Below, piece after piece: positions 1-64,000 of a stretch of DNA of 64,000 bases. The notes beneath the pieces are model-generated. The model saw only the letters and a program-made list of their open reading frames with translations, was not told where the DNA came from and did no database searches. Position 1 is the stretch's first letter; the number at the start of each line of letters is the position of its first letter. Location of the stretch: positions 868,001-932,000 of the forward strand of contig SMSO01000008.1 of the NCBI GenBank assembly GCA_004764695.1, in the 5' to 3' direction. The DNA comes from Schizochytrium sp. TIO01 (taxonomy: Eukaryota; Protista; Bigyra: Labyrinthulomycetes). The position numbers and the translations under genes are program-made.

Positions 1-1665
1 AAATTTACACATTCAATCAAGATCAAGCCATGAGCTTCCGACTGGGCAGTCAGTAGCAAGCACTAGATATATCGTCCTTCCCTTTATTATTTATTTTACA
101 ACTTGAATGAGAAAGTTTCTTGGGCTTCTTCCGAGACTTGAAAAAGCGGATCGTCACTCGCAGGAACAATTAATAGTTCGATCACTCTATCTCATTTATT
201 ATTATTATTATTATTATTAATTTATTTATTTATCTATTCTTCTCTTATAAAGAGAGAGTGAAAGAAACAAAAGCACTTGTAAACAAGTTTTTACAGCAAC
301 AACAATACATTATCCATTACCTGGCAACATAAAAGACGCGGAGGCGAGGCTGCTCTATGCGTGCTTTTGACAACCGCTCATCATACATTGGCCTTCACGC
401 AGCCATGTGTGAGCCTTGGATTTCTCACGTTTATTCATTTCAAGAAAGGGAACGGGAAAGAGAAAAAAGCTGCAGGGCAAAAATGGGAATGGAGTTTACT
501 TTCGTAACTTGATCTGGCGACGCCTTCCTTTCACTCTTTTAAAGAATGTCTTTTAAATTGAATTTTGACAATAATAATAACACCAACACTTCAGTAATAA
601 CGAAATGAATAGCAGAATAAATTAAGAAAACAAGAAGAAGAGGACCAACATTCCTCCTTCAAGTTCCTTCGCAGACTCTCACTACCAAAAGCCAAACAAA
701 ACTCAAGACAAGAGCAAACGTGCGGGAACGGAGACACTAAAGTAGCCACCTACGCCTCCAGCATCTCAAGCAAGCTTTTAAAAAAACACCCCTTTAGAAG
801 AAAGGCAGTTCTTCGGACCACAGATGATCTTCAAGTTATCAAAGAATTGGTTGATTTATCGTCTAATGCGACGTTTGTTTGTTTCTTCTTCTTTTTTCTT
901 GTTTCGCACACTTTGCGTCTCTTTATGATGATTGTAAAGTGTTTTTTGTTTTCTTTTGTTTTTTCGGAGGCACACTAAAACACCCTGCTTGCTTGGCTTG
1001 GTAGGACTCCTTATCGCACCGCTAGCGCACGCATGTGTGAGAGAGTGTGCATGTGTCTCCTCCTGCTATCCATTTCCACTCCTCGAAGCCTTTGTTGCTG
1101 TCGATGCTTTGTCCGCGTACAAAATATGGTCTCAGGCTGAAACCTAAGTCTCTGGCATGGTCTAAAAGCCGCGCTTATTGTTCTGGTCGGTCTGGCTGAA
1201 GGGCAGAGACTAGAGTACGCGCGGGTCGATCGGCGATGACCCAGAGTTTTTCACATCGAAGAGATAGTCATGACTTGATTTGTGTTGCTTTTTTCCTTTT
1301 CCTTTTCCTTTTCTTTTTCTTTTTCTTTTTCTTTTTTTAATTAAAAAGGTTTCTTCTTCAGAACGATGATGGAAGATTTAGCATTGGTTAGAATAAAAAT
1401 AGATTGTGCAAGCACTCTTAAGCGTTTGCTACTGGGGCATAGTGTCTTCAGATTGAAAGTTAGTTTTCAGTCCTCAGAGATGAAAGAATGGTACCTACTA
1501 AAAAGTCGAGGAAGCGGCCCAATCCAGGCCATCATGAACTGTAATCATCGTGAACCACGTGCAGATGAAAGATGGCCACGACCCATAAATAATCATGAAC
1601 GATAGTGGTGGTCGAGCCACTGTTCTGCGCGTTCCGCATTGACGTAGCGGACGGCTCGTCGGCCT

Positions 1666-1669
1666 TCAT

Positions 1670-1710
<41 letters not shown>

Positions 1711-1711
1711 T
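1666..1711. repeat. compound (CAT)n(CAG)n microsatellite
   Basis: catcatcat...cagcagcag read directly; it explains the spurious poly-M/L/I/S ORFs here. Confidence 0.9.
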
Positions 1712-4700
1712 CGTGGCTACCAGTCTTTTATTGAAAAGCGATTGTAAAAGTGCTGTGGATGGTGGCAGAAGAATAAGTTCCTGCACACCATAGACTGCGT
1801 AGCTCCATCTCGCGACACAATTGCAGCTGCATTTCGCTCGTAGAGTTTATAACATACTTAAAGGGAGTGAACACACGTGCAGTGCAAACGAACTGATAAT
1901 AATCATGGTCATACTTGGGTAGGTTGCAGGTAGTGATTCTTCTTTTTATTTGATGCTGCCGACGATAATGATGATAGTGATGAGGAGGAGACTATTATCA
2001 GGTTCAAGAACAACTTTTCTAATGCAAGAATAACTCAAAGCTCAAGTTCGACTTGAGCAGCGATCTAAGAACGATTGTGACATAGTTAGTCTCTAGCTGC
2101 ATGAAAAGGACTTCTGACCAAGCTCGAAAGCTTTCCAGGCTAGTTTCGCTCAAGACCTGGGAGTTTGGTGATGGCTGTCTCATAATGGATTGTGCAATGC
2201 AATGCAATGTAATTTAATGCGTCATTCTGGAGTATGCTACAAATCGAATGTCCCCAAAGAGTAATAACATGGGTAAGCTGAATGAAATTCAATATGATGT
2301 ATGAATCAATACTGAGGTCATGGATCAAGTTAGAAATACTTGCAAATGAGCTAGCTAGCGAGCTGCAATTTCATTTGCTCGTGAGTAGGTAGCTAGCACG
2401 TAGTTGGTGAACCATGCAAGTTGGCAGTCTGCGACTTTAAGATTGTAATGAAGTGATGGAATGTGGGATGAAAACAACCTCTGCGTGGGAGGAGCTTTGT
2501 ACTAGACAACTTTCTCATTCCATATTCTTCCTTTGTGTGAGCGAGGGAGATCTATTGCGCCTCCTCCTTCTCTTCCTCTTCCTCCTCTTCCTCCTCTGCC
2601 TCCTCCTTGAACAATCATGTCTCGTCCTTGAAAGTGCCACAGGTTCTCACTCGGAGTCAAAGAGGCTCGCGCTGCTTAACGAATGTAATCTGTTGTGCAG
2701 AACATTATTGTGCAAGTAATCTGAATGTTTGTCTATTAGTGCGTTGTGGAGCTCAGGTACGTCACCGCGCCCAAGGTGATATTCAATCTCAACCTCAACT
2801 TGAGGTTTCGTGCTGTTGCAAAACTTGCAAGAATAGGTTCCTGAATGGCAAGAATCAATCATCCAGTCTTTATGCTCCACCTGAATTCGCTTGTCAACTA
2901 TTTCTGTTGCCCCCAATAGAAAGTAGTGTCAATGATGGCGACTGCGACAGGGATCAATCGACTTTGCATTCAAGTTACTTTTCAAAGTGAAATTCTTCAT
3001 CGTGGTCACCTTATCGTATAATCATCAGCATGGGCACATGAATGATGTCAATGCCTGCAAATTCGGACAAATAGAACACTCGCCTGGCTGCTCGAGGAGC
3101 TCTATGAGTTCTCCGCGCGTGCCGTTTTAAGAGGAGACAGTTTTAGTCGCAGCACGTGTATTTTCTCAGCACTTTCGCATCGAATTCGTTTGCTTCATCA
3201 CAAATTCCTTCAATTAATCAGCTGCGTTATTTGTTCACATATATCGATAGATGGGTGGATGGATAGATGGTTTCATTTCGAGCAATCCTTTCACCATTCC
3301 CCAAGAAAGCCCAACCCGAGACTAACTTGGGTCATATATTGTAAAGGCGCTTGCCAAGTTTTTCATAAACTTGATAAACTCGTCTTGCAAAATATATAAT
3401 GTAACTTTTCATGAGCCGCCTCCGCGTAGGTGGATTGTAGATGTCTTGGCCCAGCTTCTGCTTTCTGGATTGGAATTGAAGAGAAGTTTGCATTCACTTT
3501 TTACAAGTTGGCACAGCTTTTGCAGCACCAGTTCACGAGCTGTGCAAACTTTCACCAAGAAGGCGCAGGAAGCAGGTGCAGGTCCGAGAGCCTCCTGCTA
3601 CCCGGCTCTCTCTTATTATTCATGAGTTTCTAGCTAGGCATTGCCTAAAGGGCAACACATCTACACATCCATCTCATTATTCAGGATGAGCGATGTTTAT
3701 CTCTCCTTCGAACTCAATGTTTCTTGGCAGAAGAAAGTGGGAGGAGGAAATACTGAAAGTGGAGTCATAAAATTGATGCAAAAAGGTGCAAAAGAAGAAG
3801 TGGGAATGAATGTGGCCAAGCCAAATCCAATCAAAGTCGCCTCCTTGAACTTCTGGTTTCAATGGCGCGAGGGTGCAGGGACCAGACTTGAACAGTTCGA
3901 AACGTCGCCAGCCGCGGCCTCGGAGGCGGTAGGTTACAACACCAAATAAAATTAATTCACTCTCGCCAGTCAGTCAGTCATTCAAAGTTGATAAATTATA
4001 ACCCTCTTTTGATTAAAATTAATATTTTAATTTAAAAAAAAAAAAAAAAAAACTCAAGCCAAAACAATTACTGATTGAAGTCTATTTCTATTTTATATTC
4101 TTTTTCTTTTTTAATACTTTTCTTTCATTTTGTTAAAATACTAGTCACGGTAGTTCTAATTTAATAAATAAATAAACAAAATATTACATATATATATATA
4201 ATCTAAACGGAAAGACAGAACGAAATCACATGTGTCAGAAAACAATCGTCGAGTGATTGGAGAAAGCGAAAGAGGTTTGAGTTTGAAGATCTAGTCTACA
4301 CAGCATTGCATATCCGTATTGGGGAAAGCTGCACACAAACAAAGGGATACCAGCCACAGGCGTGTCTCGCCACCTTTTAGAGCTCAAGCCACTAATCAAG
4401 AGATCAGAGCTTACCCTGTGGTAATATTTTATCCATGTTCGAAGCAAATGAAGCAAGCGAATCCCTCCCTCGCTCAATTAATACAGCCAAGATTGGCGCA
4501 GATGGAATAAAAATTATTATTTCAACCCGAACCTGAAAAGCAAACGAACCTCAGAAACGTCAAGCAACCCATCGTGCCAGCCACGAAAGACTTACATTCT
4601 GCTCAACAAATGACTCGACGTCAAGTTCTCGAAACTAATTATATCCTAGTCCGAGACGAAAGTAAGATGATCTTGAACTTTATCTTGAACTTGATCCTGA

Positions 4701-6041
4701 AAGAGGCTCCGCCACACATGTGTTCTGGCAATTGGAACGTTCTGTTCTGACAGTCAAATCACAGGAATGCCAAAACGGCGCCGCGCACGCTCGCTGTATT
4801 CTGAAATAGTTGCAAGCCTGGCTGTTCGAGGAGCTTTCCAATTTTATCTTTGACTTAGTCAGCAACTTCTTTTACTTGGAACGTCCTGAGCCCAAGAGGT
4901 CCTGTTATTTTGCTGATTGAGACTTTGAGGGTTACTCTTGCATTCCAAAAGTTCTCTTCGATGTCTCCAAAGCGCGAAGTGGTGTGCACTAAATTTACTT
5001 TAAAGAATAGAGTTTTGAAAAAATAGGTGGTGTCTACTAACTCAACTACATTTAGGAATAGCGTGAAGGTACTTTCAAGAATATTGACGAGGTCTCTCTC
5101 TCTCTCTCTCTCTATTTGAAGAGAAATACTACGTCAATCGAGGAATTTCTCAGTTCATTGAACTTTCTTGAAGGGCTTTTCCTGTCTCTGAAAGGAAAAT
5201 CAATCGTCGAAAGAGTAAGTCGAAAGGTAAGAACACAGAACTTTCCTTTTCCTTTCACAGTTTTCGTTTTCTTCATCTCTTTTTTCTACTTTACCTATTT
5301 CTAACGCATTATAAGTAGCTACAGTGAGGCCACGTTCTTTACTGTAGCGATACATGCGCAGGGACCAGTGAAAAGCCAGCCTGACCTATTAAGACCAGCC
5401 TACCCAGCCCTTAAGGTTCACTCTACGGAACGCGTAATCATCTCAAAACGCGTTGTCCAACACTGAGAGCTGCGCAATGCAGAACCGTGAAGTCAAGTCG
5501 CGCGCGGAAAAGCTGTAGCAGGGAAAGATTTTATTATTCAACTAAGAATAAATAAAATTTGTAAAAAGATCGCGCTGAGAGAGCCTCTTCTGCTCTCTGA
5601 GGCGAACTTCAAAGGGTGAAAAAGCTCGAAAAAGACGGTACGCGCCTTTCTTAAGGGCGCGTCTGTCCGGAGCGAACAGCACGCGCAGAGTCCGAACAGT
5701 TTCTTCGGCTTTTGCTCTCTCCGTTGTTCGCTTACTTTTTCCATTTTACTTACTTTTCATTCATTATTTTTTTACTTTACGAGCAATTATGATGTGCACG
5801 ACTTTGGGAGAAATAAACAAATACCAATGTTGTCTTATCATAAACTCTAAGGCTTTCGTGGATTGCGAAAGGATCGAAACAAGCTGGATCTCGAAAGAAG
5901 AAGAGGCAGCAGGAATCATGGACAGTCAGAAGGGATGAGAGATAGATACAAGATAGAGAAGCAGATCAGTAGATTAAGTTATGAAAAACAGAGAACTGCA
6001 GAAGATGATTGCAATGCCTGAGTATATCGTTTATTGGTACC

Positions 6042-6043
<2 letters not shown>

Positions 6044-6107
<64 letters not shown>

Positions 6108-6153
6108 CAAACAAACAAACAAACAAACAAACAAACAAGCAAGCAAGCAATCA
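6044..6153. repeat. compound (CAAT)n(CAAA)n(CAAG)n microsatellite
   Basis: direct reading. Confidence 0.95.
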
Positions 6154-6539
6154 AAGGTTGAACCTGTTATCTCTTTGCATCCTTTCCTTGGTTCTTTGCC
6201 TTTTCTAAAATAAACTTCTTGCAGCTGCGATGGTTTCTTGAAAAACGATCTGCAATTGAGGGCGTATCAGTTCGGAACAAGACAGGCTTCGACAAGCAGC
6301 CCTAATTTCTTGAACTGAGTAGATCCAGAGACATGGACCGACGGAATCGATTCGTATGAAGAGGATTATGGGCGGCGAGTTCAACTTGTTCGGTTCGAGT
6401 TTAAGTCTTAGTTTCGAATTGGATGAGTCTGCGCTGCTGCTCGCAGATCGCTTCTGTGGGAGAACCGTGATCTCGTTAGGGTGCGTTACTTTCTGTGAGT
6501 TAATAAGGAGCGAGATTGTTCTCGTTCCTCTTTTCAATT

Positions 6540-6540
6540 A

Positions 6541-6592
<52 letters not shown>
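6540..6592. repeat. (AAAG)n microsatellite
   Basis: direct reading. Confidence 0.95.
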
Positions 6593-9500
6593 AGGGATGA
6601 GTCGATGAGTGGGTTGTTGGCAAAGGCTCTCTCAAAAGATGGTTAATCCCTTTTTCGCTTTTTCTTCGCTTTTCTCTTGAATAAAAAGCCTGACAATCTG
6701 CAAAACCTGTCTTCCGGTCCATTTTGAGGTCTTCAAGTAGAAGAAGAGAAGCAATGTAGCTTCGACTTAAGCGAGTTCGAGAAGAATTCTCCCATCGGTT
6801 TGAGAGTTTAAAATGGGATCGAAAACTAAGCTTTAAAAATTAGCTGTCCAGCCCAAAGTGGATTTCATCCCTTTCTCTCTCTCTTTTATACTTCTTCATT
6901 TCAATTAAATTTAATTAAATAGTTAATTATCAAAATGTACATATTAATCTTTAAAAATTGCACCTCTTGACATATGCTTTGTCAAAGAGAGGTACATAGT
7001 GTAGCTCTTCATTGTGCTTCATCAGCGTTGCACTTAAACTACAATGTATCTGCTTCCGAGCGCCCTGAGAAGTCTATTAGCTCTCATGAGTTGAGTTTCT
7101 GTGCATGCAGCATTGGATAAATTTTCACTTGGTTTGCCGAGTCCTTGGTTTGATATTAGCTAGCTGAAAAGGGAGAAAGAGCTAGCCTGGAATCCACAGA
7201 TTGATTGGCCGATCGATCGGTCATTCTAAACAATTGCTCATGACTTGGGCCAATGATCTCTTGACTTTTCTTGACTTTATCAAGCCGCGCAAGTCCAAAA
7301 GAGATGGATTACAGACCAAGTAAACTTGAACTTTGTCGCAATCGTATCCATCAGTGTGATTTTTTCTTCTCTCGCCAGAGCGATCTTTAGTGTCTCTTGC
7401 TTCAAGGTTTTGACATTGAATTGGAATACCTCGAGAAGGGCGCTCAAGCATTCAGCCATTCGTCCATGCATTCATTCGTTCATTCATTTGATAAGAAGCA
7501 GATAAATATTTAATAATCAATTCAATGCGACCAGTTTGAGAATACGCCGAAGCTCTGCAAACGCGATATAGAATATACATGTTTGAATATTCTTCAACCC
7601 GATCTGAAAGCCATACATATTATATATGCACGCATCGTGCTGTATAGGTCTATGCGGATCAGAAATTTGTCCACGACGCCTAAAACTCTCCCAAGTTTTA
7701 GGGAAACTGCCTTTTTCTCCTCTTCTTTTCTTTTATATTTCTTTCTTCTATTTATTAAAAAAAAAAAACTTTACTTTAGAAAGTGTTTTTCTTTAATTTA
7801 ATCGAAAACATATCTTTAAAGACAAACTACTATAAAATAGTCGCTTTTTTGCTCTGTCAGTGTCCATTCTTGCAATTCGCTCTCTTTCAGCAGGTGCGGG
7901 ACCTTCGCCAGAACATGTCAACCCAGAGCTCTCCTTCCTTCACACATAAGCACTTCTTGAAGGCACTACTAATGGCATCAGTTCTGTCGTAATTTGACAA
8001 CTTAAAGTTGAGTGATTCGATGTCGGTACACACTCTTTTTTTTTCTTTCTTTTTTTAAATTTCGACTTTGATTTTGATTGTGGTCTTTGGAATTGCTCTA
8101 CAGACGTAGGCTCAAGGTGTCGGCCGTCACTGAGTGCCTTTGCATCGCCCAATGCAGCGGATTGGATCAACGCCCACTGCCTGGACATCGCATATTCATG
8201 CCACCGCTTCGATGTTTGGGTTCAAGCAAAACCCCAAGTTGGAGCAAGCAATTGCCTGGTTGTGGACATTTGATTGATGAAAATATAACTTCTTTGCGGA
8301 CCCATAGTAACCGTGAGAAGGAACCGGACGGACAGTCGAAGTGTGTCGCAGTTCTACTGGTTTAGGATAAGTGCAACTATGCGCAAATTTTTATACATAA
8401 CAAGGAGCTAAAAAGACGGAGGAAAGCTTTTGCGGAATAAGCAAAGAAATGACGAAATCATTTGTCACAGAGCGAGGCAGCACTTGGGAACGAGCCGGCT
8501 CTGGGCCACGAGGCGTAGATACGGCTGAAGGCTTCACGGCTTTTGCTGGGTTTCTGAGCCACAGTCGCGAAGCTGCAGAGGAAGTGGCGAGGTTTCGCAA
8601 GTTTCCAAGCATCTGCGTTTCAAGCTCATGTGAATAAAGGGATATGCACAAAATACTCACGTAAAATACCCATCTGAAAGCAGGAGTTTGGATTTGAAAA
8701 AACTCCCTCGCAATGCTGCACTTTTATATCTCTAGTAGGTCGAACTCTCATCCGTGTAGTTTATTCAACGAATGAGAAGCTTTCTTTCTTTTCTATCCCA
8801 TCAAATGATGAGTGCCCAAACACTCCAAACTTATTTCTCTCGTGCAACGAAGTTCTTCTTGTTTTATTTTATAAATTTATTTACTCCTCACTCTTCACTA
8901 TTTTACTAATAGTTATTTTTTAAAATAACTTTCTTGTGAATAAAATAAAATAAAAATAAACTAAACTACTCAACAATACCTATATCTCATCCCCAGATCT
9001 ATGAAACAAAACCAACAACTATGACAAACAGCTTCCTCCCTCCAAACCAGCTGGACCCTGCGAAACACGATGTGAAACGGAATACTGCGTCACTTTCGAT
9101 GATCTTTCTTTGTCTTAGAAGCCACCTTTTTCTTTTCCTTTTCTTCAAGGATGATGAGAAGACCACCATCGCCAACGCGTTCTTCGATTTCGTATATCAT
9201 AATGGGTGAGAGTAGAAACCCACTTTTTCTTTTTCCCGTGTCCCCGCGACTGAGACCTCTATGAACTACTTACTGCTCTGCCTACGTAGCAGCGACTAGC
9301 CCTAGGACTTCTCACAAGATCGATCTGTAATCTGAAGGCCCCAAAGTTACAAGGCTCCGTGCCTGAGAGAACGCAAAGGAATGCTCACCTAGAGCCGCGT
9401 GCCTTTCCTGAAGGAAACCTGCAACGACGCTGTTGCAGTTAGTTGCCATGACAGACTGGTCCTGCCAGCTCGTGTGGGCTTCTTTGAGACCCTGAGCTCG

Positions 9501-12500
9501 CTCGTGCAGGGATAGAAGATCAAAGATGCAGGTCTGTCGGGTCTGCCGTACAGGCGTGCGTATGTATGTATGGTGAGAAGAACTGCTTATTTTATCTGTA
9601 AAGGCGAGCGTGCAAAACGTGCCTCAGAAAAGAGGTGCAAAGCCGCCTCAGCCAGCGCGTGCCCTTTTCAAACGAAGCGAGCGCATGCCTGCCTGCAGTT
9701 CAATAGCAGATGGTTGCTGCAATGATCGATTGTGTCTGACCGCTGGGGTGATAGCAGAATAGAGTCAGCGGGACGTGAGTGAGCTCACTGATAGTTAGTT
9801 AGTCACTCCAGTTTTGGGAGGAGTTGAAGTTGTAGCAGCAAGAATGGAAATGAAAGATGATGAGGCCTGACTTCCATTAAATTAGAGCACAAGTCGCTGT
9901 TTTCACTGAAAGCAAAAAAAATGTGCAGGGCCATTTCCAGGGAACGATGGCGAACACCGAGGCCAGCTTTGCGGTGATGCCTGGATATGCGTCAGCATTT
10001 ATAGTTTAGAGCACAGGCTTGCACACGATTACTGATAGGCTTGAATGCTTACAATAATGTTTTTTGAAGGAAAAGGAAGGAATGATTTTAATTTTCAAAA
10101 TAAAATAAAAATATTGTATTGTTAGAAGAAAAACATTAAATTAAAAAAGAAACAGACAAAGGTAATTGGAAAGGACGGAGAAGAACAGGATGTGTAAACA
10201 TGGCCTGCACCGCTCGGAGATCGAAGAACCGGCTGTCGCCCTGGTTCACAAGCTAAAGAACGGGAGGATCATGATTAAGGTGTGATACTTGTGCAGCGAG
10301 GTGGAAGTAGTTTGATGAATTGAATGCTTTCTTACTATTGAAATAAAAGAAGGATAAAAGATCATGTGCAAATTCATTCCAAAACTGGAGCAGAAAGAGA
10401 ACGAGCAGGAATGCGCGAATATTGAAATGTTGAGCCTTGATTACCTGGACACGTTTTAGCCGCTCAAGCAAGTGTTATTTTCAAGAAGCCTGATTGGACT
10501 TGTCTAATCTTGAGCCATTCGAAAGTAATCTGCATTTCCCACAGAGAGTTTGAGGCAACTGGAAATGATGCCTTGTTAAAATAAGCTTGTATAGTGTCAA
10601 ATCCTTGAGCTCTTCAATGTGCATGCATGCAATCTCCCCAATAATTCTAATGTGATGGTGTTTAATAGCAGGAAAAGTAGCCTTAATCTGCAGCTAGTCT
10701 TTACTTTTCAGTCTCTATAGAACTCTTTCAACTTCCACAAGGCCCACGCTAACATGTGTCTTACGCCAGGTTTTTGGCAAGTCACGAAGATTTTAGGTTC
10801 AACGCCCTGCTTCTCATGCAAATAGATGTACTTATACAGGTTTGCTCTGCGATATTCTTTTTTTAATCTCTTGTTATCCACTTCAAGTTGACAACTCAAA
10901 ATATTACGAAATTCATCTTCGTTTCGCAATACTAAAGTCTGCCATGCTTCAGTTCTACTGTCTGGTGCCACAATGCCTCAAAACTTCGAGCTCCATACGC
11001 TCCCCTATAAAATATCGTCGTACTGAAGCCAAGTAACAAGTTGTCCTGTGCTTTAGTACCTGCTTACGCTCTTCACAAGGTTAAAGCTTACCTCGGGCTT
11101 CTACTAAGGCAAAAGAAGTTGCACCAACAGGAACGAGCGCGCTCGGAGGTCTCTACCTAGTTATTTTTCTCCATGAAGACAGCATGTATGAAATTCAGGT
11201 CGGTATTAGCTGGCCGGGCGTGTGTCAAGAATCCCCTTACACATCATTCTATCCGATGTATCATTTGCTCGTAGGATGCTCTTGCATTGCACTACCAGCA
11301 GTAGATCATATTGCACTTTAGTTTGTCGTCATTGCAATGGAAATTATTTTCGTATACGGTGGGTCTCTACATTCATGCATTCATGCAAAGACGAGCTGGA
11401 GCGTGCGCATCACAAACTCGCAAAGGAGATACGTGGTTTCGGATTTTCAATGAGAACGTGAGCATTGCTCTCATACTTGGTAGGTAGTGAGTAGCGTTGA
11501 TATCATGAACCGATGAGCTGGGCAATTTGCTCGATATAACTATAAATGAGACCATCAATATCTCCAACTCCTAGTTCACCTTCATTTACAAACTTTGTCA
11601 GAGTCTACCTACACAGTATCCACATTCATCTGAGTCATGTACATATTGAGCAAAAGGAAGTATCTCGGGCGCGCGGGTTCGCTATGGTGCTTTCCCGTAA
11701 GCCAGCTGCGATCGGCCAGAACTAATATTACATTTACTCACGTTACTCCAGTCATGAAGCAATTTATTTCTTAATAACTCGCCCAATGCAAACATTGATC
11801 CAGGATCATCCGCGCAAGCGATAAACTAGAAGTGGTGAGAATGTGCGCGCGCCCATCTCGCTCACCTCCGTGTGTGGACTCTGCAGAGTCCCGGTGGAAG
11901 ACATCGAACAGGATTAAGAGTAAGAAACACATACTATCATTAGTGGAAGAGAAGGAATTGTATTGCAGGAGGAGGTCACGGCTGGGAGAAGGAGCGATTC
12001 ACGTGCCGCGGCAAGTGCTGATTCCATAATTCACTATTCACTGTTTTGCTATTTATTAGTTCCTACTTCGAAATGTAGCATTCTTTCTTTATTAAGTGGA
12101 ACCTTCTTTTCTTCCCTTTAAAAAATAAAATAAAATAAATAATAAATAATAATAAATATGTAAATAATAAACTCTAAGATTTATTCTCAAACTCAAGGAA
12201 TAGTAAATAAACTTTTCGTTGGACACTATTATTTCGAGCGCCAAAAGTTTACGCGCATAGAAGGGAAAGAGGAGAAGACACAAGCTACAAGCTAGTGAAT
12301 AGCTAACACGAATCAAAGGTTTGGCAAAAGAAGGAGTGCTTAATGCGTGTTGTTTTTGCCCAGACCTCAAGTACTTGTTGGGGTGTATCGCGTTGATGTG
12401 CTCTCCGTACAATCCAGGAGAACAGCGATTGTTGTTTACGGCGTTTGTTAGTATGGATGATAGGATAGAATTGGTGCCCTTGCTGAAATTAGCAATTCAT

Positions 12501-15500
12501 TTGGCCAACAGACCGCTAAGAGTAGGTCTGAGACGAAAATTACTTTCGTGTATATATATATATACTGTCAAGCCTCCTGAAACATCTAGGCGAGGGTGCT
12601 CGAGCCTGGTTTGAGACTCTGGGAGTAGTGCGGTAAGCTCTCCTCCTAGGGTTATGGCCCTTTAGCAACATAGTTGCGATTCATCCGAGTTGCTTGCATG
12701 CGTCTCCATACATGTGGCTCGATTATCTATTTCTCGCTTCTCTCGTCATGATCACTGGCATTATTTTGTTTATGTAAATTTTGATCAAATTGTATAGCAT
12801 ATCTAATTGAACTAATAGTTTGAACGAATGATTACTTTAGAGTCATGCAAAGCTCTTCAATTTGGTAACTGACTGCCGCTGTCGCATATCATCATAGTAG
12901 TGCCCTACCTGCTTTACTTGGAAGCATTTGTGTAAGTAACTTGAGGTAGTTTTGATTTTTGTTTTTTTTCATTGTAATAGGAGTTGTTGCAAAAGCTCAG
13001 TACTCCTCAATATGCGTGCCTGGCTAGTGAAATAGCTCGCTCTGTGCTACTAATGGCATTGGAAACATAAGCGATCGAACTCATTTGAGGTTGATAATTA
13101 ATTTACTTATTCATTCAATACAGCATTTGGTTTTGGCGGGATTGAGGGGGTCACGAACTCGAAGCTCGATTTGTAATCGTCAATTCTTCTTCTATGCAAT
13201 CTGCGCAAGTGCAAAACCAGCAATGCTGCAAAAAGACCTATGTTGCGTCAGACGTTGAAGCATGAAAAGTGAAGACAATGACAACTGAAGAAATCACCCA
13301 AAGATGGCTGGAGTTGCACACAACGAGCAGGGCAATAAGAATCACCCCTCGCATCACATTTCCTCGGTTCTCTTAGAGGACTTCATGTACTCTATCTGCG
13401 AAAATCAGACGTACTCGTCATTTGCTCAATTGTCGAACTTGAATTGCTTCCTCCGACAAGCGCGGTGATTACCTTTGTGTCGTCTGAGGTGTTTCGATTC
13501 TTCAAAGTTGAGCCACAATGGTGGCATGAAGCTGACATTTTTCTACTGAGTCGTGAGTATTTCGAATTTCGCAGCCCATCTCGCGGTGACCTGCATCCCT
13601 CGTTGGGCTTTCTAAATTGCGCAGGGAGGGGGTTGCTTATCTATTTACACACTCAAAGTCTTTGATCTTGCTGTTAAGCCAACCCCAAGGTGGATTGGGA
13701 AGTGGGCTGTGAAATATCGAGGTGCACGCACTCTCATTCTGTCGAAGGTTAGTCAAAACTAAGTGCTACTCTCGCTGTGAGCATTGATGGTGTTGATTTA
13801 TCGACACTCGGGAGAATAATTCAATTACGAACGAAGACTGCAAGTTTCAATTCTCGAATTAAGAAATGCCTCAGCAGCGAGACAGAAGCAAAACCTCCAC
13901 GAAAGTGACCATGGGCGGGAGACCACGCACTAAATTAAAGAACTAAATGCTATAGCCTACAGAAAAATCAAAACTATACTGTTTGAGCTCTCTAGTACTA
14001 GGACAGACTTTCCTTGCCACATAAGGGCCCCTGTAATATAAATGTAAGCAAGTTCGCTCGCCAAGATCATGGAAAGCACATCCTGCCAGAGTGTGATACT
14101 TTAAAAGACAACCGTGACGTTGCAATAAACCCGAGTTTAGTGTTACCTCCTAGTACTATGAGCTAGTAGCTTGATACTAGGTACTACGTACCTAATGAGT
14201 TGAACGAGTCGTTCTTCGAAGTTTCTTTGTGAGGTGTTGTGCACGCGCAGCTCAACTTGAACACCCAGACGGGCCAATGATCTGCCTGCGCTGTGAACTT
14301 CCAACAATAAAAGGTTTTGCATGGCGAGATCTTCACGGCAAATGCGTGTTGTGCACAGGGGCAAAACGTAGATGACAATTCAAGAACAGCCCTTCTCACA
14401 TACTTGAAGCTGTCCCGCATCAAAAACACACATGTGTTTTGGTGTTCAACTTGAAGTTGTGTTGTTTTCATTGTTACCGCGCTATTCTTACTACTTTTGC
14501 CACCACGCAAACGCAGTCCCTTGCATCTCTCCAAAAAGTAAAGTAGTAAGAATTGACAGCGGAGAGACAATGAGAGCAGATCTGCAGCTGAGCAATTTAG
14601 CGGCAAAGTGAGTGAGGGTGCCAGTATTGACGCGGAGTGCAAAATATGACATAACACTGGGCTAATGCAATCAAACGCACAAGCACTCAATGCTTCTTTG
14701 CAAAATCTAAGAAAATTTACTACTTGAAGGCATCGAGCTAAAAGCTCCAAGGGCGCAGTTCTATCCAGCTGCTCTCCCCAAATTTTGAATCTACTTGCAT
14801 TTATCAATGGCTATTGAGAGAAACAGCAACGCAAGCAACTTGGAAGGCCAATTGACGATGCTGTTATGGATAGGAAGCTTCTTGGACAAGGAGCTCTTTA
14901 ATAGATTTTGTGGCCACCATGATAAGAAGGATTTTTTAAGAGTCAAACCACACGATGGCATGCGAAGTCCATCCTGAAAGTGAAGAAATGTTTAGAGCAT
15001 GGAAACGCACAATCAACGACCCAAGATCAAACGTCAAACAGTATAAACTGATAGGCGAAAATACTCAGAATGTTAGTCTTGGAGCTTTGAGGAAGTCCAA
15101 CTAGTAGGCCGGCCCCGGAATAGTCTCATTCAGCAACTCAGTTATTGGTACTATCTTTCTTCACTCTACATCAAGCATTTATCTGCCCACCATTCATCTG
15201 AATCGGTCAGACTATGAAAAAATAGGATGCTGTAACTTCCTTCTTTAATTCGATGGGCCATAAGAGGAAGATTGTAATGATACAAATTTATCATCTAAAG
15301 CAATAGGGTGTTGGAAACTTCGTCCGTGTACGAAGGGAGTTGAGAGGTTTCAAATGCTGTGAGTAGTATACAAAAGCCGTATTTACATGTTGCCTAAAGA
15401 GGAAAGGGCTGAAACGAAACAACACAACAATAAACTAGTGATTATTATCAGAGAAATTTAGTACCTGTACTACCTACCTCTCATGCAATGCCGTGAATCT

Positions 15501-16339
15501 TTCTTGCTCTTTTCGGATTATTTGATTTTCAAAAGGATGCGCAATACAAGTAGATATAATCCAGATGCATCACATTTGTGAAGACTTCCTTTTACAAGTC
15601 AATATTTGAAGTTATACCAGATTTACAAAAATTGATACCCAGCATACTAAAGGATATCTCAACGATTAAGTTAACTAAATTTTGATCACTTTGTTAAAAT
15701 ATAGAGTACCTCTCAAATTTGACACGTATGCAAGCAACATGAACCGCAAGTAATAAATATTAAAGATATGTAGCATGTCTCTCTGTTTGGTTAGGTGGAA
15801 GGAACCTGTTATTCTAGAATAACTTTTTTAATCATATCTCTTTGCGTTTTACATCGTTCTTTCGACAATCTATCATATTTGAAATCGCAAATTAATTCAG
15901 TGGTGCTCTACCTGATTATCCTAGCATTCAACTGTCACAGTCTTCACTTCTTCGTATACCCTGAGCAGTTTCCTTGAGTGGTAACTGCGTATTACCCTAT
16001 CCGGACAATGTGTTCTAGGTTATATAATCTTATACAAGAGTACAACAATAAGAATTGCGCAATTTGCCATGAGCAGGCACAATATCTTCATTTTAAAATG
16101 AATGTGTTTCTGCTATATCTCAGCATTTTGTACCTTTTTTTTTAATCTTGTGGTTTTGTTTTCTTGCACATATCAAAGTAAACTTTAGGAGCCAAACTTA
16201 GACATAAGGACCGAAGAAATTTAAAAAAAAAAACGCATAACTCACAAATTTGGGCAAAACATCATATTTGGCTGGCTTTTCCCTCTTTTAGAAATCAATA
16301 TCCAAAATAGATTGAAAAAATAAGTCTACATGTCAATCC

Positions 16340-18784
16340 TTATGTTTTAATAACAGTAGTAATCTGCGACCCAGCTTGAGAATGAATCACACCAGTTATG
16401 GATGGAGCAAGCGTTGTAGCAACCTTCGCCCTAGTTGTCGCCGTAGTGATGGATTTGGCCAAGTTGAAACCAGCGGCGAACAGGCGACTTCCCACTATCA
16501 AAATGGCACATGAAACAGTGCAAAAGAAAATGCAAAAGGCTACAAAGACTGTTTTCAACATAGCTTCCATACCTGGTGCGAGAGAAACAAAAAGCGAAAG
16601 CCCAGCAAGGACTACCACATTGTAATTAGAGAAAAGCATAAACTTTGCCTCGTTGAAAACGAGCCCGCCAAAGTTACGCGTTTGACTTGCTAAAACGCAA
16701 CTCACAACAATGGTCATATAACAAATAGCCACAAGCACCATGAGTAATGTTGAATTGGTAGGACATATCATCTCATCTACATTTAACAGCTGGTCAGCAA
16801 CAGACGCGATAGGTGTAAAGCCAACAACTCCAAACCAGAGAGCAAACCACATTCCTGCAAACAAAGTACACAATGTTATATCGTAACGTATCAGAATTGT
16901 AGCACGTTGTGAGCGACGCCTGTCAAGTTTATACGCTTTGCGCATTAATATGTTAATCGTAAACTGCTTGATAAGCAGTGCCCCCACAAAGTAATAGAAA
17001 CCAAAAAGCAAGAACGAAAACCTCACTCCACATTTCAGTGTAGTTGGGGGGCCAATTTCAAAAAGCTGAGCAATATTCATCAAGACAGCCCCAAATAAGA
17101 GTAAAGACAAAGTCTTGATTCGTGCTACCCGAACAGCTTTATTTTTGCGATAGAATATAAGAGCAACCATACACAAAACAAAGACGATCCATGAGATAGA
17201 AGCTAATGCAAGAACAATCTTGCTCTCACGGCTTCCCTTTGGTGTATATGCGCATGGTATCTGTTTGAGAAGAGTAGTTTCGAGCTCAAGGGTTGTCCAC
17301 CGTGTTTTATATATCGATACATTTCGATGGTGGCATGGATCAGGATCTGCAATAATCTCTACACTTCCATCTTCAGTGTAAGCAGATGTTTGGTACACTG
17401 ATAAAATGTCTCGAGTCCCATCTACTTTGCAATCACATGCTACTACACTAGGTTCTAATGTCTCATCCATCCATACCTGATCGATAAAGGTATTATCGAC
17501 AGCGTTAATCCAGTCACCCCATGTTTCTTCATTCTCTCGTGCCCAGCTGCATGTAATGTTGTTCATAGATAAGTTAGGATTCTTCATGAACTCTGCATGC
17601 ATTATTTCTTGTTGAGAAGTTGAATTAAACGCAAATGCTCCAATCAAAAGAGCAAAATCAGGTTTAGTACTTTCCAATGATTTTGCATATGCTTTGGAGA
17701 GGCTATCGATAGGATACCCACAAGTTGATCCACCGGAATCTTCCAACGCTTGGCACTCAGCAGTGCTTAAAGGTAAGAGAACATCTTTTAGTTCAAAGTC
17801 GTAATAGTGAAAAGCTCCATGAGGTCGCCAAAAATAGAAAAGGGTGGGGGTTTGCGGATTAGTGTTTGCTGCGCGCTCAATTTCTCGAAGAAGATTGTCT
17901 TCAGAAGCAGCGAAGACTTGAGTAAAATTCAATCCAAGGTTTTTTAGAAGCTGTGCGTCGTGCTGAGTCCAGCCAATTTTACCTCCAATAAAACGTCCAC
18001 CATAAGTCGAGATATTACGGGGGACATCGGTGTTATCACATTCCGCTGTTGCGTTTGTAAATCCATTATGTGCAGCTGGTGTCCCCCCAAGAGATTCCAT
18101 AGGCATACAGGGTAAATAATCATCACTCTGGTCAAATTGTGAGCGACAACATGGTAAGCTTGGCCAGGGATGGGTAAATAGTTCAGCTTGACTTTGCTCA
18201 GTCAATGTTCGCCAATACTCGAGAGTAGCTCCATGATCATCTAAAACATATGAAGGTGTAAACCACCCTATTCGTCCTTCAACACCGTTTGAACCAGCAT
18301 TAACGATAGTGCCCCTTTCCACAACATACTCACGAATATTATCTGTGTGCCCAGAAGGCCAAAATTCCAAAATACCATCAAGTGTGCCCTCATCAAGTTG
18401 TGTCCAGGCACCTTTGTTAACAACATCTCCTGCACTGTCAAGTTCATCGTGCTCTAAAATAGTTCCCGTAAAATCAGTCACATCTGCAGTAATTTCTACT
18501 GGGTAGCCAAGGTATTCCTCAATGAAAATCTTTGCAACATAGACATTAATGAAAGCTCCAACCCATCCATTAATTCCAAGTTTTACGCTGCAAGGATAGG
18601 TTCCGTTTGCATAAGGCTCACATCGAAAGCTCCGAACTCCATCGGAACTCCACTTTGAAGATGGAAAGCAGCAATTGGATTCGTCAGCAGCACACGAGTC
18701 CTGCAAAGGATTTGTGCGGACAGCATGGCTATATTGTATACACTGCGCTAGGCAAACAACCATGTACAATAATAATCGTCGCAT
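16340..18784 (-). CDS. class C (GABA-B-like, 7tm_3) GPCR with N-terminal glycine betaine/proline-type substrate-binding domain (OpuAC/ProX-like)
   Basis: 814-aa ORF with signal peptide; ProX-like motifs GWVGAFINVYVAKIFIEEYLGYPVEI, ILEFWPSG, GRIGWFTPSYV, FYFWRPH; seven hydrophobic helices with class C signatures (FYRKNKAVRVAR; TRN..FNEAKFMLFSNYN). Confidence 0.85.
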   Translation of the reverse strand: MRRLLLYMVVCLAQCIQYSHAVRTNPLQDSCAADESNCCFPSSKWSSDGVRSFRCEPYANGTYPCSVKLGINGWVGAFINVYVAKIFIEEYLGYPVEITADVTDFTGTILEHDELDSAGDVVNKGAWTQLDEGTLDGILEFWPSGHTDNIREYVVERGTIVNAGSNGVEGRIGWFTPSYVLDDHGATLEYWRTLTEQSQAELFTHPWPSLPCCRSQFDQSDDYLPCMPMESLGGTPAAHNGFTNATAECDNTDVPRNISTYGGRFIGGKIGWTQHDAQLLKNLGLNFTQVFAASEDNLLREIERAANTNPQTPTLFYFWRPHGAFHYYDFELKDVLLPLSTAECQALEDSGGSTCGYPIDSLSKAYAKSLESTKPDFALLIGAFAFNSTSQQEIMHAEFMKNPNLSMNNITCSWARENEETWGDWINAVDNTFIDQVWMDETLEPSVVACDCKVDGTRDILSVYQTSAYTEDGSVEIIADPDPCHHRNVSIYKTRWTTLELETTLLKQIPCAYTPKGSRESKIVLALASISWIVFVLCMVALIFYRKNKAVRVARIKTLSLLLFGAVLMNIAQLFEIGPPTTLKCGVRFSFLLFGFYYFVGALLIKQFTINILMRKAYKLDRRRSQRATILIRYDITLCTLFAGMWFALWFGVVGFTPIASVADQLLNVDEMICPTNSTLLMVLVAICYMTIVVSCVLASQTRNFGGLVFNEAKFMLFSNYNVVVLAGLSLFVSLAPGMEAMLKTVFVAFCIFFCTVSCAILIVGSRLFAAGFNLAKSITTATTRAKVATTLAPSITGVIHSQAGSQITTVIKT

Positions 18785-21700
18785 AGCGTGTAGTTAATGT
18801 TGATTGAGAGCTGTATCCTTCTCTCTAACAACTGTGCTGAAAAGTTGATATGCCGGCCTACTCCTACTTTTCATTCAAGATTTCGGGCCTTGGTCAATTC
18901 TGGTTTGCCAGGTTTTCACGTAGGAAAAAATATGCCCCATCATCTCCTTCCTATTACGTATTATCAACGATAACATCTGATCAACCTTTTGTTCGTAGTT
19001 AGGTTGGATGTATCATGCTTACTGTGACGCGTAAAGAGCCTTTTAAAAAATTTCCTTACACATATTACCAACCCAGACACAGAGAATTCAAATTAATTCT
19101 CATTTCACCCCAAAGAAAGTATAGACCGATTTTCTATTTGAACAAAGAAAGCCTTCATCGCTATCCGCTTCTTCCAAGCCTTCCTAGACCTACAGAATAG
19201 AACATATGTTGCTCACGCTAATATTCATAAGCTCTCTCTGCTATCTCCAGAATACCTTCAAACTTCGCTGGCCACCTTGAGCACTGAATTGATCAATTTC
19301 TAAATGATTTTTAAAAAGGTATTATATATATTTGATCTTGATGTTGTTGTTGTATTCACATCCTCCTTGTGAGGATGTATCAAAGTCTGCGCACTCTTTT
19401 GCATTGCTTACAAATGTCGAAATACACCATTCTTGAATTCTGATCGTCATGGAGGCTCTTCATTTTAGACGTATCTGTTGGAAAAGATGCCTTCAACTCT
19501 ATTGATGGTCAATCCTTTCAAATAGAATTCGAAGGACTTATGAAGCTCCACTACGCTCTGAGCCGCGATACCTCCCGATTTCTCCTGTCGCCTGAAATTT
19601 TGCAGAGCTTTAAGTTGACAACGGTGAGACTCTTAGTGCAAATAACATAATCTTAGGAAGAATGTTTGTTTCAGATACTGAAAGTGCATTCAAATGCGTT
19701 TAGAAGAATGATGAAGAAGTTTTTGGGGGTGGCCAAACGCCTATTCACTTATGTTCGTCGCAAATTATCACATTTACCTGTTCGCGCGAAGTAGAATAGT
19801 CATTCATGAAACTAATGAAAAGCTAAGACTGTCTGCCAGAACGTATAAATAGTTTAGGCCTGGCTTTTGCTCAGATTCTTCTCAGCACGTCAGTGAAGGT
19901 ACGCAGAAGCACCTTGCGGCTTCAACGGCGCGGTACGTTCCTGTCTCGTTCTATGACACATCGTTAAGCACAGGCATATATCCGGTTCCGACGAGGGGGC
20001 AAGTTATCTTGTTCCTTTAGGGTGAGCATGCAGTTTGTATCGTAGTAGATCTGAGCAGGGGCTCTATAAGGCTGCGCTGAGTTTCTCGTGTTCTTGCTAG
20101 AAAAACGGTTTTCAGAAAGGAAACAAACCTTTTATTGAGTCCGTAAAATCTTCATTGCACTGGCCTCTTCACGTGGTAGTCGCCAGACTTATTTTGGAAC
20201 ATGAAAACCTTATAGACCCAAATGCTCAAGACTTGTCCATTTAAGCATTCTTCAGGTTGCTGTGCCGCCGCACGATTTTACCGTTACGTAGTAATCTTTC
20301 GGGGAAAACAAATTAAAAAAAAGAAAGTATCAGGGGAGAGAAAATAAGAAGACCAGGACCGAGGCGAAACAAAAGGAGATGAAAACAAGTGAAGGCAGCA
20401 TTGACTTGATCAGCTTCTCTACTGCTGCGACTGGAGCTGACGACTGCAAACCCCGCACAAGTCGATTGTGCAATTGTGATGGACTCCCTCTTCCACGCTT
20501 CCTTGCGACGCCTAAAACCTAAAACCTCTTTCATCAATCTAACTGTTCGTTCGACGAAGGATGCTCGTATATTGGTCCAAGCCAGCGACCGTCAGAGCAA
20601 AAGCTTTCAGCTTGGGCAGGAGCATGTTAACCTTGCGAGCCACTTTGTGCTCCACACGTGCTGAAGTGACCTTGTTATACAAATACTACCTACCACTGTT
20701 CTTGAAACTAACGGAAAAATAAAAGAAATTGTAAAGAGAAGGTACTATGCGCTAAAGGAAGGAAAAGAGGGAATGGAACCTCCATGAACCGTCTCTTGTG
20801 CGAAGACGGATCATACGCTTTGGGGAAAACGGACCCCCGTCCGTATATAAAGACAAACAACACTTTAAGAGAAGGGGAAGACATCGAAAGTCGGGTATGG
20901 GAAAACGTGAGGCAGCACTGTAGAATAGTATTTTATGTTAGACGTTCAGAGCTAGCTCGGACCTGCTCGCACAAATTTAGTAGTCTAGCTAGCAAAAAAG
21001 AATATGTAAACAAGAGTGAGTGCACTTGTAGACTATTTCTTTTTGTGGGGATAATGGAAAAACCTCTTTTGAATTGTCTGCACTCAGTTAGAAAACAAAC
21101 CAAAGGCTTGCTCTGAGACTGATTTTGGCAGCAAATGCAACTGTAAGACCTACCATCTCCTTGTAGGAAGGAAGTTCTCGTGACATGAGCCAGGGTTATA
21201 GGGTTCATTTACTTAGATAAATTGTAATTATTTGATCGTGGCGTTCTTCTTGGAAACGCTTTGAATATTATGTAGTAAGACAGTAAAGTTCATATGCCAC
21301 CTGCGGAAGGAATATTTATTCTTCACCCGCCTCCAAACGGTGTTCTCTTTATTCTAATATAGGCCTACAATTTGCTGAATTGAGAGTCAACGAAAGATTC
21401 AAGGATCCCTTTTGAAGCCTGGTGGCAGACTTCGAGGAGTCAAGATTGTAATCTGACACCCACCGCGATGTGATGTTTCAAAACAAAGACAGCTGGCAAA
21501 ACATCAACAACTTATGTTAAGGATAGAGCAGACATAGTGATGTTAATTTCTCCAAAAGAAAACTTCACAGTTCGCATTAAAAAAAAGAGACAAAGTAAAA
21601 CGTTAGGGCAGGATAATTCCATGATCGTAGTTCCGATCAAACATTCGACTTGTTAAGGTTGTTTCGTGTCGTTGTAATTCTATGTATTATGGCCTCGGTG

Positions 21701-24133
21701 ACTGTTGAAAGTCCGAAGTTGTCATGGAATTGTTTCAATAGTCATGGAAAGGAACTTTTCACTCAGGTATTTGATTCACACATGCTTTGACTTTGAGGGT
21801 GTTGCATAGGGTTGGATATGGCTGAGCAGGGATACATTCCACAACATAGCTAAGTAGTTTCCTAGAATTCAAACTACAAAACAGGTGTCATCAACATTAT
21901 GTATGAATTGAGTCAATCGAATTGAAACATCCCTACCCCCTGAAGGTATGACACAGTGCTACAGAATACAAGCTACTCTGATGGGGTACAGACTAAGATA
22001 AAACTGTTTGTTTTAGAATTCACATCCAAAATCAGTAGGAGTTGGTACCTTTATTCACTAGCCGTTTGGTCTTGACTTCGTCGCTGTCACAGACTTGTCA
22101 GAAAATTATCCTTGCCATAGACTGTAAGCAAATTAGCCTCGCTGCTAATTCATTAAGAATTTGAGCTTTTGGGTATTTTTGAAGGTAGAGGAATATTGAA
22201 TAACCTCACATAGGTCTATATATGCAAAAGACGAAAATGCATGTAACCAACAAAGCTCTCTCGAGCTCACACAAGATTTCTCTCCGTTGGATTTGGTAAT
22301 TTTCTGATCCCGTAATATAGACTTAGATCGACAAATGTAGTTCTGGGTTCAACCTGGATTGTCTGTTTGTTTGGTCGTCAACATTAGAAGATTCATTCAG
22401 CCGCTAAGACTTCAGCACGTGCCCCTCTATTTGGGTACTAGTACCTTCAGTCTCACTTTCTGGGGGAACTGGCCTACATACAAATTTAACAGGTTCTACA
22501 GCATCCTTTAAAAGCTGATCTCAGAGTGGACTCAAACCATCTTGAAGGAGTTTGTGAGCCGCACGGAGACCTTATAGGTGCAACCCATAGAAGTCTGCAC
22601 TCTTTATTCATTTTATACAACCCTACTGCATGTGTAGCGATCTCTCCTTGGTGCATGAATCGAAACCGGCGGAAGCCTTTGTATTATGGGCTACTTGAAA
22701 ATTCGAAAAATTTTGACAGTTTGGTTTTCATGGTTGTAAAACTAACACCGCAAAACCTGCTTATTCGCCAATGACTCGAAAAAGATCCTGCATAAAAGAG
22801 GTCCGAATATTGGAATCATCACCAGGTTGGATTGCCAACGGCGCCTCCTTATCCTGCCTGCCCGTTCGAACACCGACCAAGTCTTAAAAGCAAAAACGGT
22901 TTGGCGGGAAGCTAACGACTGACTACCCTTGTCAAGATCAAGCTTAAACCATTTCAGATTTACAGCAAGAACCAACGATTGGATCTGTGTCAAACATGAA
23001 AGAGAAGTTTGCTCGAATTCGCGAGTGCGCTCGCTCGTATTAAAACACAGTTGGTATAGCTCATGGTATAGAGCTAGGTACATGCGCAATGCAGGGACTG
23101 ATTTTGCCATTCGAGCGAGCCGGTTGCTGCTCGAGCAACTCTCAAGTCATCTCGCGGAGTTGGACATTATGCACCGCTACTTTGTTGCGAGTTTTAGGTT
23201 TAAACAGCCTGTCATTTAACAGATAACTTCTCACTCTTAAAGTTTGCGAGCTTCAACTCGTGAACTTTGTGAAATTTACATCATTCTATTCCGCTCTTAT
23301 CCCGCATTGAACATGGCAAGCAAGTGCAAGAAGCTTAGTACACCATTTGCTGAGACGAGTTCCTATGTGGTACACTACACATCTGTGCCACTTTGAAGCA
23401 GGATTTTAATGAAGCAGGATAACACAATTCTCAGAGCCTGCAACTTCGGGGAGGTTATGATCCTGCTACCAATTATTCTGCTTCAGGCCGGCTTCGTTTC
23501 CAGCACTGACACCCGAGGTCAAGTCCCTCGACGAAGATGCCGAAGCTGATGGTTCCCGCATTTAATAAAAATTGATCTTGAATACCATTGTAGCAGTAGC
23601 CAGTACTACCACTTGAGTCAGCTTCCCTGCCATATGGTGACGACGAACTAGTTATTCATTGGTTGTTCACGTGATTTGACCTGGGTGTTTTGCGAATGAT
23701 CTCAAGCCACCACGGTGTCCGCACGCAATGCAAACACGCATCGTGGATTGATTTGATCAAGTCATCGAATCATCAAAATCAATCGACAAACTAATTCCCA
23801 TCGATCGTCCAGTTTCTCCTATATTGGACACCTTGCCGCACATGTTGTTCCTATTGACCTCCTATGCTAAACCCTAGGAGCTCCCGTGTCCAGCTGATAG
23901 TCAACCTTCTTCTCACTGTATAAGCAAATAGCTTTGAAGCAGTAGATACGTAGGTACCTACAACACAACACTGATTGGGCAGTTAGTTGCTCGAGAATCA
24001 ACGCCACGAGCTTGAGCTCAACAGGGATCAACTGACACATAAAATAAGCATGCTGACGGGCGAAGTCTGAGGCATCTTGAGAACCATTTGCTGCAAAACT
24101 GTCCTCCGAATGTGACATGCAAAGTGTCCACTA

Positions 24134-24134
<1 letters not shown>

Positions 24135-24180
<46 letters not shown>
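24135..24180. repeat. (ATCA)n microsatellite
   Basis: direct reading. Confidence 0.9.
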
Positions 24181-24182
<2 letters not shown>

Positions 24183-25022
24183 ATCAAACAATCGATCGCG
24201 AATCAATGATAAGGCTTCTCTTCGATCTAAATTCTCTTCTGCTAATGGTAGCTGAGTGCCTCACGGAAGATGGCGAAGAACTTTGATAAGACAACACGCC
24301 GAAAGTGGGGTCTTTAAGGCTGCGAATGGCTTATTGGAAATTTTAGCGCCGCGCCGAAACTGGGAACTTTCTACGGCCCCAGCGAGCGCGAGGGTGGGTC
24401 TACGGGCGACGCAGAGTGATTGAATTTGACCAATGACGAAGTAGAACTACTTCGTGACAAGCTGTAAACTAATTTGCACACTCTTGCAGGTACCTTCTTA
24501 AGGAGGTATAAAGTGAAGAAGAGGCATAAATGGAGTATAGTGAGTCTACTATGAACTAAACAGACCTCTAAAGTGAAGAATGGCGTATAATTCATTGGTC
24601 ACGGATTGTGGAAACAAGGCTAAAAATATAAAGCAGTTTAACGAATGAAAATAGTGTTCAAAGAGGTTGCAATCAAGCACGCTCGCGACAGTGACCAAAT
24701 CCGCTTTACGCAGCCCATAGAGCAGCCGCGTAGGCTGACTTTGATAGGAAGGACCTGTCTTGTGGGGTTCTCATTGGTCGTTGTGGAGGTTCTGGTGGTC
24801 CTATAAAGACGCGGAGTTTGGACTTTAAGGGCGGGCTGCGCTTCTCTTGAGCCCTGGGTGCGCCAAAGATCTCGACTCCACAGCCTTGGTCAAGAAATCA
24901 CAGCACCCGAAGAAAAGGCCTTCGATTGCGCAACTCTCTTGGGTCCAAACGTAAATTGTCCTGAGGCCGTGGGATTCGGTCGAAGTTGGTGAAGCACAGA
25001 TAGATTTTAGAAAACCGTGAAG

Positions 25023-26408
25023 ATGGACATTCAGGCCTTTAACAGCCATGAAGGCGACGAGGTGAACGAATATAAGCTTGGCCGTCTTCTGGGAGAAGGC
25101 ACCTTTGGCGAGGTCCGCGAGGGTCGCAAGGGCAATCAAGTGTTTGCTGTCAAGTGCTTGAGCAGATCCTTTCTACGCAAAAAACGGGAATATACAAAGG
25201 AGGGACGGCGGATGAAAATTAAGACCGCTCTCGACGATGTCCAGCGCGAAATCGCCATCATGAAAAAGGTGCATCACCCAAACCTTGTCGGGCTCGTAGA
25301 AGCCATCGACAACGAAGACACAGATAATCTTTATATAGTGCTTGAATTTGTGTCTGGTGGCCAGGTAATGTACTGGGATGGCAAGGCAACGCAGTACCAC
25401 CGCAAAAGTGGCGGCATCTATTCGGAAGACGAGGCGCGACCTCTCGCGCGCGACGTACTAGAAGGACTTCGGTATCTGCATGCACAGGATATTATTCATC
25501 GTGATTTAAAGCCAGAGAACTTATTGCTCACGAGCGAAGGCCGTGTGAAGATTGGCGATTTCGGCATTGCGCAGAAATTAGAAATGGAAAAGACCAAGAG
25601 TGCCTCTTTGTCTAACATGCAAGGAACATACCAATTTATGGCCCCGGAAATGATTACAGAGTCCAAGTACAATGGTTATCTTATAGATATTTGGGCATTT
25701 GGCGTTTGCTTGTATGCTTTCGTGAATGGTGCTCTGCCGTTCTACGGCAGCGATCCGGACTCTGTGTTTGCCTCTATTGAGAACAATGAAGTTGTCATTC
25801 CGGAGAATTTGTCGGACCAGCTCAAGGAAGCCTTAGGTGGTATCCTGGAGAAGGACCCCTCCAAGCGTATGCAAATGGAGGACATCCTAAGCTGCGCCTG
25901 GTTTGACTTCTCAAGTGTGGGTGGAGTTGACGAGTCCCCGAATAAGATTGAGCTCACCGAAGACGATGAGCTCAATGCCATTACACCCTTTAAGCTTGAC
26001 ATTGTGAAGATTGTCAAGGCAAAGGGCGCTGCGAAAAAGTGGCGTAAGGCTGCTTCGTCTTCGCGTGGAATGCGCACAGAGGATGGTTCCACCACAAGTA
26101 TTCGTCAGTCCGAACAGTCTGAAATGAGCCTTGCTTCGGAGCACCCACCCATGCTTGAAGGGGACGAAACCTCTCACGAAGCTTCTATGGTGAAGGTGGA
26201 AATGGATTCAGAACCAGAACCTCTACTTATGGATGCTACGAAGCAAGCCACTACATCCGACGCAGGAAATGGAGGTGCCAATGGCAAGGCGCCAGCAACT
26301 ATGCAAATCCCTGCCGCGGCTGCGCCACCCACAGCTTCTACCGCTACCAATCAACCCCCCTCGCCAACAGAAGAACACCAGAAATGCAACTGTTGTACGC
26401 TCTCATAA
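25023..26408 (+). CDS. CaMKK/SnAK(GRIK)-like Ser/Thr protein kinase with C-terminal CaaX box
   Basis: GEGTFG, AVK, basic insert, REIAIMKKVHHPNLV, HRDLKPEN, DFG, GTYQFMAPE, DIWAFGV; first ATG at 25023 (track start is GTG); ends CNCCTLS. Confidence 0.9.
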   Translation: MDIQAFNSHEGDEVNEYKLGRLLGEGTFGEVREGRKGNQVFAVKCLSRSFLRKKREYTKEGRRMKIKTALDDVQREIAIMKKVHHPNLVGLVEAIDNEDTDNLYIVLEFVSGGQVMYWDGKATQYHRKSGGIYSEDEARPLARDVLEGLRYLHAQDIIHRDLKPENLLLTSEGRVKIGDFGIAQKLEMEKTKSASLSNMQGTYQFMAPEMITESKYNGYLIDIWAFGVCLYAFVNGALPFYGSDPDSVFASIENNEVVIPENLSDQLKEALGGILEKDPSKRMQMEDILSCAWFDFSSVGGVDESPNKIELTEDDELNAITPFKLDIVKIVKAKGAAKKWRKAASSSRGMRTEDGSTTSIRQSEQSEMSLASEHPPMLEGDETSHEASMVKVEMDSEPEPLLMDATKQATTSDAGNGGANGKAPATMQIPAAAAPPTASTATNQPPSPTEEHQKCNCCTLS

Positions 26409-27000
26409 ACGAAAAGTCTTTATGACACAATGAAAAGCTTCGCTCGGACGATAGCCTCCCAAATTGTTATAACTATGTACCTTGTCCTCGTCCCATTTGC
26501 AAGTATAGCTGGAGGACATTTGCGTATCCCCTAATTCCATATTTTCAATATCTTACCCTCCTCTTGTAATGGTAAAATTGTGTGCCTTGATGGCCTACTT
26601 TGATTACTAGAACAAATAATATCCTTTATGCACCGTCTTACCTTTTCGGTTTCAAATTTTTACTTTTTATTTCAAAGATTATTACCTTTTCTCGTTTGTG
26701 AGCCACATACATGCATATGATGTTTCGTATCTTCTCGTTGTATGTGATCAATCTATTTCGAAACAATAAATCTGGCGTGGACATTTTCAGAAAATCAAAG
26801 ATGAAAATGACTTTTTTTTTTTTTTAAATTTGCACTTCTTGCATAATCCTACTTACGCTACCAAATCATTTATGCGGGGCAACGCGTCGCAATTTAATAC
26901 ATTAAGCTATCTGTGTGCAGCTCCGTTGAATGAATGAATCAATTAGCTTTTTGTTACTGCGTTGATTTTGTTTTAAGTCCTCTGATGTTCTTGATGTTGC

Positions 27001-28095
27001 TTACATGGAGAGAAGAAGCTTGCCCTTCGTAGCGCCGCTCTCAAGCAAGCGGTGAGCCTCGCCTGCCTGCTCAAGCGGGAGCACTTGCTGTACAGTAACC
27101 TTAACAGAACCGTCCTTAATCCAAGCTACGAGCTGGTCCATACGCTTCTTGAAATCTTCATGATCATCCAGGTAGTCATAGAGTTTCGGACGTGTAAGAA
27201 AGATGGATCCCAGGGCACTGAGCTGCAAGGGATCAATAGGCGGTACAGCTCCACTAGCATTTCCAAAGAGCACCACGGTTCCGAGCTTTCGCACGCAGTT
27301 CATCGACATCTTGTAGGTCTTTGCGCCAACGCCATCGTAAGACACATGAACTCCTTTGCCCTCAGTGGCTTCCTTCACACGCTTCACAACTTCCTCTTCT
27401 GAGAGTTCATCGTACGGAAGCACGAGGTCACAGCCCACGCTCTCGGCAACGGGGACCTTTGACTTGCTGCAAGTGCCGATGACGGTAGCGCCCAGAGCCT
27501 TGGCCATCTGCACGAGCAGCTGGCCAGTACCCCCAGCAGCTGCCTGCACAAGACAAACTTTGCCAGGGCCCAGCTGGAATGTGTTGCAAGCGAGATATTG
27601 TGCCGTAAGGCCTTGTGTGAGCAACGTTGTAAGCACGTCGAGTTCCACGCCCTCGGGAACGCTGTAGACGAAGTTGGAGCTGCAGGCTGTGTATTCCTGG
27701 TATGTGTCAGGGCCAAGGTAGGCCACGCGGTCGCCGACCTTGCAAATGGAGGCGTCCACATCGTTGCCAACAGCAACAACTTCACCTGAGCCTTCGCGGC
27801 CGAGTCCAAATGGTGTGGGTAGCTTGTAGAGCCCAGTGCGGTGGTAGGTGTCAATAAAGTTTACACCTGCAAATTTGTTGTGAACAAGGACCTGCTTCGG
27901 GCCTGGCTTTGGAACTTCGTAGTCCGTGCGAAAGCAGGCATCAAGGCCAGACGGATCGGCCACTACACTATCCAAAACGATAGCCTTTTGCGTGGCAGGA
28001 ATTGAAGAAGCCATGGTTCTCGTGCTCAAAACGCTGTTCGTGCGAATGCTTAGGTTCTGTGCTTGACGCAGTAACTTTGCAGTGCTGGAGAGCAT
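27001..28095 (-). CDS. qor: NADPH:quinone oxidoreductase (MDR family, QOR/zeta-crystallin type), probable mitochondrial presequence
   Basis: AGVNFIDTYHRTGLY, LGREGSG, QGLTAQYL, QAAAGGTG, YDGVG, LFGNASG, TRPKL, HRLLESGATKGKLLL; R/S/L-rich N-terminus before a second Met. Confidence 0.93.
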   Translation of the reverse strand: MLSSTAKLLRQAQNLSIRTNSVLSTRTMASSIPATQKAIVLDSVVADPSGLDACFRTDYEVPKPGPKQVLVHNKFAGVNFIDTYHRTGLYKLPTPFGLGREGSGEVVAVGNDVDASICKVGDRVAYLGPDTYQEYTACSSNFVYSVPEGVELDVLTTLLTQGLTAQYLACNTFQLGPGKVCLVQAAAGGTGQLLVQMAKALGATVIGTCSKSKVPVAESVGCDLVLPYDELSEEEVVKRVKEATEGKGVHVSYDGVGAKTYKMSMNCVRKLGTVVLFGNASGAVPPIDPLQLSALGSIFLTRPKLYDYLDDHEDFKKRMDQLVAWIKDGSVKVTVQQVLPLEQAGEAHRLLESGATKGKLLLSM

Positions 28096-29980
28096 GCAGT
28101 ATTACCTCGTCTGACCTTACAGCGATAGCCGGGTTGTCCAAGAGTCAAGCAGAAGCAGCGGGCGAGCTTGAATTGTCAATGCCTTGCTGCAATTATGGTT
28201 TTGCTGCACAAGTGAGACCACAGGAGGCCACCTCGAAGATTGCCAACATTTTGGATTTTCATTATTACTATCATCCAAATGATAGTGTTTCCACAACTAA
28301 GGCCACTTACTATCAACAATAGTAATAGTAATAATGCACACAAAAACAAGAAAGAAAAGAAAATGGCCTTCATCTTGGAGCACTTGAGGAGATCAGTCTG
28401 AGGATGGTTTGATCTCCTTCGTTAAAGTTGAACGCATAAACTGCGCTTATGAGCCGGTGCACTTTATCAATAAAGATCTAGAGTCGCTATAGTAATATGA
28501 AAGAATAACTCAATCTCCCACAGAAGGAGGTTGAGAAATAGTAGTTCACCGTGTTACTTCGGATCATGCTGAAAGTACGAGCTCACAAAAACAGCATTAA
28601 GACTGGTGAGAAACTTGCAAGCTACTAGGACTTCGTCAGCAGCGACGTGCGGGTTGATAACGGATTCGATGCGGGTGCAGAAGCAGATGTCGTGAAGGTT
28701 CACCCTCATTTCAAGCTTCGATCTTTTATTTAAGCCATATACAAACTAGAATCCGAAATGGTCTTTTGAGGAGGATAATCCGAGAGTCTCGGTGGCTACC
28801 CAGGTTCGCCCGAGGCCCATCCGGGATACTCGGAACATCCCATACATCAAACGGACAGCGCAGAGCATGCGAAGAACATATTAGAAGTTTCATCTGTGCC
28901 CAGTACAATGCTGATTGATCCCAAGTTTGCGTGAGAAACAATTTAGTAATAAATTACATGATAATGCATGCCTTAGTTAACTTAATTTTTTTAACTTTCC
29001 ATACATAAGAAATGACTGCGCAGTTGCAAATCTGGAGATTGTTGGGAACTTCAATGTATTGTTGTATTTGTAACCATGGGAATGGCAAGAGCACTGTAAC
29101 ATCGCGAGGATAGTCGGAATCTGCAAACGATTTGGTATGTATGTACGGAGCCTATTTTGGGACACCGATGAAAGTAAAACAAACAATATGGTATAGAGAC
29201 CCAGGATGGCGGAAACAAAGATTCAGTTCTTACTCAGAGATTTTATTTAGCATGCATAGTAAGACTATTTTTTTAATTTAGGCAAGCAGCTGTAAAGCGA
29301 AGGGCACATTGAGAGTGAAAGCATGTAAGCAAGATCATTGTAATACTAAATGCCGCCTGTTTTGCTGTATTGACCTTGGGTAAAATAAAAGTCTTTCTTG
29401 ACCTGCTTTGGGGGTATTCATACCAAAGGCTCCCTTTGCAGCTTGTTCAAGAAACAGCATTTAGAGAGACCGTAGAGTATATCTTGCCTGACAATCTTCT
29501 TCGTTAAATCTGAAAAACTATTTCCTCGTGGCGTGATTATAAGATTAAAGCGAAGACCTCACCAATAAGGCGCGGTTTTGTTTCTTAATGTATGCCAGCC
29601 AAGGCAAAATGCTATATTATTTAAAGATGAGTTTACTTGACACGCTAGTTGCCCTCACAGATGCTTCAAATAGCTCGGGCCACGTTCATTTACACATTTT
29701 GTTTTAGCTGATTGTTCAAAACATCCCTAAGGTCTCTTGATGCCTTTGAGTCGAAAGTGCTTTACATTGTGTTTACCCACTACCAAAGGACTGAATGCCT
29801 TACCTCTTAGAACCATCCTCGATGCTTCTGCAAGTCTGATCAATTGTAGTTCTTATCGTAAACTGCCAAAGTTCGGTTTATGATAAACCGTCCCATTTGG
29901 GGTAAGATCCTTCTAACCCCCCGTCATAATATATCCTAGAAGTACATACACATGTTCTTGTAATACCGCACCACCCAAGC

Positions 29981-30948
29981 AGAACCAGCTGTTCAACGAA
30001 ATATAGCAAATAAATCAAATCAATTCACTTCTTACTTTCTCAACCAGTTCCAAGCCGACCAAACAACTAAATAGCCCTCCAGAAAGCACTTACTTAGCCG
30101 CTAATTTCTAACTAATTGGCATAATAATCCAAGCTTTATAGCAAGAGAACCAGCTGTTCAACGAAATCGAATAAATATTCAAATCAATTCACTTCTTACT
30201 TTCTCAACCAGTTCCAAGCCGACCAAACAACTAAATAGCCCTCCAGAAAGCACTTACTTAGCCGCTAATTTCTAACCAATTGGCATAATAATCCAAGCTT
30301 TATAGCAAGAGAACCAGCTGTTCAACGAAATCGAATAAATATTCAAATCAATTCACTTCTCATTATTATATCAACCAGTCTCAAGCCAATCAAAGACAAC
30401 GAAATAGCCCTTACAATAAAACGCACTTACTTAGCCGCTAATTTCTAACTAGTTGGCATAATAATCCAAGCTTTATAGCACTAGAGAACCAGCTGTCCAA
30501 CGAAATCGAATAAATAAATCAAATCAATTCACTTCTTACTTTTCAACCTGTTCCAAGCCAATCAAAGACAACTAAATAGCCCTTACAATAAAACGCACTT
30601 ACTTAGCCGCTAATTTCTAACTAGTCGGCATAATAATCCAAGCTTTATAGCACTAGAGAACCAGCTGTCCAACGAAATCGAATAAATAAATCAAATCAAT
30701 TCACTTCTCATTATTATATCAACCAGTCTCAAGCCAATCAAAGACAACTAAATAGCCCTCCATAAAGCACTTACTTAGCTGCTGATTACTAACTAGTCGG
30801 CATAATAATCCAAGCTTTATAGCACTAGAGAACCAGCTGTTCAACGAAATAGAATAAATAAATCAAATCAATTCACTTCTCATTATTATATCAACCAGTC
30901 TCAAGCCAATCAAAGACAACTAAATAGCCCTTACAATAAAACGCACTT
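29981..30948. repeat. tandem array of ~5.7 copies of a 164-175 bp unit
   Basis: units begin AGAACCAGCTGT(T/C)CAACGAAAT at 29981, 30146, 30310, 30485, 30657, 30829; last copy partial. Confidence 0.97.
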
Positions 30949-31007
30949 GATCAGCCAGACACAACAAGATCCCAAAAAACAAACCAGAAATTATCAAACA
31001 TAACAAA

Positions 31008-32504
31008 TTACACATTATCATCAGAAGGCGATACGCGCTGATACGACTCAAAAGGATGTCGATCAGAGTTCAAAGAATCATCAAGAGAAGCAACCGCAGA
31101 AGACGAACGACAACATCCAGCAGACAAAAGCGAAAGAATCAAAATAAGAAGAATGGCAGCAACAAAAACCGGAAACTGCGGCGACTGTAAGGCCAGTGCT
31201 TTGTTGATAAAAGCCTTAAGCTGTTGCACAAACTCTGATTGTGATATCTGAGAATACGAAGAAGCAATCACAGAGATCGCAGTCGAATTCTGAAGAGAAG
31301 ATTGCGAGGTAGGCGACTGCGTCGGCTCGCGAGTGGTGGGACGAACCGTCGGAGATCGAGTCGTAGGCACAGAGGTCGGCGACCAGGTCTGGCCAGGCAC
31401 AGTTGGCGAACGCGTAGGCTCGGGCGTCGGCTCAGCATAACAAATCGAGGTCGATAAATCACAAGAACTTCCATAGACGCAATGATCATCCGCAGCACAC
31501 GGAAACTCCCCGACAGGACACGGACAAGCAGCATCACAATAATAAGCGTTACTGCGAGGACCAGAAGGACAACGATAAAGCATCCTAAACTGGCGAATAT
31601 CCTTCTCTGTGAGCTCAAGACTACCCAACTCAAGCGTTGGATCCGCATTCGACGTGAGCGCAACGAGACCATCCGCTCTAGCAAATGCAGTGCGACTATA
31701 ATGCATAATCGAAAGCAAATCATACGAAGAACCAAGCGAATCTACATTGATCTGCTTATCAAAGTTGGGCCACTTATCTTCTAAAATATTGTCCCAGTGA
31801 ACCGTAACATACTCATCTCTGTCAGGGCGACTCTGCTCATGATAAAAGCCAAGCGCATGCAACATCTCATGCATAATGGGCCTATTGTAAATACAACCAG
31901 TTGAATCATAACTGATCTCCTGCCTTCCTCCCATGCGCCCAACATAAGACCAACAACCGGTCCCGTCTATAATAGAAACATAATCAAGATTGCTCTTGTT
32001 AAGACTCGAATTGCCAATGATCTCCGGCGCCTTGTCAATCGACACAAACGTAATATAAGCCAGCTGCTGTGCCATTTTTCCGAGCGTCTCCTTAATGATC
32101 TGAATCTGCAGCGAGTTAAAGGTGCCCGACTCAATCTCATAAGGAATCACAAGTCTCGGCTGCGCATAACTACTCGCCGGCTGTGCTTCTCTGTAGGTCC
32201 ACAAATACTGATACTCATTAATAAGATCAAGCCGACGCGCACGATGATCAGTCCCCAGATCATCATCATAAATCGCCCATGGCTTTGCTTGCTTTACCTT
32301 TTGATACACAGTATCGCCATAATTGACCTTGAGCTGCGAAGAGCGGATCAGCATGTCTCCCTCAAAAAGCTCAGTCGCCGAAGCAACCGCAGCCGCTTTC
32401 TCCTCATCATAGAGCGGGCTGCTTTTGGGTTGCGCAGACACAGAGACGACATAGCATAGTAGGGTTATATATAGAAGGATACATTTGGCAAATAAGTAGT
32501 CCAT
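31008..32504 (-). CDS. membrane-anchored astacin (M12A) zinc metalloprotease
   Basis: signal peptide, pro-region LFEGDML, GCWSYVG, HEMLHALGFYHEQSRPDRD, Met-turn SIMHY, Cys-rich module, PT/TRSPT stalk, TM helix, short tail. Confidence 0.93.
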   Translation of the reverse strand: MDYLFAKCILLYITLLCYVVSVSAQPKSSPLYDEEKAAAVASATELFEGDMLIRSSQLKVNYGDTVYQKVKQAKPWAIYDDDLGTDHRARRLDLINEYQYLWTYREAQPASSYAQPRLVIPYEIESGTFNSLQIQIIKETLGKMAQQLAYITFVSIDKAPEIIGNSSLNKSNLDYVSIIDGTGCWSYVGRMGGRQEISYDSTGCIYNRPIMHEMLHALGFYHEQSRPDRDEYVTVHWDNILEDKWPNFDKQINVDSLGSSYDLLSIMHYSRTAFARADGLVALTSNADPTLELGSLELTEKDIRQFRMLYRCPSGPRSNAYYCDAACPCPVGEFPCAADDHCVYGSSCDLSTSICYAEPTPEPTRSPTVPGQTWSPTSVPTTRSPTVRPTTREPTQSPTSQSSLQNSTAISVIASSYSQISQSEFVQQLKAFINKALALQSPQFPVFVAAILLILILSLLSAGCCRSSSAVASLDDSLNSDRHPFESYQRVSPSDDNV

Positions 32505-32762
32505 CTTTATCTGATGGTGGTAAAAATTAACCCACCACAGCTATTGTTTGTTTTTTGTTTTTTATAAAAACGAAGACTTTACTACTACTCGGGATAGTGT
32601 AAACAGTATGTATGTGTTAAGTAGGATTTTGATAAAATCGATTGGAATTGATCATATAAGCTTCGAAAACAAAAGACACACAAAATGTCAGACCGAAACC
32701 TATGAGCTAGAAAACAAAGTAAACAAAGCAAACACAGAATCAATTCAGGAGTACAACCAAGC

Positions 32763-33134
32763 ATGACGAGGCCAAGTCAAACGAAGACTGAGACGCCTAG
32801 CGCAAGCAACGTAGCTCGAGACAAAGAAGTCATCAAAGAAAAGGCTACAAAGATTCTCGATAAAATATGCCAGCCCTTGTTCGACGTGGTCCAAGGCCCG
32901 CTACTGATGATGGTCACTGTTTATTTGACCTTATTCGTCGCCGGCTTACACGACCAAACAGTAAAGACGATCCAGATTGATGTAGACCTCAACACAATCT
33001 GCTGGTACCTCTGTCTAACCTGGATCACGGCCTACTGCTCAATCCGCCACCCATCTATCTATTGCCTGATGCTCATGTTATATAACTTGACCGGACACAA
33101 TAGTTTTCTATTCGCCATGTACACAAGCATGTAG
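32763..33134 (+). CDS. small membrane protein of unknown function (GLHD-motif paralog 1)
   Basis: 123 aa, hydrophobic helices, clear similarity to the next ORF. Confidence 0.7.
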   Translation: MTRPSQTKTETPSASNVARDKEVIKEKATKILDKICQPLFDVVQGPLLMMVTVYLTLFVAGLHDQTVKTIQIDVDLNTICWYLCLTWITAYCSIRHPSIYCLMLMLYNLTGHNSFLFAMYTSM

Positions 33135-33432
33135 TGATTAAGTCATCAATACTTTAAACAAAAACAAAAAATATTTCGCCTTAAATTGCTATATAAACAA
33201 ACCAATCGCCCGTTAGATGCAAACAAAAACAACTTGACACTATATTCACCAAAACCTAAACCCAAACCAAAACCAAAAAAAAGTAATAAACTCTACTACT
33301 CATCATCGCAACTGGGCAAAGGAGGCATGCCACCGTGACCGAGCATAACAAACGCTAAACTAGATCGAACAACCGACTTGACAAGTATATCTTATTATTT
33401 GATTTGTTTTGTTTTTTCAAAAGCAAAACATA

Positions 33433-33873
33433 ATGGCCCCAAAGAGCTTGCCGGTTCGCTTCCTCGAGAGCCCCGCGCCTTGCTTGGCGTCGGCTTGGCT
33501 AGCCTTGTATATTGTCGGCTTACATGACGCAAAGCTGGCGAGTTTTACGGTTGACTTGGACTTTACTCTTGTTGGCTACTTTGTAATGGCGAGCTGGATG
33601 CTGGCTGACTTTAGACGCATGAAGACAGTCTTTTATGCATTCTCACTAGCAGCCTTTGCACTGAGCGGTAGTGTGATGATCCTTTTCGGACTTGCAGCTG
33701 CCAGTATCGCGCTGATCTGGAAGCTTATTGATAAGTGGATCAGATATGAGATAAAAGACAAGAGAACCGAATACTCTACGTTGTATCAAGCTTTTGGTTC
33801 AAGACTCTCTTCTGCTCAGACAACAGAAGATAGTTCAACAACATCATCAACAGCCGCCGCCGCCGCCGCCTAA
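33433..33873 (+). CDS. small membrane protein of unknown function (GLHD-motif paralog 2)
   Basis: ATG at 33433 in A-rich context (146 aa); LYIVGLHD..VDLD motif shared with the upstream ORF. Confidence 0.75.
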   Translation: MAPKSLPVRFLESPAPCLASAWLALYIVGLHDAKLASFTVDLDFTLVGYFVMASWMLADFRRMKTVFYAFSLAAFALSGSVMILFGLAAASIALIWKLIDKWIRYEIKDKRTEYSTLYQAFGSRLSSAQTTEDSSTTSSTAAAAAA

Positions 33874-33996
33874 AAATAGCACGCAGATGGGTTTCAAGAA
33901 AGCAGTCGCCTGAACGAATACTTATATAAACTAACTAACTATCAAACATTTGTCTTATACATTTTACAGATCAGAAAGCAAGAGGTTCTTCGATCA

Positions 33997-34064
33997 ATCA
34001 GGTTGATAAACTAGAAGGAGAATACGAGCTATCAGGTTGATAAACTAGAAGGAGAATACGAGCT
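33997..34064. repeat. perfect 34-bp tandem duplication spanning the stop codon of the LAGLIDADG-dUTPase ORF
   Basis: ATCAGGTTGATAAACTAGAAGGAGAATACGAGCT at 33997-34030 and 34031-34064. Confidence 0.95.
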
Positions 34065-35513
34065 CTCAATAAACTCAATGCCTGGATTCGAACGCCGGAC
34101 CATCATGTAACACGCAACAAACGGAAAGTCTGGCAAAGACGCTGTCCTGGAGCCAAGTCGAAGCAAAGGAATCAGGATCTCCTCCGTAGACGAAGGGTCA
34201 ACCACGATCGTCTCCTGAATCATGCGGTAGCCTAGAGAATATAATTGAGGCGCGGCAATGATCTCAACATGAAAGCCAAAAGGTGGCGTGAAGCGTAAAC
34301 CTGTCGAACAAATCAGCTGGTCGTCTGAAATGCGAGTGTGAACACCGGTCAAGCTCAAGTGATACATTGGCGAGCTGGCATGCTGCTTAAACGGAAGCAC
34401 TGCAGTAGGCTCGAGTCGATGGACCTGGACACTGCCAAACTGCTGGCGCGAACTGCCAATAATCTTGTACAATAGAGGGAAAGTCTTGCCGCCCGGCAAT
34501 GCGCTCGTGCTTGGATCGAATCCTCTATAAAAGAGACCCAGAAAGTTATAGGCATCCTTGCCGAGCAAGTGCACGCGGTACTTGTTGGTGATTAGCGAGG
34601 TCTCGAGAGGAAGAAGCAGGGTGCGAAACGCGGGCATCAGCGCCGGCGTCAACTGGATCGTAAGCTCCGGCTTGGCAACATCGATCGCTCCTGCGGCTTC
34701 TATGTAACCCCGCCAATATTCGCGAATGCAGTATTCCAGGTGATAGCCATCAAATTCGTACGAAGGTGCGCGATGCATGAAGCGGTGATGTGCAATTGTT
34801 CTAACAATTTGCCAATTATGAATCTGAGCCTCGTAGATGATTGTGCCCGAGGTGCTGCGCTGTTCATAAATATGGCCATCGTAGCCACAGGCGCCCCAGG
34901 CTGATCGTTCATCCCAAAGCTTGCTTCGTCGCAGAGAGTCAATGACTGAGCGCAGGTCTTCGAGCCGCGACCTGTCGCGCACACTAAAGACCAAGCTATC
35001 GCGCTTCACCTGTGCGGATGCCGTCGCGAAGCCGAGCACATAGAACTCTGCAGTTTCTGACTCTGCAAAACTTCTGGATGACGGTCTCAAGTTGTTTCGA
35101 GGTGACCTGCGACTTGGCGAGGCAACTTCCATGTCCTCCTGGTCATCATGGTCTTGGCTATCCTCGCTGTCGAGATGCTGGTCGTATTGCTGATCGATAG
35201 TAGTCGTTTCCTGTTGTTTGTTTTCTTGGTGGTTTTCCTGGACGATTACCCATCTTCGGTGATCACAGCCGTTTGATTGATCAGACGCGCAGCAGCAGGG
35301 TTCTGAACATTTGGGTCCAGCGGTAGCGCGAGATCTAGGCAGATAAGGCTGGCTGCAATCGACTTGAAGCTGCGTTTGTTGTTGCCGCATGCCTGGTGCA
35401 GACGAGGGCCTAGGCGTCTCAATGATGCTTTCAATCATCAGTGCGTCCGAATCAATTTCATGTTTCTGTGCCGCTTGGCTAGACGACCGTGTTGTAACTC
35501 CGATCGGCGCCAT
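34032..35513 (-). CDS. degenerate double-motif LAGLIDADG domain fused to a C-terminal inactive dUTPase-like domain
   Basis: FYVLGFATASAQV and YWRGYIEAAGAI resemble LAGLIDADG helices, followed by GKDAYNFLGLFY; C-terminus AVLPFKQHASSPMYHL..STGLRFTPPFGFHVEI..GYRM..IVVDP..ILIPL follows dUTPase motif order with catalytic residues lost. Confidence 0.7.
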   Translation of the reverse strand: MAPIGVTTRSSSQAAQKHEIDSDALMIESIIETPRPSSAPGMRQQQTQLQVDCSQPYLPRSRATAGPKCSEPCCCASDQSNGCDHRRWVIVQENHQENKQQETTTIDQQYDQHLDSEDSQDHDDQEDMEVASPSRRSPRNNLRPSSRSFAESETAEFYVLGFATASAQVKRDSLVFSVRDRSRLEDLRSVIDSLRRSKLWDERSAWGACGYDGHIYEQRSTSGTIIYEAQIHNWQIVRTIAHHRFMHRAPSYEFDGYHLEYCIREYWRGYIEAAGAIDVAKPELTIQLTPALMPAFRTLLLPLETSLITNKYRVHLLGKDAYNFLGLFYRGFDPSTSALPGGKTFPLLYKIIGSSRQQFGSVQVHRLEPTAVLPFKQHASSPMYHLSLTGVHTRISDDQLICSTGLRFTPPFGFHVEIIAAPQLYSLGYRMIQETIVVDPSSTEEILIPLLRLGSRTASLPDFPFVACYMMVRRSNPGIEFIESSYSPSSLST

Positions 35514-35800
35514 GCTTATTTGTTGTTTGGAATCTGGTGACCTGCTTCAGAATTAGAGTTCTGCCGTCGAGCACAAAAGTCTCTGGAGTAACATAAAATC
35601 AAAAACTATAAACTAACAGACGATCAACAACAACAACAACAACAACAAAAAAACGTTGGGCGGCTCTAGACTGTCTGACCCTCCCCCATACATGTTTTAA
35701 AATAATAGTAATCATAATAATAATAATAATAGTCATGTTGACCAAATAAAGTCTGTACACAGCGCAGTTGATTTATAGTTTTATTCTGTTTTTTTTTTTT

Positions 35801-37675
35801 TTATGATTCTGTTTTCTCATGTAGAGCCCTGATCAAATAAAGTCTGTACATTTTGTTTGAGCGGCTCGGAAACAAAGCTGGGTCTACGCAGATCTCACCT
35901 CGAGCATCCTGAATCATGTACAATAAATCTGTCATCGAATTTGACTTTGCATAATCATAATGCATAGCACACAAATAAGAAGTAAATGTCAAGCGTCGGC
36001 AGCCATTCACAACACAGGTCTTCGTCTTACAATGTGTCTTGCACAATGAATGACGCTGCGCAAGCCGGAAACAGCCCCGTGTCTTGCAAAGATATTTATC
36101 ATTGTAATAAATCATCGTGCTCAACACTTCAATCTGCTGTGCAATTGTGTCTGTCTCGCGAAGCTTATCAACCGCCTCGCCACGACGCCTCTTGTTTCGA
36201 AAATAATGTGTGCTCAAGGCAACGCAAGACATGTAAGTCAACTGACTCTTTAGATCGAGCTGCGAAGAGATGCTAGTATCTTTCATATCCGATCGATTGT
36301 TAGAAGGACTCGGCACACGAATCGAGCTTAGAACACTGTCGCTGTCTGAACTGCTATGATTAGAATCTTCAGCGGGCGTTCGAGCGATCTTTTTAGACTT
36401 GGTTTTCTGCTCAGTAGAGAGTTTGCGTTTACGAGTCTTGCGAGACATCTCTAGCTGAGAGACTCTTTCGTCGACATATCGTATGATTGTTTCAACCAGA
36501 CTCTCCTGAGGTAACTTTTCAGTGCAAGCTGCCTCTTGTTGCTTAGTGCTGGTTTTTGGAACGACATGAGAATGCTGGTCTTGACCGGTCGCGCTGTGTT
36601 CGCGGCCAAGCTCAGGTTGTTGTTGTTGTTGTTTTTGTTGCTGTTGTTCAGGTTGTTGTTGTTTTTGTTGCTGTTGTTGTTGTTGTTGAGGTAGCTGTTG
36701 TTGAGGTAGCTGTTGTTGAGGTAGCTGTTGTTCAGGTTGCTGTTGTTCAGGTTGCTGTTGTTCAGGTTGCTGTTGTTCAGGTTGTTGCTGTTGTTCAGGT
36801 AGCTGTTGTTGTTGTTGTTCAGGTTGCTGAGGCGCTTGTTGTTGCTGAGGCGCTTGCTGTTGTTGCTGAGGCGCTTGTTGTTGTTGAGGTTGCTGTTGTT
36901 GAGGTTGCTGTTGTTGCTGAGGCGCTTGTTGTTGCTGAGGCGCTTGCTGCTGCTGAGGCGCTTGTTGTTGAGGTTGCTGTTGTTGTTGCTGAGGCGCTTG
37001 CTGCTGCTGAGGCGCTTGCTGCTGCTGAGGCGCTTGTTGTTGTTGAGGTTGCTGTTGTTGAGGTTGCTGTTGTTGCTGAGGCGCTTGTTGTTGCTGAGGC
37101 GCTTGCTGCTGCTGAGGCGCTTGTTGTTGAGGTTGCTGTTGTTGTTGCTGAGGCGCTTGCTGCTGCTGAGGCGCTTGCTGCTGCTGAGGCGCTTGCTGCT
37201 GCTGAGGCGCTTGTTGTTGCTGAGGCGCTTGCTGCTGCTGAGGCGCCGCCTCTTGTGGCGCTCGCTCCTGTGCGTTTATAGTGTTTGCCGACTTTGTCTG
37301 AGCGATCGGTGGTTCATCCTGTTCGCTCGATCCAGCAGCGCCGACTTTATCTAACTCGCGCGCCGCCGGTAGAGCACAGCCCTGCTCACACGACTCGCGT
37401 ACTAGACTGCTGTTGCTATCTCTGCTGTTGTCGCAGCTATCTCCGCTCTTGTCCGGTTCTTGTTGGTCACCGAAGTCAGGAGTATCAGGTGGATCAAGCA
37501 ATGGATGTTCACTGCCCGACTTTTCTTGTGCCGAGCCTGTAAATACGTGAGTATTCAGAAATCGATGCGCTATCGACGTAGAGCTTGTCTGAGGCGTGCG
37601 ACGCCTTGACAAACTCTGAAGCAGCGTCTCCAGAAGCTGCACACTATCACTGCCGCTGCTGTTATGATTGTTCAT
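35801..37675 (-). CDS. polyglutamine-rich putative nuclear regulator with two WRKY19-like Cx4Cx9Cx2H zinc fingers
   Basis: 624 aa; (APQQQQ)n tract, NLS-like RKTRKRK, CKTRGC-x9-CKTH and CVVNGC-x9-CAMH. Confidence 0.8.
   Translation of the reverse strand: MNNHNSSGSDSVQLLETLLQSLSRRRTPQTSSTSIAHRFLNTHVFTGSAQEKSGSEHPLLDPPDTPDFGDQQEPDKSGDSCDNSRDSNSSLVRESCEQGCALPAARELDKVGAAGSSEQDEPPIAQTKSANTINAQERAPQEAAPQQQQAPQQQQAPQQQQAPQQQQAPQQQQAPQQQQQQPQQQAPQQQQAPQQQQAPQQQQQPQQQQPQQQQAPQQQQAPQQQQAPQQQQQQPQQQAPQQQQAPQQQQAPQQQQQPQQQQPQQQQAPQQQQQAPQQQQAPQQPEQQQQQLPEQQQQPEQQQPEQQQPEQQQPEQQLPQQQLPQQQLPQQQQQQQQKQQQPEQQQQKQQQQQPELGREHSATGQDQHSHVVPKTSTKQQEAACTEKLPQESLVETIIRYVDERVSQLEMSRKTRKRKLSTEQKTKSKKIARTPAEDSNHSSSDSDSVLSSIRVPSPSNNRSDMKDTSISSQLDLKSQLTYMSCVALSTHYFRNKRRRGEAVDKLRETDTIAQQIEVLSTMIYYNDKYLCKTRGCFRLAQRHSLCKTHCKTKTCVVNGCRRLTFTSYLCAMHYDYAKSNSMTDLLYMIQDARGEICVDPALFPSRSNKMYRLYLIRALHEKTES
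36612..37243. repeat. coding minisatellite (APQQQQ / PEQQQ / LPQQQ) with ~159-bp higher-order period
   Basis: GAGGCGCTTG(T/C)TG(T/C)TGCT units; the block at 36901 recurs at 37060. Confidence 0.9.
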
Positions 37676-37828
37676 CTTGTTTATAAGTTTCCGCTCTGCT
37701 ATCGCTCTGCTACCGCTCTATCTCAGTATTTCTATTATTAGTTTTTATTTATTTTAAAACGCAAAACATTTTTTATTTATTTTAATCTATTTATTTGAAA
37801 ACCCCCCCCTTTTTTTTAAGTATTTAAA

Positions 37829-39790
37829 TTATTCCGCTTTAACAAAACCAAAGACCGAGTCGAAGTACTGGTTGTCTTTCTCAAGATGGTCCACGGACGC
37901 AGCTACTTTCGACATACCAAAGTCAATCAGGCGAACCGTCTCTAGTTCATCAATTACAAAGTTACGCAACTGAATGTCACGATGCGCAACACCACGAGCA
38001 TGAACAGCATCAAGCGCCGCGCGTGCCTTTTGCTTAATTTCCATAGTGATCTTACCTTTGTAAAAATCTAGAGACGTGCCATGACAACTCACCGCCAAAA
38101 TTAAATCATTGAACACGTGCCGGCCGCCGTAAAAATAAAAGGGAACATGCAAACCCCATAAAGGGCGCAGTGCTTCGTAAACTCGCATCTCATTCTCAAA
38201 GCTAGCGGTCGCCGCGGCAATGTACTCCTCAGAGTCCTCCTTGGGCGTCATCACCTTGACAATAAAATCAAGCCCACACGCTGTCGAATGCTGTGCGAAA
38301 GAATACTGACCCTCAGAATAAGTATGGAGCACATCATAAAGGCCGCCACGGTACGGAAATTCCTTCATCTTGAACGGCAGGCGATTCTGAAGCATCTTCA
38401 AAAGATGCGACAGATCGTCAGTCTCCTTTGTATCAGTTTCAGCTGCAGTCAAATCAGGATCAGCCGAATCAGAACTTGAGTCTTGCGTAGACACGGCTTC
38501 TGTATCACCACGCAGAGACTGGCGAAGATTGTTCACTTTACGATTAACAATCTTAGACACAGACCTTGCCATTTGTTTAAGCTTGTCTACTTTAGTTGTT
38601 TGCTTGTCCAGCCTTCCAAGATAATGATTGTACATATTCATCCACTCTTCATACTCTTTTAGATTTTGAGAACCTTTACCAGGAGTGGTATTTGCAATCT
38701 TTTCAAGCATCTCTTTTGATAGCTCGGTCCGGGATCCGTTTCGCAAAGCGTTGATAATGAACGCCGCGTAAGCAAACTTGACAGTCCCTAGTCCTTGATC
38801 TGTGCCATAATAGCACTTTGAGACCATCAATTGATTATCCGCAGTCAGCTTCAGAAACCAGGTGCGATCAGTGGTACTCAGGACCCCGTAACAAACAAAC
38901 GCGCGGATCATATATACGTAAATCTGTATGATCGGAGTCAGATATCTGTTATCGCTGCTCGATTTTTTAGGAAATTTAAGATTGAATTGCTCCCAATACT
39001 TGACCAGATCATCGATAACAACCTCTTCCTCGTCGTCGTCATCATTATCCAGGTCTATTACAACCTTATCACGCGGCAGTCCAACTGGAAAAACATTTGG
39101 CGCTTTTTGTTCATGGACTATAAAGATTCTCAGATTGCTGTTTCTAGAATGATACCCACCGATGCCACACGTATCAAGTCCAGCCTCATCATTCGGATCA
39201 ACATATCGCATCAACACACCATCTGGTTTGAATCCTGGATGGCTATTTTCTTTAACAAAAGCTACACATTGACGTTGCAGATCAGGAACTGCATAGACCA
39301 CTTTATCAATGAAAGGAGTCATAAACTTCTCTTTTAAGGCATCCAGTGAAAGACCTTCATCAGGATTCAAACCTTGGCGATTGTAATACGTTTCGAAATA
39401 GTCTGGGTCAACGTATATGTTGAGATATGGTTCTTGCCCGTTTGCGATCTTTTCAAATTGCATTTCAGTTTCGAAATTCTCCCAAGCGACCAATGCAGAT
39501 GGGCTAATATTCAACTTCTGTTGCTGGTTTCTCGAACCATCTCGTGACTGGGTAAACCTAGTTGTCGGAGACGACAGGCCACTTTGATCCCGCCGGTCTT
39601 GGCTAGCTCTAGACTGTGTTCGAGGTCTCGAGGTAGGAGGTCTCCATTGTTCAACAAGCGGCTCTTCGAGCAGAGGATTCATGCATATTGCGTAATAAGC
39701 AACTTGCAAGGCACGTTGGGCAATCCTGGCCTCGGGGGGCTTCAAACGGTGGTCACCACCGTCTCTGTTGTTGTTCCAGGATCTCTTCAT
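37829..39790 (-). CDS. PD-(D/E)xK restriction-endonuclease-like domain plus C-terminal kinase (Crinkler/CR-effector-like architecture)
   Basis: KPDGVL..FIVHEQK..IIQIYVYM..YGVLSTTDRTWFL (REase); IVKV, FENEMRVYEAL, HRDIQLRNF, IDFGMS (minimal kinase); first ATG at 39790 (track start is TTG). Confidence 0.8.
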   Translation of the reverse strand: MKRSWNNNRDGGDHRLKPPEARIAQRALQVAYYAICMNPLLEEPLVEQWRPPTSRPRTQSRASQDRRDQSGLSSPTTRFTQSRDGSRNQQQKLNISPSALVAWENFETEMQFEKIANGQEPYLNIYVDPDYFETYYNRQGLNPDEGLSLDALKEKFMTPFIDKVVYAVPDLQRQCVAFVKENSHPGFKPDGVLMRYVDPNDEAGLDTCGIGGYHSRNSNLRIFIVHEQKAPNVFPVGLPRDKVVIDLDNDDDDEEEVVIDDLVKYWEQFNLKFPKKSSSDNRYLTPIIQIYVYMIRAFVCYGVLSTTDRTWFLKLTADNQLMVSKCYYGTDQGLGTVKFAYAAFIINALRNGSRTELSKEMLEKIANTTPGKGSQNLKEYEEWMNMYNHYLGRLDKQTTKVDKLKQMARSVSKIVNRKVNNLRQSLRGDTEAVSTQDSSSDSADPDLTAAETDTKETDDLSHLLKMLQNRLPFKMKEFPYRGGLYDVLHTYSEGQYSFAQHSTACGLDFIVKVMTPKEDSEEYIAAATASFENEMRVYEALRPLWGLHVPFYFYGGRHVFNDLILAVSCHGTSLDFYKGKITMEIKQKARAALDAVHARGVAHRDIQLRNFVIDELETVRLIDFGMSKVAASVDHLEKDNQYFDSVFGFVKAE

Positions 39791-40044
39791 CGTAGGGGCT
39801 TTTATCTGGTGTTCGGGTACTGCTTCGTTCAAGTTGTTGATTTGTTGGTTTGCTGACTTTGTTTAAGTTTTTGGTTTGCTTATTTTTTTTGTTGTTGTTG
39901 ACTTACTAGTAAAATAAATAAATAATAATAATAATAGGACTGTATCAAAAATTCATCTGAAAACAAATAAAAACTTAAGTATTTGTAACTAAAAAACAAA
40001 GAACAAAAGAGCGGCGCGCGCCAACATATAGTTATTATTTATTA

Positions 40045-40599
40045 TTAATAATGTTGTAGCACAACGCGCACACCAGTTTGATCGTTCTGATTGATCGTGT
40101 GCACATACTCGATGGTTTTCTCGGTCACGCGAGATTGAAAGTCAATCTTGACGTCGGTCATGAGATCGTTCCTCTCGTTCAGCATCTTCAAGAAAGGCTC
40201 TAACGAGCGAACCTCGCTGCCACAGCACTCATCGACTGCCAGAATGTACGCATCAAGCGGCTTTGCCAAGTCAAGACATCCAATCATGTTTTGGAAACCT
40301 TCAAGACTACAGTCCTTGAGCGCACCTACAAATGCAAGACTCAAGGGCGCACTGCGTACAAGTGCGTCATTCAGTTGCTCACATTTCCACAGGCATGAGG
40401 TATCAGAACGAAGCGTTATCTTCCGGACATAGCAGCCCGACATACCAAGCGGACTATAGAGCAAAGCGTGCTGCCAAGCATGCAATGCCTCAAGAGTCCC
40501 ATGCGATCCAATCTTAAACTCCAGATCGATTTGGTGATTACCTATTATATAAGGCAACAGTCTGAATGGAAACTGATCATCTTGAGTCTCGAAGCGCAT
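40045..40599 (-). CDS. hypothetical protein (orphan)
   Basis: 184 aa from the first ATG, globular-looking composition, flanked by AT-rich intergenics; start uncertain. Confidence 0.55.
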   Translation of the reverse strand: MRFETQDDQFPFRLLPYIIGNHQIDLEFKIGSHGTLEALHAWQHALLYSPLGMSGCYVRKITLRSDTSCLWKCEQLNDALVRSAPLSLAFVGALKDCSLEGFQNMIGCLDLAKPLDAYILAVDECCGSEVRSLEPFLKMLNERNDLMTDVKIDFQSRVTEKTIEYVHTINQNDQTGVRVVLQHY

Positions 40600-40877
40600 G
40601 ACCACTCGCGCAGGTTGTTCGCTTCGCTCATTGTGCACTCTCCGATTTGGTTATGTTTTATTATTGATTTTTTTATTATTTTGTTAATAAATTAATCATG
40701 ATGGTTTACGTGTGTTTAAACAATGACGAAAAAGTTCGTAGATCTGATGCTAGTGGTTATCGCTAGGTTAGCATTATATTCATTTTAGATCGGCGATTTG
40801 GACTTGAGTGCGTCGATTGATTTTTTTAAAAATTAATTATAATTTTGAAAGTACACACTGATTATATTGCGTAGATG

Positions 40878-41058
40878 GCAGTGAGTCGAAGAAAAAAGAG
40901 TAGCTTGTACTGGTTCTGCAGTGAAACGAAGAAAAAAGAGTAGCTTGTACTGGTTCTGCAGTGAATCGAAGAAAAAAGAGTAGCTTGTACTGGTTCTGCA
41001 GTGAATCGAAGAAAAAAGAGTAGCTTGTACTGGTTCTGCAGTGAGTCGAAGAAAAAGC
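40878..41058. repeat. tandem array of ~4.5 copies of a 40-bp unit
   Basis: GCAGTGA(A/G)(T/A)CGAAGAAAAAAGAGTAGCTTGTACTGGTTCT, period 40. Confidence 0.97.
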
Positions 41059-41061
41059 AGA

Positions 41062-41249
41062 GCTAGCTTTGTCTATTGGTCAATAAGTGAGTTGTGCAGC
41101 CACAATAGCCAATTTGGAGAACAGCCAATATGGGATTTAAAGAACAGGCTAACTGGCTAATAGTCAACTATGGGGTAATAGCAATAGAGAATAAATCAGA
41201 ATAACATGGAGCTCTCTGTGGCTAGCTTTGTCTATTGGTCAATAAGTGA
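41062..41249. repeat. 29-bp direct repeat pair
   Basis: GCTAGCTTTGTCTATTGGTCAATAAGTGA at 41062-41090 and 41221-41249. Confidence 0.9.
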
Positions 41250-41319
41250 TTCCCACAATGGCCATAGAACTGTCAGTTAGTAATAGGACAAAAATGAGAT
41301 TAAAGCCGAGAGAAACTAT

Positions 41320-43524
41320 TTATTTATGATGATTGTGATGTTTAGGCTTGGAAATAACTTTTTTATGAATAACATGAGGATGTGGAGCTTGCTCAATGAC
41401 CAAAGGAGCTTCCTCGTCAAAACGCTGTTCGGTTTGATCAGACGGCGGGCGACAACATGCCAAACAACAACAAAATAAACAAGGAACACCAATCGAAACA
41501 GAAATAATAATATAAAGGCGAGTGAAACTGACAATCGTTGTACTCTGCGGTGGAATATATTCATCATGAATATAACAAGTTAAGTTAGCACCCGTAACAG
41601 AAATACCAGCCGTAACTGCTTGTGCATCTTGCTCTACATTTGCACAATAATCAGTCGTCGAGTCCTGATCATCGGTGAAATTGAGCGCAGAACATACCCG
41701 CTTAAACCTAAAATTATTAAGTAAAACAGTTTGCTGATCAGACATACCATTCAACTGCTGGAAAGGTGATGTCTCTATCGATAAAGCTTCCCAATTGACA
41801 TACAAAATACAATCACCCAGAGAGGTATCAATCATAAGAGCACGACATGCCAAAGGATTCTCTGAACAAATGTTCTCACAAAGCTCCAAAAGACTCGACT
41901 GATATTTCTGTCCTATATATCCTGTGCGATGACGCAGAACATAAGCAGTCTCAAGATCGCAAATGCGAGGCGAAACAGGCGTGTAAGCACTCGCTATCGT
42001 AGCATCCGCCTGAAAAACCATCGTGTAATCATAACGAGCATAACAAACACTCGAAATGACCGTCTCTTGACCAAGCGTAGAAGACACCAAATGCCACGTA
42101 TCTCTCTCAGGCTCCGCAATATACTGATAAAGCTGAGCAACATTCCACGTTCGATCAGCCTCATAAGGCACAGACCCAACAAACAAAGAACCAAGCTTTT
42201 TGAAATTAGTCCAAAGCTGACTAAACGAATTTACATCAAAGTCCAAAAAGGCCTTTACAGAAGTATAAAGCGTACACTTTGCAAGAACCGTGTCTCGATC
42301 ACCAAAGGTAACCATGAAACCCTTGCACATTGCTTTATGCTTCTCACAGTAGTCCCTACAAAAGGCAACCTTTTCATCGTCCATCTGAAAAATGTTCGAC
42401 ATCGCCATTGCCTGAGCCTGCGCCTGCGTAAGCCCATCAGTCAAATTAAAGGTAAACGAAGCACTAATTGGCGCAGAGTAAGAAGCCGAAGTACAGCGCG
42501 CACCACCAGTATATAGATAAACAGATTCAGTGTCACTATAAGGACTTACAACGCCAGGCTTTGTGACGCAAGTAATACTCGTATCTGCAACATTTGAAGT
42601 CAACTGGCGAGCACTGCGCCAAAGCTTGATTTTTCTTTGCTGATAAGTGACCTCGCGATATGTATAAGCATCAAGCGCAGCGACCTCCGAACGAAGCAAA
42701 AAGTTGCAGCGCGTATGCAAAGAACTGTTTTGGCGAACAATATACTCGACGCCTGCACACCAATCATTTGCACAACATAAAGCGCTACATTCATCAAAGA
42801 CTTCAATATTCGTCGAAGGCACATCAAGAGAATAAACATAACCATCTTTCACTGCGCCCATACAATTACCCATTCGCACGGTCTTGAGCTGAACGCGGCA
42901 CCCAGATGTCGCAAACTCTGCATGATCATTCGGATTGTTTTGATTTGTACTAATTCGATAAGGTTGAACTTGGTCTGTTGTACACTGAGCAAGTTTGCTA
43001 GCGTCGACGCAGTCAAGCAACTGTGCAGCCTCACTCTGCTGAGGCCACGCGAGATCTCCTTGGCCTGCATTCAACGCATCGTCAGTCAGCAGCTCGCAGT
43101 TGCCATCGTAGATGTTAAATCCTAAGCAAAAGTCATTATTATATCTGCACATTGCTCTACACTTGACGGTGTCCCAAGTGAAGTCTTCGGGTCTGTCCAG
43201 CACCATGGTTGTGCCTGTCGAAAAAGGACTGATCGCTCTGACTCCCTCACCCACCGAGCAGAAATCATCGACCGAGCTTGCTAAGGAGTCTTGTTCACTG
43301 TCATCACCATCTGCGCAATCGACCAAAAAGATAGCACTCTGCGAAGCATCCACCTCGAGCTCGCTCGCCAGCGATGAACGCAAGAAAATCGCATAATTGT
43401 CATCATCAGTCATGCCTCTACTCAAATGAATCTTGCCAGCTAAAGTCGTTAGATTCCAACTGGTTGAAGCGGGCAAGCTCTGAGGCCAGCTGTAGTCGTC
43501 ACCTGCCCACGAAGGCATCATCAC
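41320..43524 (-). CDS. Cys-rich type I surface glycoprotein with four PAN/apple-like modules; probably 5'-truncated
   Basis: CRAMC..CLGF..CELL; CSALC..CAGV..CNFL; CRDYC..CKGF..CTLY; CENIC..CRAL..CILY; many N-glycosylation sequons; TM followed by CCCLACC; no signal peptide. Confidence 0.8.
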   Translation of the reverse strand: MMMPSWAGDDYSWPQSLPASTSWNLTTLAGKIHLSRGMTDDDNYAIFLRSSLASELEVDASQSAIFLVDCADGDDSEQDSLASSVDDFCSVGEGVRAISPFSTGTTMVLDRPEDFTWDTVKCRAMCRYNNDFCLGFNIYDGNCELLTDDALNAGQGDLAWPQQSEAAQLLDCVDASKLAQCTTDQVQPYRISTNQNNPNDHAEFATSGCRVQLKTVRMGNCMGAVKDGYVYSLDVPSTNIEVFDECSALCCANDWCAGVEYIVRQNSSLHTRCNFLLRSEVAALDAYTYREVTYQQRKIKLWRSARQLTSNVADTSITCVTKPGVVSPYSDTESVYLYTGGARCTSASYSAPISASFTFNLTDGLTQAQAQAMAMSNIFQMDDEKVAFCRDYCEKHKAMCKGFMVTFGDRDTVLAKCTLYTSVKAFLDFDVNSFSQLWTNFKKLGSLFVGSVPYEADRTWNVAQLYQYIAEPERDTWHLVSSTLGQETVISSVCYARYDYTMVFQADATIASAYTPVSPRICDLETAYVLRHRTGYIGQKYQSSLLELCENICSENPLACRALMIDTSLGDCILYVNWEALSIETSPFQQLNGMSDQQTVLLNNFRFKRVCSALNFTDDQDSTTDYCANVEQDAQAVTAGISVTGANLTCYIHDEYIPPQSTTIVSFTRLYIIISVSIGVPCLFCCCLACCRPPSDQTEQRFDEEAPLVIEQAPHPHVIHKKVISKPKHHNHHK

Positions 43525-43729
43525 AGTTAGATTCAGTTCCTGCTCTTAATATTTATTTTGTATTGATCAACGAGTTCCAAGTCTGCTTTTGGATACTTCG
43601 ATTCTCTCGCGCGTAGACGCGTTGAGGCGCATTGAAGGAGCGTGGCGGGAGTGCTTCAAGAGTTCTTGCGACCAAGCAGAAATCAATCTAGCTCTTTGTC
43701 GAGTCTGTGTGCTTGGGTGGGAGCGAACG

Positions 43730-45043
43730 ATGATTAGTGCCTTAGCGCTGATTAATGACCGCGGCGAAGTCGTGCTGTATCGGGCGTACAGAGACGACGT
43801 GAGCCGCGAAGCTGCCGAGGCATTCCGATTAGAGGTTGTAGCTAAGAAAGAAGCGGGAAATGTGGCCCCTGTACAGCTCATAGACTCGACTTCGTTTATG
43901 CATACTCGCAAGAACAAGCTGTATTTCACAGCGATCACCAAGAGCAACGGGAACCCAGCCCTTGTCTTTGAGTTCCTGTACCAGCTACAGCGCGTGGTCG
44001 CTGCATACCTGGGCGAAGATTTTACAGAGAACGATGTGCGTAGCAACTTCACTCTAATTTACGAGCTACTGGATGAGGCTCTCGATTTTGGTTATCCGCA
44101 GAACTGCTCAGTCGATGCGCTCAAGCTGTACATAAATTTGGGAAAGCTACGTGAGAAGCCCAAGTCAAACGAAAAAGTTAAGCAGATCACCGCGCAAATC
44201 ACAGGCGCAATCGACTGGCGACAACCGGGTATTAAATATCGTCATAATGAGGTTTACGTAGATGTAATGGAAGAGGTGAGCTTGATGGTGTCCGTCGATG
44301 GAAGCATCCTCAATAGTGAGGCACGTGGAATTGTAAGAATGAAGACCTTTCTCACAGGTATGCCAGAGTGTCAGCTTGCACTCAATGACAAACTTCTTAT
44401 GGATATGGAAACCTCCCTTAGCGAGCCTCTTGGTGGCGTTGCAAAGAACAGCAAAAGCAACGTTGAGCTAGAAGACTGTACATTCCACCGATGCGTTAGT
44501 CTTAGCCAATTCGACACTGATCGCACAGTGACGTTTATTCCTCCTGATGGGGAGTTTGAGCTCATGAGCTATCGTATCACGAATAGTATTAGCCTCCCTT
44601 TTCGTTTAATTCCTGTTGTAGAAGAGCATGGAAAGACCAAAGTCCTCTACAATATACGTCTTATTTCGCAGGTTCCTGCTGACGAGTCTGCTCAAAACAT
44701 CATGGTTCGCATTCCTTGCCCACCAAATACAGCAAATTCAAAACCACACGTGACAAAAGGAAGAGCCCGATATGATCCGACACAACACGCAATAATTTGG
44801 CGTCTTCGCAAATTTGTGGGGAAAAGTGAGGCTACTTTTACCTGTGCAGTGGAAACTATCCCTAGTACGAAGGAAAAAGCCTGGTCTAGACCGCCTATCC
44901 AAATGGATTTCGCAGTTCCAATGTGGGCGGCGTCAGGGCTGAAAGTACGGTACCTCAAAGTAGTTGAAAAGTCTGGTTATAAAACAAAGAATTTTGTGAA
45001 ACTTTTCACAAAAGCCTCAGACTCTTACCAAATTCGCATTTAA
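43730..45043 (+). CDS. AP2M1: AP-2 clathrin adaptor complex mu subunit
   Basis: MISALALINDRGEVVLYRAYRDDV, NFTLIYELLDEALDFGYPQ, ITGAIDWR, DCTFHRCV, FIPPDGEFELMSY, WSRPPIQMDFAVPM; true ATG at 43730. Confidence 0.93.
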   Translation: MISALALINDRGEVVLYRAYRDDVSREAAEAFRLEVVAKKEAGNVAPVQLIDSTSFMHTRKNKLYFTAITKSNGNPALVFEFLYQLQRVVAAYLGEDFTENDVRSNFTLIYELLDEALDFGYPQNCSVDALKLYINLGKLREKPKSNEKVKQITAQITGAIDWRQPGIKYRHNEVYVDVMEEVSLMVSVDGSILNSEARGIVRMKTFLTGMPECQLALNDKLLMDMETSLSEPLGGVAKNSKSNVELEDCTFHRCVSLSQFDTDRTVTFIPPDGEFELMSYRITNSISLPFRLIPVVEEHGKTKVLYNIRLISQVPADESAQNIMVRIPCPPNTANSKPHVTKGRARYDPTQHAIIWRLRKFVGKSEATFTCAVETIPSTKEKAWSRPPIQMDFAVPMWAASGLKVRYLKVVEKSGYKTKNFVKLFTKASDSYQIRI

Positions 45044-45072
45044 CCCGACCCTGATATCAAAGCAACCTCTTC

Positions 45073-45130
45073 AAATCACTGATTCCTTTTTATGTTTCTC
45101 GAAATCACTGTTTCCTTTTTATGTTTCTCG
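45073..45130. repeat. 29-bp tandem duplication in the AP2M 3' region
   Basis: AAATCACTG(A/T)TTCCTTTTTATGTTTCTCG x2. Confidence 0.85.
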
Positions 45131-45846
45131 CTGCTGACCATACGCTTTGCCTCTGCTACTCCAGCTTAAGCCATCAATGTTTTCAGGATTCTTATGAAAA
45201 CTGTAAATGCAGCTTTTCAGTTCTACTAGCTAGTAGTATGCACCTATAAACTGCAAAATAACATCAATTTAATACTCTTGATGAATTTCTACAAATAAAG
45301 ACACAATACAAACCATTTTCTTTCCACAATAACCCTGGAGAAGTATCCTGCAAGACCACAAAGTTTGCTCTAAAGGAGTTCCTCCAATTTACTGATGATT
45401 ACTTATGCTTGGTCTCAGTTTGTTGGTGACAAATTCCCTGTGCAATATTGACCTTTTCCCTTCTTGATGCCCTTCTGGTCAAATACAGGCCCTCACTCTC
45501 GCTTAGACATAGAACAAGGCGCAGCAATGGTTGGAAAAAGCCAACAAACATGCTATTCCTAGCTTAGAGTTAGTCAAAGTAGGAAGTTAGATAACAAAAG
45601 GTTAATAAAAACAAAGTCGCAGTTAGACTTTTCGTTTACACGCCCAGACCCCAATTGAAGTTGCCCTCGGCCACCAAACTAAAAACAATTGAGCTTTCGC
45701 CACTCAAACGCAAGTGCTCTGCAAAGGTGCCTTTCAGGGAAAAGCTGCGGCACTCTAGAGGCTGTGCTTTACGAACTAATATATTGATTGAGACAAGTTG
45801 ATTTCTGTCGTTCGTTGTTGATTTCTAAGAAACAACTTAGGCGAAC

Positions 45847-47358
45847 ATGAGCAGTGACGGCGAAGCTCACGCGAGCAAACGTGCTCGTACCGACGATGGA
45901 GCTGCTGAGGCCGAAAAGGGAAACGCATCCGCCGCCGCGAGCAGTATTTTCAGCAGTGTAATGCAGCGTCTCGCAGGTCGTGCAAGCTCCACAACAGCAG
46001 CAGTTCCTAAGACCCAAGATTCCACGACCAGCAAAGACAAAGCCAAAGAGACCTTCGAGGCCGCTTTAAAAGAAGCAGCAGCAGCAGCAGCAGCAGCCAG
46101 CGCAAAGGAGAAGTCATCTGCAAATGAAAGTGGCACTGCCGATGCCGCTGAGGAAGATGACAAGCTTGACGACGATGGAAACCGCATCTTGCCAGAAGAC
46201 TACCCTGAGGAGTTCGTGAATTTGGTGTCAGAATGCGTCGAAATCGAGGTGCAGAATGTTGGCTCGACGAAACCAATGTTCACACATCAAGTTTTCACAC
46301 GAGACAAATACATTTTGGGGTATAAGAATGTCAAAGCGAAGTTCTCATACACGGCACGGTGGCGTCTGCTGATGCAAGTTACGCATGAAGGCGTCATGCC
46401 TGAGGTTCGCAGGAAGGCCACGTGGGAGGTGGACAAAGATCCGCTCGAAATGGCACGGCAAAGCGGAATTGTACCAATTTATGGGGAAGCTACAAGCGTT
46501 ACGGAGGACCCTGAGGTCTTTGCTACTTGGGAACGCGAGGACAAGGAGCTCGAGGCCGCCGAGCCTGGCCTAAGCGGTGCTGAAGTAGTCTCTGCCACAG
46601 ATGAGGTCGAGATGCTTTACGTGCCAGAGGTGTATGCAAACGAAAATCGGCGCATGCTGCTGAGCCGTCTCCAGGCCATGTCGTTCTGGTTCATTGAGAC
46701 GGCACAACAAACTGATGCGGAAGACCCACGCTGGTCTCTTTATGTTATGCGAGTACCGTCAGGCCCACTGATCGGTTTCGTGTCTGTCTTTCAATTCAAC
46801 AATCCAATCCACAAGAAGCAACCGTTTACTTGGCGTATCTGCCAAACCGTAGTTTTGCCCCCTGTGCAGTACCACGGTATTGGACAACGTGCTGTGAAGG
46901 ATATCTATCTTCGAGCAATCAATAATGACCAAGTCTATGAGCTCAACGTTGAAGATCCCTGCCCGGCCTTTGTGCGCTTGCGAGATGCCGTGGAGCTTAC
47001 CCTTTGTCTAGAAAACGGTGTCTTTAAGGGAGTATCGCTTGCGGAAGAAGACGATACAGGTGCCTTGGCATCTGCATCTTTGGAAGCCATCCACTCGTCC
47101 ATGAAGGTTTCTCGTAGGCAAGCACAGCGTTGCTATGATATGTATCAGCTGTTTAAGCTTGAGCAAAACGAAAATGAAGAAACTATGCGCAAGTACCGTC
47201 TACAGCTCAAGCGACGTATTTTTCAAAATAATGTGGAGGGCGTCCAGGCTTTACCTCGGGAGGACCTGAAACGTAATTTGCATCTTCTTTATAACGATCT
47301 GGTGGATCAATTCCACGGTGCTCTTAAGCGGATCGAAACAAACCTTTTGGACAAGTAA
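45847..47358 (+). CDS. HAT1: histone acetyltransferase type B catalytic subunit (GNAT)
   Basis: PMFTHQVF..ILGYK, FWFIETA, RICQTVVLPPVQYHGIG, NVEDP; N-terminal KRAR NLS-like segment. Confidence 0.85.
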   Translation: MSSDGEAHASKRARTDDGAAEAEKGNASAAASSIFSSVMQRLAGRASSTTAAVPKTQDSTTSKDKAKETFEAALKEAAAAAAAASAKEKSSANESGTADAAEEDDKLDDDGNRILPEDYPEEFVNLVSECVEIEVQNVGSTKPMFTHQVFTRDKYILGYKNVKAKFSYTARWRLLMQVTHEGVMPEVRRKATWEVDKDPLEMARQSGIVPIYGEATSVTEDPEVFATWEREDKELEAAEPGLSGAEVVSATDEVEMLYVPEVYANENRRMLLSRLQAMSFWFIETAQQTDAEDPRWSLYVMRVPSGPLIGFVSVFQFNNPIHKKQPFTWRICQTVVLPPVQYHGIGQRAVKDIYLRAINNDQVYELNVEDPCPAFVRLRDAVELTLCLENGVFKGVSLAEEDDTGALASASLEAIHSSMKVSRRQAQRCYDMYQLFKLEQNENEETMRKYRLQLKRRIFQNNVEGVQALPREDLKRNLHLLYNDLVDQFHGALKRIETNLLDK

Positions 47359-47971
47359 TTCATTTGCACGGCACTGTCTTCCCTCTACTCCCAAGAATAG
47401 AAAGCGCTAATTATGGATGAATTACTTGAATCGAAAACGGAAATAGGCCGCGTTTAATGAGCGACTATTACACAGCCCAGCAGCCTTGCAAGAAAGAATG
47501 AAAAGCACCAATGACGACTAGGACCAATTTCTATTTTCTTGTTGGTTTCTAATTAGCGTCACTACACACAGCAAAGTACGAAAATAAATTAAAACACTCA
47601 AAAAGCGACATTTGAGAGCTGATTTTCAGCTTCAAATGTTGTGTAATTATTTTTACAAATGTTAGAAAAAGTAGCAAGAATGATTGCCTTGCAATTCTAG
47701 ATTATTCAACTACAAAGTCTCATGGAGGGAATTAAGGCTTGACATTGGCAAGACATAAATAGCAGTAGCCAAACCCTATTATCTATTTACATAACAGTGT
47801 ACGAGAAGAGGCCAAGAAATCGCAAAACCGCTGTTGCTAACATGATCATCTAGGTGCCCTAAAACGAGTATCTATTCCATTGCAGCCACAGAGGACGTCA
47901 GCTTGCTTTGTAATGAAGAAGATCGTTGACAGATAATAAAGTCTGTGGCAAGTTTCTTTCTTTTAAATCTA

Positions 47972-50900
47972 CTAAACAATGTTATCATCACCACAGTCAA
48001 GTGGCAAAGGTGCCACTTCAAAGTCTGTTTCACAGTAAATATTGATGCGAAAAGCACCTTCTCTTCCACGTGGGAATAATGACGGGAAGATCGTGTACGT
48101 CACATCAGCAGTACAAGGGAGCTTAATCTCAAATGAGAGATCACGCGAGTCTTTGTATTTCCCCGTGCTTGCAACGACGGACTTGGCAAGCAACTCACCT
48201 TCGAGGCGCTTACCACCAATGTCCAACAGCAAAAGCGACATAAACGGGTACATACGACCACTTTCGCGTGCTGCATGCTCGTATTGACCAAAGGGATCTA
48301 CACCCTCAGGTTCGTTGAAAAAGGATCCTGCCGAGCCTTGACGCGACTTATCATGACGCGATGTATGAGACTCTTGCAGGTTTGAAATCGAAAAGAATAC
48401 CGTCACCATCTCTTGCTTCATTCCCATGCAAAGAGCACGTGGGGACATTTTACTCTTGTGCGGCCGAGCCGCTTTAAGTCGGAAGGAATACTGGGGATTG
48501 TACCGCGCACCAGGTTGATTTGGAGGACCGCCCGCAGTGATACCCTTCCATTCAGCACTAATCGTTCGATGCAACCATTTATCGTTTTCGAAAATCTGGC
48601 ACACGTAGAGCCATTGAAAGCGCGCTACAAATTCCTCTAGAGAAATCCAGAACTCTCCATCATCACGAGAACCCTGTGGTCTTGAGCCGCTGTCAGACTC
48701 AAAACCAGTGGGAACCGAGCCGAGAGGATCCTGGCTCTCATTATCATCTTCATCCATTTGAGACAAGATTTCCCGTAAGCCATCCACCCGCGACGCAGAG
48801 TCTACCTCATATGACAGACGTCTCTGCATCCTTCGAGTCCATCGTTGGCGATCTTTGCGGGACCATGGTCCATTCCAACGCGAAATGCCCCAAGGATCAC
48901 GCAATTGAAGCAACCGGTGGTGGCCATTGTAATCAGACTCATCTACCACACGAACAATAGAGTATGCGTGGCCGTGCACGATGCCATTGCGATCAGTGGC
49001 AAGCTGGCCATCAGCATATCTATCTGAGCCATTGTCCATCTGCGGAGCTGGGGAACCAGCCGCAAGCAATGCTCCGCGGTGATAAAACTCCAAGAGTTTG
49101 TCCCACAGCGCACCTGACATGACGACTTCCACATCGTCATGAAGTGAAAACACTTGTGATAGACCTCCTGTGAGATCTACCAGAGCAGAGTGCACATGAC
49201 CGCCGTTGAGTGCTTCATAAGAGCCAAAGCGTTTTGCATATGCCTTTTCGATAAGCATAGGCCACAGAACGTTTCCGCTGCGCGATCGGCAGTATTGCGG
49301 GAGGGGAAGGCGCCTAACTTCATTGGAATCATACTCACGATGCGGGCCACGATGTAAGACAACGTCGGGTGGGCGATCACTCAGACGAAGAGTTTTTGTC
49401 TCATCATTTGGATCAAACTCGAGGCTCTGCTCTAAAGAGCAAGGGAAGCGATCGTCAACCAGGATATTTTCCCATTTTCCGTCAAGGAACAGGCGGACGT
49501 GGTAAAGGCCCTTATCAGTCACTCGTTTAGTGACAACAACGTGATCCAAAAGCTTTGGGAAGAGAGCCACAACAGAAATTGCGCTTAGAAGCCAGCAATC
49601 TCCTGTACCACCTTGCAAGACTTCGGTAGGGTCGTAGTCATCATCAGCAGGCTTTACACAGACCTGACGACCAAGACTCATTGCAACGTTAGGAGGAAAG
49701 AATTCGTGAGGGCGGCACCACACAGCACCGCGAATATCCTCATCGTCAAGATCATCCATATATTCTAGATAATCCTCATCGTCCCAATCGAGGAAAAGAC
49801 TTGCATTAGTTGCAGGAAAGTCATTATCTTGCCATACACCGTCACGTCTCAAAATAGATGCAAGCTTGGCAAGAAGCTTCTCGTCATTAAGGTGTTTCCA
49901 TGAATGCTTGACATTATTGAGTCCACTGCCATGACGCACCAACTGTACAATAGACCCAGTCCCAGATCCAGATCCTTGCTTGGTCAAATTTTCGTTGCTT
50001 CCGCGACGTTCATATTGACTTGCAATCAAATCCTTTCGTTGACTTACTGATTGGGCAATGCTCAAACGACCCACGTTGCGGTCCTCGGCCGGATTCCGGT
50101 CTGACGAGAAACGCTTCGAGGCAGCACGTAAACTACCTCGAGCACCTTGCAAAAATTTCATAGCTTTTGACGTAGGGGTCTGTAGCATAGATCCGCTTCG
50201 TTGCGAGTCACTTCGATCAGGTAACGTTTTAGACTTTGGTGAGCCAGGGGTAGTGGCATCAGTAAATGGTGGAAATTGAGGTAATGGTGGAATTCTTAAT
50301 TGAAGTTGCTCTGCCTGCCCACTTGTCAGTGAGGTGCTTGAGAACTGGGGAATCACCTTGCGTGCATCGTCAAGGATACCATTGGTTGAGTCAGAGGAGT
50401 TCGTCCGCATGATCTGATGAATACTCTCAGACTGGCCGGAACTCGCTGCACTTACTGAGTCACCTGCGTCGGAGGCGAGGGGAGACCACATGCTCCGCTT
50501 AATGGCTGCACGCTGTTCGAGGAGAGTCTGCGTCGTTCGCATCCAGAAGAGTACATTAAATAAAGCATCGTACTTACACCCATCATGCATGTACCGAACG
50601 TGCTCGAGATCTTGTTCATACAATTCTTTGTAGTAAGCAATAAGAGCCGGGACGGAATTAATCACGATCTCATCTGTAGATACAGATCGCTCAGGAAAAG
50701 GACGCAATGCAGCACCGCTTTCTAGATCAGGATGTTGATTTTCATCACAGGTTCTGCCTTGATTGTTATCTGCAGTTTGTGGTTTGATACTTTTAAAGTC
50801 GAGGGTCAACAGGCTTGGTAGCTCCGGGGCTGAGGAGAATTCTCGAAGAACAAGGCCCGGAGAAGAAGACGCCGAGTGTTCTGGGACCAAGTCACTCTTG

Positions 50901-53900
50901 TTAGCGCGGCGAAGTGAGTGACCTCGGGCGCTATTATGACTATGCTTGTACCCGGAGGGAAGCGGGATATCCTCACGTTCGCCACTCTCGTCTAGATGAG
51001 GACGGCAGGTCCTTAACCAAGAAGCCATCATTGCTTGCTGTGAGATCTGCAGACAACGCTCGACAGACTCACGAAGGATCCTTTCAAAGACAGCATCAAG
51101 TTCGGAGACATCATCAATCTCAAGGAGATTTCCTCGAAACTGAATGCTGCGGGCAATAGTCATGTGCATAGCATATATTTCCATGAGACAAATCGCTACG
51201 CAAGTGATTGAAACACCTGCATTCGGTTGCACGGTCCACGAAATAAGGAGTCCTAAAAGCTGAATGGAGAACAACACACCAATAACCCACAACAAAGGAG
51301 AGTTATGTTTATAAAGCTCGCCTCCACGATTCTCAACTTTAAATGCGATAGCAGGAATGCCAAAAAGAGATGGCGAGGGGCATAGGCGCGTAGACTTGCG
51401 TACAAGATCGCGGTGAATGCTGAGAATATAAATCACAGAAAAGATCAATGCCAAGGCATAGGCAAGAATAAAGTAACTTAGACCATACAGAGGATCAGCT
51501 GCGTCACCCACGATGTCTGATTTTTCTGTGCAAAGATCCCAGAGCCCTACAGCAAGAAGAGCACAAATAAGAAGAACAACAATCCAAAGTAGCCGGCGGG
51601 TGGGTCGGAAGCGTTTATCACTATCTAGCTTTGTAGAATGCCACCAGAGCCAAATTCCTGAAAGAATGAAAATAAGCATGAGGCTTAGATAGTAGAAAAT
51701 GCCAGCAATATCCGTGAAGCGAATGATAAACCATGCACCAAGACCGAGGAGAATAGCACAGCAGGTGAGTCCAGCGGCAATGACAAAACCAGTAAGTTGA
51801 AAGTGGTCATCTCGGAAAATCTGCATAGCACCTACTCCGCTAATAAAGACAGGAACTAGGAGGAGGAAAAAGCCAACAATATCCAGAAAGTCATTGTAGC
51901 TAGTTCCCTTTGATGTGATAACTTCCTCTAGACCAACAATGTAAGCAACCAGCATACTCGCGACGAGAAGAAGGAAAAGAATCATGAGCCCACGAGAAAT
52001 CTGCAACGTGTTGAACCAAAGTTGGGCGCCGAGCACACCACATAACAATGCGAAGGTTGCACAAGGGAAGAGAATAGCGAATTCAGGGTCGAGATCTTCA
52101 ATTTCATAGCCAAGAGAAATACCCCATGCAGTGAAACCCAGAACAACAAAGAGGCAGCCTATGATGACAACTACGTTACGACGCCAGATGAGCGTTCGTG
52201 CAGCTTTGACTTTGGCAGCATAATTGCGAAGTTTATCATAGTGATCGTCGTTAGGGGATGGATCTGCAGGGAGAATGACACGCTTCGGCAAAGCACGAAG
52301 AAAGCGAAAGTCATCCTTGACCCAGACCTGATGCACGTAAGCCCCGATAAAAAAGGTTGGCAACATGGTTGCAACAGTACCTACAACAGAAAACTTGGCG
52401 GGGCGGTCAAACATTTGATATGAGATGAAGTGTGCACTGTAAATAGCTACAAGCATAACACCTGCAAAGCTGACGAGTACCTGCGACATGAGACGAAAGT
52501 TGCTCAAAAGATGAAGTGGGCGCTTTCCTCGGATGCGAAACCAAAATTGCCACGCGAGGAAGCCAACAAAGAAATTACATACAATAAGAAGTGCAAGCAT
52601 GCCAATTTTATACTGCGGCACTTCCTCGTCAAGGATCATCACTGTGACATAACCGCTCGAATTCTCATTGATACCAAGGCGCATTGTATTGTCGACAGAC
52701 GGAAAGCTAAGAAGAAGAGTAAGCCCTCCAAAGTATAGGAAGAAGATGACAAAGAGAATTTCACGCATGAAAACAACACCCGTCAACCAACAGGCTCGAA
52801 AAAGCGATGATGGTCCTCTCACCCGGTGGAAGGCACGAAGCACTTGGTGACGACCAAGCTTTCCCGAGGGCCGTTTGGAGATGTATTCCTGCGCAAGGCC
52901 CCGACTCAGGTAAACACCGGCGATGGTGTAAAGACATGCTTGGCCAATAAACCACGAGTCACTAGGTACGCTAATGAGAACGATTCGCGCCGCAAGGAGT
53001 ACGAATGCTACATGCCATGGCTGCGCACGACTAATATTAGAAATGTTGTGGCTCGACTTGTGTCTCGATTTGATGTTTGTGTTCTCGAAGTATTTGAGTA
53101 AGAGGATAGAATCAGCCATAATGATTCCTACCGCCTGGAAGAAAGTCACAGAACGTTGTGTGAGAATGAGATGAAGTATGGCATGCATGAGCAATACCGT
53201 GAGTGAGGCAGCGTAGGTAATCATAATTCCAGAACGCAAGATACCCATGTAGGATTGAAGAAGAGTTTCGAGGTAGTTGAGCTTTTTCGCTGGTTTAACC
53301 ACCCAAGCTGGTGCCCGAATGTGATTATCTGCGGCTGTGTGGCGGGAAGAACGTGTGCGACGGACAGGGAGCGAGCCAGATGTGGGACGACGAAGTCCAG
53401 GAAGGTCTACCATTTGTTTCCAGACGCAGGTCTTCAGAACCTCGTAGGCCCGTGCCATTTCACGATCAAGGAGTTCCTTGCCATCAGGACTAGAAAGAGG
53501 TTCCCGAATGGGGCTTTCAATATCTGGAAGTGCATCCCAGTCGCTGACATGATGCGCACCTCCTGAGGCTGCCCCTTGGCAGCTGGACGACGAAGATGAG
53601 TGGGAAGAAGCAGAGGAAGTAGCGTTGCGAAGTTTTGAGGAGGACTTTACGTATCCAGTCTTGCTTTCGCTGGTATCAAAATTGGATACTCTTGATGCAG
53701 AGTGATTGTCAGAATCAGATGGAGAGTCTTCATTCGATTTCATCATGTTCCCAGTAGTAGAGGATCTTGCAGCTTTCGCTTCACGATGAAAACGTCGGCC
53801 CTTGCGTGTGTCATCGTTGTCATTGTCATCGTCATCATCATCATCATCGAAATCAGGGTCGTGGGAACTACCTTGGTCTTCTAAATCGTCACTTTCATTG

Positions 53901-54940
53901 GAGTTGTTACTACTCATGTTCATGAGAACATTAACTCGTTCTTGGGCAGTTGGTGCCCGTTCTTTGAGGCGCATCTCAATATCCTGGGACGGCTCTGATG
54001 CATCATGATGCGACCCAAGCTCTGTAGAGGACATCATAGCTGACTGGTGAGCGTTAACACCATAGCGCATGAGACTTTGCGCGACATGGGTCTGGACCTC
54101 TACAACTAAGTCAACGCCGGCATGAACATAAAGATCTAAAAGAAAAGCGGTGGCAATCACAAAGACTGAATTAAACAGAAGGAAGAGCCAGTTGGATCCA
54201 ACGTGCCAAGTTGCATCATCCTCGAAAAAGTCATCCCCACTATCTGCAAGCCTCTCAATGGTGTGGTTGCAAGTATTGTACATCCAAGCGATTTCCTCGC
54301 CTCTGCATTCTCCAAAGGGAATAAGGAAGGTGTTGGTGACGGTGATGAAGCCGAGAGCAAGGAAGACCAGGAAGAAGAAAATGCGTCTCAGCACTGCTTC
54401 TCGTCGGGTTTGCTCGGCCCAAGGCTGTTCCTCGCCGACGAGGGGGTCAAGAGAGTTTGGAATACAGGCGATGACGCGGAGTTGGGAGGCTAGGCTCCAT
54501 TGATTTCTTCGCCAAAAGATGACCATGGTAAGAATGGTGAGCAAATAAAAGAACATGGAGACCATGGCCAAGGGCTTTTGGCGAAAATTGCCCCATTCGC
54601 TAAACGAAGCGGCATAATAGAGTGTGAGAGCGGCACTCACAGCGAGTCCAACCAGGATCGCGTAAGCAATGAAGGTCCATCCTCGGATGGTATAATGAAA
54701 CAGGCGCAGATTGCTTTGTGTGGAGGGCAACTTGGCGAGCCATGGAACGAACCAGTTTCTGCGCATAGATATTAAAGGGGCAATCATCCAAAGCCGGAAG
54801 CGTGTTTTAGCAAGAATAAGCATGGCCAGTGCGTAGAGTACTGCAGTACAGCATGCTGCCACGACCAGGGCTTGTGCATTCCTTACCTCCCAGAGACCGT
54901 CCCTTTCCCATAATGAGAATCCTGTCGTTTGAACCGTCAT
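47972..54940 (-). CDS. large multi-pass transmembrane calpain (DEK1-like TML-CysPc-C2L)
   Basis: 2322 aa; ~20+ hydrophobic segments; WQDNDFP, QGGTGDCWLLSAI, LWPMLIEKAYAK, DLTGG, GHAYSI, LRDPWG, DGEFWI; C2-like domain (W.GITAGG..NPQY). Confidence 0.92.
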   Translation of the reverse strand: MTVQTTGFSLWERDGLWEVRNAQALVVAACCTAVLYALAMLILAKTRFRLWMIAPLISMRRNWFVPWLAKLPSTQSNLRLFHYTIRGWTFIAYAILVGLAVSAALTLYYAASFSEWGNFRQKPLAMVSMFFYLLTILTMVIFWRRNQWSLASQLRVIACIPNSLDPLVGEEQPWAEQTRREAVLRRIFFFLVFLALGFITVTNTFLIPFGECRGEEIAWMYNTCNHTIERLADSGDDFFEDDATWHVGSNWLFLLFNSVFVIATAFLLDLYVHAGVDLVVEVQTHVAQSLMRYGVNAHQSAMMSSTELGSHHDASEPSQDIEMRLKERAPTAQERVNVLMNMSSNNSNESDDLEDQGSSHDPDFDDDDDDDDNDNDDTRKGRRFHREAKAARSSTTGNMMKSNEDSPSDSDNHSASRVSNFDTSESKTGYVKSSSKLRNATSSASSHSSSSSSCQGAASGGAHHVSDWDALPDIESPIREPLSSPDGKELLDREMARAYEVLKTCVWKQMVDLPGLRRPTSGSLPVRRTRSSRHTAADNHIRAPAWVVKPAKKLNYLETLLQSYMGILRSGIMITYAASLTVLLMHAILHLILTQRSVTFFQAVGIIMADSILLLKYFENTNIKSRHKSSHNISNISRAQPWHVAFVLLAARIVLISVPSDSWFIGQACLYTIAGVYLSRGLAQEYISKRPSGKLGRHQVLRAFHRVRGPSSLFRACWLTGVVFMREILFVIFFLYFGGLTLLLSFPSVDNTMRLGINENSSGYVTVMILDEEVPQYKIGMLALLIVCNFFVGFLAWQFWFRIRGKRPLHLLSNFRLMSQVLVSFAGVMLVAIYSAHFISYQMFDRPAKFSVVGTVATMLPTFFIGAYVHQVWVKDDFRFLRALPKRVILPADPSPNDDHYDKLRNYAAKVKAARTLIWRRNVVVIIGCLFVVLGFTAWGISLGYEIEDLDPEFAILFPCATFALLCGVLGAQLWFNTLQISRGLMILFLLLVASMLVAYIVGLEEVITSKGTSYNDFLDIVGFFLLLVPVFISGVGAMQIFRDDHFQLTGFVIAAGLTCCAILLGLGAWFIIRFTDIAGIFYYLSLMLIFILSGIWLWWHSTKLDSDKRFRPTRRLLWIVVLLICALLAVGLWDLCTEKSDIVGDAADPLYGLSYFILAYALALIFSVIYILSIHRDLVRKSTRLCPSPSLFGIPAIAFKVENRGGELYKHNSPLLWVIGVLFSIQLLGLLISWTVQPNAGVSITCVAICLMEIYAMHMTIARSIQFRGNLLEIDDVSELDAVFERILRESVERCLQISQQAMMASWLRTCRPHLDESGEREDIPLPSGYKHSHNSARGHSLRRANKSDLVPEHSASSSPGLVLREFSSAPELPSLLTLDFKSIKPQTADNNQGRTCDENQHPDLESGAALRPFPERSVSTDEIVINSVPALIAYYKELYEQDLEHVRYMHDGCKYDALFNVLFWMRTTQTLLEQRAAIKRSMWSPLASDAGDSVSAASSGQSESIHQIMRTNSSDSTNGILDDARKVIPQFSSTSLTSGQAEQLQLRIPPLPQFPPFTDATTPGSPKSKTLPDRSDSQRSGSMLQTPTSKAMKFLQGARGSLRAASKRFSSDRNPAEDRNVGRLSIAQSVSQRKDLIASQYERRGSNENLTKQGSGSGTGSIVQLVRHGSGLNNVKHSWKHLNDEKLLAKLASILRRDGVWQDNDFPATNASLFLDWDDEDYLEYMDDLDDEDIRGAVWCRPHEFFPPNVAMSLGRQVCVKPADDDYDPTEVLQGGTGDCWLLSAISVVALFPKLLDHVVVTKRVTDKGLYHVRLFLDGKWENILVDDRFPCSLEQSLEFDPNDETKTLRLSDRPPDVVLHRGPHREYDSNEVRRLPLPQYCRSRSGNVLWPMLIEKAYAKRFGSYEALNGGHVHSALVDLTGGLSQVFSLHDDVEVVMSGALWDKLLEFYHRGALLAAGSPAPQMDNGSDRYADGQLATDRNGIVHGHAYSIVRVVDESDYNGHHRLLQLRDPWGISRWNGPWSRKDRQRWTRRMQRRLSYEVDSASRVDGLREILSQMDEDDNESQDPLGSVPTGFESDSGSRPQGSRDDGEFWISLEEFVARFQWLYVCQIFENDKWLHRTISAEWKGITAGGPPNQPGARYNPQYSFRLKAARPHKSKMSPRALCMGMKQEMVTVFFSISNLQESHTSRHDKSRQGSAGSFFNEPEGVDPFGQYEHAARESGRMYPFMSLLLLDIGGKRLEGELLAKSVVASTGKYKDSRDLSFEIKLPCTADVTYTIFPSLFPRGREGAFRINIYCETDFEVAPLPLDCGDDNIV

Positions 54941-55921
54941 TGTGATTAATTCTGTGCGTCGCTTAAAACTTTCAAGTGATGAGTTTTAATTCTGTTTGAG
55001 TCAAGACAGATGGGGCTTTCTTGTCTGTATCTGTTTTAAATAATGTGTAGCCTGTGTTGCAAATTTGTTGCGCCTGGTTCCTTTGTTTAGTATGTTTCCC
55101 TCCCTTCTTTTCCTCGCTCGTGTGAATCTGTGTGTGGTTGCGAGGCTACGATAGCGTGCAAAGGATAGCGAGCTTAAAGCACACTTTGCTTTGTGTGTAT
55201 TTGTTTTCCTGCCTGTCTGTCTGGTATAATTTTGAGTTGGCTCTAAAACCAAAGAAGACCACAGTTCTACGTCTCTATTGACCTTGAGATTCCGCCCGGC
55301 GTGGGCAGGTCACAACGCCGGGCGAAGAGCGATATTGACGGTAGTTGTGCCAGAAGACTGCGACCGTGCAAGGGCCTCCCTATCGTCTGAGGAAGCGTGC
55401 AGATCTCGCGTTGTAACAACCAGGATTGAAATTTGCACCAACTTTTTCGAAACTCCTCCCAGCGCGAGGTCCAATTTTCGTGGCGATAGAGCGACGACGA
55501 CAGTGACGAATGAAAACCCCGGCTGATGACTTTTTGCAGCTGGAAGCCGCCTGCGCCTGATTCTTCAAGGCGCTTGCTTGTTCTCCTCAAGTCTCCAATT
55601 TTCAAGGGTTCAATATTGGAAATTCCCCAGCTTGTGTAGCAATTGCCGCCTGTTCTTCTGCGCCGGAGGCCGCTCGTCGCGTCCAAGACCGGCGCAGAAA
55701 CTTCGTTCCCGGGGCTGTTTGTTTGCCCGTCGACACAGCAGCCGGCAAGATCAACGCCACAGAAGCGAGCTTACGCTGCACTACGGCAGTGCAGACCCGT
55801 TCGCTTCCGCGACGATCAGCTGCACTGCGTGGATGCCTACCTAGAGATCCACTAACAGAGTTGTCTACTGCACCGCCTCGCAAACGGACCGCCAGGCGGG
55901 AAGCCCGGGCGGCCGAGCTGC

Positions 55922-55956
<35 letters not shown>
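55922..55956. repeat. (GGCA)n microsatellite in a GC-rich block
   Basis: direct reading. Confidence 0.85.
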
Positions 55957-56348
55957 CCGCGCCGGTGCGCCGCGAGGAAGGGCTCCGGCTCTGGGCGGGC
56001 TCGGGCACAGAGCTCCCGAGTCGATGTTTCAGCCTCGCGCCGCTTTTGAAAATGAGAAAGAGCGATTCACTCACTCCCTCACTAAGATGTTGAAGATCCA
56101 CCTTGCCTCCGCCGTCTCAGCCCGAGCCGAGCGCAGCTGCAGGGCCGCTGGAGGCCGCTGCCGAGGTCGCGGAGCTGCTTCCTCGCTGCGGTGGCGCGTC
56201 TGCGCTGCACGCTCGCGCGGGATGCAGGAATGAACAAACAAACAAACAAACAAACAATCAATCAATCAATCAAAGACAAAAGAGGCACTTCTTTCATTCT
56301 CTTTTCTGCTGCAAAAAGAAACACTAAAAGAAGAAAAGTAAGAGAGGC

Positions 56349-56400
56349 AAATTCAAATTCAAATTCAAATTCAAATTCAAATTCAAATTCAAATTCAAAT
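56349..56400. repeat. (AAATTC)n hexanucleotide repeat
   Basis: direct reading. Confidence 0.95.
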
Positions 56401-59008
56401 TTTTTATTTTAAAAGGAAGAGAGAGAGAGAGAATGTTTTCCCCGCATCATTTTGAAGTTAAAAAAAAAAAAAAAAAACTTTATAACTTTAAGAAAAAAAA
56501 GAGATCGAAATAGAAAGAAAAAAAACTCCTAAAATACTGTCCTTTCAAAGAATAAAATTAATACAATAACAACATGAACGATTGTGCTTTTGTTTTGTCA
56601 TTGGTTTTCTTTCTCGTTGCTCGGCCAATCAGGAAACGAAGACCGCGAAAGCGAGCCTGAAATGCAGGCGAGGTCTGCAGAACAAGCCGCGGGCGCCCCA
56701 GCGCACTCGCGCGTATCGCCAGAGCCACCAAAAGACACAGCTTCTGCCTGGCCACAGCATCGATTGACGGAAAGCTTCAAGTTTTGTTGTCGATTTTTGT
56801 TGGTTTGAGGTCCTCTGTTTATGACAAAAAGGAGAAAAGTGCTGTTCCAATTGCGTGTTCTGTCTTGCCTACTTCCAAAAGCCTGCGACGTCTTTTAAAG
56901 GGAAGGAGAGGGAGAAAGAAATAAAGAAAAAACCTCATAGCACCAGCTATGCCAACAGGTAGGAGTTGTTCCATTTCGTCTACCCCCATTTCACATGTGC
57001 ATCATTTTTAAAAGAACGAAGCGAATTTGAAAATGAAAAACAAATACTTTTAAGAAAAGAACAGCAAAGAAAAGAAAAAAAGAGAGCAACCAAAACAATA
57101 TTCTTCGAATGGATAATTATGTTCAATCTGTAAAAGAGTGAACAAGCAAGGTCTCGAAAGGTTTCGAACATTTGGGCGCCTTAGGTTCACTTTCGCTAAC
57201 TTTCCGACAGACTTTACTTCAATAAAGCCCAAAACTCAATCTCGAACCCCACCTTTTCTCTCTTGGTCTACAAAATCAGTCAATCAATCAATCAATCCCT
57301 CTCCAAATCCAAAGCCTCAGGAACTACATTCAATACGACGACGCCAACTCCAAATGCATCATTACATCACAGCTCTGCGGAACCCATTTTCCCACGCCCT
57401 CTGATACTACATCTCAGCAACTCGAAGGTCATCTTTCTTCAGGCAACGACATTAGCTATTAGCAGCGCGGAGATGTTGGAACGCGGTCCAAAGGAACGCC
57501 CCATTGGAACGGCTACGAAAGGCCTAGTCACAGCTAGGCAGTTCTAGGAAGAGGGAAGCGCGCGAAGGGAAGAAAGGGAGGAAAGGGACGATCGCGAGAT
57601 AAAGAGGGCTTAAGCACGCGGGCGGGCGCACGGTGCGCCGACGATTGGGCTGCCTGGAACCCAAGGCTTGGCCTGAAGATCTGCGAGGAGGAGCTGTGCA
57701 TAGGGCCATAGGCGCTGGCAAGCGCTCGGAAATGCTTTGAGGCTCGGCTTGGGCGCCTGTTTGGGCCATCATATCGAGAGAAACCGGGCATGATTGCCGG
57801 TTTTGGGGTGGTTTTGGCCTTTCAGATCTTGGAATTTAGGACACGAGGTCTCGAATTTAGTACGCGCCGGGGTAGTAGCTGGGTATTATGAAGTGCTAGG
57901 CTTTGCCCTTTCTGATGCCCTCTTTTATGGACAATGGCTTGTTATTCTTTTTTACTTTTGTTCCTTTTGATGCTTAATACTCTATAATATTTTATTAAAA
58001 CTCAATAGAATGAACAAACAAAAATATAAATTAAGCTGAGCTGAGAAAGCGGAGCGATTGAAATCATTTCGATGTCGTTCTCTTTCATTTCACAAAATGA
58101 ACAGTAAGAAAGAAAGAAAGAAAGAAAATAAGAAGAATCAATATCGCAACATCACTGAGCGCAGTTCTGGTCGCAGCTGCTGCCGCAGGCAGGTCCCGGA
58201 GACGCGCGGCGGGTCCCGAGGGCGACCCCAGGGCAGACTCGAGGGCCCTTCTGCCCTGCCTCTGGCGGCCTGCCTGCCTGCCTGCCTGCCTGCCACGGCC
58301 CTCAGCCGCTCCGCGAGCGGGCCTCAGCTCTCTGCGCTGCGAGCGCGTTCGATCGTTCGGCCTGTGATTGCCTGTTCTTTTCTTCTTTCATGGCGTCCAT
58401 TTTCTGCGGGCAGAGGCAGAAGAACGGAACAGTGCGTTCTTCGTTGCAGAGAACGGGACAGAGAAAAGAACTACTAAAAGGTCCTATGTTTTGGGGTAGC
58501 TAGGCGGGGACTGCCTTGCGAAAGAAAGGTTTCTCGTTTTGGTTCTTTGAAACTCTATTTACTCTTCACTGATGATGCTATTGAACCCAAAACTGACTTG
58601 TCTTATGTACTTTACTTACTATCATCTATGCGTGTATTTACCAATTACTGATTTTTTAAATTGGAATTAAATAAAAGGTTATTAGCTTAAAAGATAATAT
58701 CAACCATTCCTATTTTTATTTATTTAAATAAATAAAATAAAAAACTAAGAAAGAAAAAGGGGAAAAAAGGCAGAAATTTATAAAACCAAGGGCACGTACA
58801 CATAATTTGCTTTCCATCAGCGCCAACAAACCGAAGTCCTCGCGGCGCTCCAAGCACGCAGACCTTCGGCATTTTACCCAAAGCCGCTCCACCTTGGTCT
58901 GCTCGTCTCCTTCCCAGTCTTCCCAGCGCCTCGCAAAGCCCTGAGCCACGCGTGCTACAGCCCTTCGCAACTGCTCTCTTCTCGCCCACCGCGGCTTTTA
59001 TCTCTCAG

Positions 59009-59059
<51 letters not shown>

Positions 59060-59060
59060 T
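59009..59060. repeat. (CTTT)n microsatellite
   Basis: direct reading. Confidence 0.95.
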
Positions 59061-61730
59061 CATTCTCTGTCTTTTTTTAGTTTTATCACAAACCGCCATC
59101 GCAGGAAAGCCGCGTCTCGGCTGAATCTTCGTGAAACAGCTCCTCACCCAGGAGAAGACATCGGGCATGCGTCCCCTGCTTGGCGCACCTTCACACCCTA
59201 TGAAGAGACATTCAGTGCTGTCAGGAGCACTGTTTGAGCCTTCGATCGTTGAGAGAAGAGGTCTTTCCTATTCGGCGCTATTCTTTCTTTTGCTTGAAGG
59301 GGTGCGTAAGCGGACTTCCGGATGAGTTGATGTTCTGATACGCTTTTACTGAAAAAATTTTATAGAAAAGAAAACAACTTTAAGCTCCAATCAAAAGTTG
59401 AGAGTATGATTATCCCTCCTTGCTCTCTTCACACGTCCGAAGATGCAGCGGCGCGCGCTTAAAGAGGCCTATTCCGGTATTTTAGAGACCTAAGCGCGAC
59501 ATGGGTTCAGGAGGGGTGTTTGTTACAGCCGCAGCGCCTCCATGGCGAGGAGTTGTGTCGAAAAAGGGTCCCTGGAGCACGCGCGGGTGCGGACAGGCGT
59601 CCAGGACTCGCCGCCGCGTGAAGGTGGATTCGAAAAGAAAGCGCCTGCCTTCTGCGGGACTTGTCCTCGCGGAATGAATCGATCAACGAGGCGCGAAGCC
59701 GTGGCCCAAAGCTCTGCCAGGCGTGCAACCAGGCGCCGTGAGCTCCCTGCGCTGCTCGCAGCACGTCCCAAAGGACGTCTGTGCCGTTGACGGCTGGTTC
59801 AAGCCTGTGAAAACAGCGGCGAAGGACACGAGGAAATCTTGAAAATATCGTGAATATCGTGGCGATTTTCGCACTATACGCGCTGTGGTGTCTGTCTGTC
59901 TGTCTATTACAGCCATGGAAAGATGAGGGAAACGGGTTCTTTGCAGCGCATGCAATGAATTGAATCGCTGCGGAAATGAAGGAGAAGAGCCTCAGGGAGG
60001 CCTCGTTGGGTTTTTGTTCTGCTCGTAGTACACAGGTATTGGTAGTGGCAGAGCAGTAGTGTCGTTTCCTTTTCAAGTGAGACCTGAAGAAAGAAAGAGC
60101 GTTGTCAGTACTTCACTAATATGAGAAATTTGAAAAAAAGGAGAAGAGAATTGCAAGAAATGGCGATGAAAAGAATTGAAAATGCCATTTCGATCGATTC
60201 AGTTTGTTTTCAACAGTTGAAAGGAAAAAAAATACTGTTTTTTAAATAAATTTAATAAAATGGTAAAGGAAGATAGATAGAGATAAAGAGAGAAAGAAGA
60301 AAGAAAATAATTGCTTCTCAAATCGGCGACTTGTTATGGGTTGCTATGCAATAGGTAGTCATCTCACAATACCTTAGGGGCGCCTGGGAGAGCGCCTGTG
60401 AGCTCGCTCACCCTTGCCTGGGTCCGCTCTATCTATCGTGTTCGCGCTATAAGCTCATACTTCGAGGGGCCAGGATGGACATGGCTCCAGGTTCTTGGAA
60501 CTATGTGGCAGAAGACGGAGACACGGCTGCACTGCTCGAGTTTATTTGGGCTTCTTCGCGTGTTTTTCAGCCAAGCCGCAGCTGCTATTTCGAAATGATC
60601 CCTGCCAATTCAGGCGGGTCGTGCGTGACCCCTTCTTCAGGGTCCATTGGCACCGCTCTCGAATCACCACGCAGATATTTGCCCACCGTTTGGGGTGGAC
60701 ATGGCCTTCCGTAAGCTAAGGGAAGGGTGTAAACCCAGACGGTTTCTGTGCTCTTCCGTCGCCTTCTCATGTTGCGCTTATGAGGTCCCGAGCGCGCTTT
60801 GCGAAGCCAAACTCGAAGCTTCAATTGCTCCCGTGCTGCTACTTAGGCAGTTCGGAGGGCAGATATAGCCATTGCTTAGTCCTAGCTAGCGAGCGTAGGG
60901 TGTGTACCAAGGGAGGTAATACCGTACTACTGTCTGTTTCTTAAGACTCTTAGATAGGCCTCCTAGGTACTGCTACCCTCAGGTAGCTTGATGAGAGATG
61001 AAGCGCTTCTGCTTTTCAGCGAATGCAACTTGGATACCGTCATCGTCATCCTCGACGTGTGTGCGTGTGTCGTTGCTTATTCAGAATACCGAACGACGGC
61101 CGAGCACCCATGTTGGGCGAGACGGCTTTTAGGCCCTTGCACCGGGCACTCGCGACGTTATCATGTTCGCTTATGCTTGTGGTCAGCCAGTCTTGAGAGC
61201 TTGGAGTTGTTCATTCATTTATTCATTTATTTATTCATTTCTGGGATACACTCTTTCACTCAAAGAAAGCCTGCAGTTTTGAGATTGAGCTCTTTCCTCC
61301 CCAGAAAGTGAATCCATTTATTTATGAACTGGCGACCAAATGGTCAAACTCCATGGCAGTCGAAGAAAAGTAGGCCCTTTGCCGGAGCCTTAGGCGTCAA
61401 GCAGGTTTGTTTATGCTCTTCTCGCGGCAAGAGCAGTTTATCTTCCACGCTTAAGAATCTTATTTTTATTCTGGTTATGCTTCCTTCCTCTCCCAAAACT
61501 TCAATCATTATTATCGATTAAACTGCTGATAATATTTTAATTTAAAATAATTTCATTTTAAAAATTAAAGTAAGCACCTCATATCCATTGTACATTGTAC
61601 ATTTGATAAACTGATGATAATATTACAAAAGCTCGAATTAATATATAACCTTCCACTTCCACTTTCATCGCTTTCCTTTTTTCCCTCTCTCTTTTTGCTC
61701 TTTAAAGTTCACGGTGGCGGAAGAAGATGA

Positions 61731-61784
61731 AAGAAAAGAAAAGAAAAGAAAAGAAAAGAAAAGAAAAGAAAAGAAAAGAAAAGA
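61731..61784. repeat. (AAAAG)n microsatellite
   Basis: direct reading. Confidence 0.95.
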
Positions 61785-62617
61785 ATGGAGCGGCGGTCAT
61801 AGTAATAACAGGCATAACAGAAGATATGATATGGCGAAAAGAGAGAGGAAAGAACAAGGAACGAAGGCGGCGATTTCAAAGAAACAACTAAAAGTAAAAA
61901 GAAAGAAAAAAAGTTTCTTTTCGAGGTTCAAGTTTTGTCTGTGAATCGATGAACTAAGAATAAGAGCGCCCTCTTCGTTTCCCCGTGAACCATTTGCCTC
62001 AAGCTCGAGCGGCACCGCAGCGGCATACGCGCGGGCAAGCTCCAGGGCCCGCGCAGTCAGTCCCGCTCCGCCCGCCTCGCCCCGCTCTGCTCTGCCCTGC
62101 CCCGGCCCGCGTGCCTCCCTCGGTGGGAACGAAGCGATCGGCCGATCGATGGCTCTGCGAAGCGAGAAGAAAGAAAGAAAGAAAGCAAGAAAGAATCAGC
62201 TTCAAGTCGCAACCAGCGCTCGCTGCCAAAGAGCCTATGCCCTCGAACGCCAAGCCTGAGGGAGGGAGGGAATCTCGAGGACGCCGTGCTGGCGAGGCCT
62301 TCGAGCTGCTGCTGACCAGGAGGAACCGCCGCCGGACAGCCGACCTTTGAGCTGACTTCGTTGTAAGTAACTTGAAGTAAGTAAGAAGTAAGTAAGAAGT
62401 AAGTAAGGAAGTTCCTTTCCTGCTTAGAATACATGGGCCTAATACTGTACTATATATACATACTCCCATCAGTGTATAGAAACTACTACTGCAGAGTTAG
62501 CTGTTTAGTTAGTTTACTTGCTTAGTTAGGTAGTTGCTCAGGCAGTTAGTTAGTGAGTTAGTGAGTTCTTCCTTTTGAAGAAGTAATGAATAACTTGAAG
62601 CAGATCAGATGTTGTCA

Positions 62618-62653
62618 AAGCAGAGCAAAGCAGAGCAAAGCAGAGCAAAGCAG
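62618..62653. repeat. 10-bp tandem repeat (AAGCAGAGCA)n
   Basis: direct reading. Confidence 0.85.
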
Positions 62654-64000
62654 ATGAGGGTAGATCACATATCTGATCTCGAGTGGCGCATGGATGCTGG
62701 GCGAGGGCCTGGGAAGAGCTGGCCACGAGCCTGTGCAGAGCGCTGCGCGGAAGTGGGTGGAGTAGCGAGGCAGGGTGCGAACGAAGAGGAGGCACTCGAA
62801 CTTACTTGAGGCTTCTGAGGGCTGAGGAGGGAGGATCTTGCTTGAAGGCTTGCAGGAAGCACTGCGAAGCTGCAGCCCGCTCCTCCAAGATCAACGGAGG
62901 GCGCGTTCTATGGTGCGGTCACAAGACAGCGACACGTGCCACGCCGCGACCCGTCATGATGGTGAAACCATTTTCAAAGCCGGCTAGCAACCATAAATGA
63001 GACCAGTTCGAGTTTGAGGCAAAGCTGCTGATTATGTACACATGAATGTGGCAGACATCATAACAGGCAAGTGTGCCAAAGGTGCGATGCCAGGGAGTTG
63101 TGACTTTGGTGGTTCAAGTATTGTGTCCTGGGAATCTGACTGCCAGCAACGACGGTTGTTAATGAGGAGAAGCAGGGAAGTTGTCTCATCGATGCCAATA
63201 CACTAAAAAATTGAGCTTTATCGATATCTTGCATGAAAGACAGCAAAAGCAATGTCGATCAATTAGCAATCAATTCAAAGAAAAGACTTGTGGTAGTCTT
63301 AAATTACAATTCGCTTCGAAGGACAATCGAGCGCAACCAACTGCCAAAGTAAGAGTTTTGCCTTTCTTTGCTCTTGACTTACGGACTTAAGTGGCGATGA
63401 TGATTAGAAATTAAGCATGATGTCTCTTCGAGCGCACCACCACGCCGATTCGTCTCTAATTCGCTCGCTTCGAGGCTTGTTGCCGCAAATCTCAGGATTA
63501 CAAATCTCTACCTGCCCGTGAAAACGTATGAGATCGTCAAAACAATCTTTCTCAATCACCAGATCCAAATTTCATATCCCGGGACCCTAAATCTTATCTT
63601 CACGCGACCCGACCAATGTCTATATGTTTCCAAAGCCGCCGCCAACATCACATTCTGCAAAGTCTTGGTGTCGAAGCAATGATTGAGGTCTGTGTCCTTC
63701 CCTCACTCCTCTACTTTTTAATTAAATAAGTTTTCATTTATTTTTAAAGAATCAATAAACCATTTCTTGTTACTCCAACTAATATATTCCTTGAGCACTG
63801 ACTCTCTTCTTATTTTTGTTTGTTTGTTTGTTTATCTATGAACATTTTTGTTTAAAATGTTTTTGTTTAAAATGTTTTTGTTTAATTCAATTTTCTTTTA
63901 TTTAAATACAGAAACAAAAGTACTTCATGTCAATTGAAAGCCCCTCTTCGAAAACCTTCAAGATGTTCCGTACAGCCATCGCTTTCATCGGTTTTCCCCT

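Follow-up and report, generated by a model that had tools for sequence, protein, structure and literature searches.

The 64,000-nt stretch of Schizochytrium sp. TIO01 DNA analysed here (the window) carries an insertion between two host genes that is likely, on homology and gene order, broken off a mirusvirus genome of the Soporavirales type; its donor was very probably a relative of the Aurantiochytrium mirusvirus episome AurliV-1. One of its genes encodes a putative nuclease-kinase that differs between strains more than tenfold more than neighbouring pieces of the cassette, with the differences in its N-terminal and nuclease half. Taken as a whole, we regard as probable a reading in which a mirusvirus fragment entered a host chromosome break and brought with it a predicted DNA-cutting toxin restrained by a kinase.

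The limits of the insertion are fixed at 29981–43533 because the public assemblies of two strains (runs X2 and X10) contain the empty site, as unitigs joining position 29980 straight to 43534; this site was found in two of the four runs compared across the right junction, a comparison that covered this junction and cassette sequence beyond 37300. The sequence-only reading was right to propose a 13.6-kb insertion and to look for a qor–AP2M site devoid of it, but its limits, 29980–43545, give way to those of the empty site. Between the filled and empty sites no host base is duplicated or missing: comparison with the empty site revealed no shared base, and hence no target-site duplication (TSD), at either end, no terminal or terminal inverted repeat (TIR) was found at the insertion ends, and the end-to-end similarity scores of 17 and 20 compare with a null median of 18. 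The left end breaks within a unit of the 172-bp repeat and the right end within the surface gene. The right junction is spanned by contigs in runs X15 and X18, the cassette contig of X2 and X10 extends 30 nt into the flank there, and in none of the four runs compared is the right end joined to any other flank. An assembly chimera is excluded, since contigs of other runs cross the right junction, as is a fixed cluster of host orthologs, since an empty version of the site exists; these were the two outcomes named at the outset as fatal to a foreign origin. The cassette contig has about half the depth of the flank in X2 (18.2 vs 30.7) and X10 (11.5 vs 27.2), and in X2 the depths of the empty junction (25.9) and the cassette (18.2) sum to more than the flank. 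Half depth may reflect a mixed culture rather than heterozygosity. The listed holders of the insertion come from nine studies besides the possible source, with no RNA-type record among them.

Table 1. Features of the insertion and its host flanks (positions in the window).
Feature	Position	Strand	Remarks
Host flank: quinone oxidoreductase-like zinc-binding dehydrogenase gene (qor)	27001..28095	-	Family search
Whole insertion	29981..43533	.	13,553 bp; presence/absence polymorphism; limits from empty-site junction unitigs
172-bp tandem array, 5.7 copies	29981..30948	.	Downstream of astacin gene; cut by left junction
Astacin (M12A) metalloprotease, 498 aa	31008..32504	-	Pfam E 3e-41
Small hydrophobic ORFan 1, 123 aa	32763..33134	+	Paralog of ORFan 2, BLASTP E 3e-10
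Small hydrophobic ORFan 2, 146 aa	33433..33873	+	Paralog of ORFan 1
LAGLIDADG-like + degenerate dUTPase, 493 aa	34032..35513	-	Low-complexity N-terminus; homolog of AurliV-1 ORF534 (by eye)
PolyQ protein, 624 aa	35801..37675	-	Two C-terminal CxxxxC..CxxH (WRKY19-like) fingers at 530 and 554
Nuclease-kinase, 653 aa	37829..39790	-	Predicted PD-(D/E)xK domain and C-terminal kinase; hypervariable N-terminal and nuclease half
ORFan, 184 aa	40045..40599	-	Identical protein in two other records
40-bp tandem array, 4.5 copies	40878..41056	.	Repeat search
5'-truncated Cys-rich membrane-anchored surface gene	41320..43533	-	ORF from ATG 43521; frame open up to junction
Host flank: adaptor complex mu subunit (AP2M)	43730..45043	+	Family search; upstream region abuts cut viral gene

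Eight ORFs starting with ATG lie at 31008–43521, six of them on the minus strand, and wholly account for the coding space of the insertion (Table 1). The jump in gene density perceived from the sequence alone is real, with a coding density of 77% inside and ~29% outside, where the six long host ORFs alone are counted; likewise, the seven cassette spacers are short and A/T-rich (153–720 bp, 27–37% GC, vs 35–48% GC in six host spacers), and both tandem arrays were recovered, in addition to a polyQ repeat. Overall GC is alike inside (44.3%) and outside (44.4%) and gives no signal. The G+T fraction at four-fold sites, 0.61–0.73 in five of the six minus-strand cassette genes and 0.48–0.54 in six host genes, is only a weak sign. 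Family searches returned no family for either small hydrophobic ORFan or for the 184-aa ORFan, and the polyQ protein matches Zf_WRKY19 below cut-off (E 0.37). Motif searches in the AurliV tables, which show at most 400 characters per cell, yielded no convincing homolog of the membrane ORFans or the polyQ protein, and a metagenome scan with part of the 172-bp repeat gave no match.

The astacin assignment holds at the level of both Pfam and layout: a leader, HExxHxxGxxH at 212, a Met-turn at 265, a Cys-rich part, a P/T stalk and a C-terminal membrane anchor, with homologs in AurliV-1 ORF535 and AurliV-2 ORF428 judged by eye from supplement rows. The degenerate dUTPase has 433 matches at E<=0.001 (the ones scanned are dUTPases) and a 99.4% identical copy in another assembly. 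It keeps 16 of 42 conserved columns; among motifs I–V of active trimeric dUTPases, the D, RSS, G-I-D..Y and C-terminal RG.GGFGS columns are replaced or missing; the protein has lost its catalytic motifs and motif V. The pseudo-dUTPase part of its original label therefore stands, while the LAGLIDADG part is supported only indirectly, by a PHROG endonuclease match (E 0.15), the LAGLIDADG Pfam domain in 1 of 13 dUTPase-type matches scanned and the LAGLIDADG annotation of the AurliV-1 homolog (PMC12606086; 10.1101/2023.06.15.545109). The surface gene is truncated, as had been claimed: alignment with a 1045-aa homolog, which has an N-terminal hydrophobic leader, pairs residue 2 of its ORF with residue 330. 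This homolog, P0003, is its sole non-self match (39% identity to residues 330–1040) and agrees with AurliV-1 ORF802 in length and in the sequence displayed. No Pfam family was found for the surface ORF or its homolog, so the 'PAN' label lacks Pfam support and serves, as 'PAN-like', simply as a name for this gene.

Four of the eight ORFs have homologs on AurliV-1, two established by search and supplement-row matching and two by eye; the other four have no traced homolog. ORF535, ORF534 and ORF802 are consecutive reverse-strand genes in AurliV-1, in the same order and strand as in the cassette, and the nuclease-kinase is homologous to the tandem ORF729/460/459. With the empty site and these homologs, the gene order supports the first of the two options originally offered, that part of a large DNA virus of thraustochytrids was captured. 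Because protein identity is ~40%, AurliV-1 itself is excluded and the donor would be a related but different virus. Beyond the collinear genes, the cassette and AurliV-1 (PMC12606086; 10.1101/2023.06.15.545109) share the nuclease-kinase family, in three tandem copies in AurliV-1, and a GC content equal to the host's. They differ in protein sequence (39–43% identity where computed), in the four extra ORFs between the collinear genes and in scale, AurliV-1 being a 298-kb circle and the cassette a chromosomal fragment of 13.6 kb without virion or replication genes. The absence of capsid and polymerase genes makes it a fragment rather than a provirus: HK97 capsid, triplex, portal, terminase and PolB are all missing from the eight ORFs, so it is not a complete endogenous mirusvirus (GEVE). 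Since the fragment holds no mirusvirus hallmark gene, assignment to a virus group rests on accessory genes, which are exchanged among mirusviruses, skiaviruses and hosts (10.64898/2026.07.28.741200). IMG/VR scans with the pseudo-dUTPase, the kinase and the kinase alignment returned no relatives. The integrated mirusvirus AurliV-2 (LE-Chr15) also places mirusvirus DNA in a host chromosome and encodes an astacin, a LAGLIDADG-type dUTPase, PAN and WRKY19 proteins and two PTHR37171 kinases; its genome is nearly complete and lies at the end of a chromosome, between rDNA and LORE-TEARS, whereas the cassette is a small polymorphic piece between housekeeping genes, with no rRNA or Rfam match in the window.

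The nuclease-kinase label given from sequence is supported in both parts. The kinase domain scores above the Pfam Pkinase cut-off, with residues K512, D605, N610 and D623. The middle domain is predicted to fold as a PD-(D/E)xK restriction nuclease with its catalytic residues kept: its model (pLDDT 65, pTM 0.73) matches BpuSI (Z 10.2, rmsd 3.9, 149 aligned residues), DrdV (Z 9.1), EcoR124I HsdR (7.5) and Vibrio HsdR (7.4), and most of its top 25 structure matches are PD-(D/E)xK-fold nucleases. Foldseek with the nuclease model gave no match at E<=0.001, and the full-length model (pLDDT 47) matches kinases and two Pandoravirus DUF5898 proteins. The predicted nuclease residues are D190, E227, K229 and a QxxxY at 289–293; D190, E227, K229 and Q289 are invariant in all eight aligned homologs. 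The best non-self matches, 41–43% identical, are near-identical to AurliV-1 ORF459/729. An MMETSP transcript is on record for a 93%-identical version, and a metagenome scan with the kinase alignment gave no match.

The hypervariability of this gene had gone unnoticed in the sequence-only reading. Between strains its DNA differs by 2–5%, and neighbouring cassette pieces by 0–0.8%: X10 has 76 differences in 1514 nt vs 8 in 3118 nt of neighbouring pieces (Fisher p 7e-29), and X4 has 45 in 2576 vs 1 in 928 (p 3e-5). The X4 nuclease-kinase also shows an 18-nt deletion that keeps frame and a -1/+1 indel pair whose members compensate each other. Three full-length protein versions differ pairwise at 44–48 of 653 positions, and 62 of the 68 variable positions fall within residues 1–400, leaving the kinase nearly fixed. 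Among the listed rows (40 of 352), 30 of 33 distinct locus-linked substitutions are non-synonymous; omega<=0.5 is thereby rejected (p 5e-4), but neutrality is not (p 0.05). The AurliV-1 tandem paralogs show the same pattern of variable nuclease and fixed kinase: the AurliV-1-like pair P0155/P0163 differs by 11–19% in the N-terminal half and at 0 of 182 kinase positions. At least three close versions of the gene are present in X2, and sister segments in which the polyQ gene adjoins the kinase occur elsewhere in both X2 and X10. A runs test for mosaic tracts in the three proteins gave p 4e-5 on raw sites and p 0.41 with neighbouring sites merged.

The layout recalls fungal Spok proteins, in which the nuclease kills and the kinase protects (PMC6660238). 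Spok proteins of Podospora and Fusarium (PMC6660238, PMC12693581) also join a PD-(D/E)xK domain with QxxxY to a short kinase, measure ~650–700 aa, form families of divergent copies and share a structure match to Vibrio HsdR; the likeness is one of layout, motifs and structure match. The nuclease-kinase has the catalytic D, E and K, a QxxxY after the catalytic lysine and a kinase with its catalytic aspartate; where Spok has a coiled coil, its N-terminal helices are predicted at pLDDT under 50. The cluster C-x3-C-x13-C-x5-H-x7-H that precedes the kinase in Spok proteins (PMC6660238, PMC12693581) is absent, residues 326 to 505 containing no Cys, and the setting is viral and stramenopile, unlike that of Spok. 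Crinkler/CR toxins (PMC5289972) likewise couple a REase to a kinase, toxicity there being ascribed to the REase; the nuclease-kinase differs from them in being encoded by a virus-derived segment with no secretion header seen, residues 1–140 having no Pfam match to the ubiquitin-like header and a low-confidence model.

In the mechanism that we propose, a single end-joining event in the nucleus, the site of replication of these viruses, probably captured the fragment of the AurliV-1 relative; the fragment would be unable to move on its own and would have been passed down as an allele ever since. The cut surface gene may be transcribed from the divergent promoter region of the host's AP2M. Variation in the nuclease-kinase would, fairly likely, come from exchange with the close sister copies elsewhere in these genomes, the differences being selected for new specificities. 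By analogy with Spok, the nuclease may be a toxin and the kinase its antidote, to which we give slightly less than an even chance. It is unlikely that such action pushed the insertion's spread. On the doubtful side, too, is the broadest version, in which mirusviruses would carry single-gene Spok-like toxin-antidotes that make the host depend on the episome and that evolve into mutually incompatible specificities; a host chromosome would have captured one of them, which would now segregate with several alleles as a selfish or protective locus and be, in a stramenopile, a gene-drive candidate of viral origin.

A substantial possibility, if somewhat below even, is that the cassette is neutral viral debris: a passenger fragment whose kinase gene varies only through gene conversion between sister copies and codes for a common viral signalling kinase that does not act as a toxin. 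The cut surface gene, the catalytically degenerate dUTPase, the close kinase paralogs in the same genomes and the failure of the listed substitutions to reject neutrality all fit, as do the allele-specific, duplicated viral remnants of Acanthamoeba (PMC12210455). Yet the frame is open in all three full-length versions, though 4.5% of random substitutions would create stops, the listed X4 indels keep frame, the nuclease catalytic residues are invariant, and variation avoids the kinase both at the locus and in the AurliV-1-like pair. The Acanthamoeba insertions (PMC12210455) are also partial and non-mobile, with related partial copies elsewhere, but they are subtelomeric, silenced and decaying, whereas the cassette has open frames, one diversifying gene and transcripts on record for a version of its kinase.

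Host-domesticated immunity, with the nuclease-kinase or the surface proteins guarding against incoming mirusviruses or their toxin and diversity held by balancing selection from circulating viruses, seems unlikely. It would accommodate the open frames, the recorded transcript, versions differing most around the nuclease and the number of studies with the insertion; against it, X2 has the cassette and, on another contig of 9 kb, one more related surface gene, so the cassette can coexist with such sequences in a carrier. An origin from a skiavirus (an SmDNAV-like nucleocytovirus), or from several viral inserts joined as a chimera, is improbable. Skiaviruses have genes that came from mirusviruses, a kinase family is common to skiaviruses, mirusviruses and hosts (10.64898/2026.07.28.741200), and four ORFs without a traced homolog sit between the three collinear genes; however, the three-gene order and strand and the kinase match AurliV-1. 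The fragment carries no mirusvirus marker gene, and the skiavirus markers MCP, A32 and VLTF3 are absent too. A new self-mobile cargo element, the second option first offered, is largely refuted and very improbable: the clean junctions and the sister polyQ-kinase segments would suit one, but there is no TIR, TSD, integrase, transposase or helicase, the ends lie inside a gene and a repeat unit, and the right end meets no other flank in all four runs. The class of the cassette, initially left open, is thus largely resolved, and the reported lack of capsid, polB, integrase, TIR and TSD is confirmed by the ORF family searches and end comparison. DNA transposons and Polinton-like elements were rejected for want of TIR, TSD and any transposase, integrase or recombinase gene. 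Helitrons have TC...CTRR ends in an A|T target, which the ends and target at 29980/29981 and 43533/43534 do not fit, and LORE-TEARS, with 366–529-bp units beside rDNA, do not agree with a 172-bp unit and a window lacking Rfam matches.

The decades-long persistence of mirusviruses in thraustochytrid cultures has a mechanism stated to be unclear (10.64898/2026.07.28.741200); ParA and Fic have been suggested (10.1101/2023.06.15.545109), and mirusvirus papers treat this kinase family as plain kinases (10.64898/2026.07.28.741200; 10.1101/2023.06.15.545109). A predicted intact restriction-type nuclease ahead of the kinase, and a variable nuclease with a fixed kinase in both virus-like paralogs and a chromosomal locus, make addiction a testable hypothesis; a toxin-antidote function, if real, could explain the persistence of the episomes. 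Should the toxin reading fail, the insertion would still be a well-bounded endogenous mirusvirus fragment. Delimited to the base and still segregating, it documents capture from one more mirusvirus lineage in a protist of industrial use, and its filled and empty alleles are both at hand for comparison.

The cassette between the host genes for a quinone-reductase-like protein (qor) and the adaptor mu subunit (AP2M) is a real, base-exact, segregating endogenous viral fragment, of a kind already known. The dense block described by the sequence-only reading was recovered as eight ATG ORFs, six of the eight on the minus strand, with a coding share of 77% and AT-rich spacers of 153–720 bp, together with both of its tandem arrays, one of 172-bp units at the left edge and one of 40-bp units close to the right edge. 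The same reading placed the insertion at 29980–43545; the insertion itself stands, but its exact limits shift to 29981–43533 (13,553 bp) on the evidence of empty-site unitigs. Among the 24 public sequencing runs listed, ordered by share of words, an order in which strains with the empty site only would not show up, 20 contain 50% or more of the words in window 37400–47300. These 20 derive from 10 studies, nine besides the possible source study. Five of the 20 were aligned to the window, and the right junction was examined in the assemblies X2, X10, X15 and X18. In X2 and in X10, one short unitig has a loose part identical to window 29951–29980 and continues at 43534, so that an empty site between qor and AP2M exists as 29980 joined to 43534. 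Cassette contigs lie at about half the flank depth in both (18.2 versus 30.7 in X2; 11.5 versus 27.2 in X10). In X10, the depths of empty junction (15.1) and cassette (11.5) add up to that of the flank; in X2, their sum (25.9 and 18.2) exceeds it. The simplest reading is filled/empty heterozygosity; published ploidy statements, in the portions available, conflict. An assembly chimera had been a concern, and the right junction is bridged by a single X15 contig covering 41289–55000 without a break and by an X18 contig spanning 41362–43637. Allele-specific viral inserts have already been published for Acanthamoeba (PMC12210455).

Host and element have no base in common at the left or the right junction, and the similarity of the two 300-bp ends does not exceed chance, in agreement with the reported lack of terminal inverted repeats. 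The left end breaks within a 172-bp array unit; the four bases before the break point in array copies 2 and 3 recur in the host flank with a one-base offset, a possible microhomology. At the right end, the surface gene is truncated as claimed: its frame is open to the junction, and ORF residue 2 aligns to residue 330 of protein record P0003. No mobilising gene is present among the eight ORFs. A broken viral piece was probably taken up at a host double-strand break. Overall GC does not differ, being 44.3% inside the cassette versus 44.4% outside; the AurliV-1 episome, a mirusvirus of Aurantiochytrium limacinum, likewise has the GC of its host (PMC12606086).

Positions in the window of the genes and sequence features discussed
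Feature	Position (strand)	Remark
Stretch lacking ATG ORFs of ≥150 aa	1–16300	16 kb; many microsatellites
814-aa protein	16340–18784 (-)	presumably a class C GPCR, periplasmic-binding-type ectodomain
Quinone-reductase-like host gene	27001–28095	left flank
34-bp tandem duplication	33997–34068	across pseudo-dUTPase stop
Pseudo-dUTPase	34032–35513	degenerate
polyQ-gene start	37460–37834	has paralogs
Nuclease-kinase	37829–39790 (-)	653 aa
o184	40045–40599 (-)	184-aa ORFan
29-bp direct repeat	41062–41090 and 41221–41249	behind surface gene
Cut surface gene	41320–43533 (-)	
Adaptor mu subunit host gene	43730–45043	right flank
2322-aa multi-membrane protein	47972–54940 (-)	which we take to be calpain-like (DEK1-like)
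Segment within calpain-like gene	49565–49600	has paralogs
24-bp perfect palindrome	58714–58737	host flank

The idea of a captured large-DNA-virus segment gains support from four of the eight ORFs, which trace to AurliV-1. The sole non-self match of the cut surface gene among scored candidates is P0003 (1045 aa, 39% identity), which matches AurliV-1 ORF802 in length and, by eye, over its first 400 residues (Supplementary Data 1, PMC12606086). ORF535 (astacin), ORF534 and ORF802 are consecutive reverse-strand genes in AurliV-1, and ORF534 combines a LAGLIDADG-like domain and a degenerate dUTPase with a low-complexity N-terminus (PMC12606086). The astacin, pseudo-dUTPase and cut surface genes keep this order and strand; the ORF802 match goes through the scored hit P0003, and those to ORF535 and ORF534 were made by eye. 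The best non-self matches of the nuclease-kinase are 41–43% identical and are themselves near-identical to the AurliV-1 tandem ORF459/460/729; Hondaea proteins come next. Counterparts in the chromosomally integrated AurliV-2 are more distant. Since the four traceable ORFs are only 39–43% identical where scored, the donor is a related but different virus, likely a new mirusvirus relative. A donor other than a mirusvirus is very improbable; it keeps some standing because no virus hallmark gene occurs among the eight ORFs and because skiaviruses, SmDNAV-like nucleocytoviruses, exchange genes with mirusviruses (10.64898/2026.07.28.741200). Integrated mirusvirus DNA and virus–host gene exchange, the kinase family included, are known in thraustochytrids (10.64898/2026.07.28.741200; 10.1101/2023.06.15.545109; PMC12606086). 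The dUTPase is degenerate in the window and, by eye, in ORF534, whereas AurliV-2 ORF790 retains the dUTPase motifs, including the C-terminal one; the catalytically dead form may have another role.

What is unreported in this known kind of fragment is its diversifying nuclease-kinase. Window, P0154 and P0159 each give a full-length version, and any two of the three are ~7% different; o184, the surface protein and the pseudo-dUTPase are 100%, 99.7% and 99.4% identical to their own records. The longest contig listed is 3702 nt for P0154 and for o184. One X4 contig reaches from the polyQ start through the spacer and across the entire kinase gene, with 45 differences versus 1 in 928 nt adjacent. 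In X10, the sole copy of the kinase N-terminal half sits at cassette depth and carries 76 differences in 1514 nt versus 8 in 3118 nt of adjacent cassette pieces. The X4 and X10 contigs thus tie the variation to the cassette locus. Variable positions concentrate in residues 1–400 (62/68), and 30 of the 33 distinct substitutions on these locus contigs, among the rows listed (40 of 352, chosen by the comparison tool), are non-synonymous; for these 33, purifying selection at omega ≤ 0.5 was rejected and neutrality was not (p 0.05). This division into a variable front half (11–19% different) and a fixed kinase (0/182) recurs in the AurliV-1-like pair P0155/P0163. A full-length version, 93% identical, occurs as an MMETSP transcript record not assigned to a locus.

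The middle domain, modelled alone from nine sequences (pLDDT 65, pTM 0.73), resembles restriction nucleases of types IIG and I (BpuSI, Z 10.2; DrdV, 9.1; EcoR124I, 7.5; Vibrio HsdR, 7.4), with mitoribosomal proteins at ranks 2 and 3. D190, E227, K229 and Q289 are conserved in 8/8 homologs, and kinase residues D605, N610 and D623 in all six homologs possessing the kinase. The nuclease domain also occurs in three Hondaea fermentalgiana gene models (P0156–P0158), one partial and one inside a 'gut esterase'.

The fungal spore-killer Spok proteins kill through a PD-(D/E)xK nuclease with QxxxY and confer protection through a C-terminal kinase, and their best HHpred match is a Vibrio vulnificus protein (PMC6660238). 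Homologs of Spok have been proposed to keep dispensable chromosomes in Fusarium (PMC12693581; also a 2026 preprint). REase plus kinase is also a common layout of Crinkler toxins (PMC5289972), and published tables tag three AurliV-1 and two AurliV-2 kinases as PANTHER PTHR37171/'Meiotic Drive Suppressor Kinase'. By analogy, that the window protein would work like Spok is nearly an even call; it lacks the Spok cysteine cluster and is therefore not classed as Spok. The fuller toxin-antidote reading, in which mirusviruses bind their hosts to the episome by such proteins and a captured one now segregates as a selfish or protective locus, is rather unlikely. If Spok-like, the nuclease-kinase on a viral episome would amount to an addiction module. 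In the openly readable literature searched, neither the cassette insertion nor a toxin-antidote role for mirusvirus kinases was found described; 'toxin', 'addiction' and 'restriction' are absent from PMC12606086, as are 'toxin' and 'nuclease' (as word starts) from the co-infection preprint 10.64898/2026.07.28.741200.

For the chromosomal copy, a passenger reshuffled by conversion is a reasonable prospect, if somewhat short of even. At a likeness threshold of 80%, the gene occurs in X2 in no fewer than three close versions (0, 49 and 22 differences in the listed pieces), and a kinase piece ~84% alike is present in X2, X4 and X10; its depth in X2 and X10 is close to that of the flank. That the gene serves as an antidote to infecting viruses is improbable, and a role as driver is equally so.

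In X2 and X10 contigs, a polyQ-gene start adjoins a kinase end through a different spacer, at about cassette depth, and the start of the window's polyQ gene has paralogs in all four of X2, X4, X10 and X15. P0004 (109 aa) is 69% identical to the pseudo-dUTPase across 101 aligned residues. These kinase, polyQ and pseudo-dUTPase relatives show that related viral segments exist elsewhere in these genomes. A 9012-nt X2 contig matches window 42737–42813 and 43075–43106, a further surface-gene version; its 30 loose letters, hand-translated, differ from the window surface gene and from ORF802 alike, so the X2 strain may carry another such segment or episome.

In X18, a putative RNA run, the contig over the cut surface gene stops 104 nt inside the host flank and there is no cover between AP2M and HAT1, which fits transcription of the cut gene from the host side. 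No Rfam match was found in window 1–16300. The short segment within the calpain-like gene has a paralog in 4/4 runs (X2, X10, X15, X18).

Follow-up and report, generated by a model that had tools for sequence, protein, structure and literature searches.

A LAGLIDADG-dUTPase fusion with degenerate catalytic motifs in both domains, probably of giant-virus origin, among ordinary genes of Schizochytrium sp. TIO01

Both a LAGLIDADG fold and a dUTPase fold are present in a 493-aa protein encoded in the window, by which we mean the whole stretch of 64,000 nucleotides that was analysed. This protein is a dead variant within a family of fusions, found in giant viruses and some bacteria, that join a LAGLIDADG domain to a dUTPase. 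Our reading of the gene as a whole, to which we assign a probability of roughly 0.45, is that the fusion was likely derived from a giant virus and that its product would serve as an enzyme-dead homotrimeric scaffold, as predicted by structure modelling, rather than as a nuclease, a dUTPase or a nucleotide sensor.

Two folds without their catalytic residues

Sequence searches with the 493-aa protein returned nothing significant in Pfam, NCBIfam or PDB, and PHROGs gave only a weak endonuclease match (E 0.15). A phmmer search with aa 145-485 against 1.84 billion proteins produced 423 matches at E <= 0.001; among the 37 of these that were scanned, the Pfam dUTPase model was found in 33, and LAGLIDADG_3 passed in 3. 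A profile built from 70 of the phmmer matches and free of the query aligned with aa 153-475 at 127 bits, the 70 sequences having been picked by similarity to the query. The AlphaFold model, computed with the family alignment, reached a pLDDT of 87.6 and a pTM of 0.83, and a VIA structure search compared it with 48,161 solved chains. The C-terminal part resembled dUTPase (Z 15.4, rmsd 2.2, 122 residues aligned; Foldseek E 1.3e-7), and the N-terminal part resembled PI-PfuI (Z 13.5, rmsd 3.7, 174 aligned), I-DmoI (Z 12.7, rmsd 3.2, 163 aligned) and WhiA (Z 10.3-11.9). The fusion had been proposed in a first-pass annotation made from the sequence alone, and the profile and structure searches that this annotation had suggested recovered both of its folds.

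The 493-codon frame (35513-34032, minus strand) has no internal stop, as had been claimed, and is apparently intron-free (Table 1). Its second Met is aa 26, at which P0002, an intact allele with three replacements, begins. The gene is a free-standing ORF in which the Pfam scan found no splicing domain (aa 1-144 unmodelled). Runs X2 and X5 have just one copy of the 34-bp unit that is duplicated at its stop codon, and the protein is unaltered by this difference.

Table 1. Features in and around the LAGLIDADG-dUTPase gene, in window coordinates
Feature	Position	Strand	Basis
Class C-type GPCR transmembrane domain fused to OpuAC solute-binding domain	16340-18784	-	
172-bp array of 5.7 copies, immediately downstream of the astacin gene	29981-30948		
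34-bp tandem duplication at the stop codon of the LAGLIDADG-dUTPase gene	33997..34068	.	repeat scan
LAGLIDADG-dUTPase gene, 493-aa ORF with disordered tail, dead LAGLIDADG and dead dUTPase	34032..35513	-	ORF scan, profile, AlphaFold, fold search
dUTPase beta-fold, aa 357-485, motif III Asp alone kept	34059..34445	-	Foldseek, VIA, motif table
Monomeric two-repeat LAGLIDADG domain, aa 149-356, without catalytic Asp in either motif	34446..35069	-	VIA, motif table
Second LAGLIDADG motif YWRGYIEAAG, aa 266-275	34689-34718	-	motif table
First LAGLIDADG motif YVLGFATASA, aa 158-167	35013-35042	-	motif table
N-terminal extension, aa 1-148, Ser/Gln/Asp-rich, net charge -8, likely disordered	35070..35513	-	beyond family profile
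624-aa protein, long QQQQAP repeat, weak C-terminal WRKY19-like zinc finger (E 0.37)	35801-37675	-	
Kinase-like C-terminus with PD-(D/E)xK-like stretch upstream	37829-39832	-	
40-bp array, 4.5 copies	40878-41056		

According to the motif table, the catalytic acidic columns closing the two LAGLIDADG motifs are occupied by Ser and Ala, which bears out the earlier statement that YVLGFATASA and YWRGYIEAAG lack the canonical acids. Active homing is rejected, as no catalytic acids are left in either motif. In the dUTPase part, one of the six scored features is kept, namely the Asp of motif III, while the motif I Asp, the motif II Arg-Ser, the motif III aromatic residue, the motif IV Gln and motif V are lost. 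The earlier claim that all dUTPase motifs are eroded was therefore correct in the changes that it described (SSPMYHL at aa 380-386, AAPQL at aa 420-424 and IVVDPSSTE at aa 436-444) and in the absence of a Gly-rich motif V, but it overlooked the retained Asp. The last dUTPase strand (aa 479-483) is predicted to swap into a neighbouring subunit.

The fusion family and the rarity of the double loss

Of the 93 relatives whose sequence spans the LAGLIDADG region, 11 have Asp-Gly at both nuclease motifs, and the motifs are degenerate in the other 82. Judged from these sequences, nuclease loss is the family norm and is probably older than the query gene. Because it is the norm, the loss of nuclease residues is no sign of domestication by the host. 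The dUTPase motifs are intact in 90 of 93 full-length relatives and lost in the query. Dead dUTPases, with at most two of the six features, make up 29 of 148 matches, 6 of them fused, and doubly dead full-length fusions number 2 of 93 (P0028 and P0091), with one similar row (L071) that ends at a contig end. Thus, the 'doubly disarmed' state is less surprising than at first sight, although doubly dead full-length fusions are rare. What is distinctive is a lone host-like gene amid ordinary protist genes, intact across strains and with a predicted trimer.

A viral scan yielded at least 21 loci; among those listed, 9 are named as giant-virus MAGs and 14 have full-length fusions. A GTDB scan with a bacteria-weighted alignment yielded 52 loci, 28 of which were classed as fusions at a cut-off of 70 of 170 N-terminal columns. 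The bacterial fusions belong mostly to Polyangiaceae and other Myxococcota, and also to Bacteroidota, including marine Microscillaceae and Cytophagaceae. At loci L022-L052, the fusion with an intact dUTPase recurs in many Polyangiaceae or other Myxococcota and in some Bacteroidota, indicating that it is not solely viral. Elsewhere (L006:1135-1581), an intact fusion that keeps both nuclease motifs has, 2.5 kb away, a second dUTPase-like gene, which is standalone and divergent and whose motifs are eroded.

Standalone, mostly dead dUTPases of giant viruses that form a conserved clade were also observed (L074:7884-8453, L075:7643-8191 and L076:7863-8381). Their hallmarks are an R-x-D-N-R-x-E-D insertion and an HMF-like C-terminal tail, and 2 of 23 members gave a Pfam dUTPase match; in L074 and L075, the standalone gene adjoins a similar small gene. 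This clade is viral, as a pattern scan led to three loci on contigs of 80-212 kb, two of the three with RNA-polymerase subunits. Its members seem to be exapted viral proteins of a family not yet described.

The fusion family is large, yet nearly absent from print: a single passing mention (PMC6669658) and no other description was found in the literature. In the portion of that article available, a 'novel dUTPase' of the lizard-cricket iridovirus is described as having an N-terminal 'intein splicing domain' and a trimeric dUTPase, with its best homologue in Pithovirus. On our reading of the table in the same portion, this second dUTPase of the virus would belong to the fusion family.

Origin of the gene

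A giant-virus (Nucleocytoviricota) donor is likely, though not proven. The best BFVD match over both domains is a 386-aa dUTPase of Clandestinovirus (E 1.6e-15, TMq 0.61), followed by two dUTPases of Marseillevirus LCMAC, and the top ESM Atlas cluster (score 0.97) is 91% viral, with Nucleocytoviricota the commonest. Trees were built without the 11 catalytic columns and without the tail, and contained no mirusvirus dUTPases. FastTree (216 rows) put the query into a clade (SH 87) made up of 23 dUTPases that stand alone and are mostly dead. IQ-TREE, with 53 chosen rows, split the query together with 10 standalone rows, P0031 and P0133 from the other 40 (99/98). The same grouping of the query with P0031, P0133 and the standalone clade was obtained under a mixture model with 33 rows (91/85), a set stripped of every dead row but the query and of six more rows that were long or gappy. 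The query branch is very long (2.2-3.7), the longest or nearly the longest in the tree, and no close relative of the query was found in the viral contigs, the JGI metagenome contigs or the GenBank phages. Loss of the dUTPase activity may have taken place either in the virus or in the host.

An alternative hypothesis, which we consider improbable, is that an identical protein was donated by a bacterium, one of the Myxococcota or Bacteroidota that carry the fusion. In its favor are the 28 fusions among the GTDB loci, including those of marine Microscillaceae and Cytophagaceae, and an AU test in which the grouping of the query with the 7 bacterial-type rows stays unrejected (p = 0.085). However, both maximum-likelihood trees set the query apart from all 7 of these rows, the full-length bacterial dUTPases that were scored are intact (contig-cut ones aside), and the top Atlas clusters are viral. 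Thus, the viral ancestry put forward by the first-pass annotation is likely, given the BFVD and Atlas matches and the trees, with the AU result leaving room for the bacterial grouping. A herpesvirus or mirusvirus DURP origin is rejected in view of the single trimeric-type dUTPase domain, though a mirusvirus may yet have been the donor.

Genomic setting

The window is eukaryotic. Long genes of one exon each flank the LAGLIDADG-dUTPase gene: those on one side encode a GPCR carrying a solute-binding domain, a protein kinase, an enzyme of the quinone-reductase type and an astacin, and those on the other encode an adaptor mu subunit, HAT1 and a calpain. The composition of the LAGLIDADG-dUTPase gene itself (GC 0.52, GC3 0.54, with a host GC3 range of 0.32-0.58) is host-like, so that a compositional island is rejected, and its host-like codon use implies long residence in the host. 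No viral hallmarks were found in 18 ORFs searched against Pfam or in 6 searched against NCBIfam and PHROGs, and three small neighbouring ORFs are unannotated. The viral island envisaged earlier is not borne out, as the other annotated genes of the window are ordinary eukaryotic ones and the neighbouring kinase has no close relative in the viral contigs. Being the lone demonstrable virus-like gene in the window, the fusion gene is evidence for the transfer of a single gene rather than the integration of an element.

Both arrays are real; the 172-bp one is some 3.1 kb from the gene and the 40-bp one some 5.4 kb. In run X18, one contig has other letters in place of 41029-41099, and one contig links 40393-40604 to 33317-33859 via 140 other letters, the latter being a hint that the locus is rearranged, or has a paralogue, in another strain. 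In the DNA run X2, 30919-36605 forms one contig at depth 15, whereas the depth is 32-44 at 28000-29980 and 18 at 41015-42000. Possible causes are hemizygosity and the collapse of duplicates, depth being no copy number. Several divergent contigs of run X2 map to the kinase-like gene (37829-39832, minus strand), which suggests a multi-copy family, and this gene presumably resembles nuclease-plus-kinase 'Crinkler-like' architectures. In run X5, one contig connects the QQQQAP-repeat gene with the LAGLIDADG gene, of which it covers the 5' half.

Retention or decay

At least half of the words of the stretch were found in 8 studies besides the possible source, and one DNA contig of run X2 covers the gene, from the astacin gene through the poly-Gln gene. 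Three runs, which are guessed to be RNA, have contigs over the gene while leaving most intergenic bins uncovered; none of the listed runs that contain the stretch is recorded as RNA. One of these contigs joins the LAGLIDADG-dUTPase gene to the upstream same-strand gene; read-through is therefore possible, and transcription is only hinted at.

The strongest alternative to a retained scaffold, which we nevertheless regard as rather unlikely, is that the gene is a slowly decaying relic: an already dead viral paralogue in a plastic region, functionless, with a frame kept open by luck or residual read-through. Its narrow distribution fits such a relic, since neither phmmer against the 1.84 billion proteins, among the 150 matches listed, nor word-based searches returned a full-length orthologue outside the species; the latter recovered the query's own cluster, P0091 (7992 candidates scored), the fragment P0003 and nothing else. 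P0003 (109 aa, 71% identical over 77 aa), the sole further close relative that turned up, is truncated and stops at aa 211, and the word-based search found no C-terminal piece downstream of it. The truncation could be a contig end or a pseudogene, and the fragment could be an orthologue or a paralogue. The differences among strains, 3 replacement and 1 silent, also agree with decay, the ratio being neutral in what are tiny numbers (40 of 270 rows and P0002). In addition, dead paralogues recur in the family, in both fused and standalone form, and the region harbors tandem arrays and a multi-copy kinase.

Several observations speak against decay. In a neutral, substitution-only simulation (2000 runs, 73-81% identity), 493 codons remained stop-free in 2.7-7.5% of cases, which is the chance of an open frame under neutrality at the divergence of P0003, indels being uncounted. 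Between the query and P0003, the folded part is better conserved (34 of 42 positions identical, no gaps) than the tail (24 of 36 identical, 8 columns gapped). The confident fold and the trimer interface, both of them model predictions, and the host-like codon use with the long residence that it implies are likewise more in keeping with retention.

Predicted trimer and proposed function

Three copies of the dUTPase domain were predicted to form a trimer with the last strand swapped, at a score of 0.85 against 0.00 for the best of three controls, in agreement with the trimer that had earlier been named as possible, although the pass may reflect the model's memory of solved dUTPase trimers. The contacts agree at 82% or more, with a pLDDT of at least 83. 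Of 30 solved homo-pairs, 21 attained the mark, and none of 23 single chains did so (17 of 29 and none of 30 for eukaryotes), a calibration outside which three copies lie.

The dUTPase features lost in the protein are those that hold phosphates, metal and sugar. Nucleotide sensing, which the first-pass annotation had entertained, is therefore unlikely, as the motif I Asp, the motif II Arg-Ser, the motif III aromatic residue, the motif IV Gln and motif V have all disappeared. For the scaffold that we favor, we infer the following course. The donor's nuclease would already have lost its activity, like that of most family members, and its dUTPase was possibly dead too. The dUTPase core would still trimerise through its swapped C-terminal strand, as predicted, and the trimer would present a degenerate LAGLIDADG domain and an acidic tail from each of its three subunits. 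Modest selection in the host would then maintain the protein, which would act as an adaptor that binds either protein partners or, with low specificity, nucleic acids, and such a role would parallel the reuse of dead dUTPases by herpesviruses.

A more far-reaching version, in which a eukaryote domesticated the giant-virus fusion such that a dUTPase hub carries three DNA-binding saddles and a new acidic, Gln-rich recruiting tail, or such that the protein poisons a viral enzyme, deserves little credence. The net charge of the LAGLIDADG domain is +2, whereas the median is -4 for degenerate relatives (17 of 80 are as high) and +7 for relatives with intact motifs (n=11); as a sequence measure, it would speak neither for nor against DNA binding. 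Taken singly, a WhiA-like, sequence-specific DNA-binding regulator, whose saddle would read a site (possibly in the 172-bp or 40-bp arrays), whose trimer would bind several repeats and whose tail would activate transcription, is distinctly improbable. The full two-repeat saddle fold is retained, the charge exceeds the median of the degenerate relatives and an acidic Ser/Gln-rich tail is present, but the protein has no HTH, the driver of WhiA binding in the part of the source available (PMC3240954). Also against such a regulator, the charge falls below the median of the intact-motif relatives and nuclease loss is family-wide. The idea that the protein binds the repeat arrays, raised by the first-pass annotation, finds nothing to tie it to either array.

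To our knowledge, no virus of the host encodes the fusion, which counts against the protein being an antiviral poison subunit. This very improbable alternative, in which a dead protomer joins the active fusion of an infecting giant virus and mixed trimers lose activity since all three protomers contribute to every active site (PMC8961515, as far as the available text goes), draws on the predicted intact interface and on the persistent large DNA viruses that thraustochytrids are described, in the available part of 10.64898/2026.07.28.741200, as hosting and exchanging genes with, but the identity to any active member is about 20-30%, so that the interfaces are perhaps incompatible.

A doubly dead copy on a host chromosome, with an added tail, would mean that a protist is keeping a gene already recycled once in viruses, in a lineage known for persistent large DNA viruses. 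LAGLIDADG is unmentioned in the available portions of the literature on Aurantiochytrium and thraustochytrid viruses, the supplements of which may list the gene. If a function is shown, a selfish nuclease would have become a host protein by a new route, and the herpesvirus dUTPase-related proteins would have a cellular counterpart; a neutral gene, by contrast, would simply be one of the usual fossils left by transfer from virus to host.

Comparison with known systems

The giant-virus fusions, such as that of Clandestinovirus (A0A8F8KKJ2) and, putatively, that of the lizard-cricket iridovirus, have the domain order and the two-domain fold in common with the query, whose degenerate nuclease motifs are also those of most of the family, and the query differs from them in its dead dUTPase, its 148-aa acidic tail and its setting among host genes on a protist chromosome. 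The dead viral dUTPase paralogues, both fused (P0028 and P0091) and standalone (P0016, P0078 and L074-L076), show a loss pattern like that of the query: motif II is replaced by a P/x-x-L-Y-x-x-G-Y stretch, and the motif III aromatic residue and motif V are gone. In contrast to the standalone dead clade, the query has neither the R-x-D-N-R-x-E-D insertion nor the HMF-like tail, has kept its LAGLIDADG domain and is encoded by the host.

WhiA (DUF199) likewise possesses a nuclease-dead, two-repeat LAGLIDADG fold. However, the C-terminal domain of the query is a dUTPase fold and not an HTH, the query is not conserved across a phylum, and a role in DNA binding would be putative. As WhiA binds DNA mainly through its HTH domain, according to the part of the report available (PMC3240954), the analogy with WhiA drawn by the first-pass annotation is weak.

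The herpesvirus dUTPase-related proteins resemble the query in that an enzyme-dead dUTPase fold has been kept. In the available part of the source (PMC8961515), the dead dUTPases UL72, U45, UL31, pp71/UL82, ORF10 and ORF11 are described as having kept the fold for protein binding. They stem from a monomeric, duplicated enzyme with motif VI, whereas the query has a single dUTPase domain of about 130 aa, is a predicted trimer, is fused to LAGLIDADG and has trimeric-type fusions as its nearest relatives; pp71 and ORF10 rank lower in the VIA fold search, at Z 8.3 and 6.9. The dead dUTPases of herpesviruses nevertheless offer a closer working model for this protein than WhiA does.
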